From an uncultured Verrucomicrobiae bacterium (GTDB taxonomy: Bacteria > Verrucomicrobiota > Verrucomicrobiia > Limisphaerales > Palsa-1400), in assembly GCA_963764165.1 (NCBI GenBank), contig CAVXRD010000001.1, forward strand, positions 960,001-1,024,000: a DNA stretch of 64,000 nt. Reading direction: 5' to 3'. The notes below the pieces were generated by a model that saw only the letters and a program-made list of their open reading frames with translations, made no database searches and had not been told where the DNA came from. Position numbers and translations under genes: made by a program. Shown here one piece after another: positions 1 through 64,000 of this stretch. Within the stretch, counting starts at the first letter, position 1. Each line of letters starts with the position of its first letter.

Positions 1-1
1 G

Positions 2-3000
2 GGCGGAATCGCGGGTTACGCTCCAAATAGCGCCGGTGCGGGACAAGCGGATGGCAGCGCCTTCTTCTTGCTCGGCGGAACCAACGAGATCACGGTTGAT
101 CAGGGCAGCAATTGCATCGTCGCAGGCAGCATCGGCGGATGGAGCGGTTCGCCGGGTGTTTTGATAAAAGACGGCCTTGGCTCAGTCACACTTTCTGGAA
201 ACAATAGCTTCCATGGCACGCTCAACATCAATGCCGGCACGGCTCAACTGCTGGGTTACAATACGAATCTCGTCGTTTCAGTTGCCGCGGGCTCTGCCCT
301 GGCCGGAAACGGAACCGTCAACAATTTGACCATGGCTGCCCAGTCAACTCTGGCAGTCGGCGCTGCCATCGGCAAGTTCACTGCTGGAAATGCCACGTGG
401 ACTGGCGCAGGCAATTACAATTGGAAGCTTCACGACGCGAACGGGACGGCGGGAATTGGATACGATGAGCTGAATTTCAGCGGGACACTCGATGTCTCCG
501 AAGCAAGCGGGTTCAATATCAATTTAGAAACAGTGGCCAGTGCAATCACCAACTCCGCCGGCACGGCTGTCAACTTTAACAACTTGACGCCGAACTCATG
601 GACGCTCGTTGACGCGGCTGGAGGCATTATAGGATTCAACGCGGCGAATTTCAACACTCAGACAAATGCCAGTGATGGGTCTGGAAGCTTCGTCAATAAT
701 ATCGGGAGCGGCCAGTTTAATTTAAGCCTCAGCGCCGATAACACCCGTCTGCAGCTCAATTTCAAAGCCGGCCAAATCATCACGCTAGGGACGCAGACGG
801 CTCATTACTACGGCCAGTCTGCATTTTCGCCGGGAGCCACCTCGTCATCCGGACTGGCAGTGCAATACACGGTTGTATCCGGGCCGGCCAGCGTGGCCAA
901 CAATTTGGTGACTATCACCGGGGTTGGAGTTGTCACCGTCCAAGCGTCGCAGGCGGGCAACGCCAACTACACCCCCGCCCAGCCCGTCCCCATCATTTTC
1001 AATGCGGCCCAGGGCACACCCATCGTGAGTTGGGCAAGCCCATCGTCCGTTGTGTATGGAAGCGCGCTCAGCGGCACTCAGCTTAATGCTTCAGCCAATG
1101 TGCCGGGCAGCATGGTTTACACTCCGCCATTGGGCACGATATTGAATGCGGGCACGAACACGCTGAATGTGGCCTTTACGCCCGCCGATACTGTCGACTA
1201 CGCTTCGGTCTCAACAAATGTGTCCCTAGTGGTTTCGCCCGCAACGCAAACGATTAACTTCTCGCTGACCAACACCGGCTACGGAGCGCCGCCAATTACC
1301 CTCGCCGCAACGGCATCGAGCGGGTTGCCTGTGGCATATAGCATCGTTTCCGGCCCCGCTACGGTGTTCGAAAGCACATTGACGATTGACGGCGCGGGCG
1401 CGGTCGCAGTCAAAGCGTCGCAGATCGGCAGCGCGAACTTCAACCCAGCCAGCTCAACATCCAGCTTCACTGTCGCGCGCGCGCCGCTGACAGTTAACAT
1501 CTCCAGCACCACCAATGTTTATGGCACGACGAACATTATCTACAGCGGAACTCTCACGGGCGTGACCAACAATGACAATATCTCCATGACGCTGATCGGC
1601 ACGAACTCCCCAGCACCCTCTTCCGTTCCAGATGCCTTCTCAGGATACCTTGTGGGTTACACCGGATATAATGTCTATCCACTCCAGCTTGCTTGCGATG
1701 CGGCCGGCAATGTTTATGCCGAGTATGAAGTTGTGCAGGGCGCAGGTTCGTTTAGTTTCCAGATTAGCGAATTCAATCCACAAGGCGGCTACATCCAGAC
1801 GATTGCCAGTGTTGATGAACAGGAATATTCCGGGCTGGCGGTCGATGCCGGCAATGTCGTCTACGTGGCGCAAAACTGGCCGTCATCCGCGATCCATAAA
1901 TATAGCGCCAATGGAACTTCCTTGGGAAGTTGGGCGAACAATCTTCAATTCCCACTAGGGGTTGCCGCCGATCACTTTGGGCACGTTTATGTAGCTGATA
2001 ACAACGCTCTCCAGTTCGACACGACTGGAAATTTCCTGGGCACGGTGGGGTCCACTGGCAATGGACCCGGGCAGTACGGCCAGGTTAGGAACATTGCGGT
2101 GGATGCAAATGGAAATGTGTATGTCTTAGCCCCCAATGAGGTGCTCGTTTATGACATAAACCGGAATTGGCTCCGAACGTTTGGCTCCGGCATATTCACG
2201 TTGCCGGACTGCGTGGTGGTGGATATTTACGGCAATGTCTATGTTAGCGACTCCGAGGCGAACACGGTTTATAAATTCAGTCCCGAAGGAAATCTGCTCA
2301 CATCTATTGGCGGCGTTGGATCGGGCAATGGGGAGCTCGATGGGCCGAGCGGTTTGGCCATCGGAACAAACGATGCGCTTTACGTGGCGGACGAGTTCAA
2401 CGCACGGATTGACACATTCACTCCCGCGCTGACTAATGTTTATGCTGGCACGCCGCCCGGAGTTTATCCCATCATTCCTTTGTTCACTGATCCGAACAAT
2501 CGACTGCCCAATTATCTCGTTACAACAAATGCAGGCACGCTCACTGTCACGCAAGCCGTGCAAACGATCACATTTGCGGCCATCTCGACTCATACATTTG
2601 GCGACGCGCCAATTACCTTGCAGGCGACTTCCGACTACACCAACGGATTGAACTTTGTCTTCACCGTTATCTCGGGACCGGCCACGATCTCGGGCGATAC
2701 ACTTACTCTTTCTGGAGCGGGCAGCGTGACGGTGCAGGTGGAATTGGGCAGTGATGGAGACTACGCGGCTCCGGCGCCCGTGCAGCAAACTTTCGTGGTC
2801 AACAAAGCGACACCGGTGCTTACGTGGGGAAACCCCGGGCCAATCACCTACGGCACGGCTTTGGGTGGAACACAACTGAACGCAACGGCGAACACCAGCG
2901 GCAATATTGTATACAGTCCGTCTGGGGGGACCGTGCTCGGGGCTGGAAATTATCTTTTGAACGCCGCCTTTACTCCCGTCGACACGAATGATTACAACAG

Positions 3001-6000
3001 CATCAGCGTTTCCGTTCCGCTCACGGTTAGCCAAGCCACCCAGGGCATAGTATTTAATTCGCTCGCCAATCAGATCTACGGCGTTGCGCCTATTACGCTG
3101 AGTGCCAGCGCTTCCTCCGGGTTGCCGGTGACGTTCTCACTTGTATCCGGCCCGGCCTCGCTTTCCGGCAGCATCCTGACGATCACCGGTGCCGGCACCG
3201 TCACCGTGCAAGCTTCACAGGGAGGCGATTCGGATTACGCTGCGGCGGCCAGTGTCAGCCAATCTTTCAACGTATCTCCGCAAACGCCTGTCATCACGTG
3301 GGCGCCGCTGGCGAATATTGGTTACCTGACTGGTCTGAGCGCAATCCAACTGGGAGCAACCGCGAACGTGCCAGGCGTGATGGCCTATAATCAGACGCCT
3401 GGAACGGTGTTGAATGCTGGCACTTATCAAATTGTGGCCACCTTTACACCCACTGATGCAACCAACTACACAACCACCAGCGAAACAAACACGCTGGTGG
3501 TGAATCGGTTGACGCCTGTCCTAACTTGGGGACTTCTGGCTGGGATAACTTATCCAACGGCATTGGGGGCAAGCCAGCTTGATGCTTCGGCCAATGTTCC
3601 AGGATCGTTTATCTACAACAAGACCAACGGGACAATCCTGGGCGTCGGAACTTATGCTCTCATCGCCTCCTTCACGCCTGCCGACACAACAAATTACACA
3701 CTGGCCAGCGCGACCAATACTTTGATTGTAAGTCAAGGAACGCCTGTCATCACGTGGAATGCATTGACGGACATTTCCTACCCGGCTGCCGTCGGCGCCG
3801 CGCAATTGAACGCCACCGCCAATGTTTCAGGCGTCATCAACTATAGTCTGAACTCCGGCACGGTGCTTAACGCGGGAACTTATTCTTTGATCGCAACTCT
3901 TGCGCCCGCCGATTCGGCAGACTATGCGGCTGTCACCGCCACCAACTCCTTAACGGTCCAGAAGGGCGCACAATCGATTACGTTTGCGTCCCTGCAGGAT
4001 GTTAATTATGGCCCTAGTCCCCTTACTGTTAGCGCCAGCGCGAGTTCCGGCCTTCTGGTCAGCTTCGCCGTTACCGCTGGACCGGCTTCGGTGACCGGAA
4101 ACAGCTTGAGCTTGCAAGGCGCCGGCACCGTTACAGTCGAGGCCAGCCAGGCAGGCAATACCAACTACAACGCCGCATCATCGGTGAGCCGGTCGTTCAA
4201 CGTCTCCACTGCAAATCCTTTCATCGAATGGACTAATCCGGCGGCCATGGTATACGGCGCTCCGCTGAATACAAACCAACTTAATGCCAGCACCTCCGTC
4301 GCGGGGAGTTTTGCTTATCTCCCGACCAATGGAACCGTGCTCAACGACGGAACGAACGTGCTTTCCAGCGTGTTCGCGCCCGCAAATTCCGCGCAATACA
4401 ATGCAGTGACAACCACAGTCGAAATCGTTGTCCTCCCGGCAACCTCCGGCCTCGCTTGGGCCACACCATCGCCGATCAATTACGGAACTGCGCTTGATTC
4501 CAACCAACTCAATGCGACAGCCAGTGTCGCGGGCACATTCATCTATACGCCGGGCGCGGGCGCCATTTTGGATGCGGGCTTAAGCGGTCTCTCGGTGACC
4601 TTTACGCCTGACAACACAAACTACCTCAGCGCCTCTGCGACTGTCGATTTGATGGTCAACGAGGACAGCCAGCCCATCCAATTTTCCAAGATTGGCGATC
4701 AAGTGTACGGCGCCGGCCCCATTACAATGAGCGCCTCCGCGCCAAGCGGGTTGCCGATCACCTTCGCGGTGATCTCCGGCCCCGCGACAAATGCCGGCGC
4801 TTTGCTTTATCTGACAAATGTGGGGCAAGTTACCGTGAGCGCATCGCAGGCAGGTGATCTGGATTACGCAGCTGGCGCAACCAATCAATCGTTCTCTGTG
4901 AAACCCGCCACGCTGACGGTGGTGGCCTCCAACGCAACTCGCGTCTACGGCCAGCCAAATCCTGCATTCACGGGCAGCCTCACTGGGATCGTGCCAGGCG
5001 ATAACATCACCGCCTCGTTCGAGGCCGTCGTTCCAGCGGAACCGACGGTGGCTCCTGTTCACGCATTTAACTTTGGCAACGGCAATTTGCAGACTCCCGA
5101 ATTCCTAGCCATCAGTCCCAATGGCCGGATTTACGTTTCCGACCAGGAAGTCAACGACAATACAAAAGTTAAAATCTTTTCGTCCGCCGGACAGTTCGTC
5201 AGCCAATTTGCGCTGAACATGCCGGACGGTGGATATGATCCTATTGCGCAAGGCGTGGCCTGCGACGCGCAAGGCTGCATTTACGTGGCAGGTGAGTATT
5301 ATACCGGAAATGGATTCGCCAATCCTGTCATACAGAAATTCGACTCCAATGGACTTTATCTCGCTCAATTCCCGGCCCTGTCGACGTATCCGAACGCAGG
5401 CCTCGCCTTGGCTGGAACCAACCTGTTTTACACCAGCTCCAGCTCGGGCATCAGCGCGATTTTTGAATACGATCTCAACGGCAATTTCATTCAGCAATTC
5501 GGCTCCACCGGCTTCGGCCCTGGGCAATTCTATATTCCTGCCGATGTCGCTGTGGATTCCGTCGGCAATGTTTACGGCGTGGATACCTACGACAATCGCG
5601 TCGAAGAATTCAATTCGTCTGCAGCTTACGTCAATCAATGGAGCGTCGGCTATGGCAACTATTCCGGTTATCCGCTTCAATACGGCATCGCCGCCGGCCC
5701 CGATGGTTATATCTACGTCGCGCAGGGCGAAAGCAACACAGTTTACAAGTTCGACGCCAACGGCAGCCCGCTGGCTTCCTTCGGTGCTTTCAACATGCCT
5801 GAAGGCATCCGGATGGACTCATCCTCCAATCTTTACGTCATCGATGCTGGCAACGCCCAGATTCAAGTCTTTACTCCAGCGCCTCCGACTCTCGTTGATG
5901 AGCTCTCTCCGGCAGGCACTTATGCCATTGTTCCCATCCTCAGCGATCCCAATAATCGCCTGTCCAATTATACTACCAACGTGACTGACGGCGTCCTTAC

Positions 6001-9000
6001 CATAATGCCAGCCAGCCAGACGCTCGCATTTGCGCCGGTGCCGAATCAAACCTATGGCGTTCCGCCGGTCACGCTTCAGGCCACATCCGCCACGCCAAAC
6101 TCAGGCCAACCCATTGTGTATTCGGTCGTTTCAGGTCCGGCGACGATTAACGGCGACGTTTTGACACTGACGGGGCCGGGCGAAGTAACGATAGAAGCCG
6201 ATCAGGCAGGCAACAATAATTACAAGACGGCGGCATCTGTGACGCAATCCTTCACATCATACTCTCCGGTTCTGGATCACTTTGTCATCAGCCCCTTGGC
6301 AGCTCAGCTTACTGGCGCCCCGGCTAGTTTTTCCGTGACCGCGTTGAATGCGTCCAACCAAGTCATCACGGTTTTCCAAGGCATGGTCAATTTCGCGAGC
6401 ACAGATCCGCTGGCGACATTGCCCGCGCCCTACACCTACACGATTGCGGACCAAGGGGCGCATATGTTTAACGTCACATTTGGAACCGCTGGCACGGAGG
6501 TGTTAACAGTTCAATCTGGAAACGTCACCAATTCCATTAACGTCCCTGTCATTACGCTAACGACTGTAACGAATGCCAATGATAGCGGCTCAGGTTCATT
6601 CCGGCAGGCAATTATCAACGCCAACGCAGGTTTAGGTGTGGTGGACGCAACACAAATTGCCGGCACCATAGCATTGCAAAGCGCGTTGCCGTTGATTACG
6701 AACGCCATCACGATTAACGGGCCGGGCGACGGGGGCCTGGTCCTTTCTGGTGGCGGGCAAAACCGGGTGTTCTTCGTGGACGCAGGCACCAATGCTGTCA
6801 ATATCAATAATTTGACGATTTCGAACGCCTTCGCCAGGGGCGGCGACGGCGGCGTCGGCAGCGGCGGCGGAGGCGCTGGATTGGGCGGCGGCATGTTTGT
6901 GAACAGTGGAAATGTGGTCATTTCAAACGTCGTCTTCGTGAGCAATTCTGTGGCCGGCGGCAGCGGTGGGGCGTTCGGGCCGCTTTACCAGGCGGGCGGT
7001 GGAGGCGGCCTCGGCGGCAACGGAGGCAATGGGGATGACGAAAGCGGCGGCGGCGGCGGCGGTGGATTTGGAGGCAACGGCGGCGATTCCTATACGACCT
7101 ACGGCGCGGGCGGCGGAGGCGGCGGGTTAATCGGGAACGGCGGCGAGGCGGTGAATGGTGGCGGCGGCGGGGGGGGTGGCCTGACCGACGGCGAGAACGG
7201 AGGCGCGCCCGACTACGGCCTTGCCGGAGTGGATGGAGGCAATGCCGGCCAATTCCAACAACCGGGCCAGAACGGTTTCCTGTATGGCGGCGGCGGTGGC
7301 GCCGGCGCGGGCGAGGGAGTCGGTGAATCCGGCGGTGCGGGCGGCGCCTATGGTGGCGGTGGTGGCGGCTATTGGACCGCACCCGGCGGCGAGGGTGGTG
7401 ATTTTGGCGGCGGCGGTGGCAATGGCGGCGCCGGAGGCTTCGGCGGTGGCGGCGGAGGCGGAGCCATTATCGGGCCCGGGACTGGAGGCTTTGGTGGCGG
7501 CGGCGGTGGCATAGTCACATACTACGGCGCCGGCAGCGTGGCATTCGGCGGCGCGGCGGGCACAGGCGCGGACACAAGTTATGACGCCAGCGACTGGAAA
7601 GGTCCAGGAGGCGGCGGCGGAGCCGCCCTCGGAGCGAATTTGTTCGTGCGCGGGAATAACGGAGCGTCCGTCACGATTGCCAATTGTCAAACGCATGCCG
7701 GCTCGTTGCTAGCCGGCCCGGGTGGAGAGGGAGGCGATAACAATGATGGCCAGCCCGGTTCCACCGATGGCACAACTCTTTTTGCGCTTGGCAATGGCAC
7801 CGTCATTCAAGTGGACGACGGCACCAATAGAATTGACGGTTCCATCGGCGGCTGGGCCGGCTCACCCGCCGTCCTGACAAAAACAGGCGCGGGTACACTT
7901 CAGTTGACAGCGAGCAGCGACTATCCGGGCACGACGTATGTCGCGCAGGGAACCTTGGAGGTCGACGGCAGCATCGCCAATAGCCAAGTCTTGGTAACCA
8001 ACGCCGCCACGTTCACAGGCGCTGGAACGGCTGGAGCGCTTACAACATACAGCGGAGCAACTTTGGCCGCCGGTCCTGGAATGGCAACCCTGACAGTGGG
8101 CGACACCTCATGGCAAGGCGCGGGCACCTTCCGCTGGAAAATCCATGACGCATTGGGCGAATCGGGCAGCTCCTATGATCTTTTGAATGTCAACGGCACG
8201 CTGGATGTCTCGCAGGCTAGCGGTTTCATAATCGACGTCGCGTCATTCTCAGATGCCGCCGCAACTGAATCCGGCAGCGCGTCGAATTTTAACAACCAAG
8301 TTAATCAATCCTGGATTCTCGCGCAAACGACCGGCGGCATCACGGGCTTCAATCCGTCCAACTTTGTCCTGGCCTCCGCGGACTTTTCCAACCCACTCGG
8401 CGGCGGTTCCTTTAGTTTGGATGTCGCCGGTACAAATCTTGTATTGACGTTTACCCCGATGCCGAAAGCGCCGGAAATTGTTGCCACCACTGGCATCGTT
8501 AACGGCGACGGCAGCATTACCCTGAGCGCCGCAGCCATCCCAGACGGGGCGGCGACGGCGGTCTATTTTGAATACGGCCGCTCTACCGCATATGGAATGA
8601 CGACATCCACAAACGCGATTGGTGACGGCTGGCTCGAAATTACCAATGCCGAACTCATCAGCAATTTGCCACCTGCAACACCCTGGCACTTCCGCGCTGT
8701 TGCTGCCAATCGCCTGGGAACGAACTTCGGAGCCGATCAGCAATTCGTCAGCGCACCTGTTTTGGCATCCGTCGACACTCGGCCCGCCACAGGCCTGACA
8801 GGTCAATCGGCCATCCTCAACGCTGTGGTGAATCCGAACAACTCAGATACTGAAGTCTATTTCATCTGGGTCAATGGAAGCGGCGTTGAAAATCTCACGG
8901 CTGCAATGGACATAGGAGCAGGGACGAATCCGGTGCCCGTGAGCGCGACGTTGACTGGCTTGCCATACGCGAGCACAAACAGTTTCAAAATCGTGGCGAT

Positions 9001-12000
9001 AAATGATGCAGGAACGAATATGGGAGACGACGTTACCTTCGTGACGGGTGCCGGCGCGCCTTCAGTCGTCACCTTGCCAAATTTCAAGTCGCCAAGGCAA
9101 TTCGCCGGCACCGTCAATCCTAATGGCGCGGACACCGCCGCCTGGTTCGAATTCGGGGCTACGACGGCGTATGGCTCTTATACCGAGCCCAGCGATCTTG
9201 GCGCTGGAACAGGTAATTCAAGTTTTTACGATTATCCGAATAATCTAACACCCAATGCAACGTATCACGTGCAATTGGTGGCATCCAACAGCTTTGGCTT
9301 GGTGCTGGGCGGCGATGTGCTCTATACCATTCCTCCAAGCGCGCCTAACGCGCAAACATTGCTTGCATCGAACATCACATCAAGCTCCGCCGTGCTCGAA
9401 GGCGCGGCTAATCCAAGCAATTCATCGTCCGTGGCGTGGTTTCAATTTGGAGCGACCACCAACTACGGCAACGCTTCGCCCTCCGTCAACATTGGCGCCG
9501 GATCGGCTTCAACCCCGATGTCGTTCACTCTCTCCGGCCTGACACCGGGATGGCCGGTCCACTATCAACTGGTTGCTTCCAATGGCGCGGGAGTCAGTTT
9601 CGGAAATGATGTCAACATTGTTCCACCCTCCGATGCGCCCGTGGTCGTCACTCTTCCGGCGGAGAACATCCAAGCAATGGGAGCCACTCTGGAAGGCACA
9701 ATTACTCCCAACGGCGTGCCGCTTTCCACCCATTATGAAATTGGCACGAGCACCGCCTACGGGATGTCCAGCGCCACAAACCAGATTCCCGGCTTTCTCG
9801 GCGCGTTGACCTTCGACGGCACCGACCAATACGCCTCGGTGGCGCAACCGTCCGTCCCAACCGGCAATTCCTCTTATACTATCGAGGCTTGGATTCAACC
9901 CAATGTCATGGACTACCAAGGGATTATTGCCTGGGGCGATTATGGCAGCTATAATGGGGTCAACGAACTTACCCTTACCCCAGATGGAATTGATAATGAC
10001 TGGGGAGGCAACGACTTTTCGGTTAATACGCCGAGCTTGACTGGCGCCTGGCATCACGTCGCCGTCACTTATGATGGGAGTTCGCTCGAAATGTACCTCG
10101 ATGGCGCGCTCGTTCAATCGGAAATTCCCTCCGGCGCGCTCGCGGTTGACAATACAAATCTTGCCTTGGGCTTTGCCAACGGCGACTTCTTCAATGGCTC
10201 GCTGGCCGAGGTGAGTGTATGGAACGCGGCGCTGGATCAGACTACCATTAGCAATTGGATGTTAAGCAGCATTTCTCTCAGCCACCCGTTCTTCACCAAC
10301 CTTGCCGCTTACTGGCCAATGAATGAAGTCAGTGGCGGCATCGTGAATGACGACAGCGGCAACGGCAACGCAGCCACTCTGCAAACCACTCCTCAGTGGA
10401 CAAATTTCACCGAATCGCTCCCAATGCCTGTTACCGGCCTCCTAGGTGGAACCACCTATCATTTTCAATTAGTCGCCGGCACGAACCTTGGCGGCGACGC
10501 TAGTTTCACCACCATCACGCCAGCTCTGCCGATAGCCATCACGTTCCCGGCGACGATCAGCGACAGCGGAAAATCAGGCCAGGACGAAACTTTATACGGT
10601 TTGGCCGTTTCCGGCGGGGCCGACACTCTGGTTTATTTCCAATATGGGCCAAATACCAACTACGGCTCCGCGACGGCAGCGCAGGATGCCGGATCCTCCT
10701 TATCGACCACCAATTCCATCAGCGCCACTCTTCCTTATACCGCCGGGCAGCACTACCGTCTCGTTGCTTCGAACGCAGTCGGTGTTGCCTACGGCAATGA
10801 TTTGACAGTGGACTTGCCGCCGTCGCAATCCAGCCAGGCAAATCTCCCGGCCTCGGCCAACTGGTTCGCTTGGGCGGACACGGACGGCGACGGGCATCTG
10901 GATATTGTTTACGACGAAGGCTTCCTTGGAGCGCTGCACAACAACGGCAATGGCTCGTTCTCCAGTCCCATCACCTACGGCTCGTCGTTGACCTTCGGCT
11001 CCGCCGCTGTCGCCGACTTCAATAACGACAATCTGCTGGATGTTTTTTTCACAGGATCCTTCCGCCTGAGCAAATTTGGCTCTACTCTGATGGAACAGAT
11101 TTGGCAGAACCGGGGCAGCAGTGGATTATCGCCGCTGAACAATACTGGCCTGCCCTACAACGACGGCCAGGCGCTGGCGGCCGATTTTGACAACGATGGC
11201 AAAGAGGATATCCTTTTGCTGGCAGCCAGTGGGGGGAGTTCCATCCAGCTATGGCACAATAACGGCAATGGAACCTTCTCCTACATCAATTCCGGGCTGC
11301 CTTCACTCAGCTATGCTGCCGCCGCTGTCGGTGATTTTGACAAGGATGGCTCTCTCGATGTCGTGCTGAGTGGTCTCGATGTCGACGGGAATCCTGTTTG
11401 CGAAATTTGGCACAACCTCGGCAATGGAACCTTTACGAATATCCATGCGACCCTTCCAGCATTATACCGCGGCGGTCTGGCAGTCGCAGACTTTGACAAT
11501 GATGGGTACCCCGATGTTCTGATCACAGGTTTGGAGGCGAACAACAATGCCACAGGCGGCATTTGGCGCAACCTGGGCAATGGCTCTTTCACGAACTACG
11601 CGGCCATTCCCGGCATGTTCGGCGGCCAGGTGGCTGTGGGCGATTTCAATAACGATGGCCTGCTGGACATCCTTATTTCGGGCGATGACTCCGGTTTTAA
11701 TCCCCAGCTCCAATTGTTGCTCAATCTCGGCCAGGGCAATTTTACCCCGTTCCCAACCGGCCTCCCACTCCTGAACTCCCCCATCCTTGCGTTTGGCGAT
11801 TACAATAACAATGGCCTGCTGGACGTTCTCATAGCCGGTTACCAAGGCGGCAATTCTGTTGTCCAGCTATGGAACAACAATTGTTCTGTGTCCAACACGC
11901 CGCCGACGGAACCTTCCAATTTGTCCATCGCGTTTGGCGGCGGCGAGGCTGTCCTGAGTTGGAGCGCGGCCAGCGACGCCCAGACGCCTGCCGCCGCTTT

Positions 12001-13936
12001 GACTTACAACGTGCGCGTCGGTTCGACCCCTGGCGGGTGTGACATCATCTCCCCAGAGTCGCTTCCGTCCGGGCGTCGTCTGTTGCCCGCCCCCGGGAAC
12101 GCACAGGAGCGATTGTTCATGGTGTTGGCGGATCTGCCGCCGGCCCAAACTTACTACTGGAGTGTCCAGGCCGTCGACGGCGCTTTCGCCGGTTCGCCCT
12201 TCGCGACCGAACAGACATTTGTGACACCCATCCCACCCGTGGCGTCGACTTTGTATGCTAGTAATGTAACGGCGACATCGGCGACTCTCAACAGCCTAGT
12301 GTATCCAAAGGACGCTCCGACAACGATATCCTTCGCATGGGGAACTTCGACCAATCTGGAGCACACGAATCTGGTGACAACGTTGCCTGCCGAGTATGGC
12401 GGCTATTATATCAGCAACGCTCTAACCGGCCTTACGCCGGGCACATTGTATTTTTACGCTGTCATAGCCTCCAATGCCAGCGGGACATCTGTGGGAAGCA
12501 TATTCACTTTTTCGACGCCATTCGCCCTGCCGCCAGTGGCCGGGACGTGGTTTCCCAGCAACGTGACGACGTCCTCGGCGATTCTCAATTGTCTGGTTTA
12601 CCCGAAAGATGCCGCGACGACCGTCCGCTTTGCCTGGGGCCCCACTCCAAGCCTCCAATACACGAATCTGGCCGCCACATTGCCAGCGGAACTTGGCGGC
12701 TATTTCGTCAGCAACTCGCTGGCCGGCCTGCTGCCCGGAACGATGTATTATTATTCCGTTGTGGCATCCAACGCCAATGGGATTGCGGTTGGAGACATAT
12801 TTAACTTTACGACGGCCGTTGCACCAGTGGCGTCGACTTTGTATGCCAGCAATGTGACGGCGACGTCCGCCACCCTCAACAGTCTCGTCTATCCGAAGAA
12901 TGCCCCAACGGCCGTCAGTTTTGCCTGGGGCACAACGACCAACCTGGAGCACACGAATCTGGTGACAACGTTGCCTGCCGAGTATGGCGGCTATTACATC
13001 AGCAACGCTCTTAGCGGACTGACTCCGGGGACATTGTATTTTTACACTGTCATAGCTTCCAATACCAACGGGACAGCCGTTGGGAGCATATTCACTTTTT
13101 CGACGCCATTCGCCCTGGCGCCAGTGGCCGGAACGTGGTTTCCCAGCAACGTGACGACGTCCTCGGCGATTCTCAATTGCCTGGTTTACCCGAAAGATGC
13201 CGTGACGACCGTTAGCTTTGCCTGGGGGCCAACTCCAAGCCTGGAATACACGAATCTGGCCACCACATTGCCAGCGGAACTTGGTGGTTATTTCGTCAGC
13301 AACTCGCTGGCCGGCCTGCTGCCTGGAACGATGTATTATTATTCCGTTGTGGCATCCAACGCCAATGGGATTGCGGTTGGAGACATGTTTGAATTTACGA
13401 CGGCTATTGCGCCAGTGGCGTCGACGTTATTTCCGAGCAATGTGACGGCGACGTCCGCCACCCTCGACAGTCTTGTCTATCCGAAAGATGCCCCAACGGC
13501 CGTCAGCTTTGCCTGGGGCACGACGACCAACTTGGGGCACACGAACCTGGTGACAACATTGCCAGCCGAGTATGGCGGCTATTACATCAGCAACGCTCTT
13601 AGCGGACTGACCCCGGGCACACTTTACTTTTATTCGGTGCTCGCATCCAACACGAATGGAACTGCGACTGGGAATATCATGGGCTTCACGACGATCGGTG
13701 GTTCCGTAACGTCCAGCCGCGGCAAGATTACTGAGGGGCAATTTTTCAATGGGGTCTTCTCAATTCAGTTCGTCGGAACGGTGGGTCACACCTACGTCAT
13801 CCAGGCCAGCACCAACCTGTCAGACTGGGCTCCAATTGGCACAAACACTCTGCTAGCAAATCCAATCTATTTCAGCGATCCCAATACCACGAACTCTGGG
13901 CTCCGCTTCTATCGCGTAGTGCCATATCTAAAATAG
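2..13936 (+). CDS. Giant multidomain surface/adhesin-like protein, 5'-truncated (>4640 aa). Contains autotransporter-type beta-strand modules, Ig/MBG-like repeats, two NHL beta-propellers, a Gly-rich region, FN3-like repeats, a LamG domain, FG-GAP/VCBS repeats and a C-terminal STNL-W-RFYR domain
   Basis: The frame is open from base 2 (GGIAGYAPNS...), so the true start lies upstream of the window. Motifs: LIKDGLGSVTLSGNNS and LTKTGAGTLQLTASSDYPGTT (autotransporter strand repeat), P.GVAVD..GNVYV (NHL), TIEAWI...WHHVAVTYDG (LamG, ~9800-10400), ADFDNDG.DIL (FG-GAP, ~10860-11880). Confidence 0.9.
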   Translation, partial: GGIAGYAPNSAGAGQADGSAFFLLGGTNEITVDQGSNCIVAGSIGGWSGSPGVLIKDGLGSVTLSGNNSFHGTLNINAGTAQLLGYNTNLVVSVAAGSALAGNGTVNNLTMAAQSTLAVGAAIGKFTAGNATWTGAGNYNWKLHDANGTAGIGYDELNFSGTLDVSEASGFNINLETVASAITNSAGTAVNFNNLTPNSWTLVDAAGGIIGFNAANFNTQTNASDGSGSFVNNIGSGQFNLSLSADNTRLQLNFKAGQIITLGTQTAHYYGQSAFSPGATSSSGLAVQYTVVSGPASVANNLVTITGVGVVTVQASQAGNANYTPAQPVPIIFNAAQGTPIVSWASPSSVVYGSALSGTQLNASANVPGSMVYTPPLGTILNAGTNTLNVAFTPADTVDYASVSTNVSLVVSPATQTINFSLTNTGYGAPPITLAATASSGLPVAYSIVSGPATVFESTLTIDGAGAVAVKASQIGSANFNPASSTSSFTVARAPLTVNISSTTNVYGTTNIIYSGTLTGVTNNDNISMTLIGTNSPAPSSVPDAFSGYLVGYTGYNVYPLQLACDAAGNVYAEYEVVQGAGSFSFQISEFNPQGGYIQTIASVDEQEYSGLAVDAGNVVYVAQNWPSSAIHKYSANGTSLGSWANNLQFPLGVAADHFGHVYVADNNALQFDTTGNFLGTVGSTGNGPGQYGQVRNIAVDANGNVYVLAPNEVLVYDINRNWLRTFGSGIFTLPDCVVVDIYGNVYVSDSEANTVYKFSPEGNLLTSIGGVGSGNGELDGPSGLAIGTNDALYVADEFNARIDTFTPALTNVYAGTPPGVYPIIPLFTDPNNRLPNYLVTTNAGTLTVTQAVQTITFAAISTHTFGDAPITLQATSDYTNGLNFVFTVISGPATISGDTLTLSGAGSVTVQVELGSDGDYAAPAPVQQTFVVNKATPVLTWGNPGPITYGTALGGTQLNATANTSGNIVYSPSGGTVLGAGNYLLNAAFTPVDTNDYNSISVSVPLTVSQATQGIVFNSLANQIYGVAPITLSASASSGLPVTFSLVSGPASLSGSILTITGAGTVTVQASQGGDSDYAAAASVSQSFNVSPQTPVITWAPLANIGYLTGLSAIQLGATANVPGVMAYNQTPGTVLNAGTYQIVATFTPTDATNYTTTSETNTLVVNRLTPVLTWGLLAGITYPTALGASQLDASANVPGSFIYNKTNGTILGVGTYALIASFTPADTTNYTLASATNTLIVSQGTPVITWNALTDISYPAAVGAAQLNATANVSGVINYSLNSGTVLNAGTYSLIATLAPADSADYAAVTATNSLTVQKGAQSITFASLQDVNYGPSPLTVSASASSGLLVSFAVTAGPASVTGNSLSLQGAGTVTVEASQAGNTNYNAASSVSRSFNVSTANPFIEWTNPAAMVYGAPLNTNQLNASTSVAGSFAYLPTNGTVLNDGTNVLSSVFAPANSAQYNAVTTTVEIVVLPATSGLAWATPSPINYGTALDSNQLNATASVAGTFIYTPGAGAILDAGLSGLSVTFTPDNTNYLSASATVDLMVNEDSQPIQFSKIGDQVYGAGPITMSASAPSGLPITFAVISGPATNAGALLYLTNVGQVTVSASQAGDLDYAAGATNQSFSVKPATLTVVASNATRVYGQPNPAFTGSLTGIVPGDNITASFEAVVPAEPTVAPVHAFNFGNGNLQTPEFLAISPNGRIYVSDQEVNDNTKVKIFSSAGQFVSQFALNMPDGGYDPIAQGVACDAQGCIYVAGEYYTGNGFANPVIQKFDSNGLYLAQFPALSTYPNAGLALAGTNLFYTSSSSGISAIFEYDLNGNFIQQFGSTGFGPGQFYIPADVAVDSVGNVYGVDTYDNRVEEFNSSAAYVNQWSVGYGNYSGYPLQYGIAAGPDGYIYVAQGESNTVYKFDANGSPLASFGAFNMPEGIRMDSSSNLYVIDAGNAQIQVFTPAPPTLVDELSPAGTYAIVPILSDPNNRLSNYTTNVTDGVLTIMPASQTLAFAPVPNQTYGVPPVTLQATSATPNSGQPIVYSVVSGPATINGDVLTLTGPGEVTIEADQAGNNNYKTAASVTQSFTSYSPVLDHFVISPLAAQLTGAPASFSVTALNASNQVITVFQGMVNFASTDPLATLPAPYTYTIADQGAHMFNVTFGTAGTEVLTVQSGNVTNSINVPVITLTTVTNANDSGSGSFRQAIINANAGLGVVDATQIAGTIALQSALPLITNAITINGPGDGGLVLSGGGQNRVFFVDAGTNAVNINNLTISNAFARGGDGGVGSGGGGAGLGGGMFVNSGNVVISNVVFVSNSVAGGSGGAFGPLYQAGGGGGLGGNGGNGDDESGGGGGGGFGGNGGDSYTTYGAGGGGGGLIGNGGEAVNGGGGGGGGLTDGENGGAPDYGLAGVDGGNAGQFQQPGQNGFLYGGGGGAGAGEGVGESGGAGGAYGGGGGGYWTAPGGEGGDFGGGGGNGGAGGFGGGGGGGAIIGPGTGGFGGGGGGIVTYYGAGSVAFGGAAGTGADTSYDASDWKGPGGGGGAALGANLFVRGNNGASVTIANCQTHAGSLLAGPGGEGGDNNDGQPGSTDGTTLFALGNGTVIQVDDGTNRIDGSIGGWAGSPAVLTKTGAGTLQLTASSDYPGTTYVAQGTLEVDGSIANSQVLVTNAATFTGAGTAGALTTYSGATLAAGPGMATLTVGDTSWQGAGTFRWKIHDALGESGSSYDLLNVNGTLDVSQASGFIIDVASFSDAAATESGSASNFNNQVNQSWILAQTTGGITGFNPSNFVLASADFSNPLGGGSFSLDVAGTNLVLTFTPMPKAPEIVATTGIVNGDGSITLSAAAIPDGAATAVYFEYGRSTAYGMTTSTNAIGDGWLEITNAELISNLPPATPWHFRAVAANRLGTNFGADQQFVSAPVLASVDTRPATGLTGQSAILNAVVNPNNSDTEVYFIWVNGSGVENLTAAMDIGAGTNPVPVSATLTGLPYASTNSFKIVAINDAGTNMGDDVTFVTGAGAPSVVTLPNFKSPRQFAGTVNPNGADTAAWFEFGATTAYGSYTEPSDLGAGTGNSSFYDYPNNLTPNATYHVQLVASNSFGLVLGGDVLYTIPPSAPNAQTLLASNITSSSAVLEGAANPSNSSSVAWFQFGATTNYGNASPSVNIGAGSASTPMSFTLSGLTPGWPVHYQLVASNGAGVSFGNDVNIVPPSDAPVVVTLPAENIQAMGATLEGTITPNGVPLSTHYEIGTSTAYGMSSATNQIPGFLGALTFDGTDQYASVAQPSVPTGNSSYTIEAWIQPNVMDYQGIIAWGDYGSYNGVNELTLTPDGIDNDWGGNDFSVNTPSLTGAWHHVAVTYDGSSLEMYLDGALVQSEIPSGALAVDNTNLALGFANGDFFNGSLAEVSVWNAALDQTTISNWMLSSISLSHPFFTNLAAYWPMNEVSGGIVNDDSGNGNAATLQTTPQWTNFTESLPMPVTGLLGGTTYHFQLVAGTNLGGDASFTTITPALPIAITFPATISDSGKSGQDETLYGLAVSGGADTLVYFQYGPNTNYGSATAAQDAGSSLSTTNSISATLPYTAGQHYRLVASNAVGVAYGNDLTVDLPPSQSSQANLPASANWFAWADTDGDGHLDIVYDEGFLGALHNNGNGSFSSPITYGSSLTFGSAAVADFNNDNLLDVFFTGSFRLSKFGSTLMEQIWQNRGSSGLSPLNNTGLPYNDGQALAADFDNDGKEDILLLAASGGSSIQLWHNNGNGTFSYINSGLPSLSYAAAAVGDFDKDGSLDVVLSGLDVDGNPVCEIWHNLGNGTFTNIHATLPALYRGGLAVADFDNDGYPDVLITGLEANNNATGGIWRNLGNGSFTNYAAIPGMFGGQVAVGDFNNDGLLDILISGDDSGFNPQLQLLLNLGQGNFTPFPTGLPLLNSPILAFGDYNNNGLLDVLIAGYQGGNSVVQLWNNNCSVSNTPPTEPSNLSIAFGGGEAVLSWSAASDAQTPAAALTYNVRVGSTPGGCDIISPESLPSGRRLLPAPGNAQERLFMVLADLPPAQTYYWSVQAVDGAFAGSPFATEQTFVTPIPPVASTLYASNVTATSATLNSLVYPKDAPTTISFAWGTSTNLEHTNLVTTLPAEYGGYYISNALTGLTPGTLYFYAVIASNASGTSVGSIFTFSTPFALPPVAGTWFPSNVTTSSAILNCLVYPKDAATTVRFAWGPTPSLQYTNLAATLPAELGGYFVSNSLAGLLPGTMYYYSVVASNANGIAVGDIFNFTTAVAPVASTLYASNVTATSATLNSLVYPKNAPTAVSFAWGTTTNLEHTNLVTTLPAEYGGYYISNALSGLTPGTLYFYTVIASNTNGTAVGSIFTFSTPFALAPVAGTWFPSNVTTSSAILNCLVYPKDAVTTVSFAWGPTPSLEYTNLATTLPAELGGYFVSNSLAGLLPGTMYYYSVVASNANGIAVGDMFEFTTAIAPVASTLFPSNVTATSATLDSLVYPKDAPTAVSFAWGTTTNLGHTNLVTTLPAEYGGYYISNALSGLTPGTLYFYSVLASNTNGTATGNIMGFTTIGGSVTSSRGKITEGQFFNGVFSIQFVGTVGHTYVIQASTNLSDWAPIGTNTLLANPIYFSDPNTTNSGLRFYRVVPYLK
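12236..13700 (+). repeat. Intragenic A-B-A-B-A tandem repeat of ~98-aa FN3-like units (AB period 588 bp)
   Basis: PVASTL(Y/F) units start at ~12236, 12824 and 13412. PVAGTWFPSNV units start at ~12533 and 13121. Like units are nearly identical at the DNA level. Confidence 0.9.
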
Positions 13937-14202
13937 TCTGACGCCACCATGGATCGCCGAGCTTAATGCCGACGGCTCACGATCAGCCCTGAGGAGCTTC
14001 GCCGCGAGCGGGGACGGGCAGCCTTTTGTGAATTCACCGGATCCGCATGCGCACAATCCATCCCCATTGGTCGAGAAACACGTTGATTTTTCGAGGTGCC
14101 AAGGTGCCAGCGAGAGTTTCTGATTCGATCAACTCGTGCTTGCGGTTTTTTGAAGAATGTTACGCAAGTGGCTTATTTGAAGCACCTTCCACCGAAGAAG
14201 GA

Positions 14203-14279
14203 TGGTCGGGGCGGTGAGATTTGAACTCACGACCTTCTGAACCCCATTCAGACGCGCTACCAAGCTACGCTACGCCCCG
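14203..14279 (-). tRNA. tRNA-Pro (GGG)
   Basis: The reverse complement reads CGGGGCGTAGCGTAGCTTGGTAGCGCGTCTGAATGGGGTTCAGAAGGTCGTGAGTTCAAATCTCACCGCCCCGACCA. Anticodon stem TCTGA/TCAGA, loop ATGGGGT, T-loop GTTCAAAT, encoded CCA. Confidence 0.97.
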
Positions 14280-14294
14280 ACTCGGCGGACAACC

Positions 14295-14323
14295 ATTCTC
14301 GCAAACCCCCGCCCGCCTTTCAA
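14295..14323 (-). promoter_or_regulatory. Putative sigma70 promoter of tRNA-Pro
   Basis: TTGAAA-N17-GAGAAT on the minus strand, 15 nt upstream of the tRNA. Confidence 0.5.
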
Positions 14324-14356
14324 TATCTTTTATTCGATGGCATCCTCTTCTGTCAA

Positions 14357-16906
14357 CTACAGCCTTGGATCGACCGGCTCGCTTTCGAGGGCCAGCACGC
14401 CGAAGACGCATTCATGCACGCGGCGCAACGGCTCTTTGCGGACGAATCGTTCCAATGATTCCATCCCGAGCGCGAATTCACGGGCGGCCAGCGAACGCTT
14501 GGCGCTCAGCCCACGCGAGCGAAGGCGCTCCAGGTTTTCAGAGGCCGTATACTCGGGGCCGTAGATGATGCGCAGGTATTCGCGGCCTCGGCACTTTACG
14601 GCGGGCTGAATGAGTCCGCGCTGGTTTCTGGCGATAAAATCAAGCGGCTTCACGACCATCCCCTCGCCTCCTTTACCCGTCAATTCCTCCCACCAGCGGA
14701 TGCCTTCGGCTTCGCTTTCGGGATTGGTGACGTCAATCATACGATACGGAGTGGCCGCGAGAATTCCGCCGGCGAGGCGCCCGAGGGTTTGCATGTGCCA
14801 GTCGTGCGGCTTGTCCGTGTGAACTTTGCCTTCCGTTGCCAAAAGATGAAACGGCGCAAGTTTCAAATCGCTTACGGAATTCACCGGCCAGCAATAACGG
14901 CGATATGCCTCGACGTAATCGGCGATCATTTGTTTTCGGGCCAACGTCTTCGCGAGCAATTCCTTCACGTCGAGTCCGCGCGCCAATGCCTGACTCGCGG
15001 CTGACACCTCAGCCTCAAGAGCGGATGACGCCGCTGCGCCAACGGAAGCGTATTGTTGCTTCACCAATTCCTGCGCCTTCGCCGACCACGGCATCAATTC
15101 GCAATCAAGGCAAAGCCAATCGGTTTGAAATTCCTTCCAATAACCCGCCGATGCAACTGCGCCGCGAACCTTCTCAAGAAACTCGCGTTCAAGTTTGGAA
15201 TCATCGAAGAACTGTCGTCCTGTGCGCGTGTGGCAAATGCCAATTTCGCCCTCGGCGTTGCCGAACCGCTTGCGCGCCGAATCTTCATCCCGACACACGA
15301 TCACCACCGCGCGCGAACCCATGTGCTTCTCCTCGCAAATCACGCGCGGCACTCCGGCGTGCCGGTAATAGGCGAACGCTTCGGCCGGATGCTCCAGCAA
15401 ACCCGCCACCTGCGTCGTCTCGCTCGGTGACATTGTCGGCGGCAGGTAAATGAGCCACTTGGGATTCGCGGCGAAACGGCTCATCACTTCGAGCGCGGCG
15501 GTCGCGTTTTCCTCGCGGATCGTGACGTTGCCGTGGAGTCTGGTATTGACGAGGCGCTTTCCGAAAACGTCGGCCAAGTCGAGCAAATCGTCCTGCTGCT
15601 GTTGCGCGGTCAGCGCGGGCGCTTGCGCTTCGGCAGGCAGGAAAGGCTTTTTCGATTCGGCGTAAGTTTTACGCGCGGGAACGGAAACCAATACCTTCTC
15701 TGGATATCGCAGCGCCGTCAGCTTTCCGCCGAAGACGCAGCCAGTATCGATGTTAATCGTGCCGTTCAACCATTCGGGGTCCGGCACCGGCGTGTGCCCA
15801 TAAACCACCATGGCGGTCCCGCGATATTCCGCCGCCCAATTGTATCGCACCGGCAACCCAAATTCGTCCGTCTCGCCTGTCGTCTCACCATATAGTGCGA
15901 AGTCGCGCACCACGCCGGAACCGCGCCCTTGCATCGATTGCTTCATGCCTGCGTGGGCCACGACTAGCTTGCCGCCGTCCAAAATGTAATGGCTCACGAG
16001 ATCGTCAAAAAAATCGGCGGCGTCGCGGGTGAATCCTTTGTGATCCTTTTCGCAGGTTTCAAATTGCGCGAGTGATTCGGCGAGGCCGTGCGTAATCTGG
16101 ACGTCTTTTCCACGAATCTTGCGCATGAATTTTATGTCGTGATTCCCAGGCACGCAAAGCGCGGTGCCCGCCTTCACCGATTCCATGGCGAGGCGCACAA
16201 GCGATGGGCTGTTCGGCCCGCGATCCACCAAATCGCCGACGAACACGATTTTCCGATTCTCCGCGTGCCGCCATGCTCCGCCCGGCTGCTCGCAATAGCC
16301 CAATTTTCCGAGCAACTCCGTCAATTCATCAAAGCAGCCGTGAACGTCGCCGATAATATCGAACGGCCCGCGCTCTTGTTTGAGATTATTCCAAAGCGGC
16401 TCGCGCACGACGACGGCGGCATCAACCTCCTCCACCGATTTCAAAACAAAGACGTGGCGAAAGCCCTCCCGTTGAAGACCGCGCAAGGAACGATGAAGAT
16501 TCTGCGACTGCTGCCGCACCACATGCGGCCCAAAATTCCGGTCGGCGCGCGATTTGTTCCGGTCGTGGGCGAGGCGTTCGGGAACGTCAATGACTATGGC
16601 CACTGGCAGGCAATGAAATTCCCGCGCCAGCTCCACCAGCTGCTTCCGCGATTCGGCCTGCACATTAGTGGCATCGACGACTGTCAAATAACCGGCGGCC
16701 AATCGCTTCCTCGCGACAAAATGCAACACTTCGAACGCATCCTTCGTTGCCGCCTGATTGTTTTCATCATCCGACACCAGCCCCCGGCAATAGTCAGACG
16801 ACAAGATCTCAGTCGATTTGAAATGCTTCCGCGCAAACGTGCTCTTCCCCGACCCGGACACGCCGATCAGGACAACGAGAGAAAGTTCTGGGATGGTGAG
16901 TTGCAT
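14357..16906 (-). CDS. pnkp: Bacterial polynucleotide kinase-phosphatase-ligase Pnkp (RNA repair), 849 aa
   Basis: Kinase P-loop GVSGSGKST. Metallophosphoesterase motifs GDVHG, GDLVDRG, GNHD, YGHTP. Ligase motifs EEKHMGSR, EGMVVK, KCRGREYLR. C-terminus ESEPVDPRL. Start MQLTIPE at 16906 overlaps the upstream stop (TGATG). Confidence 0.95.
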   Translation of the reverse strand: MQLTIPELSLVVLIGVSGSGKSTFARKHFKSTEILSSDYCRGLVSDDENNQAATKDAFEVLHFVARKRLAAGYLTVVDATNVQAESRKQLVELAREFHCLPVAIVIDVPERLAHDRNKSRADRNFGPHVVRQQSQNLHRSLRGLQREGFRHVFVLKSVEEVDAAVVVREPLWNNLKQERGPFDIIGDVHGCFDELTELLGKLGYCEQPGGAWRHAENRKIVFVGDLVDRGPNSPSLVRLAMESVKAGTALCVPGNHDIKFMRKIRGKDVQITHGLAESLAQFETCEKDHKGFTRDAADFFDDLVSHYILDGGKLVVAHAGMKQSMQGRGSGVVRDFALYGETTGETDEFGLPVRYNWAAEYRGTAMVVYGHTPVPDPEWLNGTINIDTGCVFGGKLTALRYPEKVLVSVPARKTYAESKKPFLPAEAQAPALTAQQQQDDLLDLADVFGKRLVNTRLHGNVTIREENATAALEVMSRFAANPKWLIYLPPTMSPSETTQVAGLLEHPAEAFAYYRHAGVPRVICEEKHMGSRAVVIVCRDEDSARKRFGNAEGEIGICHTRTGRQFFDDSKLEREFLEKVRGAVASAGYWKEFQTDWLCLDCELMPWSAKAQELVKQQYASVGAAASSALEAEVSAASQALARGLDVKELLAKTLARKQMIADYVEAYRRYCWPVNSVSDLKLAPFHLLATEGKVHTDKPHDWHMQTLGRLAGGILAATPYRMIDVTNPESEAEGIRWWEELTGKGGEGMVVKPLDFIARNQRGLIQPAVKCRGREYLRIIYGPEYTASENLERLRSRGLSAKRSLAAREFALGMESLERFVRKEPLRRVHECVFGVLALESEPVDPRL

Positions 16907-17802
16907 CACTGCAAAGAGGCACAACGTTCGAGCGCTAATCGAATTTTTTTGGGATCGCCAATTTTGAGCAACCGCGCTTGCAGCAACACGGGCTTCCATC
17001 TCACGTCAGAGGTGCGCATGACAGTGTTGATGACTTCAGCCACGGCGTCCTCCATAAAAGTCCAATCTCGAGTGCCGATGCTCACATTGAACGTTTCGCT
17101 TCCGACCTCGTTTTGAGAGATTCGGTCAAGCAATTCCAGCATCGGGCGAACGGAACGCGCGTCGCCCCTCCGAGAAAGCCCCACGATGGCTTCGCCTTTG
17201 ATCTCGCCATCGGTTTCCGTTAGCCGCGCGGCAAGAGCTTCTCGAATGGCGGGAGTATCCGCGTCGATCAGCGAACCGAGATTGAATGTCGCCCAATTGC
17301 GAACGTCGAAATCAGGATCGGCGGAGAGTTTAATCAACGCCATGATGGCTTCCTCGTTTTCAAATCCGCCGAGAGCAACTGTGGCCGCGTAACGCACGTC
17401 CGCATTGGCATGTTCTTGAAATCTCAAAATCGCGGGAATGCACCTTTTCTCGTGAAAATGCCCGACTGCGTGCAGCGCTGAAACGAGCGGTTCAATCGCA
17501 GTTTCATCCGCTAACGATGCAAGAAGCAAATCGACGCAGCGCGGCCCATTCCACTTCACAGGCATTCGGCTCTGTCCGAGAATCGTCGCGGCCGAGTCCC
17601 TGGCCATATCGCTTTTACTCTTAAGAAGTTCGACCACGTCATCGATAATGGCAGGCAAACGATATTGCAGCAGACGCATAGGATCCCAAAATGCTTCGTC
17701 GTCGGCATCCATGTCCTTCCTCAACACGAGGTCGATAAGCTCGCCATTTGACCGAGGGTCATTGCGATATTTCTCTTCCAACTCGGGCGACAGAGTCATC
17801 AT
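16906..17802 (-). CDS. HEAT-repeat (PBS lyase-like) protein, 298 aa
   Basis: Repeats DVRYAATVALG, DVRNWATFNLG, EIKGEAIVGLS, MARDSAATILG. ATGA overlap with the hen1 stop and TGATG overlap with the pnkp start. Confidence 0.85.
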   Translation of the reverse strand: MMTLSPELEEKYRNDPRSNGELIDLVLRKDMDADDEAFWDPMRLLQYRLPAIIDDVVELLKSKSDMARDSAATILGQSRMPVKWNGPRCVDLLLASLADETAIEPLVSALHAVGHFHEKRCIPAILRFQEHANADVRYAATVALGGFENEEAIMALIKLSADPDFDVRNWATFNLGSLIDADTPAIREALAARLTETDGEIKGEAIVGLSRRGDARSVRPMLELLDRISQNEVGSETFNVSIGTRDWTFMEDAVAEVINTVMRTSDVRWKPVLLQARLLKIGDPKKIRLALERCASLQ

Positions 17803-19205
17803 TGTCTTCCCTCGATGACAGCCATCTGAGTTGGCGAACCCACCGCTTGATCTTCGGGGCCGATGGAAACGAAACGCGCGCTGTAACCGAACCGCACGGC
17901 GACGCCATTCGCCCACTTCTGAAACTCAGCGCGAGTCCACTCGAAGCGGTGGTCGCGGTGGCGGAATTTTCCGGCGGGGAGTGTTTCCCATTTCACGTTG
18001 TATTCGCTGTTGGGCGTCGTGATGACGACGGTTGCCGGGCGAGCGCACTCGAAAAGCACTCGCTCGAAGGCGGCGAGGCGCGGGGGATCGAGATGCTCGA
18101 TTACCTCGACCACGGCGGCGGCGTCAAACCCGGACAGGCGCTCGTCGCGGTAAATCAGCGAGCCGTGGATGAGGCGGAGGCGCTTCTTTTGCAGTTCGGG
18201 CATCCGATCGTAATGCAAACGCTCGCTGGCAATTTCCAAAGCGCGATGCGAAACATCCATTCCGACAATTTCGGTGAATTGCCGCTCTTTCAGCAATGCT
18301 TGCAACAGCTTGCCCTCGCCGCAGCCAAGATCCAGCACACGGGTAGCGCCGCTCGATTTCAGCACGGCAAGCACAGAGCCTAATCGCTGCTCGTTGAGGC
18401 TGATGGTGCGCTCCACGACTTCCTCTTCTTGACTGTGCGCCTCCGCGGCGGCATCCGGATCCACTTCCGTGTCGGCCACCAATCGCACGAGGGCATCGTC
18501 CACCAGGCTGCGCTTGTGCTTCAAATAGCGGCGCGTGATGGCATCGCGCTCGGGATGGGTTGTGAGCCAGCCTTCGCCATGGCGCAGGAGCTTTTCCACT
18601 TCATCGTCGCCCACCCAATAGTGCTTGTCGTTGTCAAGAACAGGGGTCAGCACATACAAATGCGTCAACAATTGCCGAAGCGGAATGCTGTTCGCGAGTT
18701 CGACCTGGTGATATGCGCTCTCACCCCACTCGGGAAAACGCTCGTCCAGCGGCAAACGGCGGGCGGCGATGGTGTAGCCGAGCGGCTCAAATAATTTGCG
18801 CAAAAATTCCCCGCCCCCGCGGCATGGCAGCGCTGAGAGTGAAATGCTCAAAGGCAACGCCGCCCCGATCAGGTCAGGCCGCTCTTTGCTGCTGCCGGAA
18901 AGCGCGCTTCCGAAAACCTCCGCAATCGCAACGCTCAGAAACGACGACGCGGCGTACGGGCGATCATTGACATATTGCTCCAGCAAACCGCCTTCGCCCG
19001 CCGGCCCGCGCCGATTCCGCACCAATCCGACTGGATCCACCTCGACCTGCAGCGCCACCGTGCAGCGTTTCTCGTTCGCCTCGGGATAAAAGACATTCGC
19101 AACGCCAAAGGTCAGAGGAAACGATTGGACACGCGCGGGATTCTTGCGCAGCAGGAATCCGATGTCTGTCGCCGGCCGATGCGTTGTGGAAATTGTCAAT
19201 AACAT
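17799..19205 (-). CDS. hen1: 3'-terminal RNA ribose 2'-O-methyltransferase Hen1
   Basis: N-terminus MLLTISTTHRPATDIGFLLRKNP, YVNDRPY, KHYWVGDDEVEKLL. Methyltransferase motifs VLDLGCGEG, EVIEHL, TPNSEYN, FRHRDHRFEWTR. Confidence 0.95.
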   Translation of the reverse strand: MLLTISTTHRPATDIGFLLRKNPARVQSFPLTFGVANVFYPEANEKRCTVALQVEVDPVGLVRNRRGPAGEGGLLEQYVNDRPYAASSFLSVAIAEVFGSALSGSSKERPDLIGAALPLSISLSALPCRGGGEFLRKLFEPLGYTIAARRLPLDERFPEWGESAYHQVELANSIPLRQLLTHLYVLTPVLDNDKHYWVGDDEVEKLLRHGEGWLTTHPERDAITRRYLKHKRSLVDDALVRLVADTEVDPDAAAEAHSQEEEVVERTISLNEQRLGSVLAVLKSSGATRVLDLGCGEGKLLQALLKERQFTEIVGMDVSHRALEIASERLHYDRMPELQKKRLRLIHGSLIYRDERLSGFDAAAVVEVIEHLDPPRLAAFERVLFECARPATVVITTPNSEYNVKWETLPAGKFRHRDHRFEWTRAEFQKWANGVAVRFGYSARFVSIGPEDQAVGSPTQMAVIEGRQ

Positions 19206-19224
19206 GGTGTGCCCGCAATTTCCC

Positions 19225-19305
19225 AGGTAGGGACGCCTCGCCGAGGCGTCCGGGGTGAGGCGGGGTTCACGCGCAACCGGACGCCTCGGCGAGGCGTCCC
19301 TACCT
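19225..19305. repeat. REP doublet, family A (GTAG-type)
   Basis: Inverted pair GTAGGGACGCCTCGCCGAGGCGTCCGG ... CCGGACGCCTCGGCGAGGCGTCCCTAC. Each half is itself a hairpin. Confidence 0.9.
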
Positions 19306-19313
19306 TTGCTCTG

Positions 19314-22300
19314 TCAATCCTTCTCCAGCAGGAAGGCTTTGGCGCTTTTGCGACCGAGGGTGGATTCCACTTTCAGCAGCGCGGCGTAATCCGGCGGCGG
19401 GATGATGGCGGGGCTTGTCGCAAATTCATGTGTGATCGCCCATTGGCCGGCGCTGTCGTTGGAGGTGATGAGCGCTTTTCCGCTGCCGTCGGGCGCGTCG
19501 AGCGTTTGGCTGCCGGGCGCCATCACGACGTGGCGGAAACCCGGCGGCAAATCGATTTCCGTGCGCACGGTGAATTGCCCGCCGTGCGAAATGTAGAGCG
19601 GCAGCGCGCGGCGATCCGCCCCGACCGGCAGGAGCGACGGCGTGAAGGGCAGATCAAAGTAGAAGTATTTTCCGTCCAGCACACTGTAATTATCCACGTC
19701 GGCGGTGAATTGCTCCACGCCGGGATAGGTGTCGAAATGGGTCGTCAAATCGCCCACGGCGTGCGCGCCCTGCGCCAGGCCGGAGACGACTTCCTGGAAG
19801 TAGCGGCGGCGTTCTTCCGGCGGCAATTCGGAGAAGTAGCGGTTTTTGCCGTTGAACTCCGAGCCGTAATAATGGCGAGTCACCTTGACCCGCGTCTTGC
19901 CCGTGTTGTCCGGCGAAAGCGTGTAAATTTCCTCCACTTTGTTCTCGCAGCCCGGCGCGGCATGGATCACTTCCGGCGCGCCCGTGGCGAGCGAAATTCC
20001 CATGCGCCCGTCGAACACGGTCGAACCGAGCTTGGCGTATTGATCGGTGTCATTCAGGTAATAATTGGTGCCGTCAACTTCGACCCGCACCGCCGGGTGA
20101 TCGAAATTGCGCGGCAACGGGAATGTCAGCGCGACGTTGGTAATGCCGCCAATGGGAGGCAATTGGGAAGCCAGCACGATCTCCGGCTTGAATCCCGCGG
20201 CGCTAAGCATCGCGTAGTACAGAATGGCGCGATCGGCTGCATGGCCATAGCCGTCAGCGAGCGTCGTGTCGGCGGCGGAAAGTTCGCTCAGCGGCAAGTC
20301 CATGAAGGACGGCCCGGCGAGGCGAATCGACTTGGCGATGAAGTCTCTCACCGCGGTGAGAGTTTCAATTTTTCCGTGCGCTTGCGCGGCCAGTTCCGCG
20401 CCTTTGGCGGAAGCCTTGGCGCTTTGTGACGCGCGATTGAGCATCGTCTCCTGCAATTCCTTGAGGTAGGCGGTCATGTCTCCCGCAAAATAGCTGACGC
20501 CAGAATTGTAAACCCATTCCGGCGGCAACGAGGGTTCTTGCGGCAGCGCTTTCACATGCTCGACTTCCCAGCGGGTGATTTTCTTTCCATCCTTCTCGCT
20601 GCTTTCGACTCTGATGGCGCCGGACTTTCCGCTGACATACTCTTTGACGGGAACGCCGTCCGGCGCTGTCAAGGTGAACGATTTTTTATCCAGTTCATCG
20701 GGCAACTGAAACGATTCAAAGCCAGATTGAAACGGGGTATTGGTCGTCGTGATTTCAAAACCGACGTCAATAATAGAACCGATTTCCACGCTGGGAAGAT
20801 TGGCCACCAGGATTTTCTCGCCGGTGTAGCGTTTGGCCGAGGCGTTCCAGCCAGCGTCCATCACGTTCATTTCACCCGCCGCGATTTCCTTTTTCTCGCC
20901 GGTTTTTGAGGTGACGGTGCCGTGGGTCAAACGCGCCGTCTGGCACGCCGGGTTGTAGGGAATTTTTATTTCCGATTCGCGAATTTTTCCGGCGTAGGTC
21001 AGGATGCGCTTGGAGAAATTGACCTTCAAAGTGGATGTGTGCGCGTCAATGATTTCCATCTCCTTCTTGCTTTCGATGATTTCCGCATTGGACGGCACGG
21101 ACTGCGCTTCGACTTCCGCTTCCGCCACGGCGGGCGCTGCGGCGGCTTCCGAGACGGCGAGAATTGGCGCTTTGCGCTGGTCGTATTCCATCGATTTCAA
21201 GGTCTGCTTCAGGGTGGCGTAATCGCTCGGGGCAAACTCCACCACCTTAAGCGTCAGCTCGCGGGAACCGGTCAGGATGCCGTCTTTGTCAGCGACTTTC
21301 TCGTGGAAGGCAAGGCTTGGATCGTCGATGGCCGAATAGGTGGGGAGCGAAATGGCGTCGCCAAACCCGCTGCCCAACTTGATCGAAACAGCCTCCGCCA
21401 AACCGCAGGCAACGGACGTTTGCATCGGATATTTGCGCTTGTCCAATCCGGCCCCGTTCAGGATGAAATTGACCACGCCGAAATCTTTTCCGATCCATGG
21501 CAGGTTCACGATCGCTTTGCCGTGGCCGGTCGCGGTCAAACCTTCAGCGGTGAATTCCATCTCAGCGTGAAGGGCGGAAGTCATGTCAGCCATGTCCTCC
21601 GGCGTGACTTTCAGCGAGCGGAGGCGCGCGCCGGGCATGGCGCCTTTGAGGTTGCGCTCAAAAAAACGGCGGCGGTCATCTTCCTTCATGTGGGAAAAGG
21701 CATTGCGATAGGCGTCGTCGTTGACGCCGTCAAAATAAAGATCCGATTTCGCCTCCAGTTTTCCCTCGGCGGTGAGGCTGCCGGTGGTCACGACGCGCAT
21801 GAGGTGGTCCTGCGGCGGCTGCACCGGGCTGATCTTCAAGCCCTCGCCTTCCGGACGGCACACCAGAAAGCTCTGGTCGCAATCGCTGGTGGGCAGAAGC
21901 GCGCGGGTGTTTTCATCGGTGGGATCCATCAGGAGATAATCACCATCCTTCATTTGCACACTGACGATGGCGTGATTGAAATCGGGATCCGGAACTTCTT
22001 TATCGCGCTTGGTGCCGACGCTGATGAGCACTGGATAGGCGTCTTCGCCAGCCTCGCGGAGCATCGAAACGAGCAGCGCGGCTTTGTCGCGGCAGACGCC
22101 GTATTTTTTGCCGTAGGTCACCTCAACATCGTGCGGCTCAAAACCGGGCCGATCCTTCTCCGGCGTCAGCCCCATGTAACGGATATTCTTGGAGACGTAA
22201 TAAAAAACAGATTTGATGCGCTCCATTTCAGAAGTCACGCCGTTGGTGAGTTTGCTGACTTCCTGTTTCATTTCCGGCGTCGTCGCGTCGAGATGGGATT

Positions 22301-23159
22301 TGCTCAGGTTCCAATACCATTTCGAAACCGTCTGCCAGTCGGGCATGGTGCTGACGAACAGGCGCTGCAGCGTCATTTCGTACGGCGGCATGGATGGCTC
22401 GTCGAACATGCGCGGGACATTTTGCACTTCCCAATGATGAATCGTGCCGCCGTCATCGGCCGCCTTCTTGGTGTAGACGACGGTGTTGGGGACTTCATCG
22501 CGAAGGGCGATGCGCACCAGCGGGCGGTCAGCCGGAGCGTGAACTTCATAGGAAGTGTGGAGCACGAAACTGGAGCCTTCAAACACGCTTTCCTCCGCGT
22601 ATTGGCCTTCGATGTAAGCGCGATTGATGCTGACGCGGGCAACTGAATGAACGACATCGCCAATCTCAACGCCAGGAATGTTGACCTGGAGAATTTTGCT
22701 GTTGGGATCATAAATATTCATTGCCATCTGGCTGTCATCAATCGTTTCCTTTGAATTGGCGGCGACATCGACGGGGACGGCCTTTCCGCCGGGCTTGATG
22801 ATCTCCAGGCTTGGCACCGTCACGGTCGTGTAGGGCAGCATGAAACTGAGCGTGAGCGTGCGGTTGTTGCGTCGGCCCTTTTCGGTGAGAACCTTGGTGT
22901 AGGTTTCGTCCTGGCATTCGCCCGTGCCGTCGGAGCGGTAGATGCGCATCAATTTCCGGTCGACGATGGCGTCGTCGCAATCGGGATATTTGGCAAGCGT
23001 GATTTCACCGGCGGCGGCGAGGACTTTTTGTGGATCAAGCAGCGACCAAATCGGGCCGGAATAGTCGTTGGTGTGGGCGCAGACCGCGCTGGTGAAGGCC
23101 ACGAAAATGGCGGCGAACACAGCCACGGCAAAACGAATGGGCTTTGAGCAGTAATTCAT
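19314..23159 (-). CDS. Secreted protein with two DUF3857 + transglutaminase-like modules, ~1280 aa
   Basis: Signal-peptide-like N-terminus. Module 1 has YGVCRDKA...FNHAI...MDPT (Cys-His-Asp). Module 2 has YGHAADRA...FDHPAV...LNDT. The start at MNYCSK is uncertain. Confidence 0.85.
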   Translation of the reverse strand: MNYCSKPIRFAVAVFAAIFVAFTSAVCAHTNDYSGPIWSLLDPQKVLAAAGEITLAKYPDCDDAIVDRKLMRIYRSDGTGECQDETYTKVLTEKGRRNNRTLTLSFMLPYTTVTVPSLEIIKPGGKAVPVDVAANSKETIDDSQMAMNIYDPNSKILQVNIPGVEIGDVVHSVARVSINRAYIEGQYAEESVFEGSSFVLHTSYEVHAPADRPLVRIALRDEVPNTVVYTKKAADDGGTIHHWEVQNVPRMFDEPSMPPYEMTLQRLFVSTMPDWQTVSKWYWNLSKSHLDATTPEMKQEVSKLTNGVTSEMERIKSVFYYVSKNIRYMGLTPEKDRPGFEPHDVEVTYGKKYGVCRDKAALLVSMLREAGEDAYPVLISVGTKRDKEVPDPDFNHAIVSVQMKDGDYLLMDPTDENTRALLPTSDCDQSFLVCRPEGEGLKISPVQPPQDHLMRVVTTGSLTAEGKLEAKSDLYFDGVNDDAYRNAFSHMKEDDRRRFFERNLKGAMPGARLRSLKVTPEDMADMTSALHAEMEFTAEGLTATGHGKAIVNLPWIGKDFGVVNFILNGAGLDKRKYPMQTSVACGLAEAVSIKLGSGFGDAISLPTYSAIDDPSLAFHEKVADKDGILTGSRELTLKVVEFAPSDYATLKQTLKSMEYDQRKAPILAVSEAAAAPAVAEAEVEAQSVPSNAEIIESKKEMEIIDAHTSTLKVNFSKRILTYAGKIRESEIKIPYNPACQTARLTHGTVTSKTGEKKEIAAGEMNVMDAGWNASAKRYTGEKILVANLPSVEIGSIIDVGFEITTTNTPFQSGFESFQLPDELDKKSFTLTAPDGVPVKEYVSGKSGAIRVESSEKDGKKITRWEVEHVKALPQEPSLPPEWVYNSGVSYFAGDMTAYLKELQETMLNRASQSAKASAKGAELAAQAHGKIETLTAVRDFIAKSIRLAGPSFMDLPLSELSAADTTLADGYGHAADRAILYYAMLSAAGFKPEIVLASQLPPIGGITNVALTFPLPRNFDHPAVRVEVDGTNYYLNDTDQYAKLGSTVFDGRMGISLATGAPEVIHAAPGCENKVEEIYTLSPDNTGKTRVKVTRHYYGSEFNGKNRYFSELPPEERRRYFQEVVSGLAQGAHAVGDLTTHFDTYPGVEQFTADVDNYSVLDGKYFYFDLPFTPSLLPVGADRRALPLYISHGGQFTVRTEIDLPPGFRHVVMAPGSQTLDAPDGSGKALITSNDSAGQWAITHEFATSPAIIPPPDYAALLKVESTLGRKSAKAFLLEKD

Positions 23160-23193
23160 AAATAACGAAAAGACTGGTGGCAATTTACCCCAG

Positions 23194-23210
23194 AGCGAGG
23201 TTCGTGCCAG
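23194..23210 (-). promoter_or_regulatory. Putative sigma54 (-24/-12) promoter
   Basis: The minus strand reads CTGGCACGAACCTCGCT (GG-N10-GC), 35 nt upstream of the DUF3857 gene start. Confidence 0.45.
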
Positions 23211-23576
23211 AAAATTTGTTTGGGTGCGCCGAGACGCGGGTGCCCGTTCCCGTTTTCGAGATTCAAGGCCATTGGCGTTTTTTTGAAAATCTACCGATAA
23301 TTAGTGTTATTTAGCGGTAATTAGCGTAAATCTCCGCGCATTGTTCCAGCGCCTCGTTGCCGCCGGTTTTCTTGCATTTCACATTCATGGCAGAAGCATC
23401 CTGGCATATCCCGAAGCAAACAGAAAACCTACCCGAGGTTTTTTGGCACGATTTTTGGAGGCAAAATTGAATCTGGTACGACCGGACTCAGGAAACGAGG
23501 CATTTTTCAGTGAAGGCGCGCTAGTCCGTCTTGGCACGCTTTGACATGGTCGCAGATTTGGGATGAAAACTATCTG

Positions 23577-23814
23577 ATGCAAACGACCGTTCAGCTCAAC
23601 GACGACTTGCTGGCGCAAGCCACTCAAATGGCGCGCGAGAAAGGTTATGATCTGATCACACCTTATCGCGGAGACGTTGCGCGATAAGATTGCGTCCAGT
23701 CCGTCTCCTGCGCCGTTTCTGGGATTGGAAACCTTCGGCGGCGAAGGAGCGCATCCTAGTGTAGATTTGAATAACTCGGCTGCACTATTGGATTTTATAG
23801 AACGGGGCGAATGA
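23577..23814 (+). pseudogene. VapB-like antitoxin, frameshifted
   Basis: MQTTVQLNDDLLAQATQMAREKGYDL, then after one extra base at ~23655 SHLIAETLRDKI...ETFGGEGAHPSVDLNNSAALLDFIERGE*. The stop overlaps the toxin ATG (ATGA). Confidence 0.75.
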
Positions 23815-23890
23815 TTTTGGTGGACGTCAGTGTTTTGGTATATGCTCATCGCCGGGAATCAGGAGATCATGATCGCTATCGGCAGTGGGG
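23811..23890 (+). pseudogene. VapC PIN-domain toxin, N-terminal fragment
   Basis: MILVDVSVLVYAHRRESGDHDRYRQW is a typical PIN N-terminus. Similarity is lost after ~27 codons, where a convergent small gene begins. Confidence 0.75.
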
Positions 23891-23896
23891 ATTGAC

Positions 23897-24073
23897 TCAC
23901 TTCGGATTTTTTGACGATTTCCCAATTCGGTTCAAAACAACACAAAATAGAATGAGCGCCGCCAGCGCGTTTGTTAGCCCGTTGAATGTCAATCGGTCCA
24001 TGGCGTAAAAGAAAAGGATGGCCAGGAATGCCACCACCACCAGAACTGAAAAAATGCCTTCAAATCGACGCAT
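23897..24073 (-). CDS. Small two-TM membrane protein, 58 aa (below the ORF-track cutoff)
   Basis: MRRFEGIFSVLVVVAFLAILFFYAMDRLTFNGLTNALAALILFCVVLNRIGKSSKNPK*, with GAGGA upstream of the ATG. Confidence 0.55.
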   Translation of the reverse strand: MRRFEGIFSVLVVVAFLAILFFYAMDRLTFNGLTNALAALILFCVVLNRIGKSSKNPK

Positions 24074-24172
24074 TTGCTTTCCTCGGATTCGATTTCGGTT
24101 GGGGCCGGCTGGATTGCCACCCAGCTAAAGCCTTCGTTCCTGAGTTCGGTCGTTCCTGATTAAATCATCTTT

Positions 24173-25093
24173 TCACGGTTTTGTGTCAGCCAACTCCAGC
24201 ACCGACAGGATCATGCTGAAGGCGGCGGCGGGGTCGCTGTTGTTTCCCAAGTTGACCACGAAACAACTGTTGGTGTTTTGCCGCGAAGCGCAGTGGCCGT
24301 CGGAGAAAAGGATGCTCGCATACGCTTGCTGGTGGTGCGTGCTGGGATAGACGTTGTAGGCGGCCACGGCGGGTGTGCAGAGGAATTCTGTATCCATGAC
24401 CAAAGCGCGGATGGGCAAGCCGTTTCGGTTTTGGCCGAGGTTGTCCAATTCAATATGGGTGGGCACGAAGGGCGAGCCGGGGGTGTCGAAAAGCGCGGTG
24501 TTGCCGCCGTGGCGAAAGTAGTAGCTGGATTGGGCTTGCGCGTGGCCGACTTGCGCAAGTTGGGTGTCTGCGCTGATCGGCTGATCGCTGCCGGGGCAGA
24601 AACAGACTTTTGGCTGGCTGGCCAGATACGATTGCAGCATCAAGCCCAATCCCACCGGCGCTCCCGCCGTAATCGACAGCAAACTGGTCGGCGCGCCCGT
24701 GGAGGGATACAAATCGAATGGGCTGGTGAATGCAGGGGCTTTCGGTCCGTAGGGGATGTCGCCCGAGCTGTCATCCGCATAGCCGCGGATGGCGATGCCG
24801 ATCTGGCGGAGATTCGACAGGCAGGCGGTGCCTTTGCCCCGCTCCTTGGCGGAGGCGAGCACTGGCAGCAGCAACGCCGCGAGGATGGCTATTACCGCGA
24901 TCACCACCAACAATTCGATTAGGGTGAAGCCTCGAACGCGTGCTGGCGGAAGGACGGCGATGCGTCTCGCAATAAAACTCTCACGGAGGAATTTTAACAG
25001 AGGGACACGAAGCACACGAAGGGGGGGCAAAAGATCGGTCCGGTGCTTTTGGCCTTCCTTCGTGTGCTTCGCGTCCTTCTGTAGAATTTTCAT
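24173..25093 (-). CDS. Prepilin-type N-terminal cleavage/methylation protein (DUF1559 / H-X9-DG-like)
   Basis: [40 protein letters not shown]-terminal [20 protein letters not shown] lies 7 nt before ATG 25093. Confidence 0.88.
24989..25091. repeat. Palindromic repeat element (family C) inside the prepilin leader
   Basis: Arms AATTTTAACAGAGGGACACGAAGCACACGAAGG and CCTTCGTGTGCTTCGCGTCCTTCTGTAGAATT. A related half copy is at ~51005-51030. Confidence 0.75.
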
Positions 25094-25248
25094 TTTTTGG
25101 CCTCCGATGGAATCATGCAGCGGAGGTCGTATGTCAGCCTGGAAGTTCGTTTGAGGCAAGCCTTCCGAGATGCCCGAAAAACTCGCAGCGAGCGCGGCCC
25201 AGCCTACACGCAACTGGACGTTTTGGCGGGCGAGGATTCATCGCGAGA

Positions 25249-26899
25249 TTACGGCGGCGACGTCCCGATAGTAATCGAGCCACTCACGCCGGCACTGTAG
25301 AATCGCTGGGTGGCGGCGGAGTTCGTGTCCGTGAACAGCATTGAGCCGCTCGTGTTGGTGAACGTGCCGAGGCTCGTCCATTGCCAGACAGGCAACGCGA
25401 GATTGGTGGTCGACAGGACTTGATAAACCGTGTTCGGTTCGCTCACGACGGTGAATTGCATTGCGCCGTTCGTCATCAACGGATTGATCAGGTTCAACGG
25501 CGTGCTTTCAACGAGGCGCACATTGTCCACGTCCCAATAACCGCCCCATGATGTCGGGTCGTAGGGATCGGGCACGGCCATCAATTCGATTCCGATGTGT
25601 TGTCCGGCCCACGGGTCGGTGGGGTTCACGGCCGGGAGTGTTACGGAAAAATCCGCATACCCCTGGTCGTTCGGGAACTGCGCCGCTGAATTGGCCACCA
25701 AGGTGCTGGCAATGATTTGCATGTTCGTGGTGTCGACCAAGTAGTAAAAGCTCAACGCGAAGGCCGATCCTTCCGCCATCCCGCCGCCACCGCCAAGCAC
25801 GGCAACCGTCATGGTGTAGGATTTGCCGGGCTGGTAAATGGAATTGAAAGCGTGCGTCGGCGCAGTGGCGTCGGCGCCGATGCTGTTGTAATCCTGGTAG
25901 ATCGCAACCTCCGGCAATGCAAACAGGAAGGCGGATTGGACACCATTGCCGTTGGTGATGTAGGAACTGTTTGTTCCCGCGCCCGGGTCAGGCCAATTGT
26001 AAAATGTCCCCATCAATTCAAACCACGGCGCGCCGCCGAAGTAGGCTGGATCATAATAGGCGGGCTGCGCCGCTTCCGCCCAGGAACCGAGCACCGGCGA
26101 AGCATATGGGAAATTGGTGCCAATGCTGGGCGTTTCAAAGGAGAAGTTCGGGACATAAAGCCCTTCCAGCACGCGAACATTGTCGACATCCCAATAACCA
26201 CCCCACGCGTTCTGGATCGCCAAAGCTCGGAGTCGCCACGATTTCCAAGCCGATCGGCTTGCCCGCCCACGCGTTGGTGGATTGAACGTTGGAAATGGAA
26301 ACCGAGAAATCGACGAAATGCGTTTCGTCCGGGAAGTTGCCGATGGTGTTCGTGACGGTCGTGTCGCCGATAATGTTCGTGCCGCCGGAATCATCCACGT
26401 AATAAAGATACAAATCGATCGTGGAACCGTTGGTCATCCCGCCCCCGCCGCCGATCAATCCAACGGTCATTGTGTAGGATTTGCCGGGCTTGTAGGTGGC
26501 GTCGAGCGATTGGAAAATGCCAACTTCAGGCAAGGCAAAAAGAAAAACCGCCTGCGCGCCGTTGCAATTGTCGATGTAGCTGGAGTTCGTCGCGGTGGAA
26601 TTCGTGTAGTTGGCGACATTATAAAAGGTACCCACCAGATCGTCCCACGGTGAACCGTCGAATTCCGACGGGTCATACCAATACGGCTGGGGCGTTTCCT
26701 GCCAGTCCTCGAGCACCGGCGCGGCGTAGGGGAAGTTCGTGCCGATGTCGGGCAATTCAAAAGAATAATTGGGAACCGGGAGATAGCCGGCGCGGGCTGA
26801 TTTGGCCGACGCGAGAACGACCACCAAAAACGCGAATAACGCAATCCATCGGATCGCGGAGAAAAAAGGGGAATGCTGGGACTTCGTCATCATTTTCAT
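25249..26899 (-). CDS. Secreted protein with two homologous carbohydrate-binding-like domains and a C-terminal STNL-W-RFY domain; frameshift at ~26212
   Basis: Signal peptide ending SARA. Two repeats (VPNYSFE...WAGKPIGLEI...WGGYWDVDNVR and VPNFSFE...WAGQHIGIEL...WGGYWDVDNVR) are split across ORFs 26135-26998 and 25249-26394. Confidence 0.8.
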
Positions 26900-27176
26900 G
26901 CTCAATACTATGTTAAATCGGAATATAAATCGGAGTAACGCTAAGAAGCCAAAGCCGATCACATGCGCAACTGTGCATGTATCCATGGCGCCGGGCAAGC
27001 TGTTTTTGGCAGGTGCTTTGACGCAACGAAGGTGAAATAAGAATTTAATCAGAAAGACCGGGAGAACGGAGTTGAAAAATCATCGTGAGGCAAAACCGTT
27101 CTTTCTCGGGTTCTCTCGGCATTCCTGTTTGATTTCAAAGTCTGGAGTTAAAGGCCCCGGTCCAGACGCCTCGGCG

Positions 27177-27316
27177 GAGACTGTCTCAAAACTCAAAAAC
27201 GGCTTTAAAAAGCACCACAAAAACACCCTCGCCGAAAATAAAAATGCGCCATATCGCAAATGAGAGAGTCGTAGTATTGACACATTTTGAGGATTTTGTA
27301 GTTTTGAGACAATCTC
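27177..27316. mobile_element. 140-bp MITE with IS1182-type ends, inserted in a family A REP
   Basis: TIRs GAGACTGTCTCAAAAC (27177-92) and GTTTTGAGACAATCTC (27301-16). GGCG direct repeat at 27173-76 and 27317-20. The flanks rebuild GACGCCTCGGCGAGGCGCCCCTAC. Confidence 0.85.
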
Positions 27317-27349
27317 GGCGAGGCGCCCCTACCTTTTCTGGGGCCGAGT

Positions 27350-27784
27350 TCACCCCGGAGGCGGGTTCGGATTCAGGGTGAATTGCGTCGTGTCGCCGGT
27401 TCTCGGCTTGAGTCCCAGGATGACGCCGACCTGCTCTCCCAAGAGCCGCGTGTTGATAGGTTTGGTGATGTAGGCGTCGCACCCGGCCTCGAACGCCTTT
27501 TTGTCATCGCCCTTCATCGCATACGCTGTAAGGGCAGCGACCTTGATATGCTTGGTGGCCGGATCGGCCTTGAGCTGGCGCGTCAGTGTCAACCCGTCCA
27601 TGCCGGGCAGAGATATATCCATCAATATCAGGTCGGGGTGTTCCTTCTGAATGACCTCGAGAGCCTGGGTGGCGTTGGTGGCGTCAAATATCTGGTAGCC
27701 GCTGAATTTGAGAGCGTAGGTCGCAACCTTGAGGTTCACCGGGTGGTCGTCGACCACCAAAACTTTGATGGCGTTGCCGTTCAT
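27350..27784 (-). CDS. Single-domain response regulator (CheY/DivK-like)
   Basis: VLVVDD, DLILMDISLPGMDG, ALTAYAM, YITKP. Confidence 0.92.
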   Translation of the reverse strand: MNGNAIKVLVVDDHPVNLKVATYALKFSGYQIFDATNATQALEVIQKEHPDLILMDISLPGMDGLTLTRQLKADPATKHIKVAALTAYAMKGDDKKAFEAGCDAYITKPINTRLLGEQVGVILGLKPRTGDTTQFTLNPNPPPG

Positions 27785-29856
27785 GTTGTTGGGGAGGCAG
27801 TTTTTGGCAGGACGACGGTGAAGGTGGTGCCTTTGCCAATTTCGCTTTCGACGCTAATGGTGCCGCCCTGTTTTTCGATAATTTTACGGGTCAGCACCAG
27901 GCCCAGCCCTGTTCCGCCTTGGCGGCGGGTTGGCCCGGAATCCAATTGCTCGAACTCGCGGAATAGCCGGGACAAATCGGCTGGCTTGATGCCGATGCCG
28001 TTATCTTTGACAGCTAGCTTGAACTTGTTGCCATCGTTTGGCGCGCAATCAATGATCACGAATCCGCGCTCGTCCGTAAATTTAATCGCATTTGAAACCA
28101 GATTAAACACAACCTGCTTGAATTTAAGCTGGTCCAAGTATACGTCCCCCAATTCGGGAGCGACAGAAGCAAATACTTGAATGTTTTTCTTCTGGGCAAT
28201 GGCCCGCGCCACCAGGCAAACCTCGTGCAACGCTTTCTTGGGGGAGAAATTCTCCGCAATGAATTCGAGCTTGCCCGCCTCCACCTTGGCCAGGTCAAGA
28301 ACATCGTTGACGAGTTGCAGCAGCAGGCGGCCGCTGGCGAGAACGTCGTCGAGAAATTCCTTTTGCTGCGGATTGAGTTCCCCAGGGCCGCCGTCAACAA
28401 GAAGTTCAGAGAGGCCGATGATGGCGTTCAAGGGCGTGCGCAATTCGTGGCTCATGGAGGCGAGGAATTCGGACTTGGCGCGCCCGGCTTGCTCGGCGTT
28501 TTCCTTGGCTTCTTTCAATTCGGCGGTGCGTTCGGCGACTTTGCGCTCCAAATTCTCGTAGGATTCCCGCAGGGCTTCCAGCGCCTTCTCCCGCTCGCTC
28601 ATTCCCGTGTTCAAAAAAAACAGGCCCACCGACAAAAGCGTAATGCTTAGAAACAATCCCAGCGGCAGCAGGAGAAAGGTGGTTCTGGAAACGTTGGACT
28701 CCTTCTTTTGCCGTTCGTCCAGGATTTTGTACTCGACATTTTCCATGTCCTTGACGGCGTCACGGATGGCCACGGAAACCTCCACCCGGCGGTCGTCGGC
28801 CATCAGGCGCTCGGCGGCGGCGGCTCCCTTGTCGCGGCGGGCGGCCATGATCTTCTCCCCTGCGGCAATGCGCTCCTCGACCAGCGACCGAAGCTGTGCA
28901 AGGCGATTTCGCTGGTGGAATTCATCGAGAGTCAATTCGTTGAGGGCCTCGAGATTCTTGTACAAAGCCATGCGGTATTCGGACTCCTCGGCAAAATATT
29001 GCGGGTGGGGATTGTTGAGGTAATTGGCTAGAGTGGTGCCAAGCGCGGAAACGCCCACCATGATTTGGCCGATTTCCTTCAGCTCCTCCTCGGAATGGCC
29101 CACGTCCGCCGAGGTGTGCTGAAGCTGGTCGGTGAATTGATAGGAAATCGCCGAAGCCAAAACCAGCGACACAATTCCAATCACAAATCCGCCTGTGGTC
29201 AATTTATCCAGGGACCAAACCAAGCCGCCGCGGTACTTGGCCAGGCTGAGCAATCCCACACCCAGCACGCCAAAACCCGTCGCGGTGTGAAAGGAGACGC
29301 CGGCGTAATCCCAAAGATCGATGTTGAACATGGCGGCGAAGACATGCCCAACCATCGTCAGCAGGCCAACCGCCAGCAGTGAAGCGCCGACCGCCGCCAG
29401 CAGCGCCGTGCGCCACTTGGAAGTTCGCCGTCCGGATTCCGCCACGAATTGAAGCCCCGTCAAGAAAAAGCAAAAGGCCGTCACCGGCGCCATGCGCCCC
29501 GCCACCGATGCCTTGTTGGCGGGACCTGGATCGTCAAAGAAAAAATGGTCGATCTGCAAATCCGCCCCGGAAAAATACTCGGTCAGGGTCAAGCCGCCGA
29601 TAGCCGCCAAGGCCAGCCCGGCGACCAGGGCAATAACGCGGCCCGTGGCGTTGACAAACCGAAACGAGAGGGAAAACAAGGCGATCCCGCACAGCAAAAA
29701 CCCAATCGCGGTGTTGGCCTTCATCGTCACAGAGCCCGGGACGATGGTTTTGAGAATCTGAATTTTAAAAGCCCAGCCCGCCAGCACGATCAGGCCGAGG
29801 ATGGCCGATGCCGCCGCTGTGGTGGACGCTATTCGGAGGGATCTGTCGTTCCTCAT
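27781..29856 (-). CDS. Membrane sensor histidine kinase (multi-TM, CHASE3-like, HisKA, HATPase)
   Basis: [38 protein letters not shown] overlap with the response regulator. Confidence 0.92.
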   Translation of the reverse strand: MRNDRSLRIASTTAAASAILGLIVLAGWAFKIQILKTIVPGSVTMKANTAIGFLLCGIALFSLSFRFVNATGRVIALVAGLALAAIGGLTLTEYFSGADLQIDHFFFDDPGPANKASVAGRMAPVTAFCFFLTGLQFVAESGRRTSKWRTALLAAVGASLLAVGLLTMVGHVFAAMFNIDLWDYAGVSFHTATGFGVLGVGLLSLAKYRGGLVWSLDKLTTGGFVIGIVSLVLASAISYQFTDQLQHTSADVGHSEEELKEIGQIMVGVSALGTTLANYLNNPHPQYFAEESEYRMALYKNLEALNELTLDEFHQRNRLAQLRSLVEERIAAGEKIMAARRDKGAAAAERLMADDRRVEVSVAIRDAVKDMENVEYKILDERQKKESNVSRTTFLLLPLGLFLSITLLSVGLFFLNTGMSEREKALEALRESYENLERKVAERTAELKEAKENAEQAGRAKSEFLASMSHELRTPLNAIIGLSELLVDGGPGELNPQQKEFLDDVLASGRLLLQLVNDVLDLAKVEAGKLEFIAENFSPKKALHEVCLVARAIAQKKNIQVFASVAPELGDVYLDQLKFKQVVFNLVSNAIKFTDERGFVIIDCAPNDGNKFKLAVKDNGIGIKPADLSRLFREFEQLDSGPTRRQGGTGLGLVLTRKIIEKQGGTISVESEIGKGTTFTVVLPKTASPTT

Positions 29857-29992
29857 AGCAGAGGAGGCGCAGCCAGGTGCCGTGCCCGCGCTGTGCCGCA
29901 CTGCTCAATAAAAATGGCTGGCCATCGTGACATTCTATAAAACATCCCGAATTCACCGCTGTGGGTCAATCAAATTGACGTTTTTCTCAAAG

Positions 29993-30089
29993 GCGGGGAC
30001 GCCTTGGCGAGGCGTCCGGGGTGAGGCCTAATTCATGCGCAAGCCTCGGACATTTTCACGCGCAACCGGACGCCTCGGCGAGGCGCTAC
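29993..30089. repeat. REP doublet, family A (degenerate)
   Basis: GGGGACGCCTTGGCGAGGCGTCCGGGGTGAGG ... CACGCGCAACCGGACGCCTCGGCGAGGCGCTAC. Confidence 0.85.
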
Positions 30090-30160
30090 CTCGCTTCGCA
30101 ACCACAATCGCGCAACTTTGAGATTTGACGCGAGTTCATGCGGGAGCCAACATTCCTCTC

Positions 30161-30944
30161 ATGAACTCTAGCGTTATTGCATTTCTGGCGCTTGCGGGAG
30201 CATTCGCCGTCTCCATGTTGCCGGCCGCCGCCGCTGATGCTGACAAACCGCAGTACTACGAATTGCGCGTTTACACCACGAAATCCGCCGAGCAGCAAAA
30301 GCTGGTCAGTGATTATTGGCAGAACGCGGCCGGTGCCGGCTTACAACCGCATGGGCATCTCGCCCGTCGGCGTTTTCACTGAAACTCAGGAATCGCCTAC
30401 GAACAAAATTTACGTGCTGGTTCCGTGCGATAGCTTGGAGACGTTCGCCGCCATTCCCGCCAAGCTCGCCGCTGACACCGCTTATCAAGCCGCTTCCGCC
30501 GAGTACATGGCGCGGCCCAAAGGCAGCCCAGCCTTTGAGCGAATTGAAAGCTCTCTCAATATTGCTTTTGACGGAATGAAAAAACTGGCTGTTCCGCCAT
30601 CTGCCGCCGAAAAGAAACCGTGGATATTTGAATTGCGGATTTACGAGAGCCCGACCGAAAACAAAGGCATTAACAAGGTCCAGATGTTCAATTCTGGCGA
30701 AGTTTCGTTGATGCAGGAAGTTGGCCTAAGCCCGGTCTTTTTTTCACAGACCGTCGTCGGCCCGCAAATGCCGAACCTCGTTTACATGGTCTCCGCGGAA
30801 AACATGGACGAGCACAAAAAGCATTGGGACGCTTTTCGCAACGCCGCCGTCTGGAAAAAACTCAGTTCGGATCCGCAATACAAAGACAACGTCTCGCGCG
30901 TGACGAGCATTTTTCTGAAACGCACGCCGGCGTCACAGATTTAA
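30161..30944 (+). CDS. NIPSNAP family protein; single-base frameshift at ~30332
   Basis: Signal peptide, YYELRVY, IFELRIYES, LVYM, C-terminus FLKRTPASQI. One extra G separates QNAA from VPAYNRMG. Confidence 0.82.
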
Positions 30945-30961
30945 GTCGTCGGCCAAGAATC

Positions 30962-31185
30962 TCATTTCTTAAGCGACACAAGAACAGCGGTTCCATCGAA
31001 ACGTGGCTTTTTGGGGTCTCCGACGGCCCGCGCCTCCGCAAGCTTGCGCGTCATACGCGGTCGTCCGACTTTGTTCACGAAAAACTTGAGTTTCCCTTTT
31101 TCCGTAACCAGCAATTGCTCCCCATAACGCCACGCATCCACCAACCCGGCGTCGCTATAAACTTTCGCACAGTCACCGCTCTCAT
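30962..31185 (-). pseudogene. Probable antitoxin (Phd-like), frameshifted, followed by a toxin stub
   Basis: MRAVTVRKF-(one T missing)-YSDAGLVDAWRYGEQLLVTEKGKLKFFV...FDGTAVLVSLKK*. ATGA overlap into MRFLADDLNL*, which resembles a PIN N-terminus. Confidence 0.5.
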
Positions 31186-31429
31186 ATAGCTAGTTTTATT
31201 GTCTAACGACGCGGCATCGAAGCGAAATTATTTGGAGAATTCCATCTGATCTTGCGTTGCGGAGGATGCGGTCGGCGAGGGCACCGACCGCGACACGCAA
31301 GGCGCGTGCGCTCCCGCGCGCAGAGGGAAGCGCCTCGCGTCCCGCAGCCCATACGCCTTATAATTCCGATAAATCCGCTCCTTACTTCGCAATTGCCTGT
31401 GATTGATGGCTTGGATAAGACTGTTCGCC

Positions 31430-32284
31430 ATGCTTGCATTTTTAAGGTTGGCGTTCAGTGGTTTTGCTCTCAGTCTTATCTGCGCTGCCAGCGTCACCGC
31501 GGAACCTTTCAAAACGCCCATCGGTCTGCAATTGGAAAGTGTGAACGGCGGCATGCACAAGGATATGGCCGGGACGCTCGAGAAAGTCCACAACTGGGGT
31601 TTCACTGAGGTTGAGCTCGTGGGCGACTACAATCTATCGCCGTCCGCCTTGAAAGCGGAATTGGCTGAGCACAAGCTCAAAGCCACCAGCGCGCATTTTC
31701 CCTACGCGACGTTTCGCGATGCGCCGGATAAGCTCGCGGAAGAAGCAAAAGCGCTGGGCCTCGTCACCATCGGTTGTCCTTCGCTTCCTCAGCACGACGC
31801 GCTGGATGAGTCCGGCTGCCGGGCCGCCGCCGAGATGTTCAATCATGCGGGCCAAATCATGAGCGAACACGGCGTCAAATTTTTCTATCATCCGCACGGT
31901 TACGAATTTAAACCATTCGGCCAGGGCACACTCTTTGATTTATTGGTGACAAATACGAATCCCAAATACGTCCATTTCCAAATGGATATTTATTGGATCG
32001 TCCACGCTGGCCAGGACCCAATCAAACTTCTCAAGCGTTATCCGGATCGCTGGGTTTCGATGCACTTAAAGGATATGCGGAAAGGAGCGCCAACGGGAAT
32101 TTTCAATGGCACCATCAACCGAAAGGATTTTGTGCCGATTGGCCAGGGGCAGATCGATATCGTCGGCGCAATGAAACTAGCTTACAAATTTGGCGTCAAA
32201 TCCTTCATCATCGAAGACGAATCCAGTTCTGCCGACACGGGAATTCCCCAAAGTTTGACGTTTTTGAAATCCGTGACGTGGTGA
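31430..32284 (+). CDS. Sugar phosphate isomerase/epimerase (xylose isomerase-like TIM barrel), secreted type
   Basis: IGLQL, GFTEVE, YHPHGYEF, QMDIYW, HLKD, IIEDE. Confidence 0.88.
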   Translation: MLAFLRLAFSGFALSLICAASVTAEPFKTPIGLQLESVNGGMHKDMAGTLEKVHNWGFTEVELVGDYNLSPSALKAELAEHKLKATSAHFPYATFRDAPDKLAEEAKALGLVTIGCPSLPQHDALDESGCRAAAEMFNHAGQIMSEHGVKFFYHPHGYEFKPFGQGTLFDLLVTNTNPKYVHFQMDIYWIVHAGQDPIKLLKRYPDRWVSMHLKDMRKGAPTGIFNGTINRKDFVPIGQGQIDIVGAMKLAYKFGVKSFIIEDESSSADTGIPQSLTFLKSVTW

Positions 32285-32332
32285 CGGCCGGGGTATGATT
32301 AAATGCGTGTGATCTTGCAGGCGCGAAGCGAG

Positions 32333-32433
32333 GTATGGACGCCTCGCCGAGGCGTCCGGGGTGAGGTTCTCTCAATTCCAGCGTCTTGAAAATTTCACAC
32401 GTCGACCCGGACGCCTCGGCGAGGCGTCCCTGC
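32333..32433. repeat. REP doublet, family A
   Basis: GTATGGACGCCTCGCCGAGGCGTCCGGGGTGAGG ... CCCGGACGCCTCGGCGAGGCGTCCCTGC. Confidence 0.88.
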
Positions 32434-32519
32434 CTTTTCGCCGCTTTTATCGCGCCGGGAAATCAAGACAGACAGAATTTCATCTCGCATGAACCGCAAC
32501 TGGCGTTAAATTCGAGCGC

Positions 32520-33302
32520 ATGTCGTTTTTTTTCGTTTTTCTGGGATCCGGCACCTCGCAAGGCGTGCCGATCATTGGCAAGGAATATCCGCCGTCGTTC
32601 CTTGCCAATCCGAAAAATCATCGCACGCGCCCGTCCATTTACGTGGAAACGGACAAAGTTAAGTTCGTTGTCGACACAACGCCGGAGTTTCGCATCCAGA
32701 TTCTGCGCGAAAACATCCGCTGGCTGGACGCCGTCATTTTCACCCACGCGCACGCCGACCACATCATGGGCTTGGACGATTGCCGCCGGTTCTGCGATTT
32801 GCGCGGCGGCCCCCTGCCCGTTTACGCCACCAAGGTGACGATGGACAATTTGGCGCGCGTGTATAATTACGCCTTCCTGGCCAAGGAAATTCCCAAGGGC
32901 TATTTCGCGCCCGAGCCGCATCTCGTGGAAGGCCCGTTCACGCTCGGCGATTTGGAAATCACGCCGATGGAATTGCCGCACGGGCCCGTCAACACAACGG
33001 GCTACCTTTTCACGCAAGGCGGCGTCAAACGGCTGGCCTATCTGAGCGATTGCAAGGAAGTCCCGGCCGCCGCGCATGAGATCATCCACGGCGTCGAAGT
33101 CTTGGTGCTCGATGCGTTGCGGCACGCTCCGCATCCGACGCATATGTGCCTCGACGAGGCGCTCACTGCCGCCCGGCGCATTAATGCGGGGCGCACTTAC
33201 TTCACGCACCTGACCCACGATTTCGACCATGACATCGCGCAGGCCGAGCTTCCGCCGACGGTGGAATTTGCCTTCGACGGATTGCGGGTGGATGTGCCAT
33301 AG
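32520..33302 (+). CDS. MBL-fold metallo-hydrolase (PhnP-like)
   Basis: [40 protein letters not shown]. Confidence 0.9.
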
Positions 33303-33312
33303 TTTGACCGCG

Positions 33313-34959
33313 ATGCGATTCCGCAACTTCGTGGCCGCCGTTATTCTGATATTTATCGGAATTCCATTGGCGTCCGCCGACGGGCCGGGGGACTCGGTTG
33401 TTGTCGTATATAATTCCAAACAGCCGGATTCGAAAGGAGTCGCCGAGCATTACGCCGAGCGCCGGCACGTTCCCAAGAGCCAGATCATCGGGCTTGATCT
33501 GCCGACGGACGAAACGATGTCACGAGCCGACTATCGAACGAAACTGCAGCAGCCATTGCTGAAATTTCTCGAGGACAATCACCTATTCACCTATGCCCCG
33601 GCTCCCGATGGCGACACTCCGAGCAATGCGGTTCCAATCGCGGCGACGGTTCGCTACGCGGTCCTCTGTTACGGCGTCCCGCTGCGCATTGGCGAGGATG
33701 GCACGCTCGCCGAAGCCGGCGCGGATACAGTTGCAGAACCGCTGCGCCGCAATGGCGCAGCCGTTGATTCGGAATTATGCCGGCTGCCGGTGAAAAATTC
33801 GACTGCCCTTCTCACAGGGCCGGAGATGAATCACTTGTTCGGCAAGGTCCGCCCCGAGTGGCTGAGCCCCACCAACACGCTGCTGATGGTTACCCGGCTG
33901 GACGGCCCAAGTGCCATCATTGCGCGCGGCCTGATAGACAAAGCCATCGCGGCGGAATCGAACGGATTGTGGGGCCGGGCTTATTTTGACCTGCGCGGCC
34001 TCAAGGATGGCAATTACAAACCCGGCGATGACATGCTTCGCGCCGCGGCGGAAATTGCGCGCGAGTGCGGTTTTGACACTCTTGTTGACGAGAACGAAGA
34101 GACATTTCCCGCCGCGTTTCCCATGAGCCAGATCGCGCTTTACGCCGGCTGGTATAACAGCGATGCCAACGGGCCGTTCGCGCGGCCGAAGGTGGAATTC
34201 ATGCCCGGAGCCTTCGCCTATCATCTGCATTCATACAGCGCGCAAACGCTCCGCAGCACCAACACCCATTGGTGCGGCCCGCTGCTCGCGGAAGGCGCGG
34301 CCGCGACCATGGGCTGCGTCGATGAGCCTTATCTCTCAGGCACGCCCAACATGGATATTTTCTTCGCCGCCTGGCTGCGCGGCAGTTTCACTTACGGCGA
34401 GGCCGCCTACGCCTGCCAGCGCGTTCTCTCGTGGCAAACCACGGTCATCGGCGACCCGCTCTACCGCGCCTTCAGCATGCCCCCCCGCGCCCGCCACGAC
34501 ATGCTCGAACGCCAGCACAGTCCATGGCTGGAATGGGCCGACCTGCAATTCGTCAACGAAGCCCTGATCCTCGGCGCCAAGCCCGCCGAAATGATCGATT
34601 ACTTGACAAGCCCGTCCGTCCCGTCCCACAGCCCAATCCTTTCCGAAAAGCTCGCCGAACTATATCACGCTCGCGGTTCATCTGATGACGTCATCAAATC
34701 GCTGGAAGCCGCATTGGCGGACAATCCATCCCCGCAGCAAAGAGTGCGCCTGACCCTGAAACTCCACGACCGATTCATTGGCGCGAATCGCGAGTCCGAC
34801 GCGCTGGCGTTGCTCGAGAATTTCACCAAACAAAATCCCGACTACCCCGACCTCCTCAGCCTTTACCGTAGGATGGAAGCCCTCGCCACGAAACTGCACC
34901 ACTCCAAGGAAGCCAAAGCCATCGCTGACGAGATTGCGAAGCGCACGGAGCATAATTAA
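33313..34959 (+). CDS. TIGR03790 family protein with a C-terminal TPR-like region
   Basis: VVVVYN...SKGVAEHYAERR, AAVDSEL, MVTRLDGP, YAGWY, PGAFAYHLHSYSA, GCVDEPYL, LSWQTTVIGDPLY. Confidence 0.85.
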   Translation: MRFRNFVAAVILIFIGIPLASADGPGDSVVVVYNSKQPDSKGVAEHYAERRHVPKSQIIGLDLPTDETMSRADYRTKLQQPLLKFLEDNHLFTYAPAPDGDTPSNAVPIAATVRYAVLCYGVPLRIGEDGTLAEAGADTVAEPLRRNGAAVDSELCRLPVKNSTALLTGPEMNHLFGKVRPEWLSPTNTLLMVTRLDGPSAIIARGLIDKAIAAESNGLWGRAYFDLRGLKDGNYKPGDDMLRAAAEIARECGFDTLVDENEETFPAAFPMSQIALYAGWYNSDANGPFARPKVEFMPGAFAYHLHSYSAQTLRSTNTHWCGPLLAEGAAATMGCVDEPYLSGTPNMDIFFAAWLRGSFTYGEAAYACQRVLSWQTTVIGDPLYRAFSMPPRARHDMLERQHSPWLEWADLQFVNEALILGAKPAEMIDYLTSPSVPSHSPILSEKLAELYHARGSSDDVIKSLEAALADNPSPQQRVRLTLKLHDRFIGANRESDALALLENFTKQNPDYPDLLSLYRRMEALATKLHHSKEAKAIADEIAKRTEHN

Positions 34960-35088
34960 CGGCTTTTGGTCCCTACCGAAAAAAAGTGTGGATAAATCTG
35001 GAACTCACGAACTCAGGAAGAGAGTTCTGGAAAGACATTCCTGATTTCCAGATTAATTCCTCCCCAATTTTACTCCCATTTTCCAAGC

Positions 35089-35117
35089 TTGACCGGAGAC
35101 GGACAGTGCGCTAGTTT
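35089..35117 (+). promoter_or_regulatory. Sigma70 promoter of the ilv leader
   Basis: TTGACC-N17-TAGTTT, 8 nt before the leader ATG. Confidence 0.6.
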
Positions 35118-35125
35118 CTGCCGTC

Positions 35126-35206
35126 ATGCTCGGTAATTGGCTGCAAGTTATTCTGACAGGCGTGGTCGTCGTAGGACGGCCCGCCGTGGAGACTTGTCGC
35201 GTCTAA
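35126..35206 (+). CDS. ilv attenuator leader peptide, 26 aa
   Basis: MLGNWLQVILTGVVVVGRPAVETCRV*. Rich in Val/Leu/Ile, including four consecutive Val, and lies directly upstream of ilvB. Confidence 0.85.
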   Translation: MLGNWLQVILTGVVVVGRPAVETCRV

Positions 35207-35217
35207 TGCTTTCCGAC

Positions 35218-35253
35218 AAACCCACGGCTGAAAAGGTCGTGGGTTTTTTATTT
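35218..35253 (+). terminator. Attenuator (intrinsic terminator)
   Basis: AAACCCACGGC-TGAAAAG-GTCGTGGGTTTTTTATTT. GCCGTGG in the leader can pair with CCACGGC to form an antiterminator. Confidence 0.85.
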
Positions 35254-35282
35254 CGGCCCCCGGCCCGCCAGCCAAAAATCAT

Positions 35283-37157
35283 ATGAATACAAAAGTCCGA
35301 ACAAAAAAGTCACAGGCACTCAAAGCTCCCAAAGCTCCGGTCTCCAAAATCGGCGCGCCCATGGCGGGCAGCGATATTCTCATCCGCGCCCTCGAACGCG
35401 AAGGCGTCGAACATATTTTTGCCTATCCGGGCGGCGCCAGCATGGAACTCCACCAATCGCTGACGCGCTCGACCATTCGCACGATTTTGCCCCGGCACGA
35501 ACAGGGCGGCGCTTTTGCCGCCTGCGGTTACGCCCGCGCGACCGGCAAGCCGGGCGTTTGCATGGCCACCAGCGGTCCCGGCGCGACCAATCTCGTCACC
35601 TCCATCGCAGATGCCTACATGGATTCCGTCCCGCTCATCGCCATCACCGGCCAGGTGCCGCAGGCGATGATCGGCAAGGGCGCGTTCCAGGAAACCGACT
35701 TTTTCGGCATGACCCTGCCGGTTGTCAAACATAGTTATCTGATCACCGACATCAATGAAATCCCGCGCGTGGTCAAGGAAGCGTTTTATATCGCCCGCAC
35801 CGGGCGGCCCGGCCCGGTGGTGATTGATTTCCCGAAGAATCTCCAGCAAGCCCGCACGCAGCCAGTCTGGCCGACAGAAGTGACCTTGCGCGGTTACGAT
35901 CCGCTGCAAAAGGCGGACGATCTCGCATTGAATGAAATCATCGGATTGATCGAGAAGTCCGAGCGCCCCGTGCTTTATTGCGGTGGCGGCATCATCACGG
36001 GCGACGCGTCAGAAGAGCTTCGCAAATTTGCCGAGGCGACCAAAATTCCCGTGACCACGACGATCATGGGCTGCGGCGCCTTCCCGGAAACGCATCCGCT
36101 TTCCTTGCGCTGGCTCGGCATGCACGGCGCGGCGTTTGCCAATTGGGCGGTGAGCGGTGAATATCAATCACGCGCGAATTTCACCGACCAGGCGATCAAG
36201 GTGAAAGACGGGGCGGATTTGCTGCTGGCCTTCGGCGTGCGGTTTGACGACCGCGTGACCGGCAAAGTTGAGGAATTCTGCAAGACGGGAACGATCGTTC
36301 ATATTGACATCGATCAATCCGAGCACAACAAAAACCGCAAGGTGCATCTGGCCATCCAGAGCGACATTAAGTACGCGCTCAAGCGGCTCAATGAAATGGT
36401 CCGCAACCGCAAAATTCAAAAGACCTTCGAGGCGTGGCACAAGCAGATCGAGGAATGGAAGGCGCGCGCGCCATTCGCCTGGAAGGTCGACGAAGAGGTG
36501 GTCCACTCGGAGCACATGCACGAACACCTCCAAGGCCGCGAAAGTGAAGTGATTCTGCCGCAGATGGCCATCGAGATGCTTTACGAATTGACCAAAGGCG
36601 AGGCCGTCATCACGACAGGCGTCGGCCAGCACCAAATGTGGACGGGGCAATTCTACAAATTCAACACGCCCCGCCAGCTCATCACCAGCGCCGGACTGGG
36701 CGCGATGGGTTTCGGTTATCCGGCGGCGCTCGGCGCGAAAGTCGCCCTGCCGCACAAGCAGGTGGTCGATATTGACGGCGACGGTTCCTTCCTGATGAAC
36801 GTTCAGGAACTGGCCACCGCACACATCGAAAAAATCGCGGCCAAGGCGATGATCCTGAACAACCAGCACCTCGGCATGGTGGTGCAGTGGGAGGATAATT
36901 TCTACAAGGGCAATCGCGGCAACACCTATTTGGGGGACCCGAATTTGCGCAAACAAATTTATCCCGATTACATCGCGATGGCGAAGAGCTTCAATGTCCC
37001 CGCCCAGCGCGTCATGTATAAGAAAGACCTGCGCAAGGCGATTCAGGATATGCTTGACTCAGATCAGCCATATTTGCTGGACGTCATCTGCCCCTACACG
37101 GAGCACGTGATGCCCTTCATCCCCGCCGGCCGGACGGTGGCGGATATGCGGTATTGA
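35283..37157 (+). CDS. ilvB: Acetolactate synthase large subunit
   Basis: [42 protein letters not shown] (ThDP motif). Confidence 0.96.
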
Positions 37158-37179
37158 GTTGGTCGATTTGGCTTTGGCT

Positions 37180-37291
37180 CGGTAGGGCGAGGCTCCTGCC
37201 GAGCCGTCCTATTGGTCGTATAAGTCCTATAGGTCCTATTCAATAAAAGCCCGGGAAGATGGGATGGCTCGGCGGGAGCCTCGCCCTACCG
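37180..37291. repeat. REP doublet, family B (GTAG-type)
   Basis: CGGTAGGGCGAGGCTCCTGCCGAGCC ... GGCTCGGCGGGAGCCTCGCCCTACCG, between convergent ilvB and trpC. Confidence 0.88.
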
Positions 37292-38077
37292 TCAAACATT
37301 CAGAAGCTGCTCTATTTTTTCGCCGATGCTCTCGCGCTCCCTGTTGCGCAACAGCGATTCTCCCACTAGGATCGCCCCTGCCCCCGCGCGATAGACTTGC
37401 TGCACGTCGGCTGCCGTGTTCAATCCGCTTTCGGCGACGATGAACTTCCCCGGCATCTTCGCGGCGAGGCGGGCGGTCGTCCCCAAATCCACAGTAAAAT
37501 TATCCAAATTTCGATTGTTGACGCCGATGAGCGGCGCGTCCATCGCAAGCACGCGTTCCAGTTCCGCCTCATCATGCACCTCGACCAGCGCGGTCAAGCC
37601 CGCGTCGACGGCGAGTTGATGGAACTGGCGCAATTGCGCGTCGGACAAAATTCGAACGATTAACAGGATGGCGTCCGCGCCGTTTTCGGCCGCCTCAAGA
37701 ATCTGGCGTTCGTCAATTATAAAGTCCTTGCGCAAGAGAGGAAGCGAAACCGCCGCGCGAATTTGCCGAAGGTATTCCAATGAGCCTTGAAAGAATTTCT
37801 CGTCCGTGAGCACGGAAAGACAGGCAGCCCCCGCCGCTTCGTATTCGCGGGCGATGCGAACGGGATCAAAATCCGCGCAGATGACTCCGGCGGACGGCGA
37901 GGCTTTCTTTACTTCCGCGATCAATGCAACCGGGCCGCGCCTGGGCTGGCGCAGCGCGGAAAAAAAATCGCGCGGCGAACGGCGGGCATCCCGGATCATC
38001 GCGGGCGTGACTTCGAAAGTTGGCAGCTTCGCCACTTCGCGCTTTTTCTCCGCGACAATGGTGTCGAGGATGTTCAT
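37292..38077 (-). CDS. trpC: Indole-3-glycerol phosphate synthase
   Basis: IAEVKKASPSAG, LSVLTDEKFFQG, LRKDFI, IGVNNRNL, AESG, LVGESL. The start overlaps the prfB stop (TAATG). Confidence 0.95.
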   Translation of the reverse strand: MNILDTIVAEKKREVAKLPTFEVTPAMIRDARRSPRDFFSALRQPRRGPVALIAEVKKASPSAGVICADFDPVRIAREYEAAGAACLSVLTDEKFFQGSLEYLRQIRAAVSLPLLRKDFIIDERQILEAAENGADAILLIVRILSDAQLRQFHQLAVDAGLTALVEVHDEAELERVLAMDAPLIGVNNRNLDNFTVDLGTTARLAAKMPGKFIVAESGLNTAADVQQVYRAGAGAILVGESLLRNRERESIGEKIEQLLNV

Positions 38078-39223
38078 TAGTCTTCCTCGTCTTTGACGCC
38101 GGCCATGCGTTTGAGCGGGCAGCCGGCGCGCAGCCACGCGTTGACGAATGGGTCCAAATTGCCGTCCATGACGCCCTGGACATTGCTTGTTTCCTCGCCG
38201 GTGCGCAGGTCTTTCACCATGCGATACGGCTGGAAAACATAACTGCGAATCTGGTGTCCAAAGCCAATCGAGCCTTTCTCTCCGTAAAAGCGTTCCAATT
38301 CCGCTTTCTGCTCGTCAACCCGTTTGGCGTAAATTTTCGAAATCAACATGCGCATGGCGGTGGCGCGGTTTTGATGCTGTGATCGCTGGCCTTGCGATGC
38401 GGCAATCAAGCCCGTGGGCAAGTGCGTGATGCGGACGGCTGTTTCCACTTTGTTGACGTTCTGCCCGCCCTTGCCGCCGGAGCGATACGTGTCCACCTGC
38501 AATTCGGCGGGCGGAAGAACGATATCCGAACTCGTCTCCTCGATTTCCGCGATGACGTCGACGCTGGCGAAACTGGTGTGGCGGCGCTTATTGGAATCGT
38601 AAGGAGAAATGCGGACGAGGCGATGGACGCCGCGCTCGGCTTTGCAGAAACCGTAGGCGCATTCGCCGTTGATCAGCAGCGTGGCGCTCTTGATGCCCGC
38701 CGTTTCGCCGAGCAGGACATCCGATACTTCAACTTCCCAGCCGCGATTTTCGCACCAGCGCTGGTACATGCGCAGGAGCATGTCCGCCCAGTCGCAAGCT
38801 TCCGTGCCGCCCGCGCCGGAGTTAATGCTGAGGATGCAATTGTTCCTGTCGTGCGGGCCGTTGAGAAAAACCCGCAGCTCAATGCTCTCCAGCTCACTGG
38901 TGAATTTCGCCAGGTCGCGCTCCAGTTCGGCTTCGTGGCGGGGCTGTTCGCTGGCAGGCTCGTCTTGCACCAATTCGAGCATCGCCTTGAAATCTTCGGC
39001 CTGGCGCTCGGCTTTGAGGACGGGCTCCGTCTTTTTGCGGAGAGAATTGGCTTCGTCGATGAGGGCCTGGGCTTTTTCGCGGTTATTCCAGAAACCCTCC
39101 TGGGCCATCAACTGATCAAGTTCGGCGAGGCGTTTTTGAATTCCTGGCAAGTCAAAGAAACCTCCGCAGATGAGCAACTTTTTCCTCAGCGGCCGGCAAT
39201 TGAACTTTGATCTTGTCGAACAT
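38077..39223 (-). CDS. prfB: Peptide chain release factor 2 with programmed +1 frameshift
   Basis: The first segment MFDKIKVQLPAAEEKVAHLRRFL ends at CTT-TGA-C and continues DLPGIQ in the +1 frame. Motifs GAGGTEA, RISPY, GGQ, QIRSY. Confidence 0.95.
39151..39165 (-). promoter_or_regulatory. RF2 autoregulatory frameshift signal
   Basis: GGAGG-TTT-CTT-TGA-C on the minus strand: an internal SD, the slippery CTT and the UGA stop. Confidence 0.93.
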
Positions 39224-39366
39224 GATGGCGAAACATACAGCAAAAGCCTCCGGACGCAAAGGGCAAATGGGGCATTTCAAAGGCAGGGGCGCCTAGCCGA
39301 GGCTTCCGAGGACTTTCACAAGTCCGAACGCGCTCGAAAAACGCCGCAGCCTCGGACGCCTCGGCG

Positions 39367-41049
39367 GAGACTGTCTCAAAACGTTTTAGTCTGGCCGATC
39401 TGGTTATATGGGCACCAATAGGGGCTGTGGAAACGGGTGTCAACTTTTAGTTGTCAGAGCGTGGCTGGCGTCAGCGATGACGCCAAGCTTCCCTTTCCCT
39501 CCTTTTTTAGGCCGCCATCGCCAAATTTCCTTCAACCGCGGCGGTTTTGACTTCCATTTTCGGCGTCTGGACCCGGGCCTGCCACTTTTTATAGAGGATT
39601 CGCAGGTTCAAGGTGGCGCATAACAAGGCCCATTGGGCTTGCACGGCTTCCAGACCCCAAACTGTCCAACGCCGAAAGCCGTCGTGTTGCTTGAGCTGCC
39701 CAAACCGGCGTTCGATGATCTCTTTGCGCTTTCCATAAAGCGCGGCGGGTCCTGGCTCTTGCAGCCGGGCCCGCATGGCTTGCACCAGCGTGGTGTGCGG
39801 CCACACTTCGACTTGCCGCCCTTTGGGATCGCGGCTGCAGAGGGCGCGCACGGGACAGTCTCGGTGATGGCAGCGGAAGCGCTCAACGGTCTGGCCTTTC
39901 TTGGTGGTCTGGCCTTCGTGGTCCAGAAGGCGCTCTTGCGGGCAGGTGACGGTGTGGGCCGCCTCGTCATAATGAAAATGCTGCGTCGCGTAGGCGTTGT
40001 CGTGGGCTGGCTTGCCCTCCGCCGGCGGGGCCAGCACATTCATCTGCTGTTCCACGGCCGCTTTCAAGTCGGCCCCGCCCCCATAGCCGGCGTCGGCGGC
40101 GGTGAGGGTTGGAATGGCCGCCGGACCGAGGTTTTGCCTCGCTTCTTCAATCATGGGGACCAGCTGGCCGGCGTCGGTTTCCTGGCGGGTGGCTTGACAG
40201 GCGACCATGATGCCCTCCTGGCTGTCGGCCACCGCCTGGGCGTTGTAGGCAAAGCGGTTGGTGTCGCCGACTTTCATCCGGCGCGCCTCCGGTTCGGCTG
40301 GATGGTAATGGTGGCGCCCGTCGGCCTGCAGCTGGGCCAGGCCTTTTTTGATTTCCTCGCGCAGGGCCTGGCGCTGGGCCAACCCGGCGGGCAGCCGGCA
40401 GCCCGGTGCGCTGGAATCCTGGTTCTCCGCCACGACTTTGAGCTCGATTTCCTCCAAGGCGCCATCCAGCTGGGCCAGGAGCTTCTCCATGTAAACCTTG
40501 CTCCAGCCCTGCGGCCCGCTGCAGGCGGCTTGAATCTTGGTGCCGTCCAACGCTTGCAAGGCAAATCCCACCGCCCCGGTGCGGAGGGCCAGCTGCACGG
40601 TTTGCTTGAAAACCTGGCGCAGGGCCTTTTTGTTTCCGTCCCAGAACCGCCAGAGGCTGTTGTGGTCGGGGGCGTTGAGCCCCGTCAGCCACAGCAGCGA
40701 GACATGCTCCGTGCAGGCGGTTTCCAGCTTGCGGGTGGAGCGAATGCGGTGGAAATAACCGTAAAGCCAAATCTTGAGCAGGAGGCTGGGGGCATAGGGC
40801 GGACGGCCTTCGGCGGCGGCGGGAATGACAAACCCAAGCTGGGGCAGATCCAACTGGTCGACAAATTCGCGCAGGAAGCGGGCGGGATGGTCGGCGGACA
40901 CCCAGTCCTCCAGGGCGGGCGGGAGGAGGAACTGCTGTCCGTAATCAGGGGCAATCGGTTGAGCCATATTTGTTGAACGGCATTGTCAACTAAAGGCTCA
41001 CATATTGTCAAATACATTCCTCAAAAAACAGAAGTTTTGAGACAATCTC
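39367..41049 (-). mobile_element. IS1182-family insertion sequence, 1683 bp, inserted in a family A REP
   Basis: 16-bp TIRs GAGACTGTCTCAAAAC / GTTTTGAGACAATCTC (one mismatch). GGCG is duplicated at 39363-66 and 41050-53. Confidence 0.93.
39507..40967 (-). CDS. IS1182-family DDE transposase
   Basis: QQFLLPPALEDWV, GRPPYAP.LLLKIWLYGY...STRKLE, LDGTKIQA, AYNAQ, ADAGY, C-terminal Cys-containing insert, KRKEIIERRFGQLK. Confidence 0.93.
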   Translation of the reverse strand: MAQPIAPDYGQQFLLPPALEDWVSADHPARFLREFVDQLDLPQLGFVIPAAAEGRPPYAPSLLLKIWLYGYFHRIRSTRKLETACTEHVSLLWLTGLNAPDHNSLWRFWDGNKKALRQVFKQTVQLALRTGAVGFALQALDGTKIQAACSGPQGWSKVYMEKLLAQLDGALEEIELKVVAENQDSSAPGCRLPAGLAQRQALREEIKKGLAQLQADGRHHYHPAEPEARRMKVGDTNRFAYNAQAVADSQEGIMVACQATRQETDAGQLVPMIEEARQNLGPAAIPTLTAADAGYGGGADLKAAVEQQMNVLAPPAEGKPAHDNAYATQHFHYDEAAHTVTCPQERLLDHEGQTTKKGQTVERFRCHHRDCPVRALCSRDPKGRQVEVWPHTTLVQAMRARLQEPGPAALYGKRKEIIERRFGQLKQHDGFRRWTVWGLEAVQAQWALLCATLNLRILYKKWQARVQTPKMEVKTAAVEGNLAMAA

Positions 41050-41061
41050 GGCGAGGCGTCC

Positions 41062-41646
41062 CTACCTTAATTTCCAGCGCGCGTGCCATTGTTGCAGGGT
41101 GCTCACGAAATAACGATCCCGCTTGTGATTGACAACACCGATGAATGAATCGCCCAGCCGAATTGCAATTGCCAACGACCATACAAATAGGACGATTGTA
41201 ATTAGAAAATTCTGCCAGCCGTCGAGCGGCCATTGATGCCGCCAGAACCAAATCGGATTTTGCCGCAACGGGCCAAGATACATGATGGGCCAAAGATCAA
41301 TCGCATCGGGCCCCCGCGAACCGAGAAAATCGCACAGCACATGCAAATGAAACGCCACCAAAGCCAGGCCGAAGACGCGCCAGCGCTTGTGAGCGATGGC
41401 TGCCATGATTACGGCGCAAAGCAGGGCCGCTGGCAAACCGTGGCCGACAAAGTGATGGTATTTTGGATAATAATAATACTCGTATTTGCCGGAAGTCGTG
41501 GCGTCCTTATACCAGTCAACAAAAAGGCCCAAACCATCGAGATCCGGAATGACGCCAGCCAATGAAACCAATCGCCGGTCGCGCAAATTGTCGGTCGTTT
41601 TGGCGGCAATGATCCAACTGGCCAGCAAATGAGTTAATGGCGACAT
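41062..41646 (-). CDS. Membrane-bound metal-dependent hydrolase (YdjM-like)
   Basis: MSPLTH, IPDLDG, YHHFVGHG, HLHVLCD, several TM segments. The TAG stop lies in the REP GTAG. Confidence 0.8.
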   Translation of the reverse strand: MSPLTHLLASWIIAAKTTDNLRDRRLVSLAGVIPDLDGLGLFVDWYKDATTSGKYEYYYYPKYHHFVGHGLPAALLCAVIMAAIAHKRWRVFGLALVAFHLHVLCDFLGSRGPDAIDLWPIMYLGPLRQNPIWFWRHQWPLDGWQNFLITIVLFVWSLAIAIRLGDSFIGVVNHKRDRYFVSTLQQWHARWKLR

Positions 41647-41701
41647 TCCGAGAGCGAATTTGTCCGCCCCTCCAGCAAACACCAAAAACCATGTTTGGTT
41701 C

Positions 41702-42673
41702 TCACATTAATTTCAGTTTCGGCAAATCCTGCAGATCGATCAACCCCACCGGCTCGCGCTTCGCGTTGACGACAATCAAGTCGTCAATGTTGCGCTGGTT
41801 GAAAATCTTCAGCGCTTCAACTGCAAGCGCTTGGTCGCGAATGCAGATTGGGTTGTGCGTCATCACGGTCGAGAGCGGCTTGGATAAAATGTCCTGGTCG
41901 TCGGCGGTGCGGCGGCGGAGGTCGCCATCGGTAAAGACGCCCGTCAATTTTCCTTTCGCGCTGACAATGCTGACGCTGCCCGATTTCGCCCGGGTCATGA
42001 GCAGCAGGGCTTCCTTCACGGTAATGGTGTCGAAAGCCACGGCATTGCGATCGCCCGTGCGCATGATGTCGCAAACTTTCATCAGCAAGGCGCGCCCAAT
42101 CGCGCCGGACGGATGGTGCCGCGCGTAATCCTTCTCCTTGAAGCCGCGCGCCTGCAAGACCGTCATCGCCAGCGCGTCGCCCAGCGCGAGCGTGGCGGTG
42201 GTGCTGGCGGTCGGGGCCAGATTGAACGGACACGCTTCCTTCGGCACTTTGACGTTGAGCACGACATCGCTGTAGCGGGCGAGCGATGATTTGACGGAGC
42301 CGGTCATGGCAATGATCTTGACGGAGAAACGCTTCAATGCGCCGAGAAGATTCAGCAATTCCTCCGACTCGCCCGAATAGCTTAGCGCGAGAATGACATC
42401 CCCATCGCTGACAATCCCCAAATCGCCATGCAGCGCATCGACGCCATGCAGAAACACGCTGGTGGAACCAGTGCTGGTCAAAGTCGCGGCAATCTTCTGT
42501 CCGACGTTGCCGGATTTGCCGATGCCGACCACCACGATTTTGCCGCGCTGCCGCAAGGTCTCGATCACAATTTCGACTGCCTGGGTGAAAGAGCCGTCCA
42601 GTTGTTCGCGCACCGCTTTCAAACCTGCGATTTCGATGTCGAGCACTTGCCGCGCCTTGGCGAGATGATCCAT
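41702..42673 (-). CDS. kdsD: Arabinose-5-phosphate isomerase (KpsF/GutQ; SIS + 2 CBS)
   Basis: GIGKSG, HGDLG, SYSGESEE, EACPFNLAPTAST, HPSGAIG, GVFTDGDLRR. Confidence 0.93.
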   Translation of the reverse strand: MDHLAKARQVLDIEIAGLKAVREQLDGSFTQAVEIVIETLRQRGKIVVVGIGKSGNVGQKIAATLTSTGSTSVFLHGVDALHGDLGIVSDGDVILALSYSGESEELLNLLGALKRFSVKIIAMTGSVKSSLARYSDVVLNVKVPKEACPFNLAPTASTTATLALGDALAMTVLQARGFKEKDYARHHPSGAIGRALLMKVCDIMRTGDRNAVAFDTITVKEALLLMTRAKSGSVSIVSAKGKLTGVFTDGDLRRRTADDQDILSKPLSTVMTHNPICIRDQALAVEALKIFNQRNIDDLIVVNAKREPVGLIDLQDLPKLKLM

Positions 42674-42800
42674 GCCGCGAGGTTGCCAGCAAGCTGCGCG
42701 CAATTCAACCTGTCTTCCGAAGCCACGCTCTGCCACCCGGCAACCGCCTTCCAAACCAAAGTGCAATGCGTGAGGGAGCCCGACTGGCCGCGAAAAACCA

Positions 42801-43086
42801 AGGGTGCAATAGGGTGAAATAGAGTGCAACGCGCAGACCATGTATGGATTGCCCTGCGTATTGGCCCGCAGCCGTTCGGTTCGTTTCTGTTTTCAGTCGA
42901 ACGGGAACCCGGCGCCGCCGTTGTCGGGCATTTGCCTGCAGATACCAAGCAGGGCACTGGCAGCGCGCAGCATTCAATGCGCATATAATATAATCTCCAA
43001 AAACCAGTTACACCCGTTACATCGCTGAGCATCAACCAGATAACCCGCTGCATCTGCCGTTATGGACCCGCTACAAACCCGCTACA
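42801..43086. repeat. Two clusters of short phased direct repeats
   Basis: AGGGTGCAAT/AGGGTGAAAT/AGAGTGCAAC in tandem (42801-30). ACCCG(C/T)T(A/G)CA at 43012, 43043, 43066 and 43077, plus CCAGTTACA at 43004. Confidence 0.75.
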
Positions 43087-43124
43087 TTTCTTCAAGGCGG
43101 GAAGTCTCCGGGGGATCCGCAATA

Positions 43125-43186
43125 TTTCAAAGAACACGCCCTGAAGGCCACAGGGTGAAAATAAGGCCAAAAATTCCAAAAGTCAA
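43125..43186 (-). promoter_or_regulatory. Sigma70 promoter followed by a small hairpin and a boxA-like element
   Basis: Minus strand: TTGACT-N17-TATTTT, then CCCTG-tggcctt-CAGGG, then TGTTCTTTGAAA. Confidence 0.55.
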
Positions 43187-43267
43187 TTAATCTTGCACTT
43201 GCGCGTTTATGTGGTATTGTGCCCTTGTGGACATTCTGCGCAGCCGGACTAAATTGATACGGGTGCC

Positions 43268-44446
43268 ATGATGAAAATTTTATTGCTGTTTCTTATTTTC
43301 CTGGGTTGTTCCGCTGTCGTCGCGCAGCCTTTTGGCATAGCCAGATCCGCTTTCGCCTTCAACAAGTTCAGTTTCAAACTGCTTGCCCAATCGCGCCAGT
43401 CCCTGTCGAGGACAAATTATTTCCTCAGCCCAGCCGGGCTTGCCTTTGCGCTTTCGATGCTGGAAAACGGCGCGCAAGGGGAGACTTCGAATCAGATCAT
43501 GGCCACGCTTCAGGCCGAGGGGATTTCGCTGGATGAGCTAAATGAGAACAACAAACTTTTCACCCATTCGCTGGCCGCACTGAATGACTCGGTGAAGCTG
43601 GACATCGCCAATGCCATCTGGATCAACGGCAATGCGCCCGTAAAAAGCCGATTCATTTCTGTCAACCAGAAGTATTATGACGCGGCCGTGCAGAGCGAGA
43701 ATTTCAGCGACCCGCAAACCGTGGCCGATATCAACCACTGGGCCGCGGAAAAAACGAATCATAAGATATCCAAGATGTTCGATCCCCCGCTCGACCCCAC
43801 TCTGCAGCTTATCCTGCTGAACGCGATTTATTTTAAGGGGGCGTGGGAAGCCAAATTCGATGCGAATCAAACACACGAACTTCCTTTCACGCTGGCCGGC
43901 GGCGCAGTCATCCAGCATCCCCGGATGAGCCATTCGGCGCACTATCCTTATTACGAGGACGACCAATGCCAGATGGTGGAATTAAAATATAAAGGCGGCG
44001 ATCTCAGCATGGTCGTCGTGCTTCCGAAACAGCCGCTGGACGGGTTCTTGAAATCATTCGATGCCGCTCCATTTGAAAGGGCGCTGGGGAAATTGAAGCA
44101 AGGCAAAGGGACGGTCGAGATTCCGAAATTCAAAATCGAGAATGAGTACGAACTGAGCGGCGTCCTTCAATCCATGGGAATGAAGCTCGCTTTTAGCCCT
44201 AAAGCCGATTTTCGGGAGTTGTCCGACAATCCCCTCTTTGTGAGCTTTGTCAAACACAAGACTTATGTGGACGTGAACGAAGAAGGCACCGAAGCGGCGG
44301 CGGTGACAGCCGTTGGCGTCCGGGCCATGATCGCGATGAGAGAACACCCGTTCCAATTTGTGGTGGATCGCCCATTCCTGATGGCCATCCGCGACCGCAA
44401 GACTGGTTTGATTTTATTTCTTGGCGCTATTTTTGATCCTCGTTAA
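43268..44446 (+). CDS. Serpin family protein with signal peptide
   Basis: FLSPAG, IANAIW, LLNAIYFKGAW, IPKFKIE, VNEEGTEAAA hinge, FVVDRPF, ILFLG. Confidence 0.95.
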   Translation: MMKILLLFLIFLGCSAVVAQPFGIARSAFAFNKFSFKLLAQSRQSLSRTNYFLSPAGLAFALSMLENGAQGETSNQIMATLQAEGISLDELNENNKLFTHSLAALNDSVKLDIANAIWINGNAPVKSRFISVNQKYYDAAVQSENFSDPQTVADINHWAAEKTNHKISKMFDPPLDPTLQLILLNAIYFKGAWEAKFDANQTHELPFTLAGGAVIQHPRMSHSAHYPYYEDDQCQMVELKYKGGDLSMVVVLPKQPLDGFLKSFDAAPFERALGKLKQGKGTVEIPKFKIENEYELSGVLQSMGMKLAFSPKADFRELSDNPLFVSFVKHKTYVDVNEEGTEAAAVTAVGVRAMIAMREHPFQFVVDRPFLMAIRDRKTGLILFLGAIFDPR

Positions 44447-44602
44447 GCGCCAAGACTTGCTGGCCGTGCGCGGTGAAATTGGTCAGCCCGGAGGGTTTGG
44501 GCGATCCCAGAAAATTCATCAAGCGCGCACACAGCCCGCTGAGCAACCCAAACTTCTTTCCAGCGTGACCCTTTCCGGCCGATTCCATCATGGGCTTCAG
44601 CG

Positions 44603-46105
44603 TTACGCTTTGCCCGCGAGCTTTCCGTCGAGGCACTCGCGGACAACGCTGGCCAGGCGGCTGGGCGGATAGGGCTTGGCCAGGAAATTGAAACCTTCCA
44701 TCAGCGCAATGTCCTTGCCGGCCATGCCGGGACTGTAGCCGCTGGTGTAAATTACTTTCAGCGTCGCATCTTCGGCCAGAAGACGCTCGGCCAATTGGCG
44801 CCCGGACATCCCCTCGGGCATCACCATGTCTGTCAATAATAAATCTATTTCCGACCGGTGCTTGTCCCAGACCTTCAGCGCCTCCACGCCCGTGCGCGCC
44901 TGCAGGATGCGGTAGCCGCACAGCTCCAGCACGCTGACCACCAGCTCGCGCAAGGCGGGCTCGTCTTCCACCACCAGAATCGTTTCGTCGCCCAGCGACA
45001 TGGCGGATGGGGTCAGCAGCGGCGGGGGCGCGGCGGGCGGCGCGACCGGCTTCGCGCTGACGGGGAGGAAGATCGTGAAGATCGAGCCTTCGCCCGGCTT
45101 GCTGTCAACCACAACCCATCCGCGGTGCTGCTTGACGATTCCATAAACGGTCGCCAGCCCAAGACCGGTTCCCTTGCCGGGCTCCTTGGTGGTGAAAAAC
45201 GGCTCGAACATGTGGGCCAGGGTGTTCGCATCCATCCCGCAGCCTGTGTCCGCGACTGTCAAACAAACGAATTCTCCGGGCCGCGCCTCGGGGTTCAGCA
45301 GCGATGACACCGGCTCCAGCGTTTGCAGCGAAGTGGTCACCACCAGGCGCCCGCCATGGCGCATCGCGTCCTTGGCGTTGATGACCAGATTGAACAACAC
45401 CTGCTCAATCATCCCAACATCGATCCCCACGAAAGGAAGTTCGGGCGCGGCGGTGAATTCAAAGATGACATTCTCGCCGACCAAGCCATGGAGCATCGGC
45501 GTGATGCTCTGGATGACCTCGTTGAGCGACACCTGCCGCTGCTGCATGACTTGCTTGCGGCTGAACATGAGCAGTTGGTTGATGAGCTGGCTGGCGCGTT
45601 CGGCGGCGGCCGCGACCTGGCGGATGGAATTTTCGTTTTTCGGGCCGAGGTCGGGAATTTGCAGGAGCAATTCCGCGTGGCCCTGTATGATGGTCAGGAT
45701 GTTATTGAAATCGTGCGCCACGCCCGCCGCCAATTGGCCGACCGCCTCCATTTTCACCGAGTGCCGCAACTGCGATTCAAGGTTCAGGCGCTCGGTGATG
45801 TCCGAGCCGTAACAATGCACGCGGTTGCTGCCGGGGACCGGAATAAACTCCCACGAGAAGGTGCGCCCGAACCGGGTCGTGTGGACATTGGCGCGGCTTT
45901 CGCCGCTGGCAAGGCAGGCCAAGATGATGAGCGCCGTATCTTCCGGCACAACCGCGGCGAGCGATTCCTCGCCCAGCGCCTTGGCCAGCCTCTTGCCGGA
46001 CTCGTTGCAATAAGTCATCGATCCGTCCGCAGTGAATTCCACCACGGGATTCGGGTCGGTCATTGGAAACGACGCAAGCCGACGTATATGATCCTCTTGG
46101 TCCAT
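44603..46105 (-). CDS. Hybrid sensor kinase (PAS, HisKA, HATPase, receiver)
   Basis: [56 protein letters not shown]. Confidence 0.92.
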
Positions 46106-46126
46106 GGATAGGGTTCCAGACAAATA

Positions 46127-46537
46127 TTACGGCGCCGCAACAGGCGCCGGGGTTTCACGTTTTCTGGCGGCGCCCAGCGCATGTTGTTGAATTCGTGCGC
46201 GAGTCCCGAAATCAGGTTTCAGGGCTTGTTCGGCCTGTTTCCGTTCAGTGATTTGCCGCTGTAAATTCCGCGCTCCTTCTTCTATCAATCGGAAAAACTC
46301 CTCATGCCGGCGGCGCACGGCCTCCACCGCCGCCAGCCCCGCCGCGAATGCGCCCGGCAAAATGACGCAAATAATTTGAAGGGCGCCGGAATCCAGCGAG
46401 AATGGCAGCGCCGCCAATGATCGGCCAGAGATGGTGCGCAATTCAAGGGCCGAGACCTGGAGACACGACACCGCCAAAGCAGCGGCCACCCATTGAATAT
46501 GGTGGCCCGGCAAGCTTTTCCAAAAATCAATCTGCAT
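46127..46537 (-). CDS. Small membrane ORF ending in a signalling-helix motif; possibly the detached N-terminus of the downstream kinase
   Basis: Two hydrophobic segments followed by LQRQITERKQAEQAL. Same frame as the kinase, separated by one TAA. Confidence 0.45.
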   Translation of the reverse strand: MQIDFWKSLPGHHIQWVAAALAVSCLQVSALELRTISGRSLAALPFSLDSGALQIICVILPGAFAAGLAAVEAVRRRHEEFFRLIEEGARNLQRQITERKQAEQALKPDFGTRARIQQHALGAARKRETPAPVAAP

Positions 46538-46723
46538 GTCGCGATACATTTTCACGGATATACCGGCAACGGCTTGAAGACAGCGGCCAATCCTAATTCC
46601 GAGTTTTTGAATTTCAACAAGAAAACGCGAGTCAACATCAAAAAAAAGCAATAAACATGCGGTTTTTAGGCACTTCCGGCTTTTTGCAATGGCCGCGCGA
46701 GTCTGCGCTGTTCTTATGACAGC

Positions 46724-48205
46724 TTAGCTTTGGCCGGTTCCGCGAATTGCAATATTTGGCGGACCCCGGAACCGTTTGCGCTCAAAACCGAACCAGGCCA
46801 TGAGCATGAGAGCACCCGTTCCAGCCAGAATGCGCACGGCGATTTCATTGGGCGGCTGCACGCCGATGAAGATCAGGCCCAGGCACCCGATTGTCGAAAT
46901 AATTGCCATCGGCTTGTAGCCTGCGCCGAGGTGCCACGGGCCCATCGCCGTCCAAGTCCGTCCATGCGCCAGCAGGCCGGCGAAAATGGGGAGCACGTAA
47001 GAAATGTAAAGGAACACCGCGCAAACCGCCGCGATGGTGGTGTATTCCACCCAGAACATGAAAGCCAGCGCCAGCCCCGCGCACGCCCAAATCGAGGCGA
47101 AGGGCGTTTTCAGCGTCGGCGACACCTGCCGGAGAAAATCGGAGCCGGGCAGCCCGCCGTCGCGCGCGAACGCAAACATCATGCGCGAAGCCGAGGTGAC
47201 CGTGGCCAATCCGCAAAAATATTGCGCCATCCCGATGCTGACATAGAGCACCATGGCCACCGGTTTCGGCAGAGTGGAGTTCAGGATGAAATAAAACACG
47301 CTGCCGCCCGCTTGGGCCGCCTTGTCCATATCGGGAGCGGCCAGCACCAGCGCGATGAGCATGATCCAGCCGAAAATTCCCGACACTGCCACTGATCGAA
47401 TTATCCCGCGCGGCGCGTTCACGGCGGCGCTGACGGTTTCCTCCGCCGCATGCGCCGAGGCATCAAATCCGGTGATGGTGTAAGCGGGCAGCAGCAACCC
47501 AAGCGCGAACACCCACCAAATTCTGTCGGAGTGAGGCACGACCGCCCCATCCTTGGGAATGCCGCTGTAATTCGCAAACGTCACCAGCCGCGACCAATCC
47601 CAATGCGGCGTGTAATGAAACAACGCCACCGCCAGCGCGATTGAAGCGACCAGGATCAGATAGCCGCAAAAGTCGGTCAGCAGTGTTGTCAATCGAATAC
47701 CTCGATGATTCAGCCACGCCTGGCTGAGGACGATGGCCGCCATTCCGGCGTTGCGAATGGCATGCGCGTGTGGATTCTCTGGCTGAGGAAACGCGCCCAT
47801 CATAAAGTCGTAGAATCCAGCATCCACCGCCGCCGCCACCGTGATGAGTCCGGCCAGATTGCACCACGCCGTGACCCATCCCCACCCTTTGCCTCCCAGA
47901 ATCGAAGCCCAATGATACAATCCGCCCGCCGTCGGAAAAGCTGAGGCAATTTGCGCCATGCTCATCGCCACCACCATCGAGAAAATGCAGAAGAGCGGCC
48001 AGCCGACGCCAATGGACGCTCCTCCCGCCGTGCAGAACCCGACCGAGAATGAGGTGACGCCGCCAGCCAGGATGCAAATGATGGAAAGGGAAATGGCGAA
48101 GTTGGAAAAGCCCGACATGCGCCGGGCCAGTTCCTGTTTATATCCCATCCGCTGCAGCGTCAATTCGTCAGCAGTCAGATTTATTGCCTTCTCGTCTGGT
48201 TCCAT
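46724..48205 (-). CDS. APC-family amino acid/polyamine permease
   Basis: LQRMGYKQELARRMSGFSNFAISLS, AFPTAGGLYHWA, GFDASAHAAEET, FAFARDGGLP. Confidence 0.92.
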   Translation of the reverse strand: MEPDEKAINLTADELTLQRMGYKQELARRMSGFSNFAISLSIICILAGGVTSFSVGFCTAGGASIGVGWPLFCIFSMVVAMSMAQIASAFPTAGGLYHWASILGGKGWGWVTAWCNLAGLITVAAAVDAGFYDFMMGAFPQPENPHAHAIRNAGMAAIVLSQAWLNHRGIRLTTLLTDFCGYLILVASIALAVALFHYTPHWDWSRLVTFANYSGIPKDGAVVPHSDRIWWVFALGLLLPAYTITGFDASAHAAEETVSAAVNAPRGIIRSVAVSGIFGWIMLIALVLAAPDMDKAAQAGGSVFYFILNSTLPKPVAMVLYVSIGMAQYFCGLATVTSASRMMFAFARDGGLPGSDFLRQVSPTLKTPFASIWACAGLALAFMFWVEYTTIAAVCAVFLYISYVLPIFAGLLAHGRTWTAMGPWHLGAGYKPMAIISTIGCLGLIFIGVQPPNEIAVRILAGTGALMLMAWFGFERKRFRGPPNIAIRGTGQS

Positions 48206-48217
48206 TTTAACAACGCC

Positions 48218-48356
48218 CGGCAGGGCGGGGCTGCCTCCTGCCGAGCCATTCCGATTATTCCCATCACTCCCATTCCTCCCATCTCCCCTGCGAATAATGG
48301 AATAATGGGAATTATGAAAGTGATGGGACGGCTCGGGAGGAGCCTCGCCCTTCCGG
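48218..48356. repeat. REP doublet, family B (degenerate), with an inner palindrome
   Basis: GGCAGGGCGGGGCTGCCTCCTGCCGAGCC ... GGCTCGGGAGGAGCCTCGCCCTTCC. Inner TTCCCATCACT / AGTGATGGGA arms. Confidence 0.75.
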
Positions 48357-48374
48357 CTTCATTTATTGGCGCAA

Positions 48375-49442
48375 TCACCCGGGGCGATTGGGCTGCACCA
48401 CAGCCAGCCCTTTCAAAAGATCAAGCGCCCGCGCCAGCGCCGGATCGGCGACCACGGGCGCGGGATCCGCAAGGTCCGGCGCATCGCGCAAGTCGGGAGC
48501 GGCATTGTCATCGCCGCTCTTGTGGCGGCGAATCAAACTGACTTCGTTAAGGCGCGGTTCCTCCGGGGCGGCATTCGCGAAGCCCCTCTTTGCGATTGCG
48601 GCCTGATGCAGAATCGCGAACGGATTCTGCATGTATGCTTTTTCATCCGCCGCGCTCGTGTTGATTTCGATATCCGGCGCGACGCCCTGCGGCAATGTTT
48701 TGCCATCGCCAAAAGCGACGTCGGCCACCGCCACCCGCAATTGGCTTCCGTTGCTCAGCGGGAATTCTTTGTAAACGTAGGCTGCTCCGGGCGTTTGCGA
48801 GCCGATGACAAGGCCGGCGCTGTTGTCGCGCAGCACGGCGGCGAGCGCTTCCGCCGCGCCCGTCGTTTCGGCGTTGACCAATATGGCGAGCGGAATCGTA
48901 ATGGCGTCGGCTTTGAGGGTGGCGTGGGCGGAACCCGTCCGCCAGTCAAGCAGCGGATGATCGGAATTGAGAAAGCAATCGGCCACTTTCGCCGCCGCCG
49001 CGTAATCCGCGCCGCCGGCAAAACGCAAATCGAGCACCAGCCCCTTGATCCTGGCGGCATTGGTTTGCCCCAATTGCTGAAAGGCCGCGCGAAACGTGTC
49101 AGGAAGATTTGCGGTGATCGCCGCCACGCCAATATAGCCAAACGATTTGTCAAATACACGCTGATCCGCGATGGTGGCCGCCTTGGACGTGTCCGCCGCC
49201 GGGCTTACGATGGAAACTTTGGGGCCCAATTCGTGAATCAATCCCATGACGGCTTTACGGTCCAATTGCTCCGCCGAAATCCCGGGAAGATTCGCCTTCA
49301 GCAATTTGGAGACTTCCTCCAGGGTCGGTCCCGCATGGGTGGCTTGTGCTGCGCTCGTTGGGGCGGAGTTGGATTGGGCCATCGCGGCGGGCGCGAGCGC
49401 GGCCAGCAGCATGGACAGCAGCATCGTTTTCGTTCTCATCAT
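48375..49442 (-). CDS. S41 (tail-specific protease) family homologue, likely non-catalytic
   Basis: GYIGV, GLVLDLR, LVNAETTGAAEALA, IGSQTPG, GVAPDI, DPALARALDLL. Signal peptide present. Confidence 0.8.
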   Translation of the reverse strand: MMRTKTMLLSMLLAALAPAAMAQSNSAPTSAAQATHAGPTLEEVSKLLKANLPGISAEQLDRKAVMGLIHELGPKVSIVSPAADTSKAATIADQRVFDKSFGYIGVAAITANLPDTFRAAFQQLGQTNAARIKGLVLDLRFAGGADYAAAAKVADCFLNSDHPLLDWRTGSAHATLKADAITIPLAILVNAETTGAAEALAAVLRDNSAGLVIGSQTPGAAYVYKEFPLSNGSQLRVAVADVAFGDGKTLPQGVAPDIEINTSAADEKAYMQNPFAILHQAAIAKRGFANAAPEEPRLNEVSLIRRHKSGDDNAAPDLRDAPDLADPAPVVADPALARALDLLKGLAVVQPNRPG

Positions 49443-49451
49443 CGGATTGGA

Positions 49452-50753
49452 TTATTCTCGGATGGCGGCTATCGCCTTCGCGCCAATATCGCGCCGAAAT
49501 TGCGCGCCGTCGAATTGAATCTGGCTGACAGCGGCGTAGGCCCGATTGCGCGCTTCGGCCAGCGTCTCGCCCAGGGCGGTCACACCCAGCACGCGCCCGC
49601 CGGCGGTGACAACGTTGTTCCCCTCCCGCGCGGTGCCGGCGTGAAAGATTTTCGTGTGCGGCAAGAGGCTCGCTTCTTCGAGACCTCGAATCACGCATCC
49701 CTTTTTCGCCGCGGCCGGGTAACCCGCCGACGCCATCACCACGCATGCCGCCACGCCGCCATATTGAATATCGCAATCCCCCAAAGTTCCGTCGATGCAC
49801 GCTTCGAGCAGATCGAGCAGATCGGTTTTGAGGCGCATCAAATAAACCTGCGCCTCCGGATCGCCCAGCCGCGCGTTGAATTCCAAGACTTTTGGGCCGT
49901 CATTGGTGAGCATCACTCCCGGATAAAGAACACCGCGAAAATCGATGCCCTCCGCCGCGCACCCGCGCACCCATGGGCCGAGGACGGCGTGCGAAACGGC
50001 TTCCAATTCGGGCGCGCTCAGAAAAGGCGTGGGCGAATACGCGCCCATGCCGCCGGTGTTGGGGCCGGTGTCATTTTCGCCAATGCGCTTGTGATCCTGG
50101 GACGTTGGAAAAATCCGGGTTGTTTTTCCATCGCACCACGCGTGCAGGGAAATTTCCATGCCCTCCAGCATTTCCTGGATGACGATGCGTTTTCCTGCCG
50201 GCCCGAACTTGTGGCCGACCAGCATTTCGTCGATGGCCTCGTTCGCTTCGGCCGCGTTTCGGCAAAGCAAGACGCCTTTTCCCAAGGCCAGCCCGTCCGC
50301 CTTGACAGCGCATTTGCCCTCCAGCGCCGCGGCGAAATCCCGGGCGGGCGCGGCTTCGGAAAAGACCATCGAGCGGGCCGTCGGAATTCCGTGCTTCTCC
50401 ATGAAATACTGGGAAAACGCCTTGGACGATTCAAATTGCGCCGCCTTGCGATTGGGCCCCCAAACGCGCAGGCCGTGCGACTGGAACAGATCAACAATGC
50501 CGAGCGCCAGCGGATTGTCCGGGCCGACGACGGTAAAATCGATATTTTTCCCGTTCGCCAGCGCCAAAAGCCCCGGCAAATCCTCCGCCGAGACGCTGGC
50601 GCATTGGACGGGCGACCCGCTGGCGGCAACAGTTTCCGCAGCAATTCCCGCATTGCCAGGCGCGCACCAAATGGCGGACGCCCGCGCCGATTGCGCGAGT
50701 TTCCAGACCAGCGCATGTTCGCGCCCCCCGGAGCCGATGACCAGAATTCTCAT
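49452..50753 (-). CDS. purD: Phosphoribosylamine-glycine ligase
   Basis: LVIGSGGREHAL, APGNAG, VKADGLALGKGV, QDHKR, GPNTGGMGAY, EFNARLGDPE, GGRVL. Confidence 0.96.
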   Translation of the reverse strand: MRILVIGSGGREHALVWKLAQSARASAIWCAPGNAGIAAETVAASGSPVQCASVSAEDLPGLLALANGKNIDFTVVGPDNPLALGIVDLFQSHGLRVWGPNRKAAQFESSKAFSQYFMEKHGIPTARSMVFSEAAPARDFAAALEGKCAVKADGLALGKGVLLCRNAAEANEAIDEMLVGHKFGPAGKRIVIQEMLEGMEISLHAWCDGKTTRIFPTSQDHKRIGENDTGPNTGGMGAYSPTPFLSAPELEAVSHAVLGPWVRGCAAEGIDFRGVLYPGVMLTNDGPKVLEFNARLGDPEAQVYLMRLKTDLLDLLEACIDGTLGDCDIQYGGVAACVVMASAGYPAAAKKGCVIRGLEEASLLPHTKIFHAGTAREGNNVVTAGGRVLGVTALGETLAEARNRAYAAVSQIQFDGAQFRRDIGAKAIAAIRE

Positions 50754-51122
50754 GTGCGCCAAATTGAAGCAGGAACAATTCGGAGAAGCCAGTTCGCTGT
50801 TGCGTTCGGAAAAGAGGAATTTCTTAATCTGGAACTCATGAAATCAGGAAAAAGCGCGATCTTCGGAAAAATAGTCGAATTTGCTCCACTTTGGCCGCGC
50901 GCAGCGCGCTGCCGGTTCATCAAAGCTAATTTCGGCGCCAGCCAAGCAAATGCGGGGGTCGAAGGTCTCCGCCACTTGCTTTTGCAGGGCACTCTCCAAA
51001 GGCCAACAGAAGGCAACAAAGGCAACGAAGAACTGCTAATCCGCACCCACACACCCGTTGGTTTGAACAGTTTCAGCTCAGCCATTCATCCCGTTGATCC
51101 CGTCTCAATTTCTTCCCATGGG

Positions 51123-52202
51123 TCACGGCTTGGGCGCCACCGCAATGCCCCACGGGCTTTTGCCCGCCTTGACTTTCTGCAATTCGGCTTCCGTGGCCAG
51201 GTCGATGATCGAGATGTCATTGGAGGGGCCGTTGGCGGAATACAAAAGCTTGCCGTCGGGGGAAATCACAATTCCCCACGGGCGCTGGCCGGCTTTGATG
51301 AATTTGATCAGCGCATGGGAAGTGGCGTCCATTTCGCAAATCGTTCCGGCCCGCCCTGTTCCAGCATAAACTTTCTTCCCGTCCGGCGAAACCTTGACGC
51401 ACATCGGACGCGAGCCTTTCGGCAAGGCGATGGTTTCCAGCGGCACATGCTTGACTGAATCGATCACGTGCATTTGCCCGGCGGATTCCGACGGAATAAA
51501 CGCGCGCGAACCGTCGGGCAGAAAATCAACCGAACGCGGGCGGCCGCCGACGTTGAAGTGATTGATGACTTGGAAGGAGGCCGCATCAATCGCAAAAATT
51601 TCGCCGTCCGTTTCGCAGGTCACGTAAAATACCTTGCCATCGGGCATGAGGCCAACGCCTTCGGGTTCCTTGTGAACCGGAATGATTTTTTCCACTTTGC
51701 CGCTCGCGATGTTGAGCACGCTGGCGGTGGCGACATCCTCGTTTGAAATGAACAGGCGCTTGCCATCCGGGCTGACGGCGAATTGCTCCGGATCAGAACC
51801 GGCTGGCAATTTTCCCACTACCTTTTGCTGCGTGACATCAATCATCGCAATGCCGTCGGCGGACTTGTCGGATTTCTTGGCGTCATCGTCATCGTCGTCC
51901 TTGCCTCGCTGGAAAATTGGATTGCCATTGGCATCGAGCTTCGGCGGCGGCTCGGGGGGAGTTCCGCTCACAGCTACGTAAACCGTCTTGCCGTCGGGGC
52001 TGACGTGGATTCCGCGCGGGCGCTTCCCAACTGGAATCGTGGCAACGACATTGCGCGAGACGCCGTCAATGACAGTCACGTCGTCGGAGCGTTCGTTGGT
52101 TACGTAAACTAAATAGTTTGGTTCGCCGCGGGCGGCCAGCGCCGCCACGATCATGCCGCCAACAACCAAAGCCGCCCTTGATTTCATCACAAGTTTTTTC
52201 AT
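51123..52202 (-). CDS. YVTN-family beta-propeller repeat protein
   Basis: VYVTNE, IPVGKRPRGIHVSPDGK, GSDPEQFAVSPDG, GQRPWGIVISPDGK, GKSPWGI. Signal peptide present. Confidence 0.88.
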   Translation of the reverse strand: MKKLVMKSRAALVVGGMIVAALAARGEPNYLVYVTNERSDDVTVIDGVSRNVVATIPVGKRPRGIHVSPDGKTVYVAVSGTPPEPPPKLDANGNPIFQRGKDDDDDDAKKSDKSADGIAMIDVTQQKVVGKLPAGSDPEQFAVSPDGKRLFISNEDVATASVLNIASGKVEKIIPVHKEPEGVGLMPDGKVFYVTCETDGEIFAIDAASFQVINHFNVGGRPRSVDFLPDGSRAFIPSESAGQMHVIDSVKHVPLETIALPKGSRPMCVKVSPDGKKVYAGTGRAGTICEMDATSHALIKFIKAGQRPWGIVISPDGKLLYSANGPSNDISIIDLATEAELQKVKAGKSPWGIAVAPKP

Positions 52203-52276
52203 AAAGACCGCAACCGCAGAGGAATATCTCACATCCTGCGCCAATGAAAAGGAGGAACGGGGAAGCCACAGGGTGA

Positions 52277-52396
52277 GGGGTGCAGGACAAAATTCTTCTG
52301 CCGCCGAGGCGGCAGAGGCGTCTTGCCTCTGGCGGGCTAATTCAGCGGCGGGACGCCGCTGCCACTCTGCTCGTGAAGAATTTTGTCCTGCACTCC
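52277..52396. mobile_element. 120-bp MITE-like element with 22-bp TIRs enclosing a REP-like palindrome
   Basis: GGGGTGCAGGACAAAATTCTTC ... GAAGAATTTTGTCCTGCACTCC (one mismatch). AGGGTG occurs in both flanks. Confidence 0.6.
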
Positions 52397-52439
52397 AGGG
52401 TGTGATTGGAAGCGGGTGAGGGACGCAGCTCGTCCGGCG

Positions 52440-52546
52440 CGGCTGTGTCGAAGACCAGCCGCAGCGCGTTGAACCGACAGGCGCGCCTGTTGATCCCAGC
52501 ATGCTGCGGCTGGTCCTTTGTCGCTTCGCTCCGTCAAACACAGCCG
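52440..52546. repeat. Palindromic repeat element
   Basis: CGGCTGTGTCGAAGACCAGCCGCAGC ... GCTGCGGCTGGTC ... ACACAGCCG. Confidence 0.6.
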
Positions 52547-52652
52547 TATCTCCTGGCCACCTTGGACCGCGCTCGACGGCCAGGCGCACGCCGCCTCAAA
52601 GTTCTTCAGAAAATCTGTGTTGATCTGTGTAAATCTGTGGCCGCCCACGCAG

Positions 52653-54971
52653 CTATTCCTCAACGGGCGGGATGGACTGGATGGTCGGTGGCGCGTTGGT
52701 TCCAGTGTCGCGGCTCTTGCGCTTCGCCTTCTTCTCTTCGTCTTTCTTGGCGGCCTTGGCGCGCTGCTCAGCTTCCCGTGAAAGCCGCTCCTCGATACTT
52801 TTGTTGCGGCGCTGCTCATCCAGTCGAATTTCCAACTCGGCCTCCTTGACGCCGGAAAGTTTGTCCCGTTCTTGCGTGGCAACGACAGCGGCCAATTCCG
52901 GATCTTTCAACACCGTCGGGCGCATGAGCATGATCAATTCGGTGCGAAGGTTTTGCACCGAACGGCTCTTGAACAAATTGCCGATCCAGGGGATGTCCTT
53001 CAAACCCGGAATGCCGGAGTCCGACAAACTGCGGCTGTCACTGATAAATCCGCCAAGGATGATGGTCTCGCCATCCTTCACGGCGACCTTCGCGCCGGCC
53101 TGGCGCTTGGTGGTGGTCGGAACGCCGCCGACACCGGAAATCTGCACGTCGGGCCCGAGTTGCTCGACGTCCGCCTGGATGTCCATCACGACCAATCCGT
53201 CCTGGTTGATGAGAGGCAGCACCTGCAAATGAATGCCTACCTCCAATTGCGTGTATTGCGAGCTTGGGCCCGAGCCGTAACCGTAGTTGTAAGTGCCCGT
53301 GACATAGGGAACTGTATTTCCGATGAACAGATCGGCGGGGACGGCGTGGGAGGTTTGAATGCGCGGGCGCGAAAGAACATTCACGCGGCTGTCACCTGCC
53401 ACCGCTTCCATGACGACATTAAGGTCATTGCCGAATTTGGCGAAGTAGCTGAATCCACCCGGCAGATTGGCCAGGGTCGATCCGCTGACGGTCGAAGCCG
53501 TGCCCGCGGCGTTGGTGGTGGTGCTCGAAGAACCGGTCAAAAAGCTCAAGGCTGAGGAACTCAAATTGTTGAGGCCGCCCGCGCCGGTAAAGCTGCCGCC
53601 GCCCTGGCGCTGGACGAGGTAGCTGACGCCCGTCGACTCGGTGCCAGTCAAGTTGATTTCCATGACGATGGCGTCAATAAGAACTTGCGGCAGCACAACA
53701 TCCAATTTGTCGATGATGTTGGTGATCATCTTCATGTCTTCGTCATTGGCGAAGACCAGGAGCGAATTGGTGCGCTCGTCGGCGATAATCTTGGTCTGGC
53801 CGAAAAGCTGGAATTGCCCGGCCCCGGCCGCGTTCTGGACAATCCGTCCGAGATTCTGCTGGAAGCTGCTTCGGCCAGCCGTGCCCGCGGAGCTGAGGGG
53901 GCTGGTGCCGGCGGCCTGCCCCGCGTAACCGCCATTAATGCCGCCTGAGCTGCCAAACGCGCCGCCGCTGCCGCCAAAACCCGAGCCGGAGCCCGAATTG
54001 CCGAAGCCGTTGCCGCTGCGGGAGCCGCTGCCGCCAAAACTCGTGGCCCCGGAACTGCTCTTGCCGACCGAGCCGCCGCCGCTGGCGCCCAATTGGCTGA
54101 GCGCCTGCGAAATATCACTCGCCAGCGCATAACGAATTTTGATGATCTGGGGCTTGATGGCGTTCGGCGTCAGCACGTCGACCCGGTGGACCATTTCGAT
54201 CATGCGGTCGACGTTTTCGGCGTAATCCCGGAGGATGAGCGTCTGCGTGCTGGGCAGGGCGATGATGGCCTTGTCCATCCGGGAGAAGGGCTGGAGAATA
54301 TCCACCAGGTCCTGAAGCGCGACGTATTTAATCTGGATGACCTGCGTGATCATTTTGCCGGCTTTGGCAAGATCACTGAAATTGGTGGAGATGGGCCCGC
54401 CTTCTTTTCCAGCCTGCGCTTCCACCGTGACTTTGACAAATTTGTCACCCACCGGAACCGGAGTGATGCCGTTCATCCCCAGGATCATTTCGAGCGCCTG
54501 AATGGCTTGGGTTTTGGTCAGGGGGCTTTGCGTTTTGAGGGTAATGGTGGTGTCCTTTAAATTGATGGCGGACGGCCCCGAACTGGAGGCCAAAACAGTG
54601 CGCCCCACCAGATCGGCATAAAGATCGAGCAATTGCCCCACAGGCACGGACGGAAAATTATAGGTGATGTCCGCCGGTTCATTCGTCCCGGCCAGGGAAT
54701 TCGTCGCCCCAGGGCCGCTGGCTGCGGGGGGCGAACCAGGGGCAGGCATACCGGCCAAATTCGGGTTGGCGTTGGCGCCGGCGCTCGGGCTGGGGGGACC
54801 GACGGGCGCGACGACGGGCGCGTTGGCCGAAGTTGCAGGCACGGCAGGGAGGCTGGAACGGTGCGCAGGCGGAATAGGGCGCGAAGGAACAGGCGGCACC
54901 TGCGCTTGGGCGCCAAGTCCTGCCAGAAAAAACAACAGCAGAAAGAGTGGCCTTAGATTTTTTCGATTCAT
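52653..54971 (-). CDS. gspD: Type II secretion secretin
   Basis: IIADERTNSLLV, LDVVLPQVLIDAIVME, VLSRPRI, VKDGETIILGGFI, GIPGLKDIPWIGNLF, RTELIMLMRPTV. Confidence 0.92.
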   Translation of the reverse strand: MNRKNLRPLFLLLFFLAGLGAQAQVPPVPSRPIPPAHRSSLPAVPATSANAPVVAPVGPPSPSAGANANPNLAGMPAPGSPPAASGPGATNSLAGTNEPADITYNFPSVPVGQLLDLYADLVGRTVLASSSGPSAINLKDTTITLKTQSPLTKTQAIQALEMILGMNGITPVPVGDKFVKVTVEAQAGKEGGPISTNFSDLAKAGKMITQVIQIKYVALQDLVDILQPFSRMDKAIIALPSTQTLILRDYAENVDRMIEMVHRVDVLTPNAIKPQIIKIRYALASDISQALSQLGASGGGSVGKSSSGATSFGGSGSRSGNGFGNSGSGSGFGGSGGAFGSSGGINGGYAGQAAGTSPLSSAGTAGRSSFQQNLGRIVQNAAGAGQFQLFGQTKIIADERTNSLLVFANDEDMKMITNIIDKLDVVLPQVLIDAIVMEINLTGTESTGVSYLVQRQGGGSFTGAGGLNNLSSSALSFLTGSSSTTTNAAGTASTVSGSTLANLPGGFSYFAKFGNDLNVVMEAVAGDSRVNVLSRPRIQTSHAVPADLFIGNTVPYVTGTYNYGYGSGPSSQYTQLEVGIHLQVLPLINQDGLVVMDIQADVEQLGPDVQISGVGGVPTTTKRQAGAKVAVKDGETIILGGFISDSRSLSDSGIPGLKDIPWIGNLFKSRSVQNLRTELIMLMRPTVLKDPELAAVVATQERDKLSGVKEAELEIRLDEQRRNKSIEERLSREAEQRAKAAKKDEEKKAKRKSRDTGTNAPPTIQSIPPVEE

Positions 54972-54986
54972 AGGTTTGGACAAGGT

Positions 54987-55841
54987 CTAATCCGGAGGAT
55001 TGGAGCCGCGTTTGGGCAATTGCTTCGCCGGCTTCGCCGGCTGCGCCGATGGGTTGGAATTAAACCCCGGGGGCTTCACATTCGGCGGCGTGTTCGGCTG
55101 GTGGCGTGGCGCCTGATTGGGTGACGGAGGTCCGGGGTTTGGATTTGACCGCGGATTTGGCCTGGCCGGGCTGGCATTCACGGTCGGCTTGGCAGTCCCA
55201 GGCTGAGGCTTGGCCGCCACTTTCGGGCCGGGCTTGGCGACAGACGGCTTGGGCCCGGCTGCGGGAACTTGCCGGGTGTAACTCGCCGTCAGCGTCAGGT
55301 TGCCCCGGAGCTTGTAGCGATTGGCGTCCAGAGGCTTGAGATCCAATCTGGCCACCCGGATCATGGCCGGGTCGTTTCCCATGTTGTAAAGAAAGTTCAC
55401 CAATTGCTCCTCTTCGCTCTCCATGGTCAGATTGAGCGAATGCTCCTCGAAGAACTGATCGTTCGTCTTGACAGCGCCCGCGCTCTGGCTGGAGACAATG
55501 ACGCCGGTTTTCCGCTCCTGTGTCATCACGGTGTTCTGCAATTGGATCTGCGGATCAGCGACCTGGGGCGCGCTCATGTTGCCGCCTTCTTGGACTTCCT
55601 GTTTGACCAGCTTTGCCACTTGATCGCGCAAGCCGTTGGCCGCGGTGTCTTCCTCGATCAGTTTCTGTTCGCTGGCGGCATCGCTGCGAATTTTGGCCAG
55701 CTGCTTTTTAAGGGCGCCCCATTCGCCGAAATGCGGCCAGACAAAGAGGAAATTCAAAACCACAATCACCACCAGGAAGATGATGGCGAGGGTGCGGCGC
55801 TCACCCGGCGTCAGATTATACTGGCTGAGAAGGTTATTCAT
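54987..55841 (-). CDS. GspM/PilO-like inner-membrane platform protein with Pro-rich tail
   Basis: LTPGERR followed by a TM helix, a coiled coil and a ferredoxin-like segment (LVNFLYNM...IRVARLDL). Lies between the GspL-like gene and gspD. Confidence 0.7.
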   Translation of the reverse strand: MNNLLSQYNLTPGERRTLAIIFLVVIVVLNFLFVWPHFGEWGALKKQLAKIRSDAASEQKLIEEDTAANGLRDQVAKLVKQEVQEGGNMSAPQVADPQIQLQNTVMTQERKTGVIVSSQSAGAVKTNDQFFEEHSLNLTMESEEEQLVNFLYNMGNDPAMIRVARLDLKPLDANRYKLRGNLTLTASYTRQVPAAGPKPSVAKPGPKVAAKPQPGTAKPTVNASPARPNPRSNPNPGPPSPNQAPRHQPNTPPNVKPPGFNSNPSAQPAKPAKQLPKRGSNPPD

Positions 55842-57196
55842 TGCCGGCATTTTTCAAGGTGCAGGAGAAGCGCCACTTCGATTGGGATGGAAAAGCGGGA
55901 GGCGAGACATCCGCGAAAAGAGTCTCGTTCGGATTGTTGGGGCTGGTGGCATTGCGCAGGGACGCGTTGAAATCCAACACCGTCTGGTCGTCTTCGGCGG
56001 CGACGGATCCCCACAGCTCAAGCTTCTGGTGGTCGAAAGAAAGGTTGTCGATGGAGACATTTTCCGGGACGTTCTCCGCCACCACTTTCCAGCAATCCAA
56101 CGCCGCATATTTCAACGCGTCGCGCTGATGAAGTATCCGAAGCTGGGCCACGTCCTTTTGCGCATTGGTGTAGGCGACACCCAACACAGCCAGGTTGCCT
56201 TGCTCGATGTTAAATTGGTGCTTGAGCGCAAAGAGCGCGCTGAAATAAATCAGCACGCCAATGATATACAAACTCAACACCGCGAACGCCCCGCGCATCC
56301 ACAGGCCGTCGATAAATTGCTGGCGGTAGCGCTTGGCATATTCCGGCGGCAGCAAATTTGTGCTGTCGTCCCCGCCGACGCGCTGGGCGCCACGCGCGAT
56401 CAATTGGCCCTCCGGCAGCGGCGCGATGACGTTGACCTCCTGGCCTCCATCGGCAAAAATCGATTCCCAGTATTTCCCCTCGGTCAAGGTTGCCACCAAA
56501 TAAATCCTCGGCGAACCGGGCAGCCAGCCTTCCAATTCTCCGGCCCACGCGATCTGCTCGATTTGCGTTTTTAATTGCTGGCCGCGCTCCAAGCCGGCGG
56601 AAATCGGCATGAAGGTGATGTTTTGCACCATCCCGCCAAACCACCAGGCCGCCAGGGCCGGTTCACCCAGCGCCCCGATCACAATCCAAACCCCGTCATC
56701 GCGAATATTCAGCGCCAGCAATTGGTCCAGGCCGGGGGCTTCAAGGCGGTCGGCCAAAAACCCGTTGCCTTCCAACTGTCCAAGATATTCCTCGACGGCG
56801 GCGCGCCCGGCAATGATCACGATCACTGTGCGAAGCGTTTCCGGCTTCGGATCGACTACCGGCATCATGTACGCGCTCCAGAACGATTTGCGTGACCGGC
56901 AGCGGAGAAAGTTTCTCCAACTGCAATTCCACCATCTGTTTGACTTCGGAAATGTCGCCGGCTGGGAGCTGCACGGCGCGCAGGAAAACGCGGTCGGGCG
57001 GAAGGATGGCGATGTTCAGCTTGGGCCGGAGCAGCGTTTTCCAATCCTTGGTGGCCACTCCCGCAGGCAGCGGATCGCTGGCCAGCAGGGACTTCTCCCC
57101 TTGCACCACAAACCCATCGCCGCTGGCGTCCAGCCGCCATAAACGGCGCCCGGCGGCGTTTGGATTTACAACAATAGCAGATTGCCAGCGCGCCAT
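55834..57196 (-). CDS. GspL/PilM-PilN-like protein; single-base frameshift at ~56882
   Basis: VFLRAVQLP...MVELQLEKLSPLPVTQIV joins WSAYMMPVV if one base is removed. NLLPPEY precedes a TM helix and a PilN-like domain. Confidence 0.72.
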
Positions 57197-57245
57197 TATG
57201 AACCTTTGGCCCCCTCGGGCCGGACCGATTGTTTCTCGAATGTGA

Positions 57246-58961
57246 TCACAGCAATTTGAAATGCTCCTCGGTTTGCGTGACGCGGATCACTTCCTCGATG
57301 GTTGTCTTGGCTGCCCGGACTTTTTTCCACCCGTCATGGCGCAAGGTCTTCATGCCGTTTTCCATCGCCTTGGCCGCAATGGCGGAAGAGGAGGCGCGGG
57401 TCAAAATCAGCGAGCGAATTTCCTCGTCCATGAACAGCAATTCGTAAATTCCCATTCGGCCTTGATAGCCGAATTGGCGGCACTCCTCGCAGCCGGCGCC
57501 CTTCCAAAATTTCGCGGTGTCGATCTCGCTCTCCGGGAACCCGACGCGCTTCAAATACTTCTTTTCCACATGCTGCTCGGCGACGCACTTGGGGCAAATG
57601 GTGCGAACGAGGCGCTGCGCCAGCACCGCTTCCACCGAGGACGCGACGAGAAACGGCTCAATGCCCATGTCAATCAAGCGCGTGAACGCGCTCGGCGCGT
57701 CATTGGTGTGAAGTGTGCTGAAAACCAAGTGGCCGGTCAGCGAGGCGCGAATGGCGATTTCCGCCGTCTCCATATCACGAATTTCCCCGACCATGATGAC
57801 GTTGGGGTCCTGCCGCAAAATGTGGCGCAATCCCATCGCGAAGGTCAGCCCGATGTCCGAGCGCACGGCGATTTGATTGATGCCCTTCAACTCGTATTCG
57901 ACCGGCTCCTCAATCGTGATGATACGCTTGGTGATCGAATTGATGGTGCTGAGAAACGCGTAAAGCGAAGTGGACTTGCCCGATCCGGTAGGCCCCGTGA
58001 CCAGCAAAATTCCGTGCGGCTTGACGATGATTTCGCGGATGCGCGCCTCTTCAACCGGATCGAAGCCCAGCTTCTCCATGCCGAGGAAGATTTTGCCGCG
58101 CGTCAGGAGCCGCAGCGAAACGCTTTCGCCGTAGACTGTCGGCACCGTTGAGACGCGGATGTCGATTTCCTCGCCCTTGATTCGAACATTGATGCGCCCA
58201 TCCTGCGGAAGGCGCTTTTCGGCAATGTTCATGCCGGACATGACCTTGATGCGCGAAATGAGCGACGCCTGATAGCGCTTCAACTGCGGCGGCATTGGTG
58301 TTTGATGCAGAATGCCGTCAATGCGGTAACGAATGCGCAACTCGTCCTCGGCAGGCTCGAAATGAATGTCCGTGGCGCGGTCCTTGAAAGCTTCCCAAAT
58401 GATCTGGTTGACGAACTTGATGACGCTGGCTTCCTGGTCGCCCTCCATGATTTCCTTGTCGCCCAGCTCCAGCTCCAGCGGTTCGTCTTCCTTGGCGATT
58501 TCGTCCAGCGTCTCGGCGCCGACACCGTAAAACTTCTTGAGCGACTTCTCAATTTCCGTCCGCGTAGTCAGGGCGAAATTGACGGGCACGCGGGCGTCGA
58601 ATTGCACGGCGCTGAGCATGGCGGCATCGAAAGGATTGCTGACGACGACCTGCAGTTTGCCTTCCTCGAACATGATCGGAAGGACGAAATATTGGAATGC
58701 GACCTTGGTGGAAATCTTCTTGCGGGCCTCGGGCGAGACGTCCGTTTTAGCCAGATCGATAAACGGCCAGTCCAGGGCTTTGGCCAGCGCTTGGAGAAAC
58801 GCCTCCTCGGTCATCCCCTTTTCGCGAGCAACAAATGCCAGCAGCGTGTCCTGCGACCCGCCCTCTACGGCGAGCTTCCACGCCTTAACCCAGTCTTGAA
58901 ACTGCTGGGGCGTCGCGAGATCGTGCTTTTCCAGCACCGTCTTAATTGAGCCTATAGCCAT
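57246..58961 (-). CDS. gspE: Type II secretion/T4P assembly ATPase (GspE/PulE)
   Basis: ATDIHFEP, RYRIDG, EKRLPQDGR, GPTGSGKST, LRQDPNVIMVGEIRD, TGHLVFSTLHTN, two CxxC motifs. Confidence 0.93.
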   Translation of the reverse strand: MAIGSIKTVLEKHDLATPQQFQDWVKAWKLAVEGGSQDTLLAFVAREKGMTEEAFLQALAKALDWPFIDLAKTDVSPEARKKISTKVAFQYFVLPIMFEEGKLQVVVSNPFDAAMLSAVQFDARVPVNFALTTRTEIEKSLKKFYGVGAETLDEIAKEDEPLELELGDKEIMEGDQEASVIKFVNQIIWEAFKDRATDIHFEPAEDELRIRYRIDGILHQTPMPPQLKRYQASLISRIKVMSGMNIAEKRLPQDGRINVRIKGEEIDIRVSTVPTVYGESVSLRLLTRGKIFLGMEKLGFDPVEEARIREIIVKPHGILLVTGPTGSGKSTSLYAFLSTINSITKRIITIEEPVEYELKGINQIAVRSDIGLTFAMGLRHILRQDPNVIMVGEIRDMETAEIAIRASLTGHLVFSTLHTNDAPSAFTRLIDMGIEPFLVASSVEAVLAQRLVRTICPKCVAEQHVEKKYLKRVGFPESEIDTAKFWKGAGCEECRQFGYQGRMGIYELLFMDEEIRSLILTRASSSAIAAKAMENGMKTLRHDGWKKVRAAKTTIEEVIRVTQTEEHFKLL

Positions 58962-59052
58962 GACTTAGTATTCCAGATATTGAACAAAGCACGATACAAA
59001 AAGTTTCGGTCAGGTCAAAGGTTTTGGAGGCCTATCTGGAAGGCGGGGAAGT

Positions 59053-59190
59053 GGCCACAGATGGACACAGATCAATCCAGATTGGGGATAGGGATTTGTG
59101 TTCCGAGCATTTGCGGGTTGCGTCAGCTTTGACCGCATCAACCCCGCCTCGTTTAATTCTTATCTGTGTTGATCTGTGTGAATCTGTGGC
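59053..59190. repeat. Palindromic repeat element (family D)
   Basis: GCCACAGATGGACACAGAT ... ATCTGTGTTGATCTGTGTGAATCTGTGGC. A near-identical half copy is at 52614-52641. Confidence 0.75.
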
Positions 59191-59274
59191 TTTCCCCTCC
59201 CCCCTGCCGACTTCGAGCCTTCCAAATCCGCAGTTGTGTTTCTGCGGTTTTCGGATTATCACGACCCCCACTAT

Positions 59275-60384
59275 ATGACCGATCCACGCTACGCAAAACT
59301 TGCCAATCTGCTTGTCGAGTATTCCACGGAATTGAAAAAAGGCGAACGAATCCTCCTTGATATGATCGATGTCCCGGACGAATTCACCGTCCAAATGATG
59401 CGCGCTGTGCGCAAAGTCGGGGCGGTTCCGGTGGTGGAAGTTCGGCATACGAGGATCAATCGCGAAATCCTCCGAGAAACGGGCGACGACCACGCCACGC
59501 TGGTGCGCGACATCGAATTGGCGCGGATGAAGAAAATGCAGGCGTATGTGGCTGTCCGCGGAGCTGATAACGCGAACGAATCCTCCGACGTGCCCCCGAA
59601 GCTGATGGCCCTTTACGCGCGGACGATCCGTCCCGTGCAGGATTATCGCATCGACAAAACGCGCTGGTGTGTCTTGCGCTGGCCCAGCCCCAGCATGGCC
59701 CAGGCGGCCAATATGAGCACCGAGGCCTTTGAAGATTTCTATTTCGATGTTTGCACGATGGATTATCCGAAAATGGCCAAGGCGATGATCCCCTTGCAAA
59801 AGCTGATGAATCGCACGGACCGCGTGCATCTAAAGTCGCCAGGCACGGATTTGCAATTCAGCATCAAAGGCATCGGCGCCCTGCTGGCCGAGGGAAAACG
59901 CAATATCCCCGACGGCGAAGTGTTCTCGTGCCCGGTCAAAAAGTCCGTCCAAGGCGTCATCCAATACAATACGCCCACCATTTATTCCGGCTCGAAATTT
60001 GAAAACGTTCGCCTCGAATTCAAGGATGGCAAAATCATCAACGCCACGTCCAACAACAATAAACGCCTCAACGAAATCCTCGATACGGATGACGGCGCGC
60101 GTTACGTGGGCGAATTCTCCCTGGGCTTCAATCCCTACATCCTGAGCCCGATGTGCGATATTCTATTTGACGAAAAAATCGCGGGCTCGCTGCACTTCAC
60201 GCCGGGCCAGGCCTACAAAGCGGCCGACAACGGCAATCGCTCGGCGGTGCATTGGGACATGGTGTTAATCCAGCGCCCCGATTGGGGCGGCGGCGAGGTA
60301 TGGTTCGACGGCGAACTGATCCGGAAAGACGGCATTTTCCTTCCGAAGGAATTGCGCGCGCTGAATCCGGAGAATTTGAAGTAA
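59275..60384 (+). CDS. Aminopeptidase, M29 family
   Basis: DPRYAKLANLLVEYS, RWCVLRWP, NIPDGEVF, GEFSLG, LFDEKIAGSLHFTPGQAY, SAVHWDMV. Confidence 0.92.
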   Translation: MTDPRYAKLANLLVEYSTELKKGERILLDMIDVPDEFTVQMMRAVRKVGAVPVVEVRHTRINREILRETGDDHATLVRDIELARMKKMQAYVAVRGADNANESSDVPPKLMALYARTIRPVQDYRIDKTRWCVLRWPSPSMAQAANMSTEAFEDFYFDVCTMDYPKMAKAMIPLQKLMNRTDRVHLKSPGTDLQFSIKGIGALLAEGKRNIPDGEVFSCPVKKSVQGVIQYNTPTIYSGSKFENVRLEFKDGKIINATSNNNKRLNEILDTDDGARYVGEFSLGFNPYILSPMCDILFDEKIAGSLHFTPGQAYKAADNGNRSAVHWDMVLIQRPDWGGGEVWFDGELIRKDGIFLPKELRALNPENLK

Positions 60385-60387
60385 ATC

Positions 60388-60687
60388 CCTCTCGGTAGGG
60401 CGAGACTCTGTCGAGCCCCGATTGGATTTTGAAGATTTTGCGAGGCAAAACGCCCCGCAAAATCGAAAAACGCTTTCAACAATCTATGGCCCGCAGCCGT
60501 TTACCATTGCAAAATGTTCATCATCCCTTGATGCGGCCAATCCTCTGGCTTTTCGACCGATCCTTTGCGCAGAGGATTCTCGCGAACATACACCCATTTT
60601 TCTGTGGAGGGTTTCCACGCGGGTGAACGCCCCGCACTAAAACAAAAACTTAATCAGGGCTCGACAGAGTCTCGCCCTACCGAGAGG
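60388..60687. repeat. Long REP doublet, family B, with 36-bp arms
   Basis: CCTCTCGGTAGGGCGAGACTCTGTCGAGCCCCGATT ... AATCAGGGCTCGACAGAGTCTCGCCCTACCGAGAGG. Confidence 0.88.
60501..60608 (-). pseudogene. C-terminal fragment of a REP-associated tyrosine transposase (RAYT)
   Basis: The minus strand translates STEKWVYVRENPLRKGSVEKPEDWPHQGMMNILQW*, matching the Y(I/V)xxNPx(R/K)xGLVxxPEDWP motif. It lies inside the REP pair. Confidence 0.75.
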
Positions 60688-60690
60688 ATT

Positions 60691-61566
60691 CTACCCCTTC
60701 AAAATCGCGAGAAACTGCTTCATCGCGGGCGACAAAACTTTGTTCTTTTTGTAAATCGCCGCCAGCGGACGGACGAGATCGACGCCGTCGATGCGGACTT
60801 CCGCCAGCGTCTGCTTGGCGACTTCCTGCGTGATCGTTCCCTGCGGAACCAGCGACACTCCCGCTTCGATTTCCACTGCGCGTTTCACCGTCTCGATATT
60901 GTCGAATTCCATCACCGTCGCCACTTCGACATTGTGGTCCTTGAGAACTTTGTCGATGGCTTTGCGGGTGGGAATATCCGGCTCGAAGCTGATGAATTTC
61001 TGCCCGGCCAATGCGGCGAGCTTCACCGATTTATGCTTCGCCAGCGGATGCCCCGGATGGCAGATCAATACCAGCGAATCCTTGCGCAGCGGCACCAATT
61101 CGATTTTCGGATCACGCGACGGATACGCCACCAAGCCGAGATCCACCACGTTGCTCAGCACGTCTTCGTAAACCTGGTTGGCGCGGCGGTATTCAAGGTG
61201 AACATTGACCGTCGGGTAGCTCTTGAGAAATTTTTTCAAGTAAGGCGGCAGATCGTGCAGCCCGATGCTGTAAATCGTGGCCACGCGAATCGTCCCGGAA
61301 ATAATATCCTTAATTTCCTGCAACCGGTTGTGCAGCGAATCGTGGGTCTGGATGATCTGCTTGCTGTACTCGTAAAGCACCTGCCCCTCGCGAGTGAGGC
61401 GGAATTTTTTCTTGCTCCGTTCAATCAACAAGGACTTGAACTGCCGCTCCAGCGAACTGATTTGCTGGCTGACGGCGGACTGCGTGACATTATTGATTTG
61501 CGCGGCCCGGGTGAAACTTTCAGTTTCGGCCAGGTCGCAAAATACTTTCAAACTTTCAATCTGCAT
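60691..61566 (-). CDS. LysR-family transcriptional regulator
   Basis: ESFTRAAQINNVTQSAVSQQISSLE, LTREGQ, MEFDNIETVKRAVEIEAGVSLVP. Confidence 0.93.
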   Translation of the reverse strand: MQIESLKVFCDLAETESFTRAAQINNVTQSAVSQQISSLERQFKSLLIERSKKKFRLTREGQVLYEYSKQIIQTHDSLHNRLQEIKDIISGTIRVATIYSIGLHDLPPYLKKFLKSYPTVNVHLEYRRANQVYEDVLSNVVDLGLVAYPSRDPKIELVPLRKDSLVLICHPGHPLAKHKSVKLAALAGQKFISFEPDIPTRKAIDKVLKDHNVEVATVMEFDNIETVKRAVEIEAGVSLVPQGTITQEVAKQTLAEVRIDGVDLVRPLAAIYKKNKVLSPAMKQFLAILKG

Positions 61567-61758
61567 CGCCCAATTAAAGGCTGGTGACAGAATAATGTCA
61601 ACTTATGATAACGCACTTTCTGTGGTGTCGATTAGAAATAACTGACTCAAGCGCTCGCGTCGGCGGCTTGGCGCGCGCGGGCACGGGAGAAAGCGCCGGC
61701 GGCTGTGCGGCCATGCCGGACTGCCCGCATTTCCTAAACGCGAATCCCCCTCGCTCAG

Positions 61759-62598
61759 TCAAACAGCGGCTGAGACTGGCGGCGTTTCCCAGGCGATCAT
61801 GGCCCGCTTGCGCTCCGTTCCCCAACGGTATCCGCCGAGCGCTCCGGTCTGGCGGATGACGCGATGGCACGGAATAAGCCACGCTAACTCATTGCTCCCA
61901 ACGGCGGTTCCGACCGCGCGGCAAGCTCGCGGGGAATCGATCATGGTGGCCAATTGTCCGTAAGTGGTCAAGCGCCCGGTTGGAATTTGCAGCAGCGCGC
62001 GCCACACCTTCAGTTGAAATTCCGTGCCCTTCACAAAAAGTGTCAGCGGCCGCTGCGTCGCACCGCTTTTCGCGCGCACAAAAACTCCCGCGGCAGACGC
62101 CCGCGCCGCGGCATCATCGCGCTTCCATTTTGCCTTGGGCCACAGCCCGCGCAATTCCTCCAGCGCGCGCGTCCGATTGCTGTCAACAAACGAAAGATGG
62201 CAAAGCCCGCGAGGGCCCATCGCCAGCAGACAATCGCCAAACGGGCTCTCCACAAACCCCATCGAAATCGTCCAGCGTTCCCCGCCGGATTTGATTTCCC
62301 CCGGAGTAGCCGCCTCGACCCGCAAACAAAGATCATGCAGCCGCCCCGGCCCCGACAAGCCGGACTCCAGAGAGGCGTCAAGAATACTTTCACCGCGCCG
62401 CAGCAATTCCTGGGCGCGCGAGAACGTCAGCCATTGCAGAAAATTCTTCGGCGTCACGCCCGCCCACGAAGAAAAGAGCCGGTGAAAATGAAACAGGCTC
62501 AACCCCGCCTCCCCGGCAAGAACCGACAATTCCGGCTGTTCAGACTGGTGGGCATCCACATAGCGAATAACGCGGGCAACCCGCTCGTAATCGTTCAT
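61759..62598 (-). CDS. AraC-HTH + O6-methylguanine-DNA methyltransferase (Ada-like, lacking the N-terminal Zn domain)
   Basis: GLSLFHFHRLFSSWAGVTPK, GTEFQLKVWRALLQIP, RAVGTAVG, IPCHRVI. Confidence 0.9.
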   Translation of the reverse strand: MNDYERVARVIRYVDAHQSEQPELSVLAGEAGLSLFHFHRLFSSWAGVTPKNFLQWLTFSRAQELLRRGESILDASLESGLSGPGRLHDLCLRVEAATPGEIKSGGERWTISMGFVESPFGDCLLAMGPRGLCHLSFVDSNRTRALEELRGLWPKAKWKRDDAAARASAAGVFVRAKSGATQRPLTLFVKGTEFQLKVWRALLQIPTGRLTTYGQLATMIDSPRACRAVGTAVGSNELAWLIPCHRVIRQTGALGGYRWGTERKRAMIAWETPPVSAAV

Positions 62599-62825
62599 GC
62601 GCTTAATTTGCCAACGGAAGCCCAAGTTTCCCACCCGATTCTTGCCGTGATTTGGCGCGAGATTCGCGGGATGCGTGCAAAATGGAATTGCATCGCAGGC
62701 AGAGGGCTTGCGGCAGCAGCATATCCAGAAGTGATAGTTTAACGACATGAGCGTGGCGGAAATTAGGTCCAGCTCTGATTTGCAAAATCTTGCCTGAGAC
62801 GGACGGATTTGTTAAAATACCTGCC

Positions 62826-63254
62826 ATGGAGGATTTTACGTTCCAATATCAACACAGGGTGGTCTACGCGGAATGCACGGTGGGCAACCACGTTTATTAC
62901 GCGCGCTACCTCGATATGCTCGAGGAGGCGCGCGGCGAATTGTTCCGCAAGGCGGGCTCGCCGCTGCTTGCGTTGCAGGAGGGCGGCATGGCGTTTCCCG
63001 TCATCGGCGCGGAAATCGCCTACAAGGGGCCGGCCCGCTACGACGATTTGCTCACGATCGAAGTCTGGATCGCTGAAATGCGCGGGATTCGCCTCAACTT
63101 TGGCTTTCGCATTCTCAATGCCGGCGGCTCCCTTTTGGCCGACGGCGTGACGCGGCATGTCTGCGCCAGCATCGATGAGAAACCCAAGCGCATGCCGCCC
63201 GAATTGGCCGAGCGCCTGGCGCCATTTGTTCGAACAAATCCGACTGTCAATTAG
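62826..63254 (+). CDS. Acyl-CoA thioesterase (YbgC/4HBT family)
   Basis: RVVYAEC..NHVYYARYL..LEEAR, YKGPARYDD. Confidence 0.88.
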   Translation: MEDFTFQYQHRVVYAECTVGNHVYYARYLDMLEEARGELFRKAGSPLLALQEGGMAFPVIGAEIAYKGPARYDDLLTIEVWIAEMRGIRLNFGFRILNAGGSLLADGVTRHVCASIDEKPKRMPPELAERLAPFVRTNPTVN

Positions 63255-63282
63255 ACTTGGATTCGGAGTAAGTTAAAAAATT

Positions 63283-63582
63283 ATGTTTTCACACGTTGTA
63301 ATTTTTTGGACTGATCCCGCCAATCCCAACGCCGCCGATGAGCTTCTCGCGGGCGCGGAAAAATATTTGCGCCCCATTCCGGGTGTCTTGAGCTTTCACG
63401 TGGGCAAAATGGCCACCAGCCATCGCCCGGTCGTGGACCAGACCTATCAAGTTGCGCTGAACATTGTATTCCCCGACAAGAAGGCGCAGGACGATTACCA
63501 GGTGCATCCGATGCACATCGACTTCGTCAACAATGTTTTCAAGAAGACCTGCCAGCGCGTCGTCGTTTACGACTTCGAATAG
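63283..63582 (+). CDS. Dabb family (stress-responsive A/B barrel) protein
   Basis: HVVIFW, IPGV, YQVHPMH, VYDF. Confidence 0.88.
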
Positions 63583-64000
63583 TGCCGCGGGTGGAACTTC
63601 TGGTGGATGTCGCGCAGGCGGTTGGTGGTGACGTGGGTGTAGACTTCGGTCGTGCTGATGCTGGCGTGGCCGAGCAATTCCTGGATCACGCGCAAGTCGG
63701 CCCCGTTTTCCAGAAGATGCGTCGCAAAGCTGTGGCGCAAGCCGTGCGGAGTCACGTTGCGCCCGATATTGGCGAGGCGAACCCTGCGCTTGACACGCGC
63801 CCACATCGTCGTGGCGGCGAACGGCCTGCCCCGGTTGTTCAGAAACAGGTTCGCGGGGCTCTTGGCGCCCACTAATTTCGGCCGGCCGGAGCCAAGATAA
63901 CGATGGATGGCTTCCACCGCTTTTCCGCCGACGGGCACGATGCGCTCCTTGTTGCCTTTGCCGATGACGGTGAGAAATCCCGCCTCGAGGTTCAGTTGTT
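63567..64000 (-). CDS. xerD: Xer-type tyrosine recombinase, C-terminal part (5'-truncated)
   Basis: [55 protein letters not shown]...FHPR. XerC versus XerD is not certain. Confidence 0.85.

Follow-up and report, generated by a model that had tools for sequence, protein, structure and literature searches.

We asked how an insertion sequence and a short gene-less element came to interrupt the same kind of repeat at the identical base. The window, a stretch of 64,000 nucleotides from an uncultured Verrucomicrobiae bacterium, carries an IS1182-family insertion sequence (IS) of 1683 bp on the reverse strand (39367-41049), one of 27 genome copies that are 99.9-100% identical, and a 140-bp MITE without a transposase gene (27177-27316), one of 22 copies that are 95-100% identical. 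The 16-bp terminal inverted repeats of the IS lie 3' of its transposase gene (39367-39382, forward strand) and 5' of it (41034-41049, reverse strand), the latter with one mismatch relative to the other end. The MITE has the same 16-bp ends; both elements begin GAGACTGTCTCAAAAC and carry GAGATTGTCTCAAAAC at the opposite end (16/16 identical). The IS splits a family-1 REP into an untagged arm (39354-39366, forward strand) that ends in the duplication GGCG (39363-39366) and a flank that holds the second GGCG (41050-41053) and the tagged arm (41050-41065, reverse strand), whose GTAG tag (41062-41065, reverse strand) lies 16 nt from the IS end. Likewise, the MITE is bordered by an untagged arm (27164-27176, forward strand) ending in GGCG (27173-27176) and by a second GGCG with the tagged arm (27317-27332, reverse strand), where GTAG is again 16 nt from the MITE end. 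That is, the two elements, their identical ends, the GGCG duplication and the shared REP base that a sequence-only reading had described were confirmed. The asymmetric end mismatch and the common orientation that it also described held for the window pair; however, 11 of 22 MITE copies begin GAGTC instead, and element orientation relative to the REP is mixed genome-wide, in line with chance (18 vs 29 of 47 rows, p=0.14).

The transposase gene (39507-40967, reverse strand; 486 aa) is a single ORF with DUF772 and DDE_Tnp_1_6 domains (Pfam). The protein matched family model NF033551 at 346.7 bits, above the cut-off of 270, and scored below the cut-offs of the IS5 and ISNCY models. Its DDE triad (D141, D292 and E419) is invariant across 105 transposase homologs, as are C342, C371 and C377, and the 16-bp ends and 4-bp duplication agree with membership in the IS1182 family. 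The best named plasmid match was an ISPse1-type transposase (32%), and no solved structure matched the transposase profile at E up to 1. In a tblastn search of the genome, the IS1182 element was the only source of full-length transposases of this kind. IS110 bridge-RNA elements use a DEDD recombinase and have no true terminal repeats; membership of that group was rejected because the element here has a DDE IS1182 transposase, terminal repeats and duplications. IS4 membership was rejected as well, as the transposase has R-(4)-E-(6)-K spacing, Y411 occurs in just 16 of the 105 homologs and the duplication is 4 bp, whereas the accessible part of PMC2266710 gives Y-(2)-R-(3)-E-(6)-K and duplications of ~7-13 bp for IS4.

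The short element has the features of a MITE, being short and gene-less, with terminal inverted repeats, a target duplication (a perfect one of 4 or 5 bp at 20 of 22 copies) and 22 copies; no promoter was found in it. MITEs 72-77% identical to it are present in two other genomes (G011 and G029). BLASTN showed no similarity between MITE and IS outside full copies, bearing out the earlier remark that their interiors differ. Against the loci of relatives, the MITE interior matched other MITEs only, apart from one 13-nt match (E 0.81). Since the interiors are without match, an origin of the MITE by internal deletion of this IS, or of those fetched from relatives, was rejected. The identical ends and the site geometry suggest that the MITE would be moved in trans by the IS1182 transposase.

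The targets are GTAG-type REPs, high-copy short palindromes with GTAG directly 5' of them. The genome has 406 family-1 cores, of which 217 carry a one-sided GTAGG and 104 a one-sided GCAGG, and two RAYT genes (NF047646, above cut-off) have family-1 REPs on both sides. The REPs were likely spread by the host RAYT. The flanked genes were found with the RAYT model; the first ten Y1 transposase loci had no family-1 or family-2 REP nearby, and none of four loci checked showed family-2 REPs flanking a RAYT. GTAG repeats are known from Verrucomicrobia (PMC8266576, PMC3733652), and TnpA-REP contacts GTAG and uses the motif for strand discrimination, according to the available text of PMC8266576. In the window, the three uninterrupted targets noted earlier are all present, although the copy at 30068-30089 is shortened and that at 32409-32433 has a GCAG foot. 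Additional cores at 19232, 29998 and 32338 indicate that the window REPs come in pairs: 19232-19303 (both intact, cores beginning at 19232 and 19280), 29998-30089 (an intact core and the shortened copy) and 32338-32433 (both intact). Both window insertion sites lie between Pfam-supported ORFs. Family-3 REPs (150 copies, 85 with GTAG) flank their own RAYT-like gene and fold as a bulged hairpin with the tip mostly at 13-13.5. No IS or MITE insertion was found in them here, indicating that GTAG is not sufficient.

Tabulating all copies and their flanks showed that 49/49 (27 IS and 22 MITE) split RAYT-type REP hairpins, with 44 in family 1, 4 in family 2 and 1 in a hybrid; the foot was GTAG at 47 sites, GCAG at 1 and degenerate at 1. 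Family-1 and family-2 sites make up ~7e-5 of genome positions, and this placement thus greatly exceeds what chance would give. Thus, copies were not mostly at non-REP sites, which the sequence-only reading had named as evidence against itself, nor do REP halves simply travel with the elements, as 406 + 38 intact REPs (444) remain. Its three-tier system of REP landing sites, an autonomous IS1182 and a non-autonomous partner is supported in that every copy is in a REP, but the targets are not one sequence, as a second REP family is used here and many further stems in relatives. No insertion was found in 979 untagged non-family-1 perfect hairpins (stem of at least 8 bp), many of which may lie in genes. 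Among REPs with perfect arms, the GTAG:GCAG ratio was 31:0 (plus one CAAG) at filled sites vs 182:56 at empty ones (p=7e-4). That is, GCAG-footed REPs with perfect arms are avoided, although this could reflect age or accessibility instead of recognition. With regard to a possible replication-strand bias, the tagged strand was distributed 30:19 at filled and 113:95 at empty sites, and GC skew was too weak to define replichores. A perfect 4-bp duplication was present at 37 of 48 two-sided IS and MITE sites and a 5-bp one at 1; the duplications were specific to the site and matched (CGCC, CGGC, CACC, TGCG, TGTG and TGCC). In genome G003, the kdsD-ydjM-prfB order is kept with a gap of ~160 nt, indicating that the IS1182 copy is an insertion; however, the gap contains neither GTAGGG nor GCAGGG, and the locus is thus not an intact-REP allele.

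The cut lies almost always at a fixed distance from the tag. Counted from the G of GTAG, the duplication begins at 12 nt at 35 of 36 clean GTAG sites in the genome, and relatives, whose stems differ, show a first cut at GTAG+12 at 21 of 22 clean sites. The first cut stays there while the folded hairpin tip varies between 12.5 and 15, although the range of REP stem lengths is narrow, so that tag ruler and hairpin tip mostly coincide. Where four bases are duplicated and the tip is at position 14, 38/38 sites use the register nearer the tag, with the qualification that 31 of the 38 represent one REP family and one enzyme and that several relative loci share an element. CGGC is the duplication at three sites with a GGC loop, indicating that the register is not dictated by loop sequence. 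At two sites, C1:688701 (+10) and L099 (+13), the cut tracks the tip and not the tag. An off-centre cut in family-3 REPs was dropped as proof of the ruler, given the bulged fold of that family.

The same distance recurs beyond this genome. Related MITEs and IS ends are present in other genomes, and among 159 distinct ends from relatives with 63-88% protein identity, GTAG begins 16 or 17 nt off in 82 and elsewhere in 1 (expected 0.65). The stems vary widely among relatives, yet stay complementary. One relative locus (L044) shows GTAG+12 where hardly any hairpin forms (-1.5 kcal/mol). Of 25 distinct clean sites in relatives, 3 are without GTAG, namely L046, which has GTGG, and the untagged L048 and L093. 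Among 70 distinct two-ended relative loci, 21 combine a single tagged side with a clean duplication, and most of the remaining ones look like assembly hybrids. In the more distant G390 system (31% identical), the cut is at +11, and 11 ends have GTGG and 8 have GTAG.

At 9 of 48 sites, the two duplication copies differ solely in the base adjoining the element (A at 4 sites, G at 4 and C at 1). In empty loops, among 321 one-footed copies, GCA occurred 0 times and GCG 2 times. The odd base is skewed 8:1 to the tagged side (p=0.04). It was possibly carried over from the donor site. The donor-base idea leaves the 8:1 side bias and the excess of A unexplained. Random sequence error is an unlikely source, as the IS bodies differ by ~9 substitutions in 43.8 kb, and the product expected of whole-arm gene conversion between copies is absent. 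The odd base may be a polishing artefact; however, A is a minority base and would lose a vote. In relatives, single mismatches were seen 8 times, each at an outer position of the duplication (1 or 4), whereas no site had one at 2 or 3 only; these cases were left out of the count because collapsed-assembly hybrids predict the same pattern. The G390 system is uninformative on this point, as it has degenerate MITEs and a self-complementary duplication.

Taken jointly, these features are probably best explained by a transposase that moves both IS and MITE and picks its site by the GTAG tag and a well-paired stem. It would bind the 16-bp ends common to both elements and capture the REP as a duplex or an extruded hairpin. 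On the strand that bears the tag, one element end would be joined 12 nt past the G of GTAG, and the second end would be joined to the complementary strand after a stagger of 4 nt (rarely 5); either end would take either strand, leaving orientation free, and gap repair would yield the 4-bp duplication at the hairpin tip. We give about an even chance to the idea that 1-3 nt of donor flank would travel on the 5' ends of the element and sometimes be kept, producing the odd base at the 9 sites. The IS would thus exploit a second selfish family, the REPs, which offers it hundreds of landing pads; those at the window sites are intergenic. A bolder version, which we hold only tentatively, is that in a widespread IS1182 lineage the DDE transposase itself reads the GTAG used by RAYT, and measures 12 nt regardless of the stem, and that as many as 3 nt of donor flank stay attached to the 5' ends of the element. 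Such tag reading is suggested by the pattern of sites.

Structure could suffice if any strong hairpin or cruciform, once extruded, were cut by the enzyme at its tip, as has been proposed for IS1272, REPs being the commonest intergenic hairpins and GTAG incidental. The varied but complementary stems of relatives, the skipping of bulged family 3, the three clean relative sites without GTAG and the two tip-following sites fit this reading, and IS1272 hits hairpins without a sequence consensus (PMC4923244 and PMC5678879, in the sections available). We nevertheless consider it unlikely: none of the 979 untagged perfect hairpins was used (with the caveat on genes given above), GCAG copies are avoided even when their arms are identical, only the tag-side one of the two registers open to an odd-loop palindrome is used, and L044 has the tag without a hairpin. 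We are about equally doubtful of a host protein on the tagged REP strand, RAYT/TnpA-REP or another, that displays the hairpin or attracts the transposase and also fixes the register. The genome does contain intact-looking RAYT genes flanked by the targeted family, the reported contacts of TnpA-REP with GTAG would supply strand discrimination (PMC8266576), and a bound one-sided factor might account for the 8:1 side bias of the odd base. However, the rule is the same over many hosts and REP stems while the transposase is conserved, family-3 REPs are unhit despite their own RAYT-like gene, and in IS1397 and ISKpn1 the REP specificity appears to reside in the transposase itself (PMC1525189, in part). 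Broad insertion with survival in REPs only, or REP halves that form part of the element, is very improbable. Insertions at the intergenic window REPs are probably harmless, and on the tagged side the uppermost part of the REP stem is restored by the GAG at the element end; nevertheless, the base-exact insertion point, the matched site-specific duplications, the two unrelated REP stems, both orientations and the REPs left intact largely refute it, as does the near identity of the copies, which indicates that they are recent.

The preferred reading, selection of sites by tag and stem, was compared with known systems as described in the accessible portions of the cited papers. Palindrome-targeting IS1182 members, represented by IS1272/TnSha1 (PMC5678879, PMC4923244), share with our element the family, hairpin targets with variable stems and both orientations. 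PMC5678879 draws loop duplication as a pathway in its model and says that such IS1182 members are named in the Siguier review, which gives no detailed data on them. IS1272 differs in that its targets are terminators without a sequence consensus and its insertion removes the stem-loop and yields no duplication, whereas the system here has a 4-bp tip duplication, RAYT-type REP targets and a fixed GTAG distance. The REP-targeting ISs in PMC1525189, namely ISRm22 (IS4), ISPsy8, IS1397, ISKpn1 (IS3), IS621, ISPpu9 and ISPpu10 (IS110), likewise have every copy at one REP base, and ISRm22 and ISPsy8 are DDE elements cutting at the palindrome axis with a short duplication. They belong to other families, however, and each is described for one host REP sequence; no IS1182 member appeared in the table of that paper, and no cross-stem tag-distance rule was found in its available text. 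MITEPye1 of Paracoccus yeei (PMC11578231) resembles our MITE in being ~150 bp, gene-less and intergenic with IS1182-like ends and 4-bp duplications, and is presumed to be moved in trans, but has 1-3 copies per chromosome versus 22 here, all in REPs; the word stem "palindrom" is absent from that paper, and its accessible text describes no REP target. ISPpu9 and the mobile ssr9 module (PMC12288879) also pair an autonomous element with a non-autonomous partner that uses the same enzyme and a REP target; that enzyme, however, is of the IS110 family, acts through circular intermediates and is without DDE, terminal inverted repeats or duplications. As with RAYT/TnpA-REP, the targets here are GTAG-tagged palindromes flanking RAYT genes (PMC8266576, PMC3733652), whereas RAYT is a single-strand HUH nuclease and the enzyme that seems to need the tag here is an unrelated DDE transposase. 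Palindrome targeting by IS1182 members, a MITE of IS1182 type and the pairing of a REP-targeting IS with a non-autonomous element have already been published, and the tag-and-ruler geometry looks new. We found no description of this rule in the portions consulted, and the supplementary flanks of PMC1525189 and PMC11578231 may bear on its novelty.

Target choice by IS1182 elements is poorly documented in the literature available to us, and this lineage offers a precise rule, comprising a tag, 12 nt, a 4-bp stagger and free orientation, in a 1.7-kb element that encodes one protein and has a natural mini-substrate of 140 bp. The REP sites may also benefit the elements as safe harbours. The odd base could reveal the donor-cleavage chemistry of IS1182 and, if true, would be a first genomic clue to how IS1182 elements exit the donor site. 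If the hairpin alone matters, the system would be a well-documented case of a known family habit. If the tag is read directly, the transposase would be a compact integrase with specificity for a 25-bp landing pad, directed by the tag to an entire REP class, and one selfish element would be using the recognition tag of another.

The sequence-only reading had placed an insertion sequence (IS) at 39367-41049 and a gene-less partner (the MITE) at 27177-27316, and both positions were borne out: the 1683-bp IS and the 140-bp MITE have identical 16-bp ends, split the same palindromic repeat (REP) and are each flanked by GGCG on both sides. The single long ORF of the IS (486 aa, minus strand) contains DUF772 and DDE domains and passes the IS1182 model (346.7 bits; cut-off 270); the element belongs to the IS1182 family. 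D141, D292, E419, R414 and three cysteines of the transposase were invariant in an alignment of 105 sequences, and no chain was matched by its profile among solved structures. The nearest named loci with transposase relatives are mostly Verrucomicrobia MAGs, which makes the source genome probably one of that phylum. The window also encodes a surface-type protein of 4622 aa (68-13936), which matches FG-GAP, NHL, fn3, laminin G and PATR, and adjoining Pnkp, HEAT-repeat and Hen1 genes (14357-19205), an RNA-repair cluster.

BLASTN against the source genome (7.0 Mb, 5 contigs) retrieved 27 copies of the IS at 99.9-100% identity, one truncated by a contig end, and 22 copies of the MITE at 95-100% identity. 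All 49 split a REP, which was of family 1 at 44 copies, family 2 at four and hybrid at one; the foot beside the stem was GTAG at 47 filled sites, GCAG at one and degenerate at one. Family 1 consists of GTAG, a 9-bp stem and a GCC loop, and family 2 has a different stem; 406 family-1 cores and 38 family-2 copies are left as intact targets. Family-1 REPs lie on both sides of each of two RAYT genes that score above the NF047646 cut-off, indicating that they are true RAYT-type REPs. The target duplication was a perfect 4 bp at 37 of the 48 copies with both flanks, 5 bp at one, different by one base at nine and hybrid at one. The same orientation within the REP, as had been proposed from the window pair, did not hold: both orientations were found (18 vs 29 of 47 rows), so the agreement in the window is chance. 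The transposase gene is on the locally G-richer strand in 21 of 27 IS copies, the GC skew being too weak to call a replication bias. One IS copy (C2:2992594) lies between arms of different families, one of family 1 and one of family 2, and is probably a recombinant between copies.

The distance from the tag was counted at the 36 of 48 sites with both a perfect duplication and GTAG, leaving out 10 mismatched or hybrid sites and two non-GTAG sites. At 35 of these 36, the duplication began 12 nt downstream of the tag's G (GTAG+12). We then examined 97 loci with transposases 63-88% identical to that of the IS (9 of 17 found in genome contigs, the 80 best among 271 metagenome matches, and 8 retrieved by searching genomes), whose element ends are nearly the same as those of the IS and whose REP stems vary widely. 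For 159 distinct ends flanked by 22 nt or more, GTAG started at 16 nt in 70, at 17 nt in 12 and elsewhere in one, and was absent from 77, where 0.65 would be expected at 16-17 nt by chance; shared ancestry means that the counts at these loci overstate independence. About half of the ends being tagged is the prediction for one tagged side per insertion. A perfect duplication was seen at 25 distinct sites; 22 of these had GTAG, and GTAG+12 held at 21 of the 22, with the tip of the folded hairpin at 12.5-15. The exceptions were L046 (GTGG), L048 and L093 (untagged) and L099 (cut at +13). Of 70 distinct two-ended loci, just 21 combined a clean duplication with a tag on a single side; the tag was on both flanks of 19 and missing from both flanks of 14, and we read these two groups as mostly collapsed-assembly hybrids. 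MITEs 72-77% identical to that of the window likewise lie inside REPs in genomes G011 and G029, and in G011 a related MITE and an IS (L056 and L015, contig C93) are a few bases apart within one REP.

An IS only 31% identical, with its own MITE of ~173 bp, occupies a GTAG/GTGG REP (642 pattern matches) in contig C1 of genome G390 (L199-L231). These elements cut at +11 with a GTAC duplication, and GTAG or GTGG is found at 15 nt on 19 of 44 ends; this is an independent three-tier system of IS, MITE and REP, in another family within the same order. Two loci at 28-29% identity (L146, L147) show GTAG+12 with a matched 4-bp duplication. The remaining distant relatives that we examined, Ignavibacteria and Aminicenantes loci among them, mostly lacked GTAG and adjoined other repeats.

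Several readings could account for the observed sites, duplications, geometry, tag bias and shared ends. We favor, with some confidence, that the transposase reads the tag together with the stem. Among family-1 REPs with perfect arms, GTAG and GCAG feet stood at 31:0 in filled vs 182:56 in empty copies (p=7e-4), and no insertion lies in any of the 979 perfect hairpins of the source genome (genic and intergenic pooled) that are untagged and outside family 1. With an odd loop, a palindrome can accommodate a 4-bp stagger in either of two registers; wherever the folded tip was at position 14 and the duplication was four bases long, the tag-near one was taken (38 of 38 sites: 31 in the source genome, 7 in relatives), and three GGC-loop sites indicate that loop sequence does not decide the register. 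That structure alone guides insertion is unlikely. L044, with GTAG+12 and scarcely any hairpin, counts for the tag rule. GTAG alone is insufficient, because family-3 REPs (150 copies, 85 with GTAG; bulged stem, GTAG/GCAG feet) never carry the IS or the MITE in the source genome. A RAYT-like gene at C1:422213 is flanked by family-3 REPs, and two relatives at 80% (L068, L077) are inserted in family-3-type REPs.

Tag reading by a co-factor, for example RAYT, is a shade less probable than guidance by structure; GTAG is reported to have a role for TnpA-REP, and GTAG repeats to occur in Verrucomicrobia (PMC8266576, PMC3733652). We infer that the transposase itself reads the tag, and that the window transposase moves the MITE. 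Selection or co-mobility as the source of the pattern is very improbable. For tag-plus-stem reading, the target REP may be either a duplex or an extruded hairpin.

At nine family-1 sites, the two copies of the duplication are identical except for the base next to the element, reading CGCA (four) or CGCG (four) on the tagged side and GGCC (one) on the other. Loops of 321 empty one-footed REPs were GCA in none and GCG in two, indicating that the odd base was not derived from the target, and with ~9 substitutions in 43.8 kb of IS bodies random error is unlikely. Every odd base is the one adjoining the same element end in other copies, and nearly all donors have GC as the next two bases; for the MITE at C1:597576, G occupies that end in 3 of 3 copies with the same variant set. 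Drawing on general DDE chemistry, a 1-3-nt donor flank might stay on the element 5' end and anneal into the 4-nt gap, an explanation to which we give an even chance. This explanation leaves the 8:1 side bias (p=0.04) and the excess of A unexplained, and a polishing artefact may be the source. A related IS1182 (80% DNA identity) survives as a broken relic at C1:1276500-1276790; its REP is GCAG-footed and the junction is again CGCG.

REP-specific ISs are known in the IS3, IS4 and IS110 families, and ISRm22 and ISPsy8 are REP-specific and cut at the palindrome axis (PMC1525189); hairpins serve as targets of IS1272, an IS1182-family element, and are deleted on insertion (PMC5678879, PMC4923244). 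Loop duplication is drawn as a possible pathway in PMC5678879, which describes the Siguier review as without detailed data. MITEPye1 is an IS1182-type MITE with 4-bp duplications (PMC11578231), and a REP-targeting IS110 has a non-autonomous partner (PMC12288879). The available portions of PMC2266710, PMC3971601, PMC5821093 and bioRxiv 2024.06.02.596822 cover the IS4 signature, the absence of IS1182 orientation bias and background, and contain nothing on REP tags. Among the literature titles and abstract openings listed by the searches, none described an IS1182 lineage with its cut at a fixed GTAG distance. The IS works like known loop-duplicating, REP-targeting elements, and the association of IS, MITE and REP is real, clean and widespread; what appears new is a tag-anchored rule that holds for many stems, together with a possible donor-base footprint.
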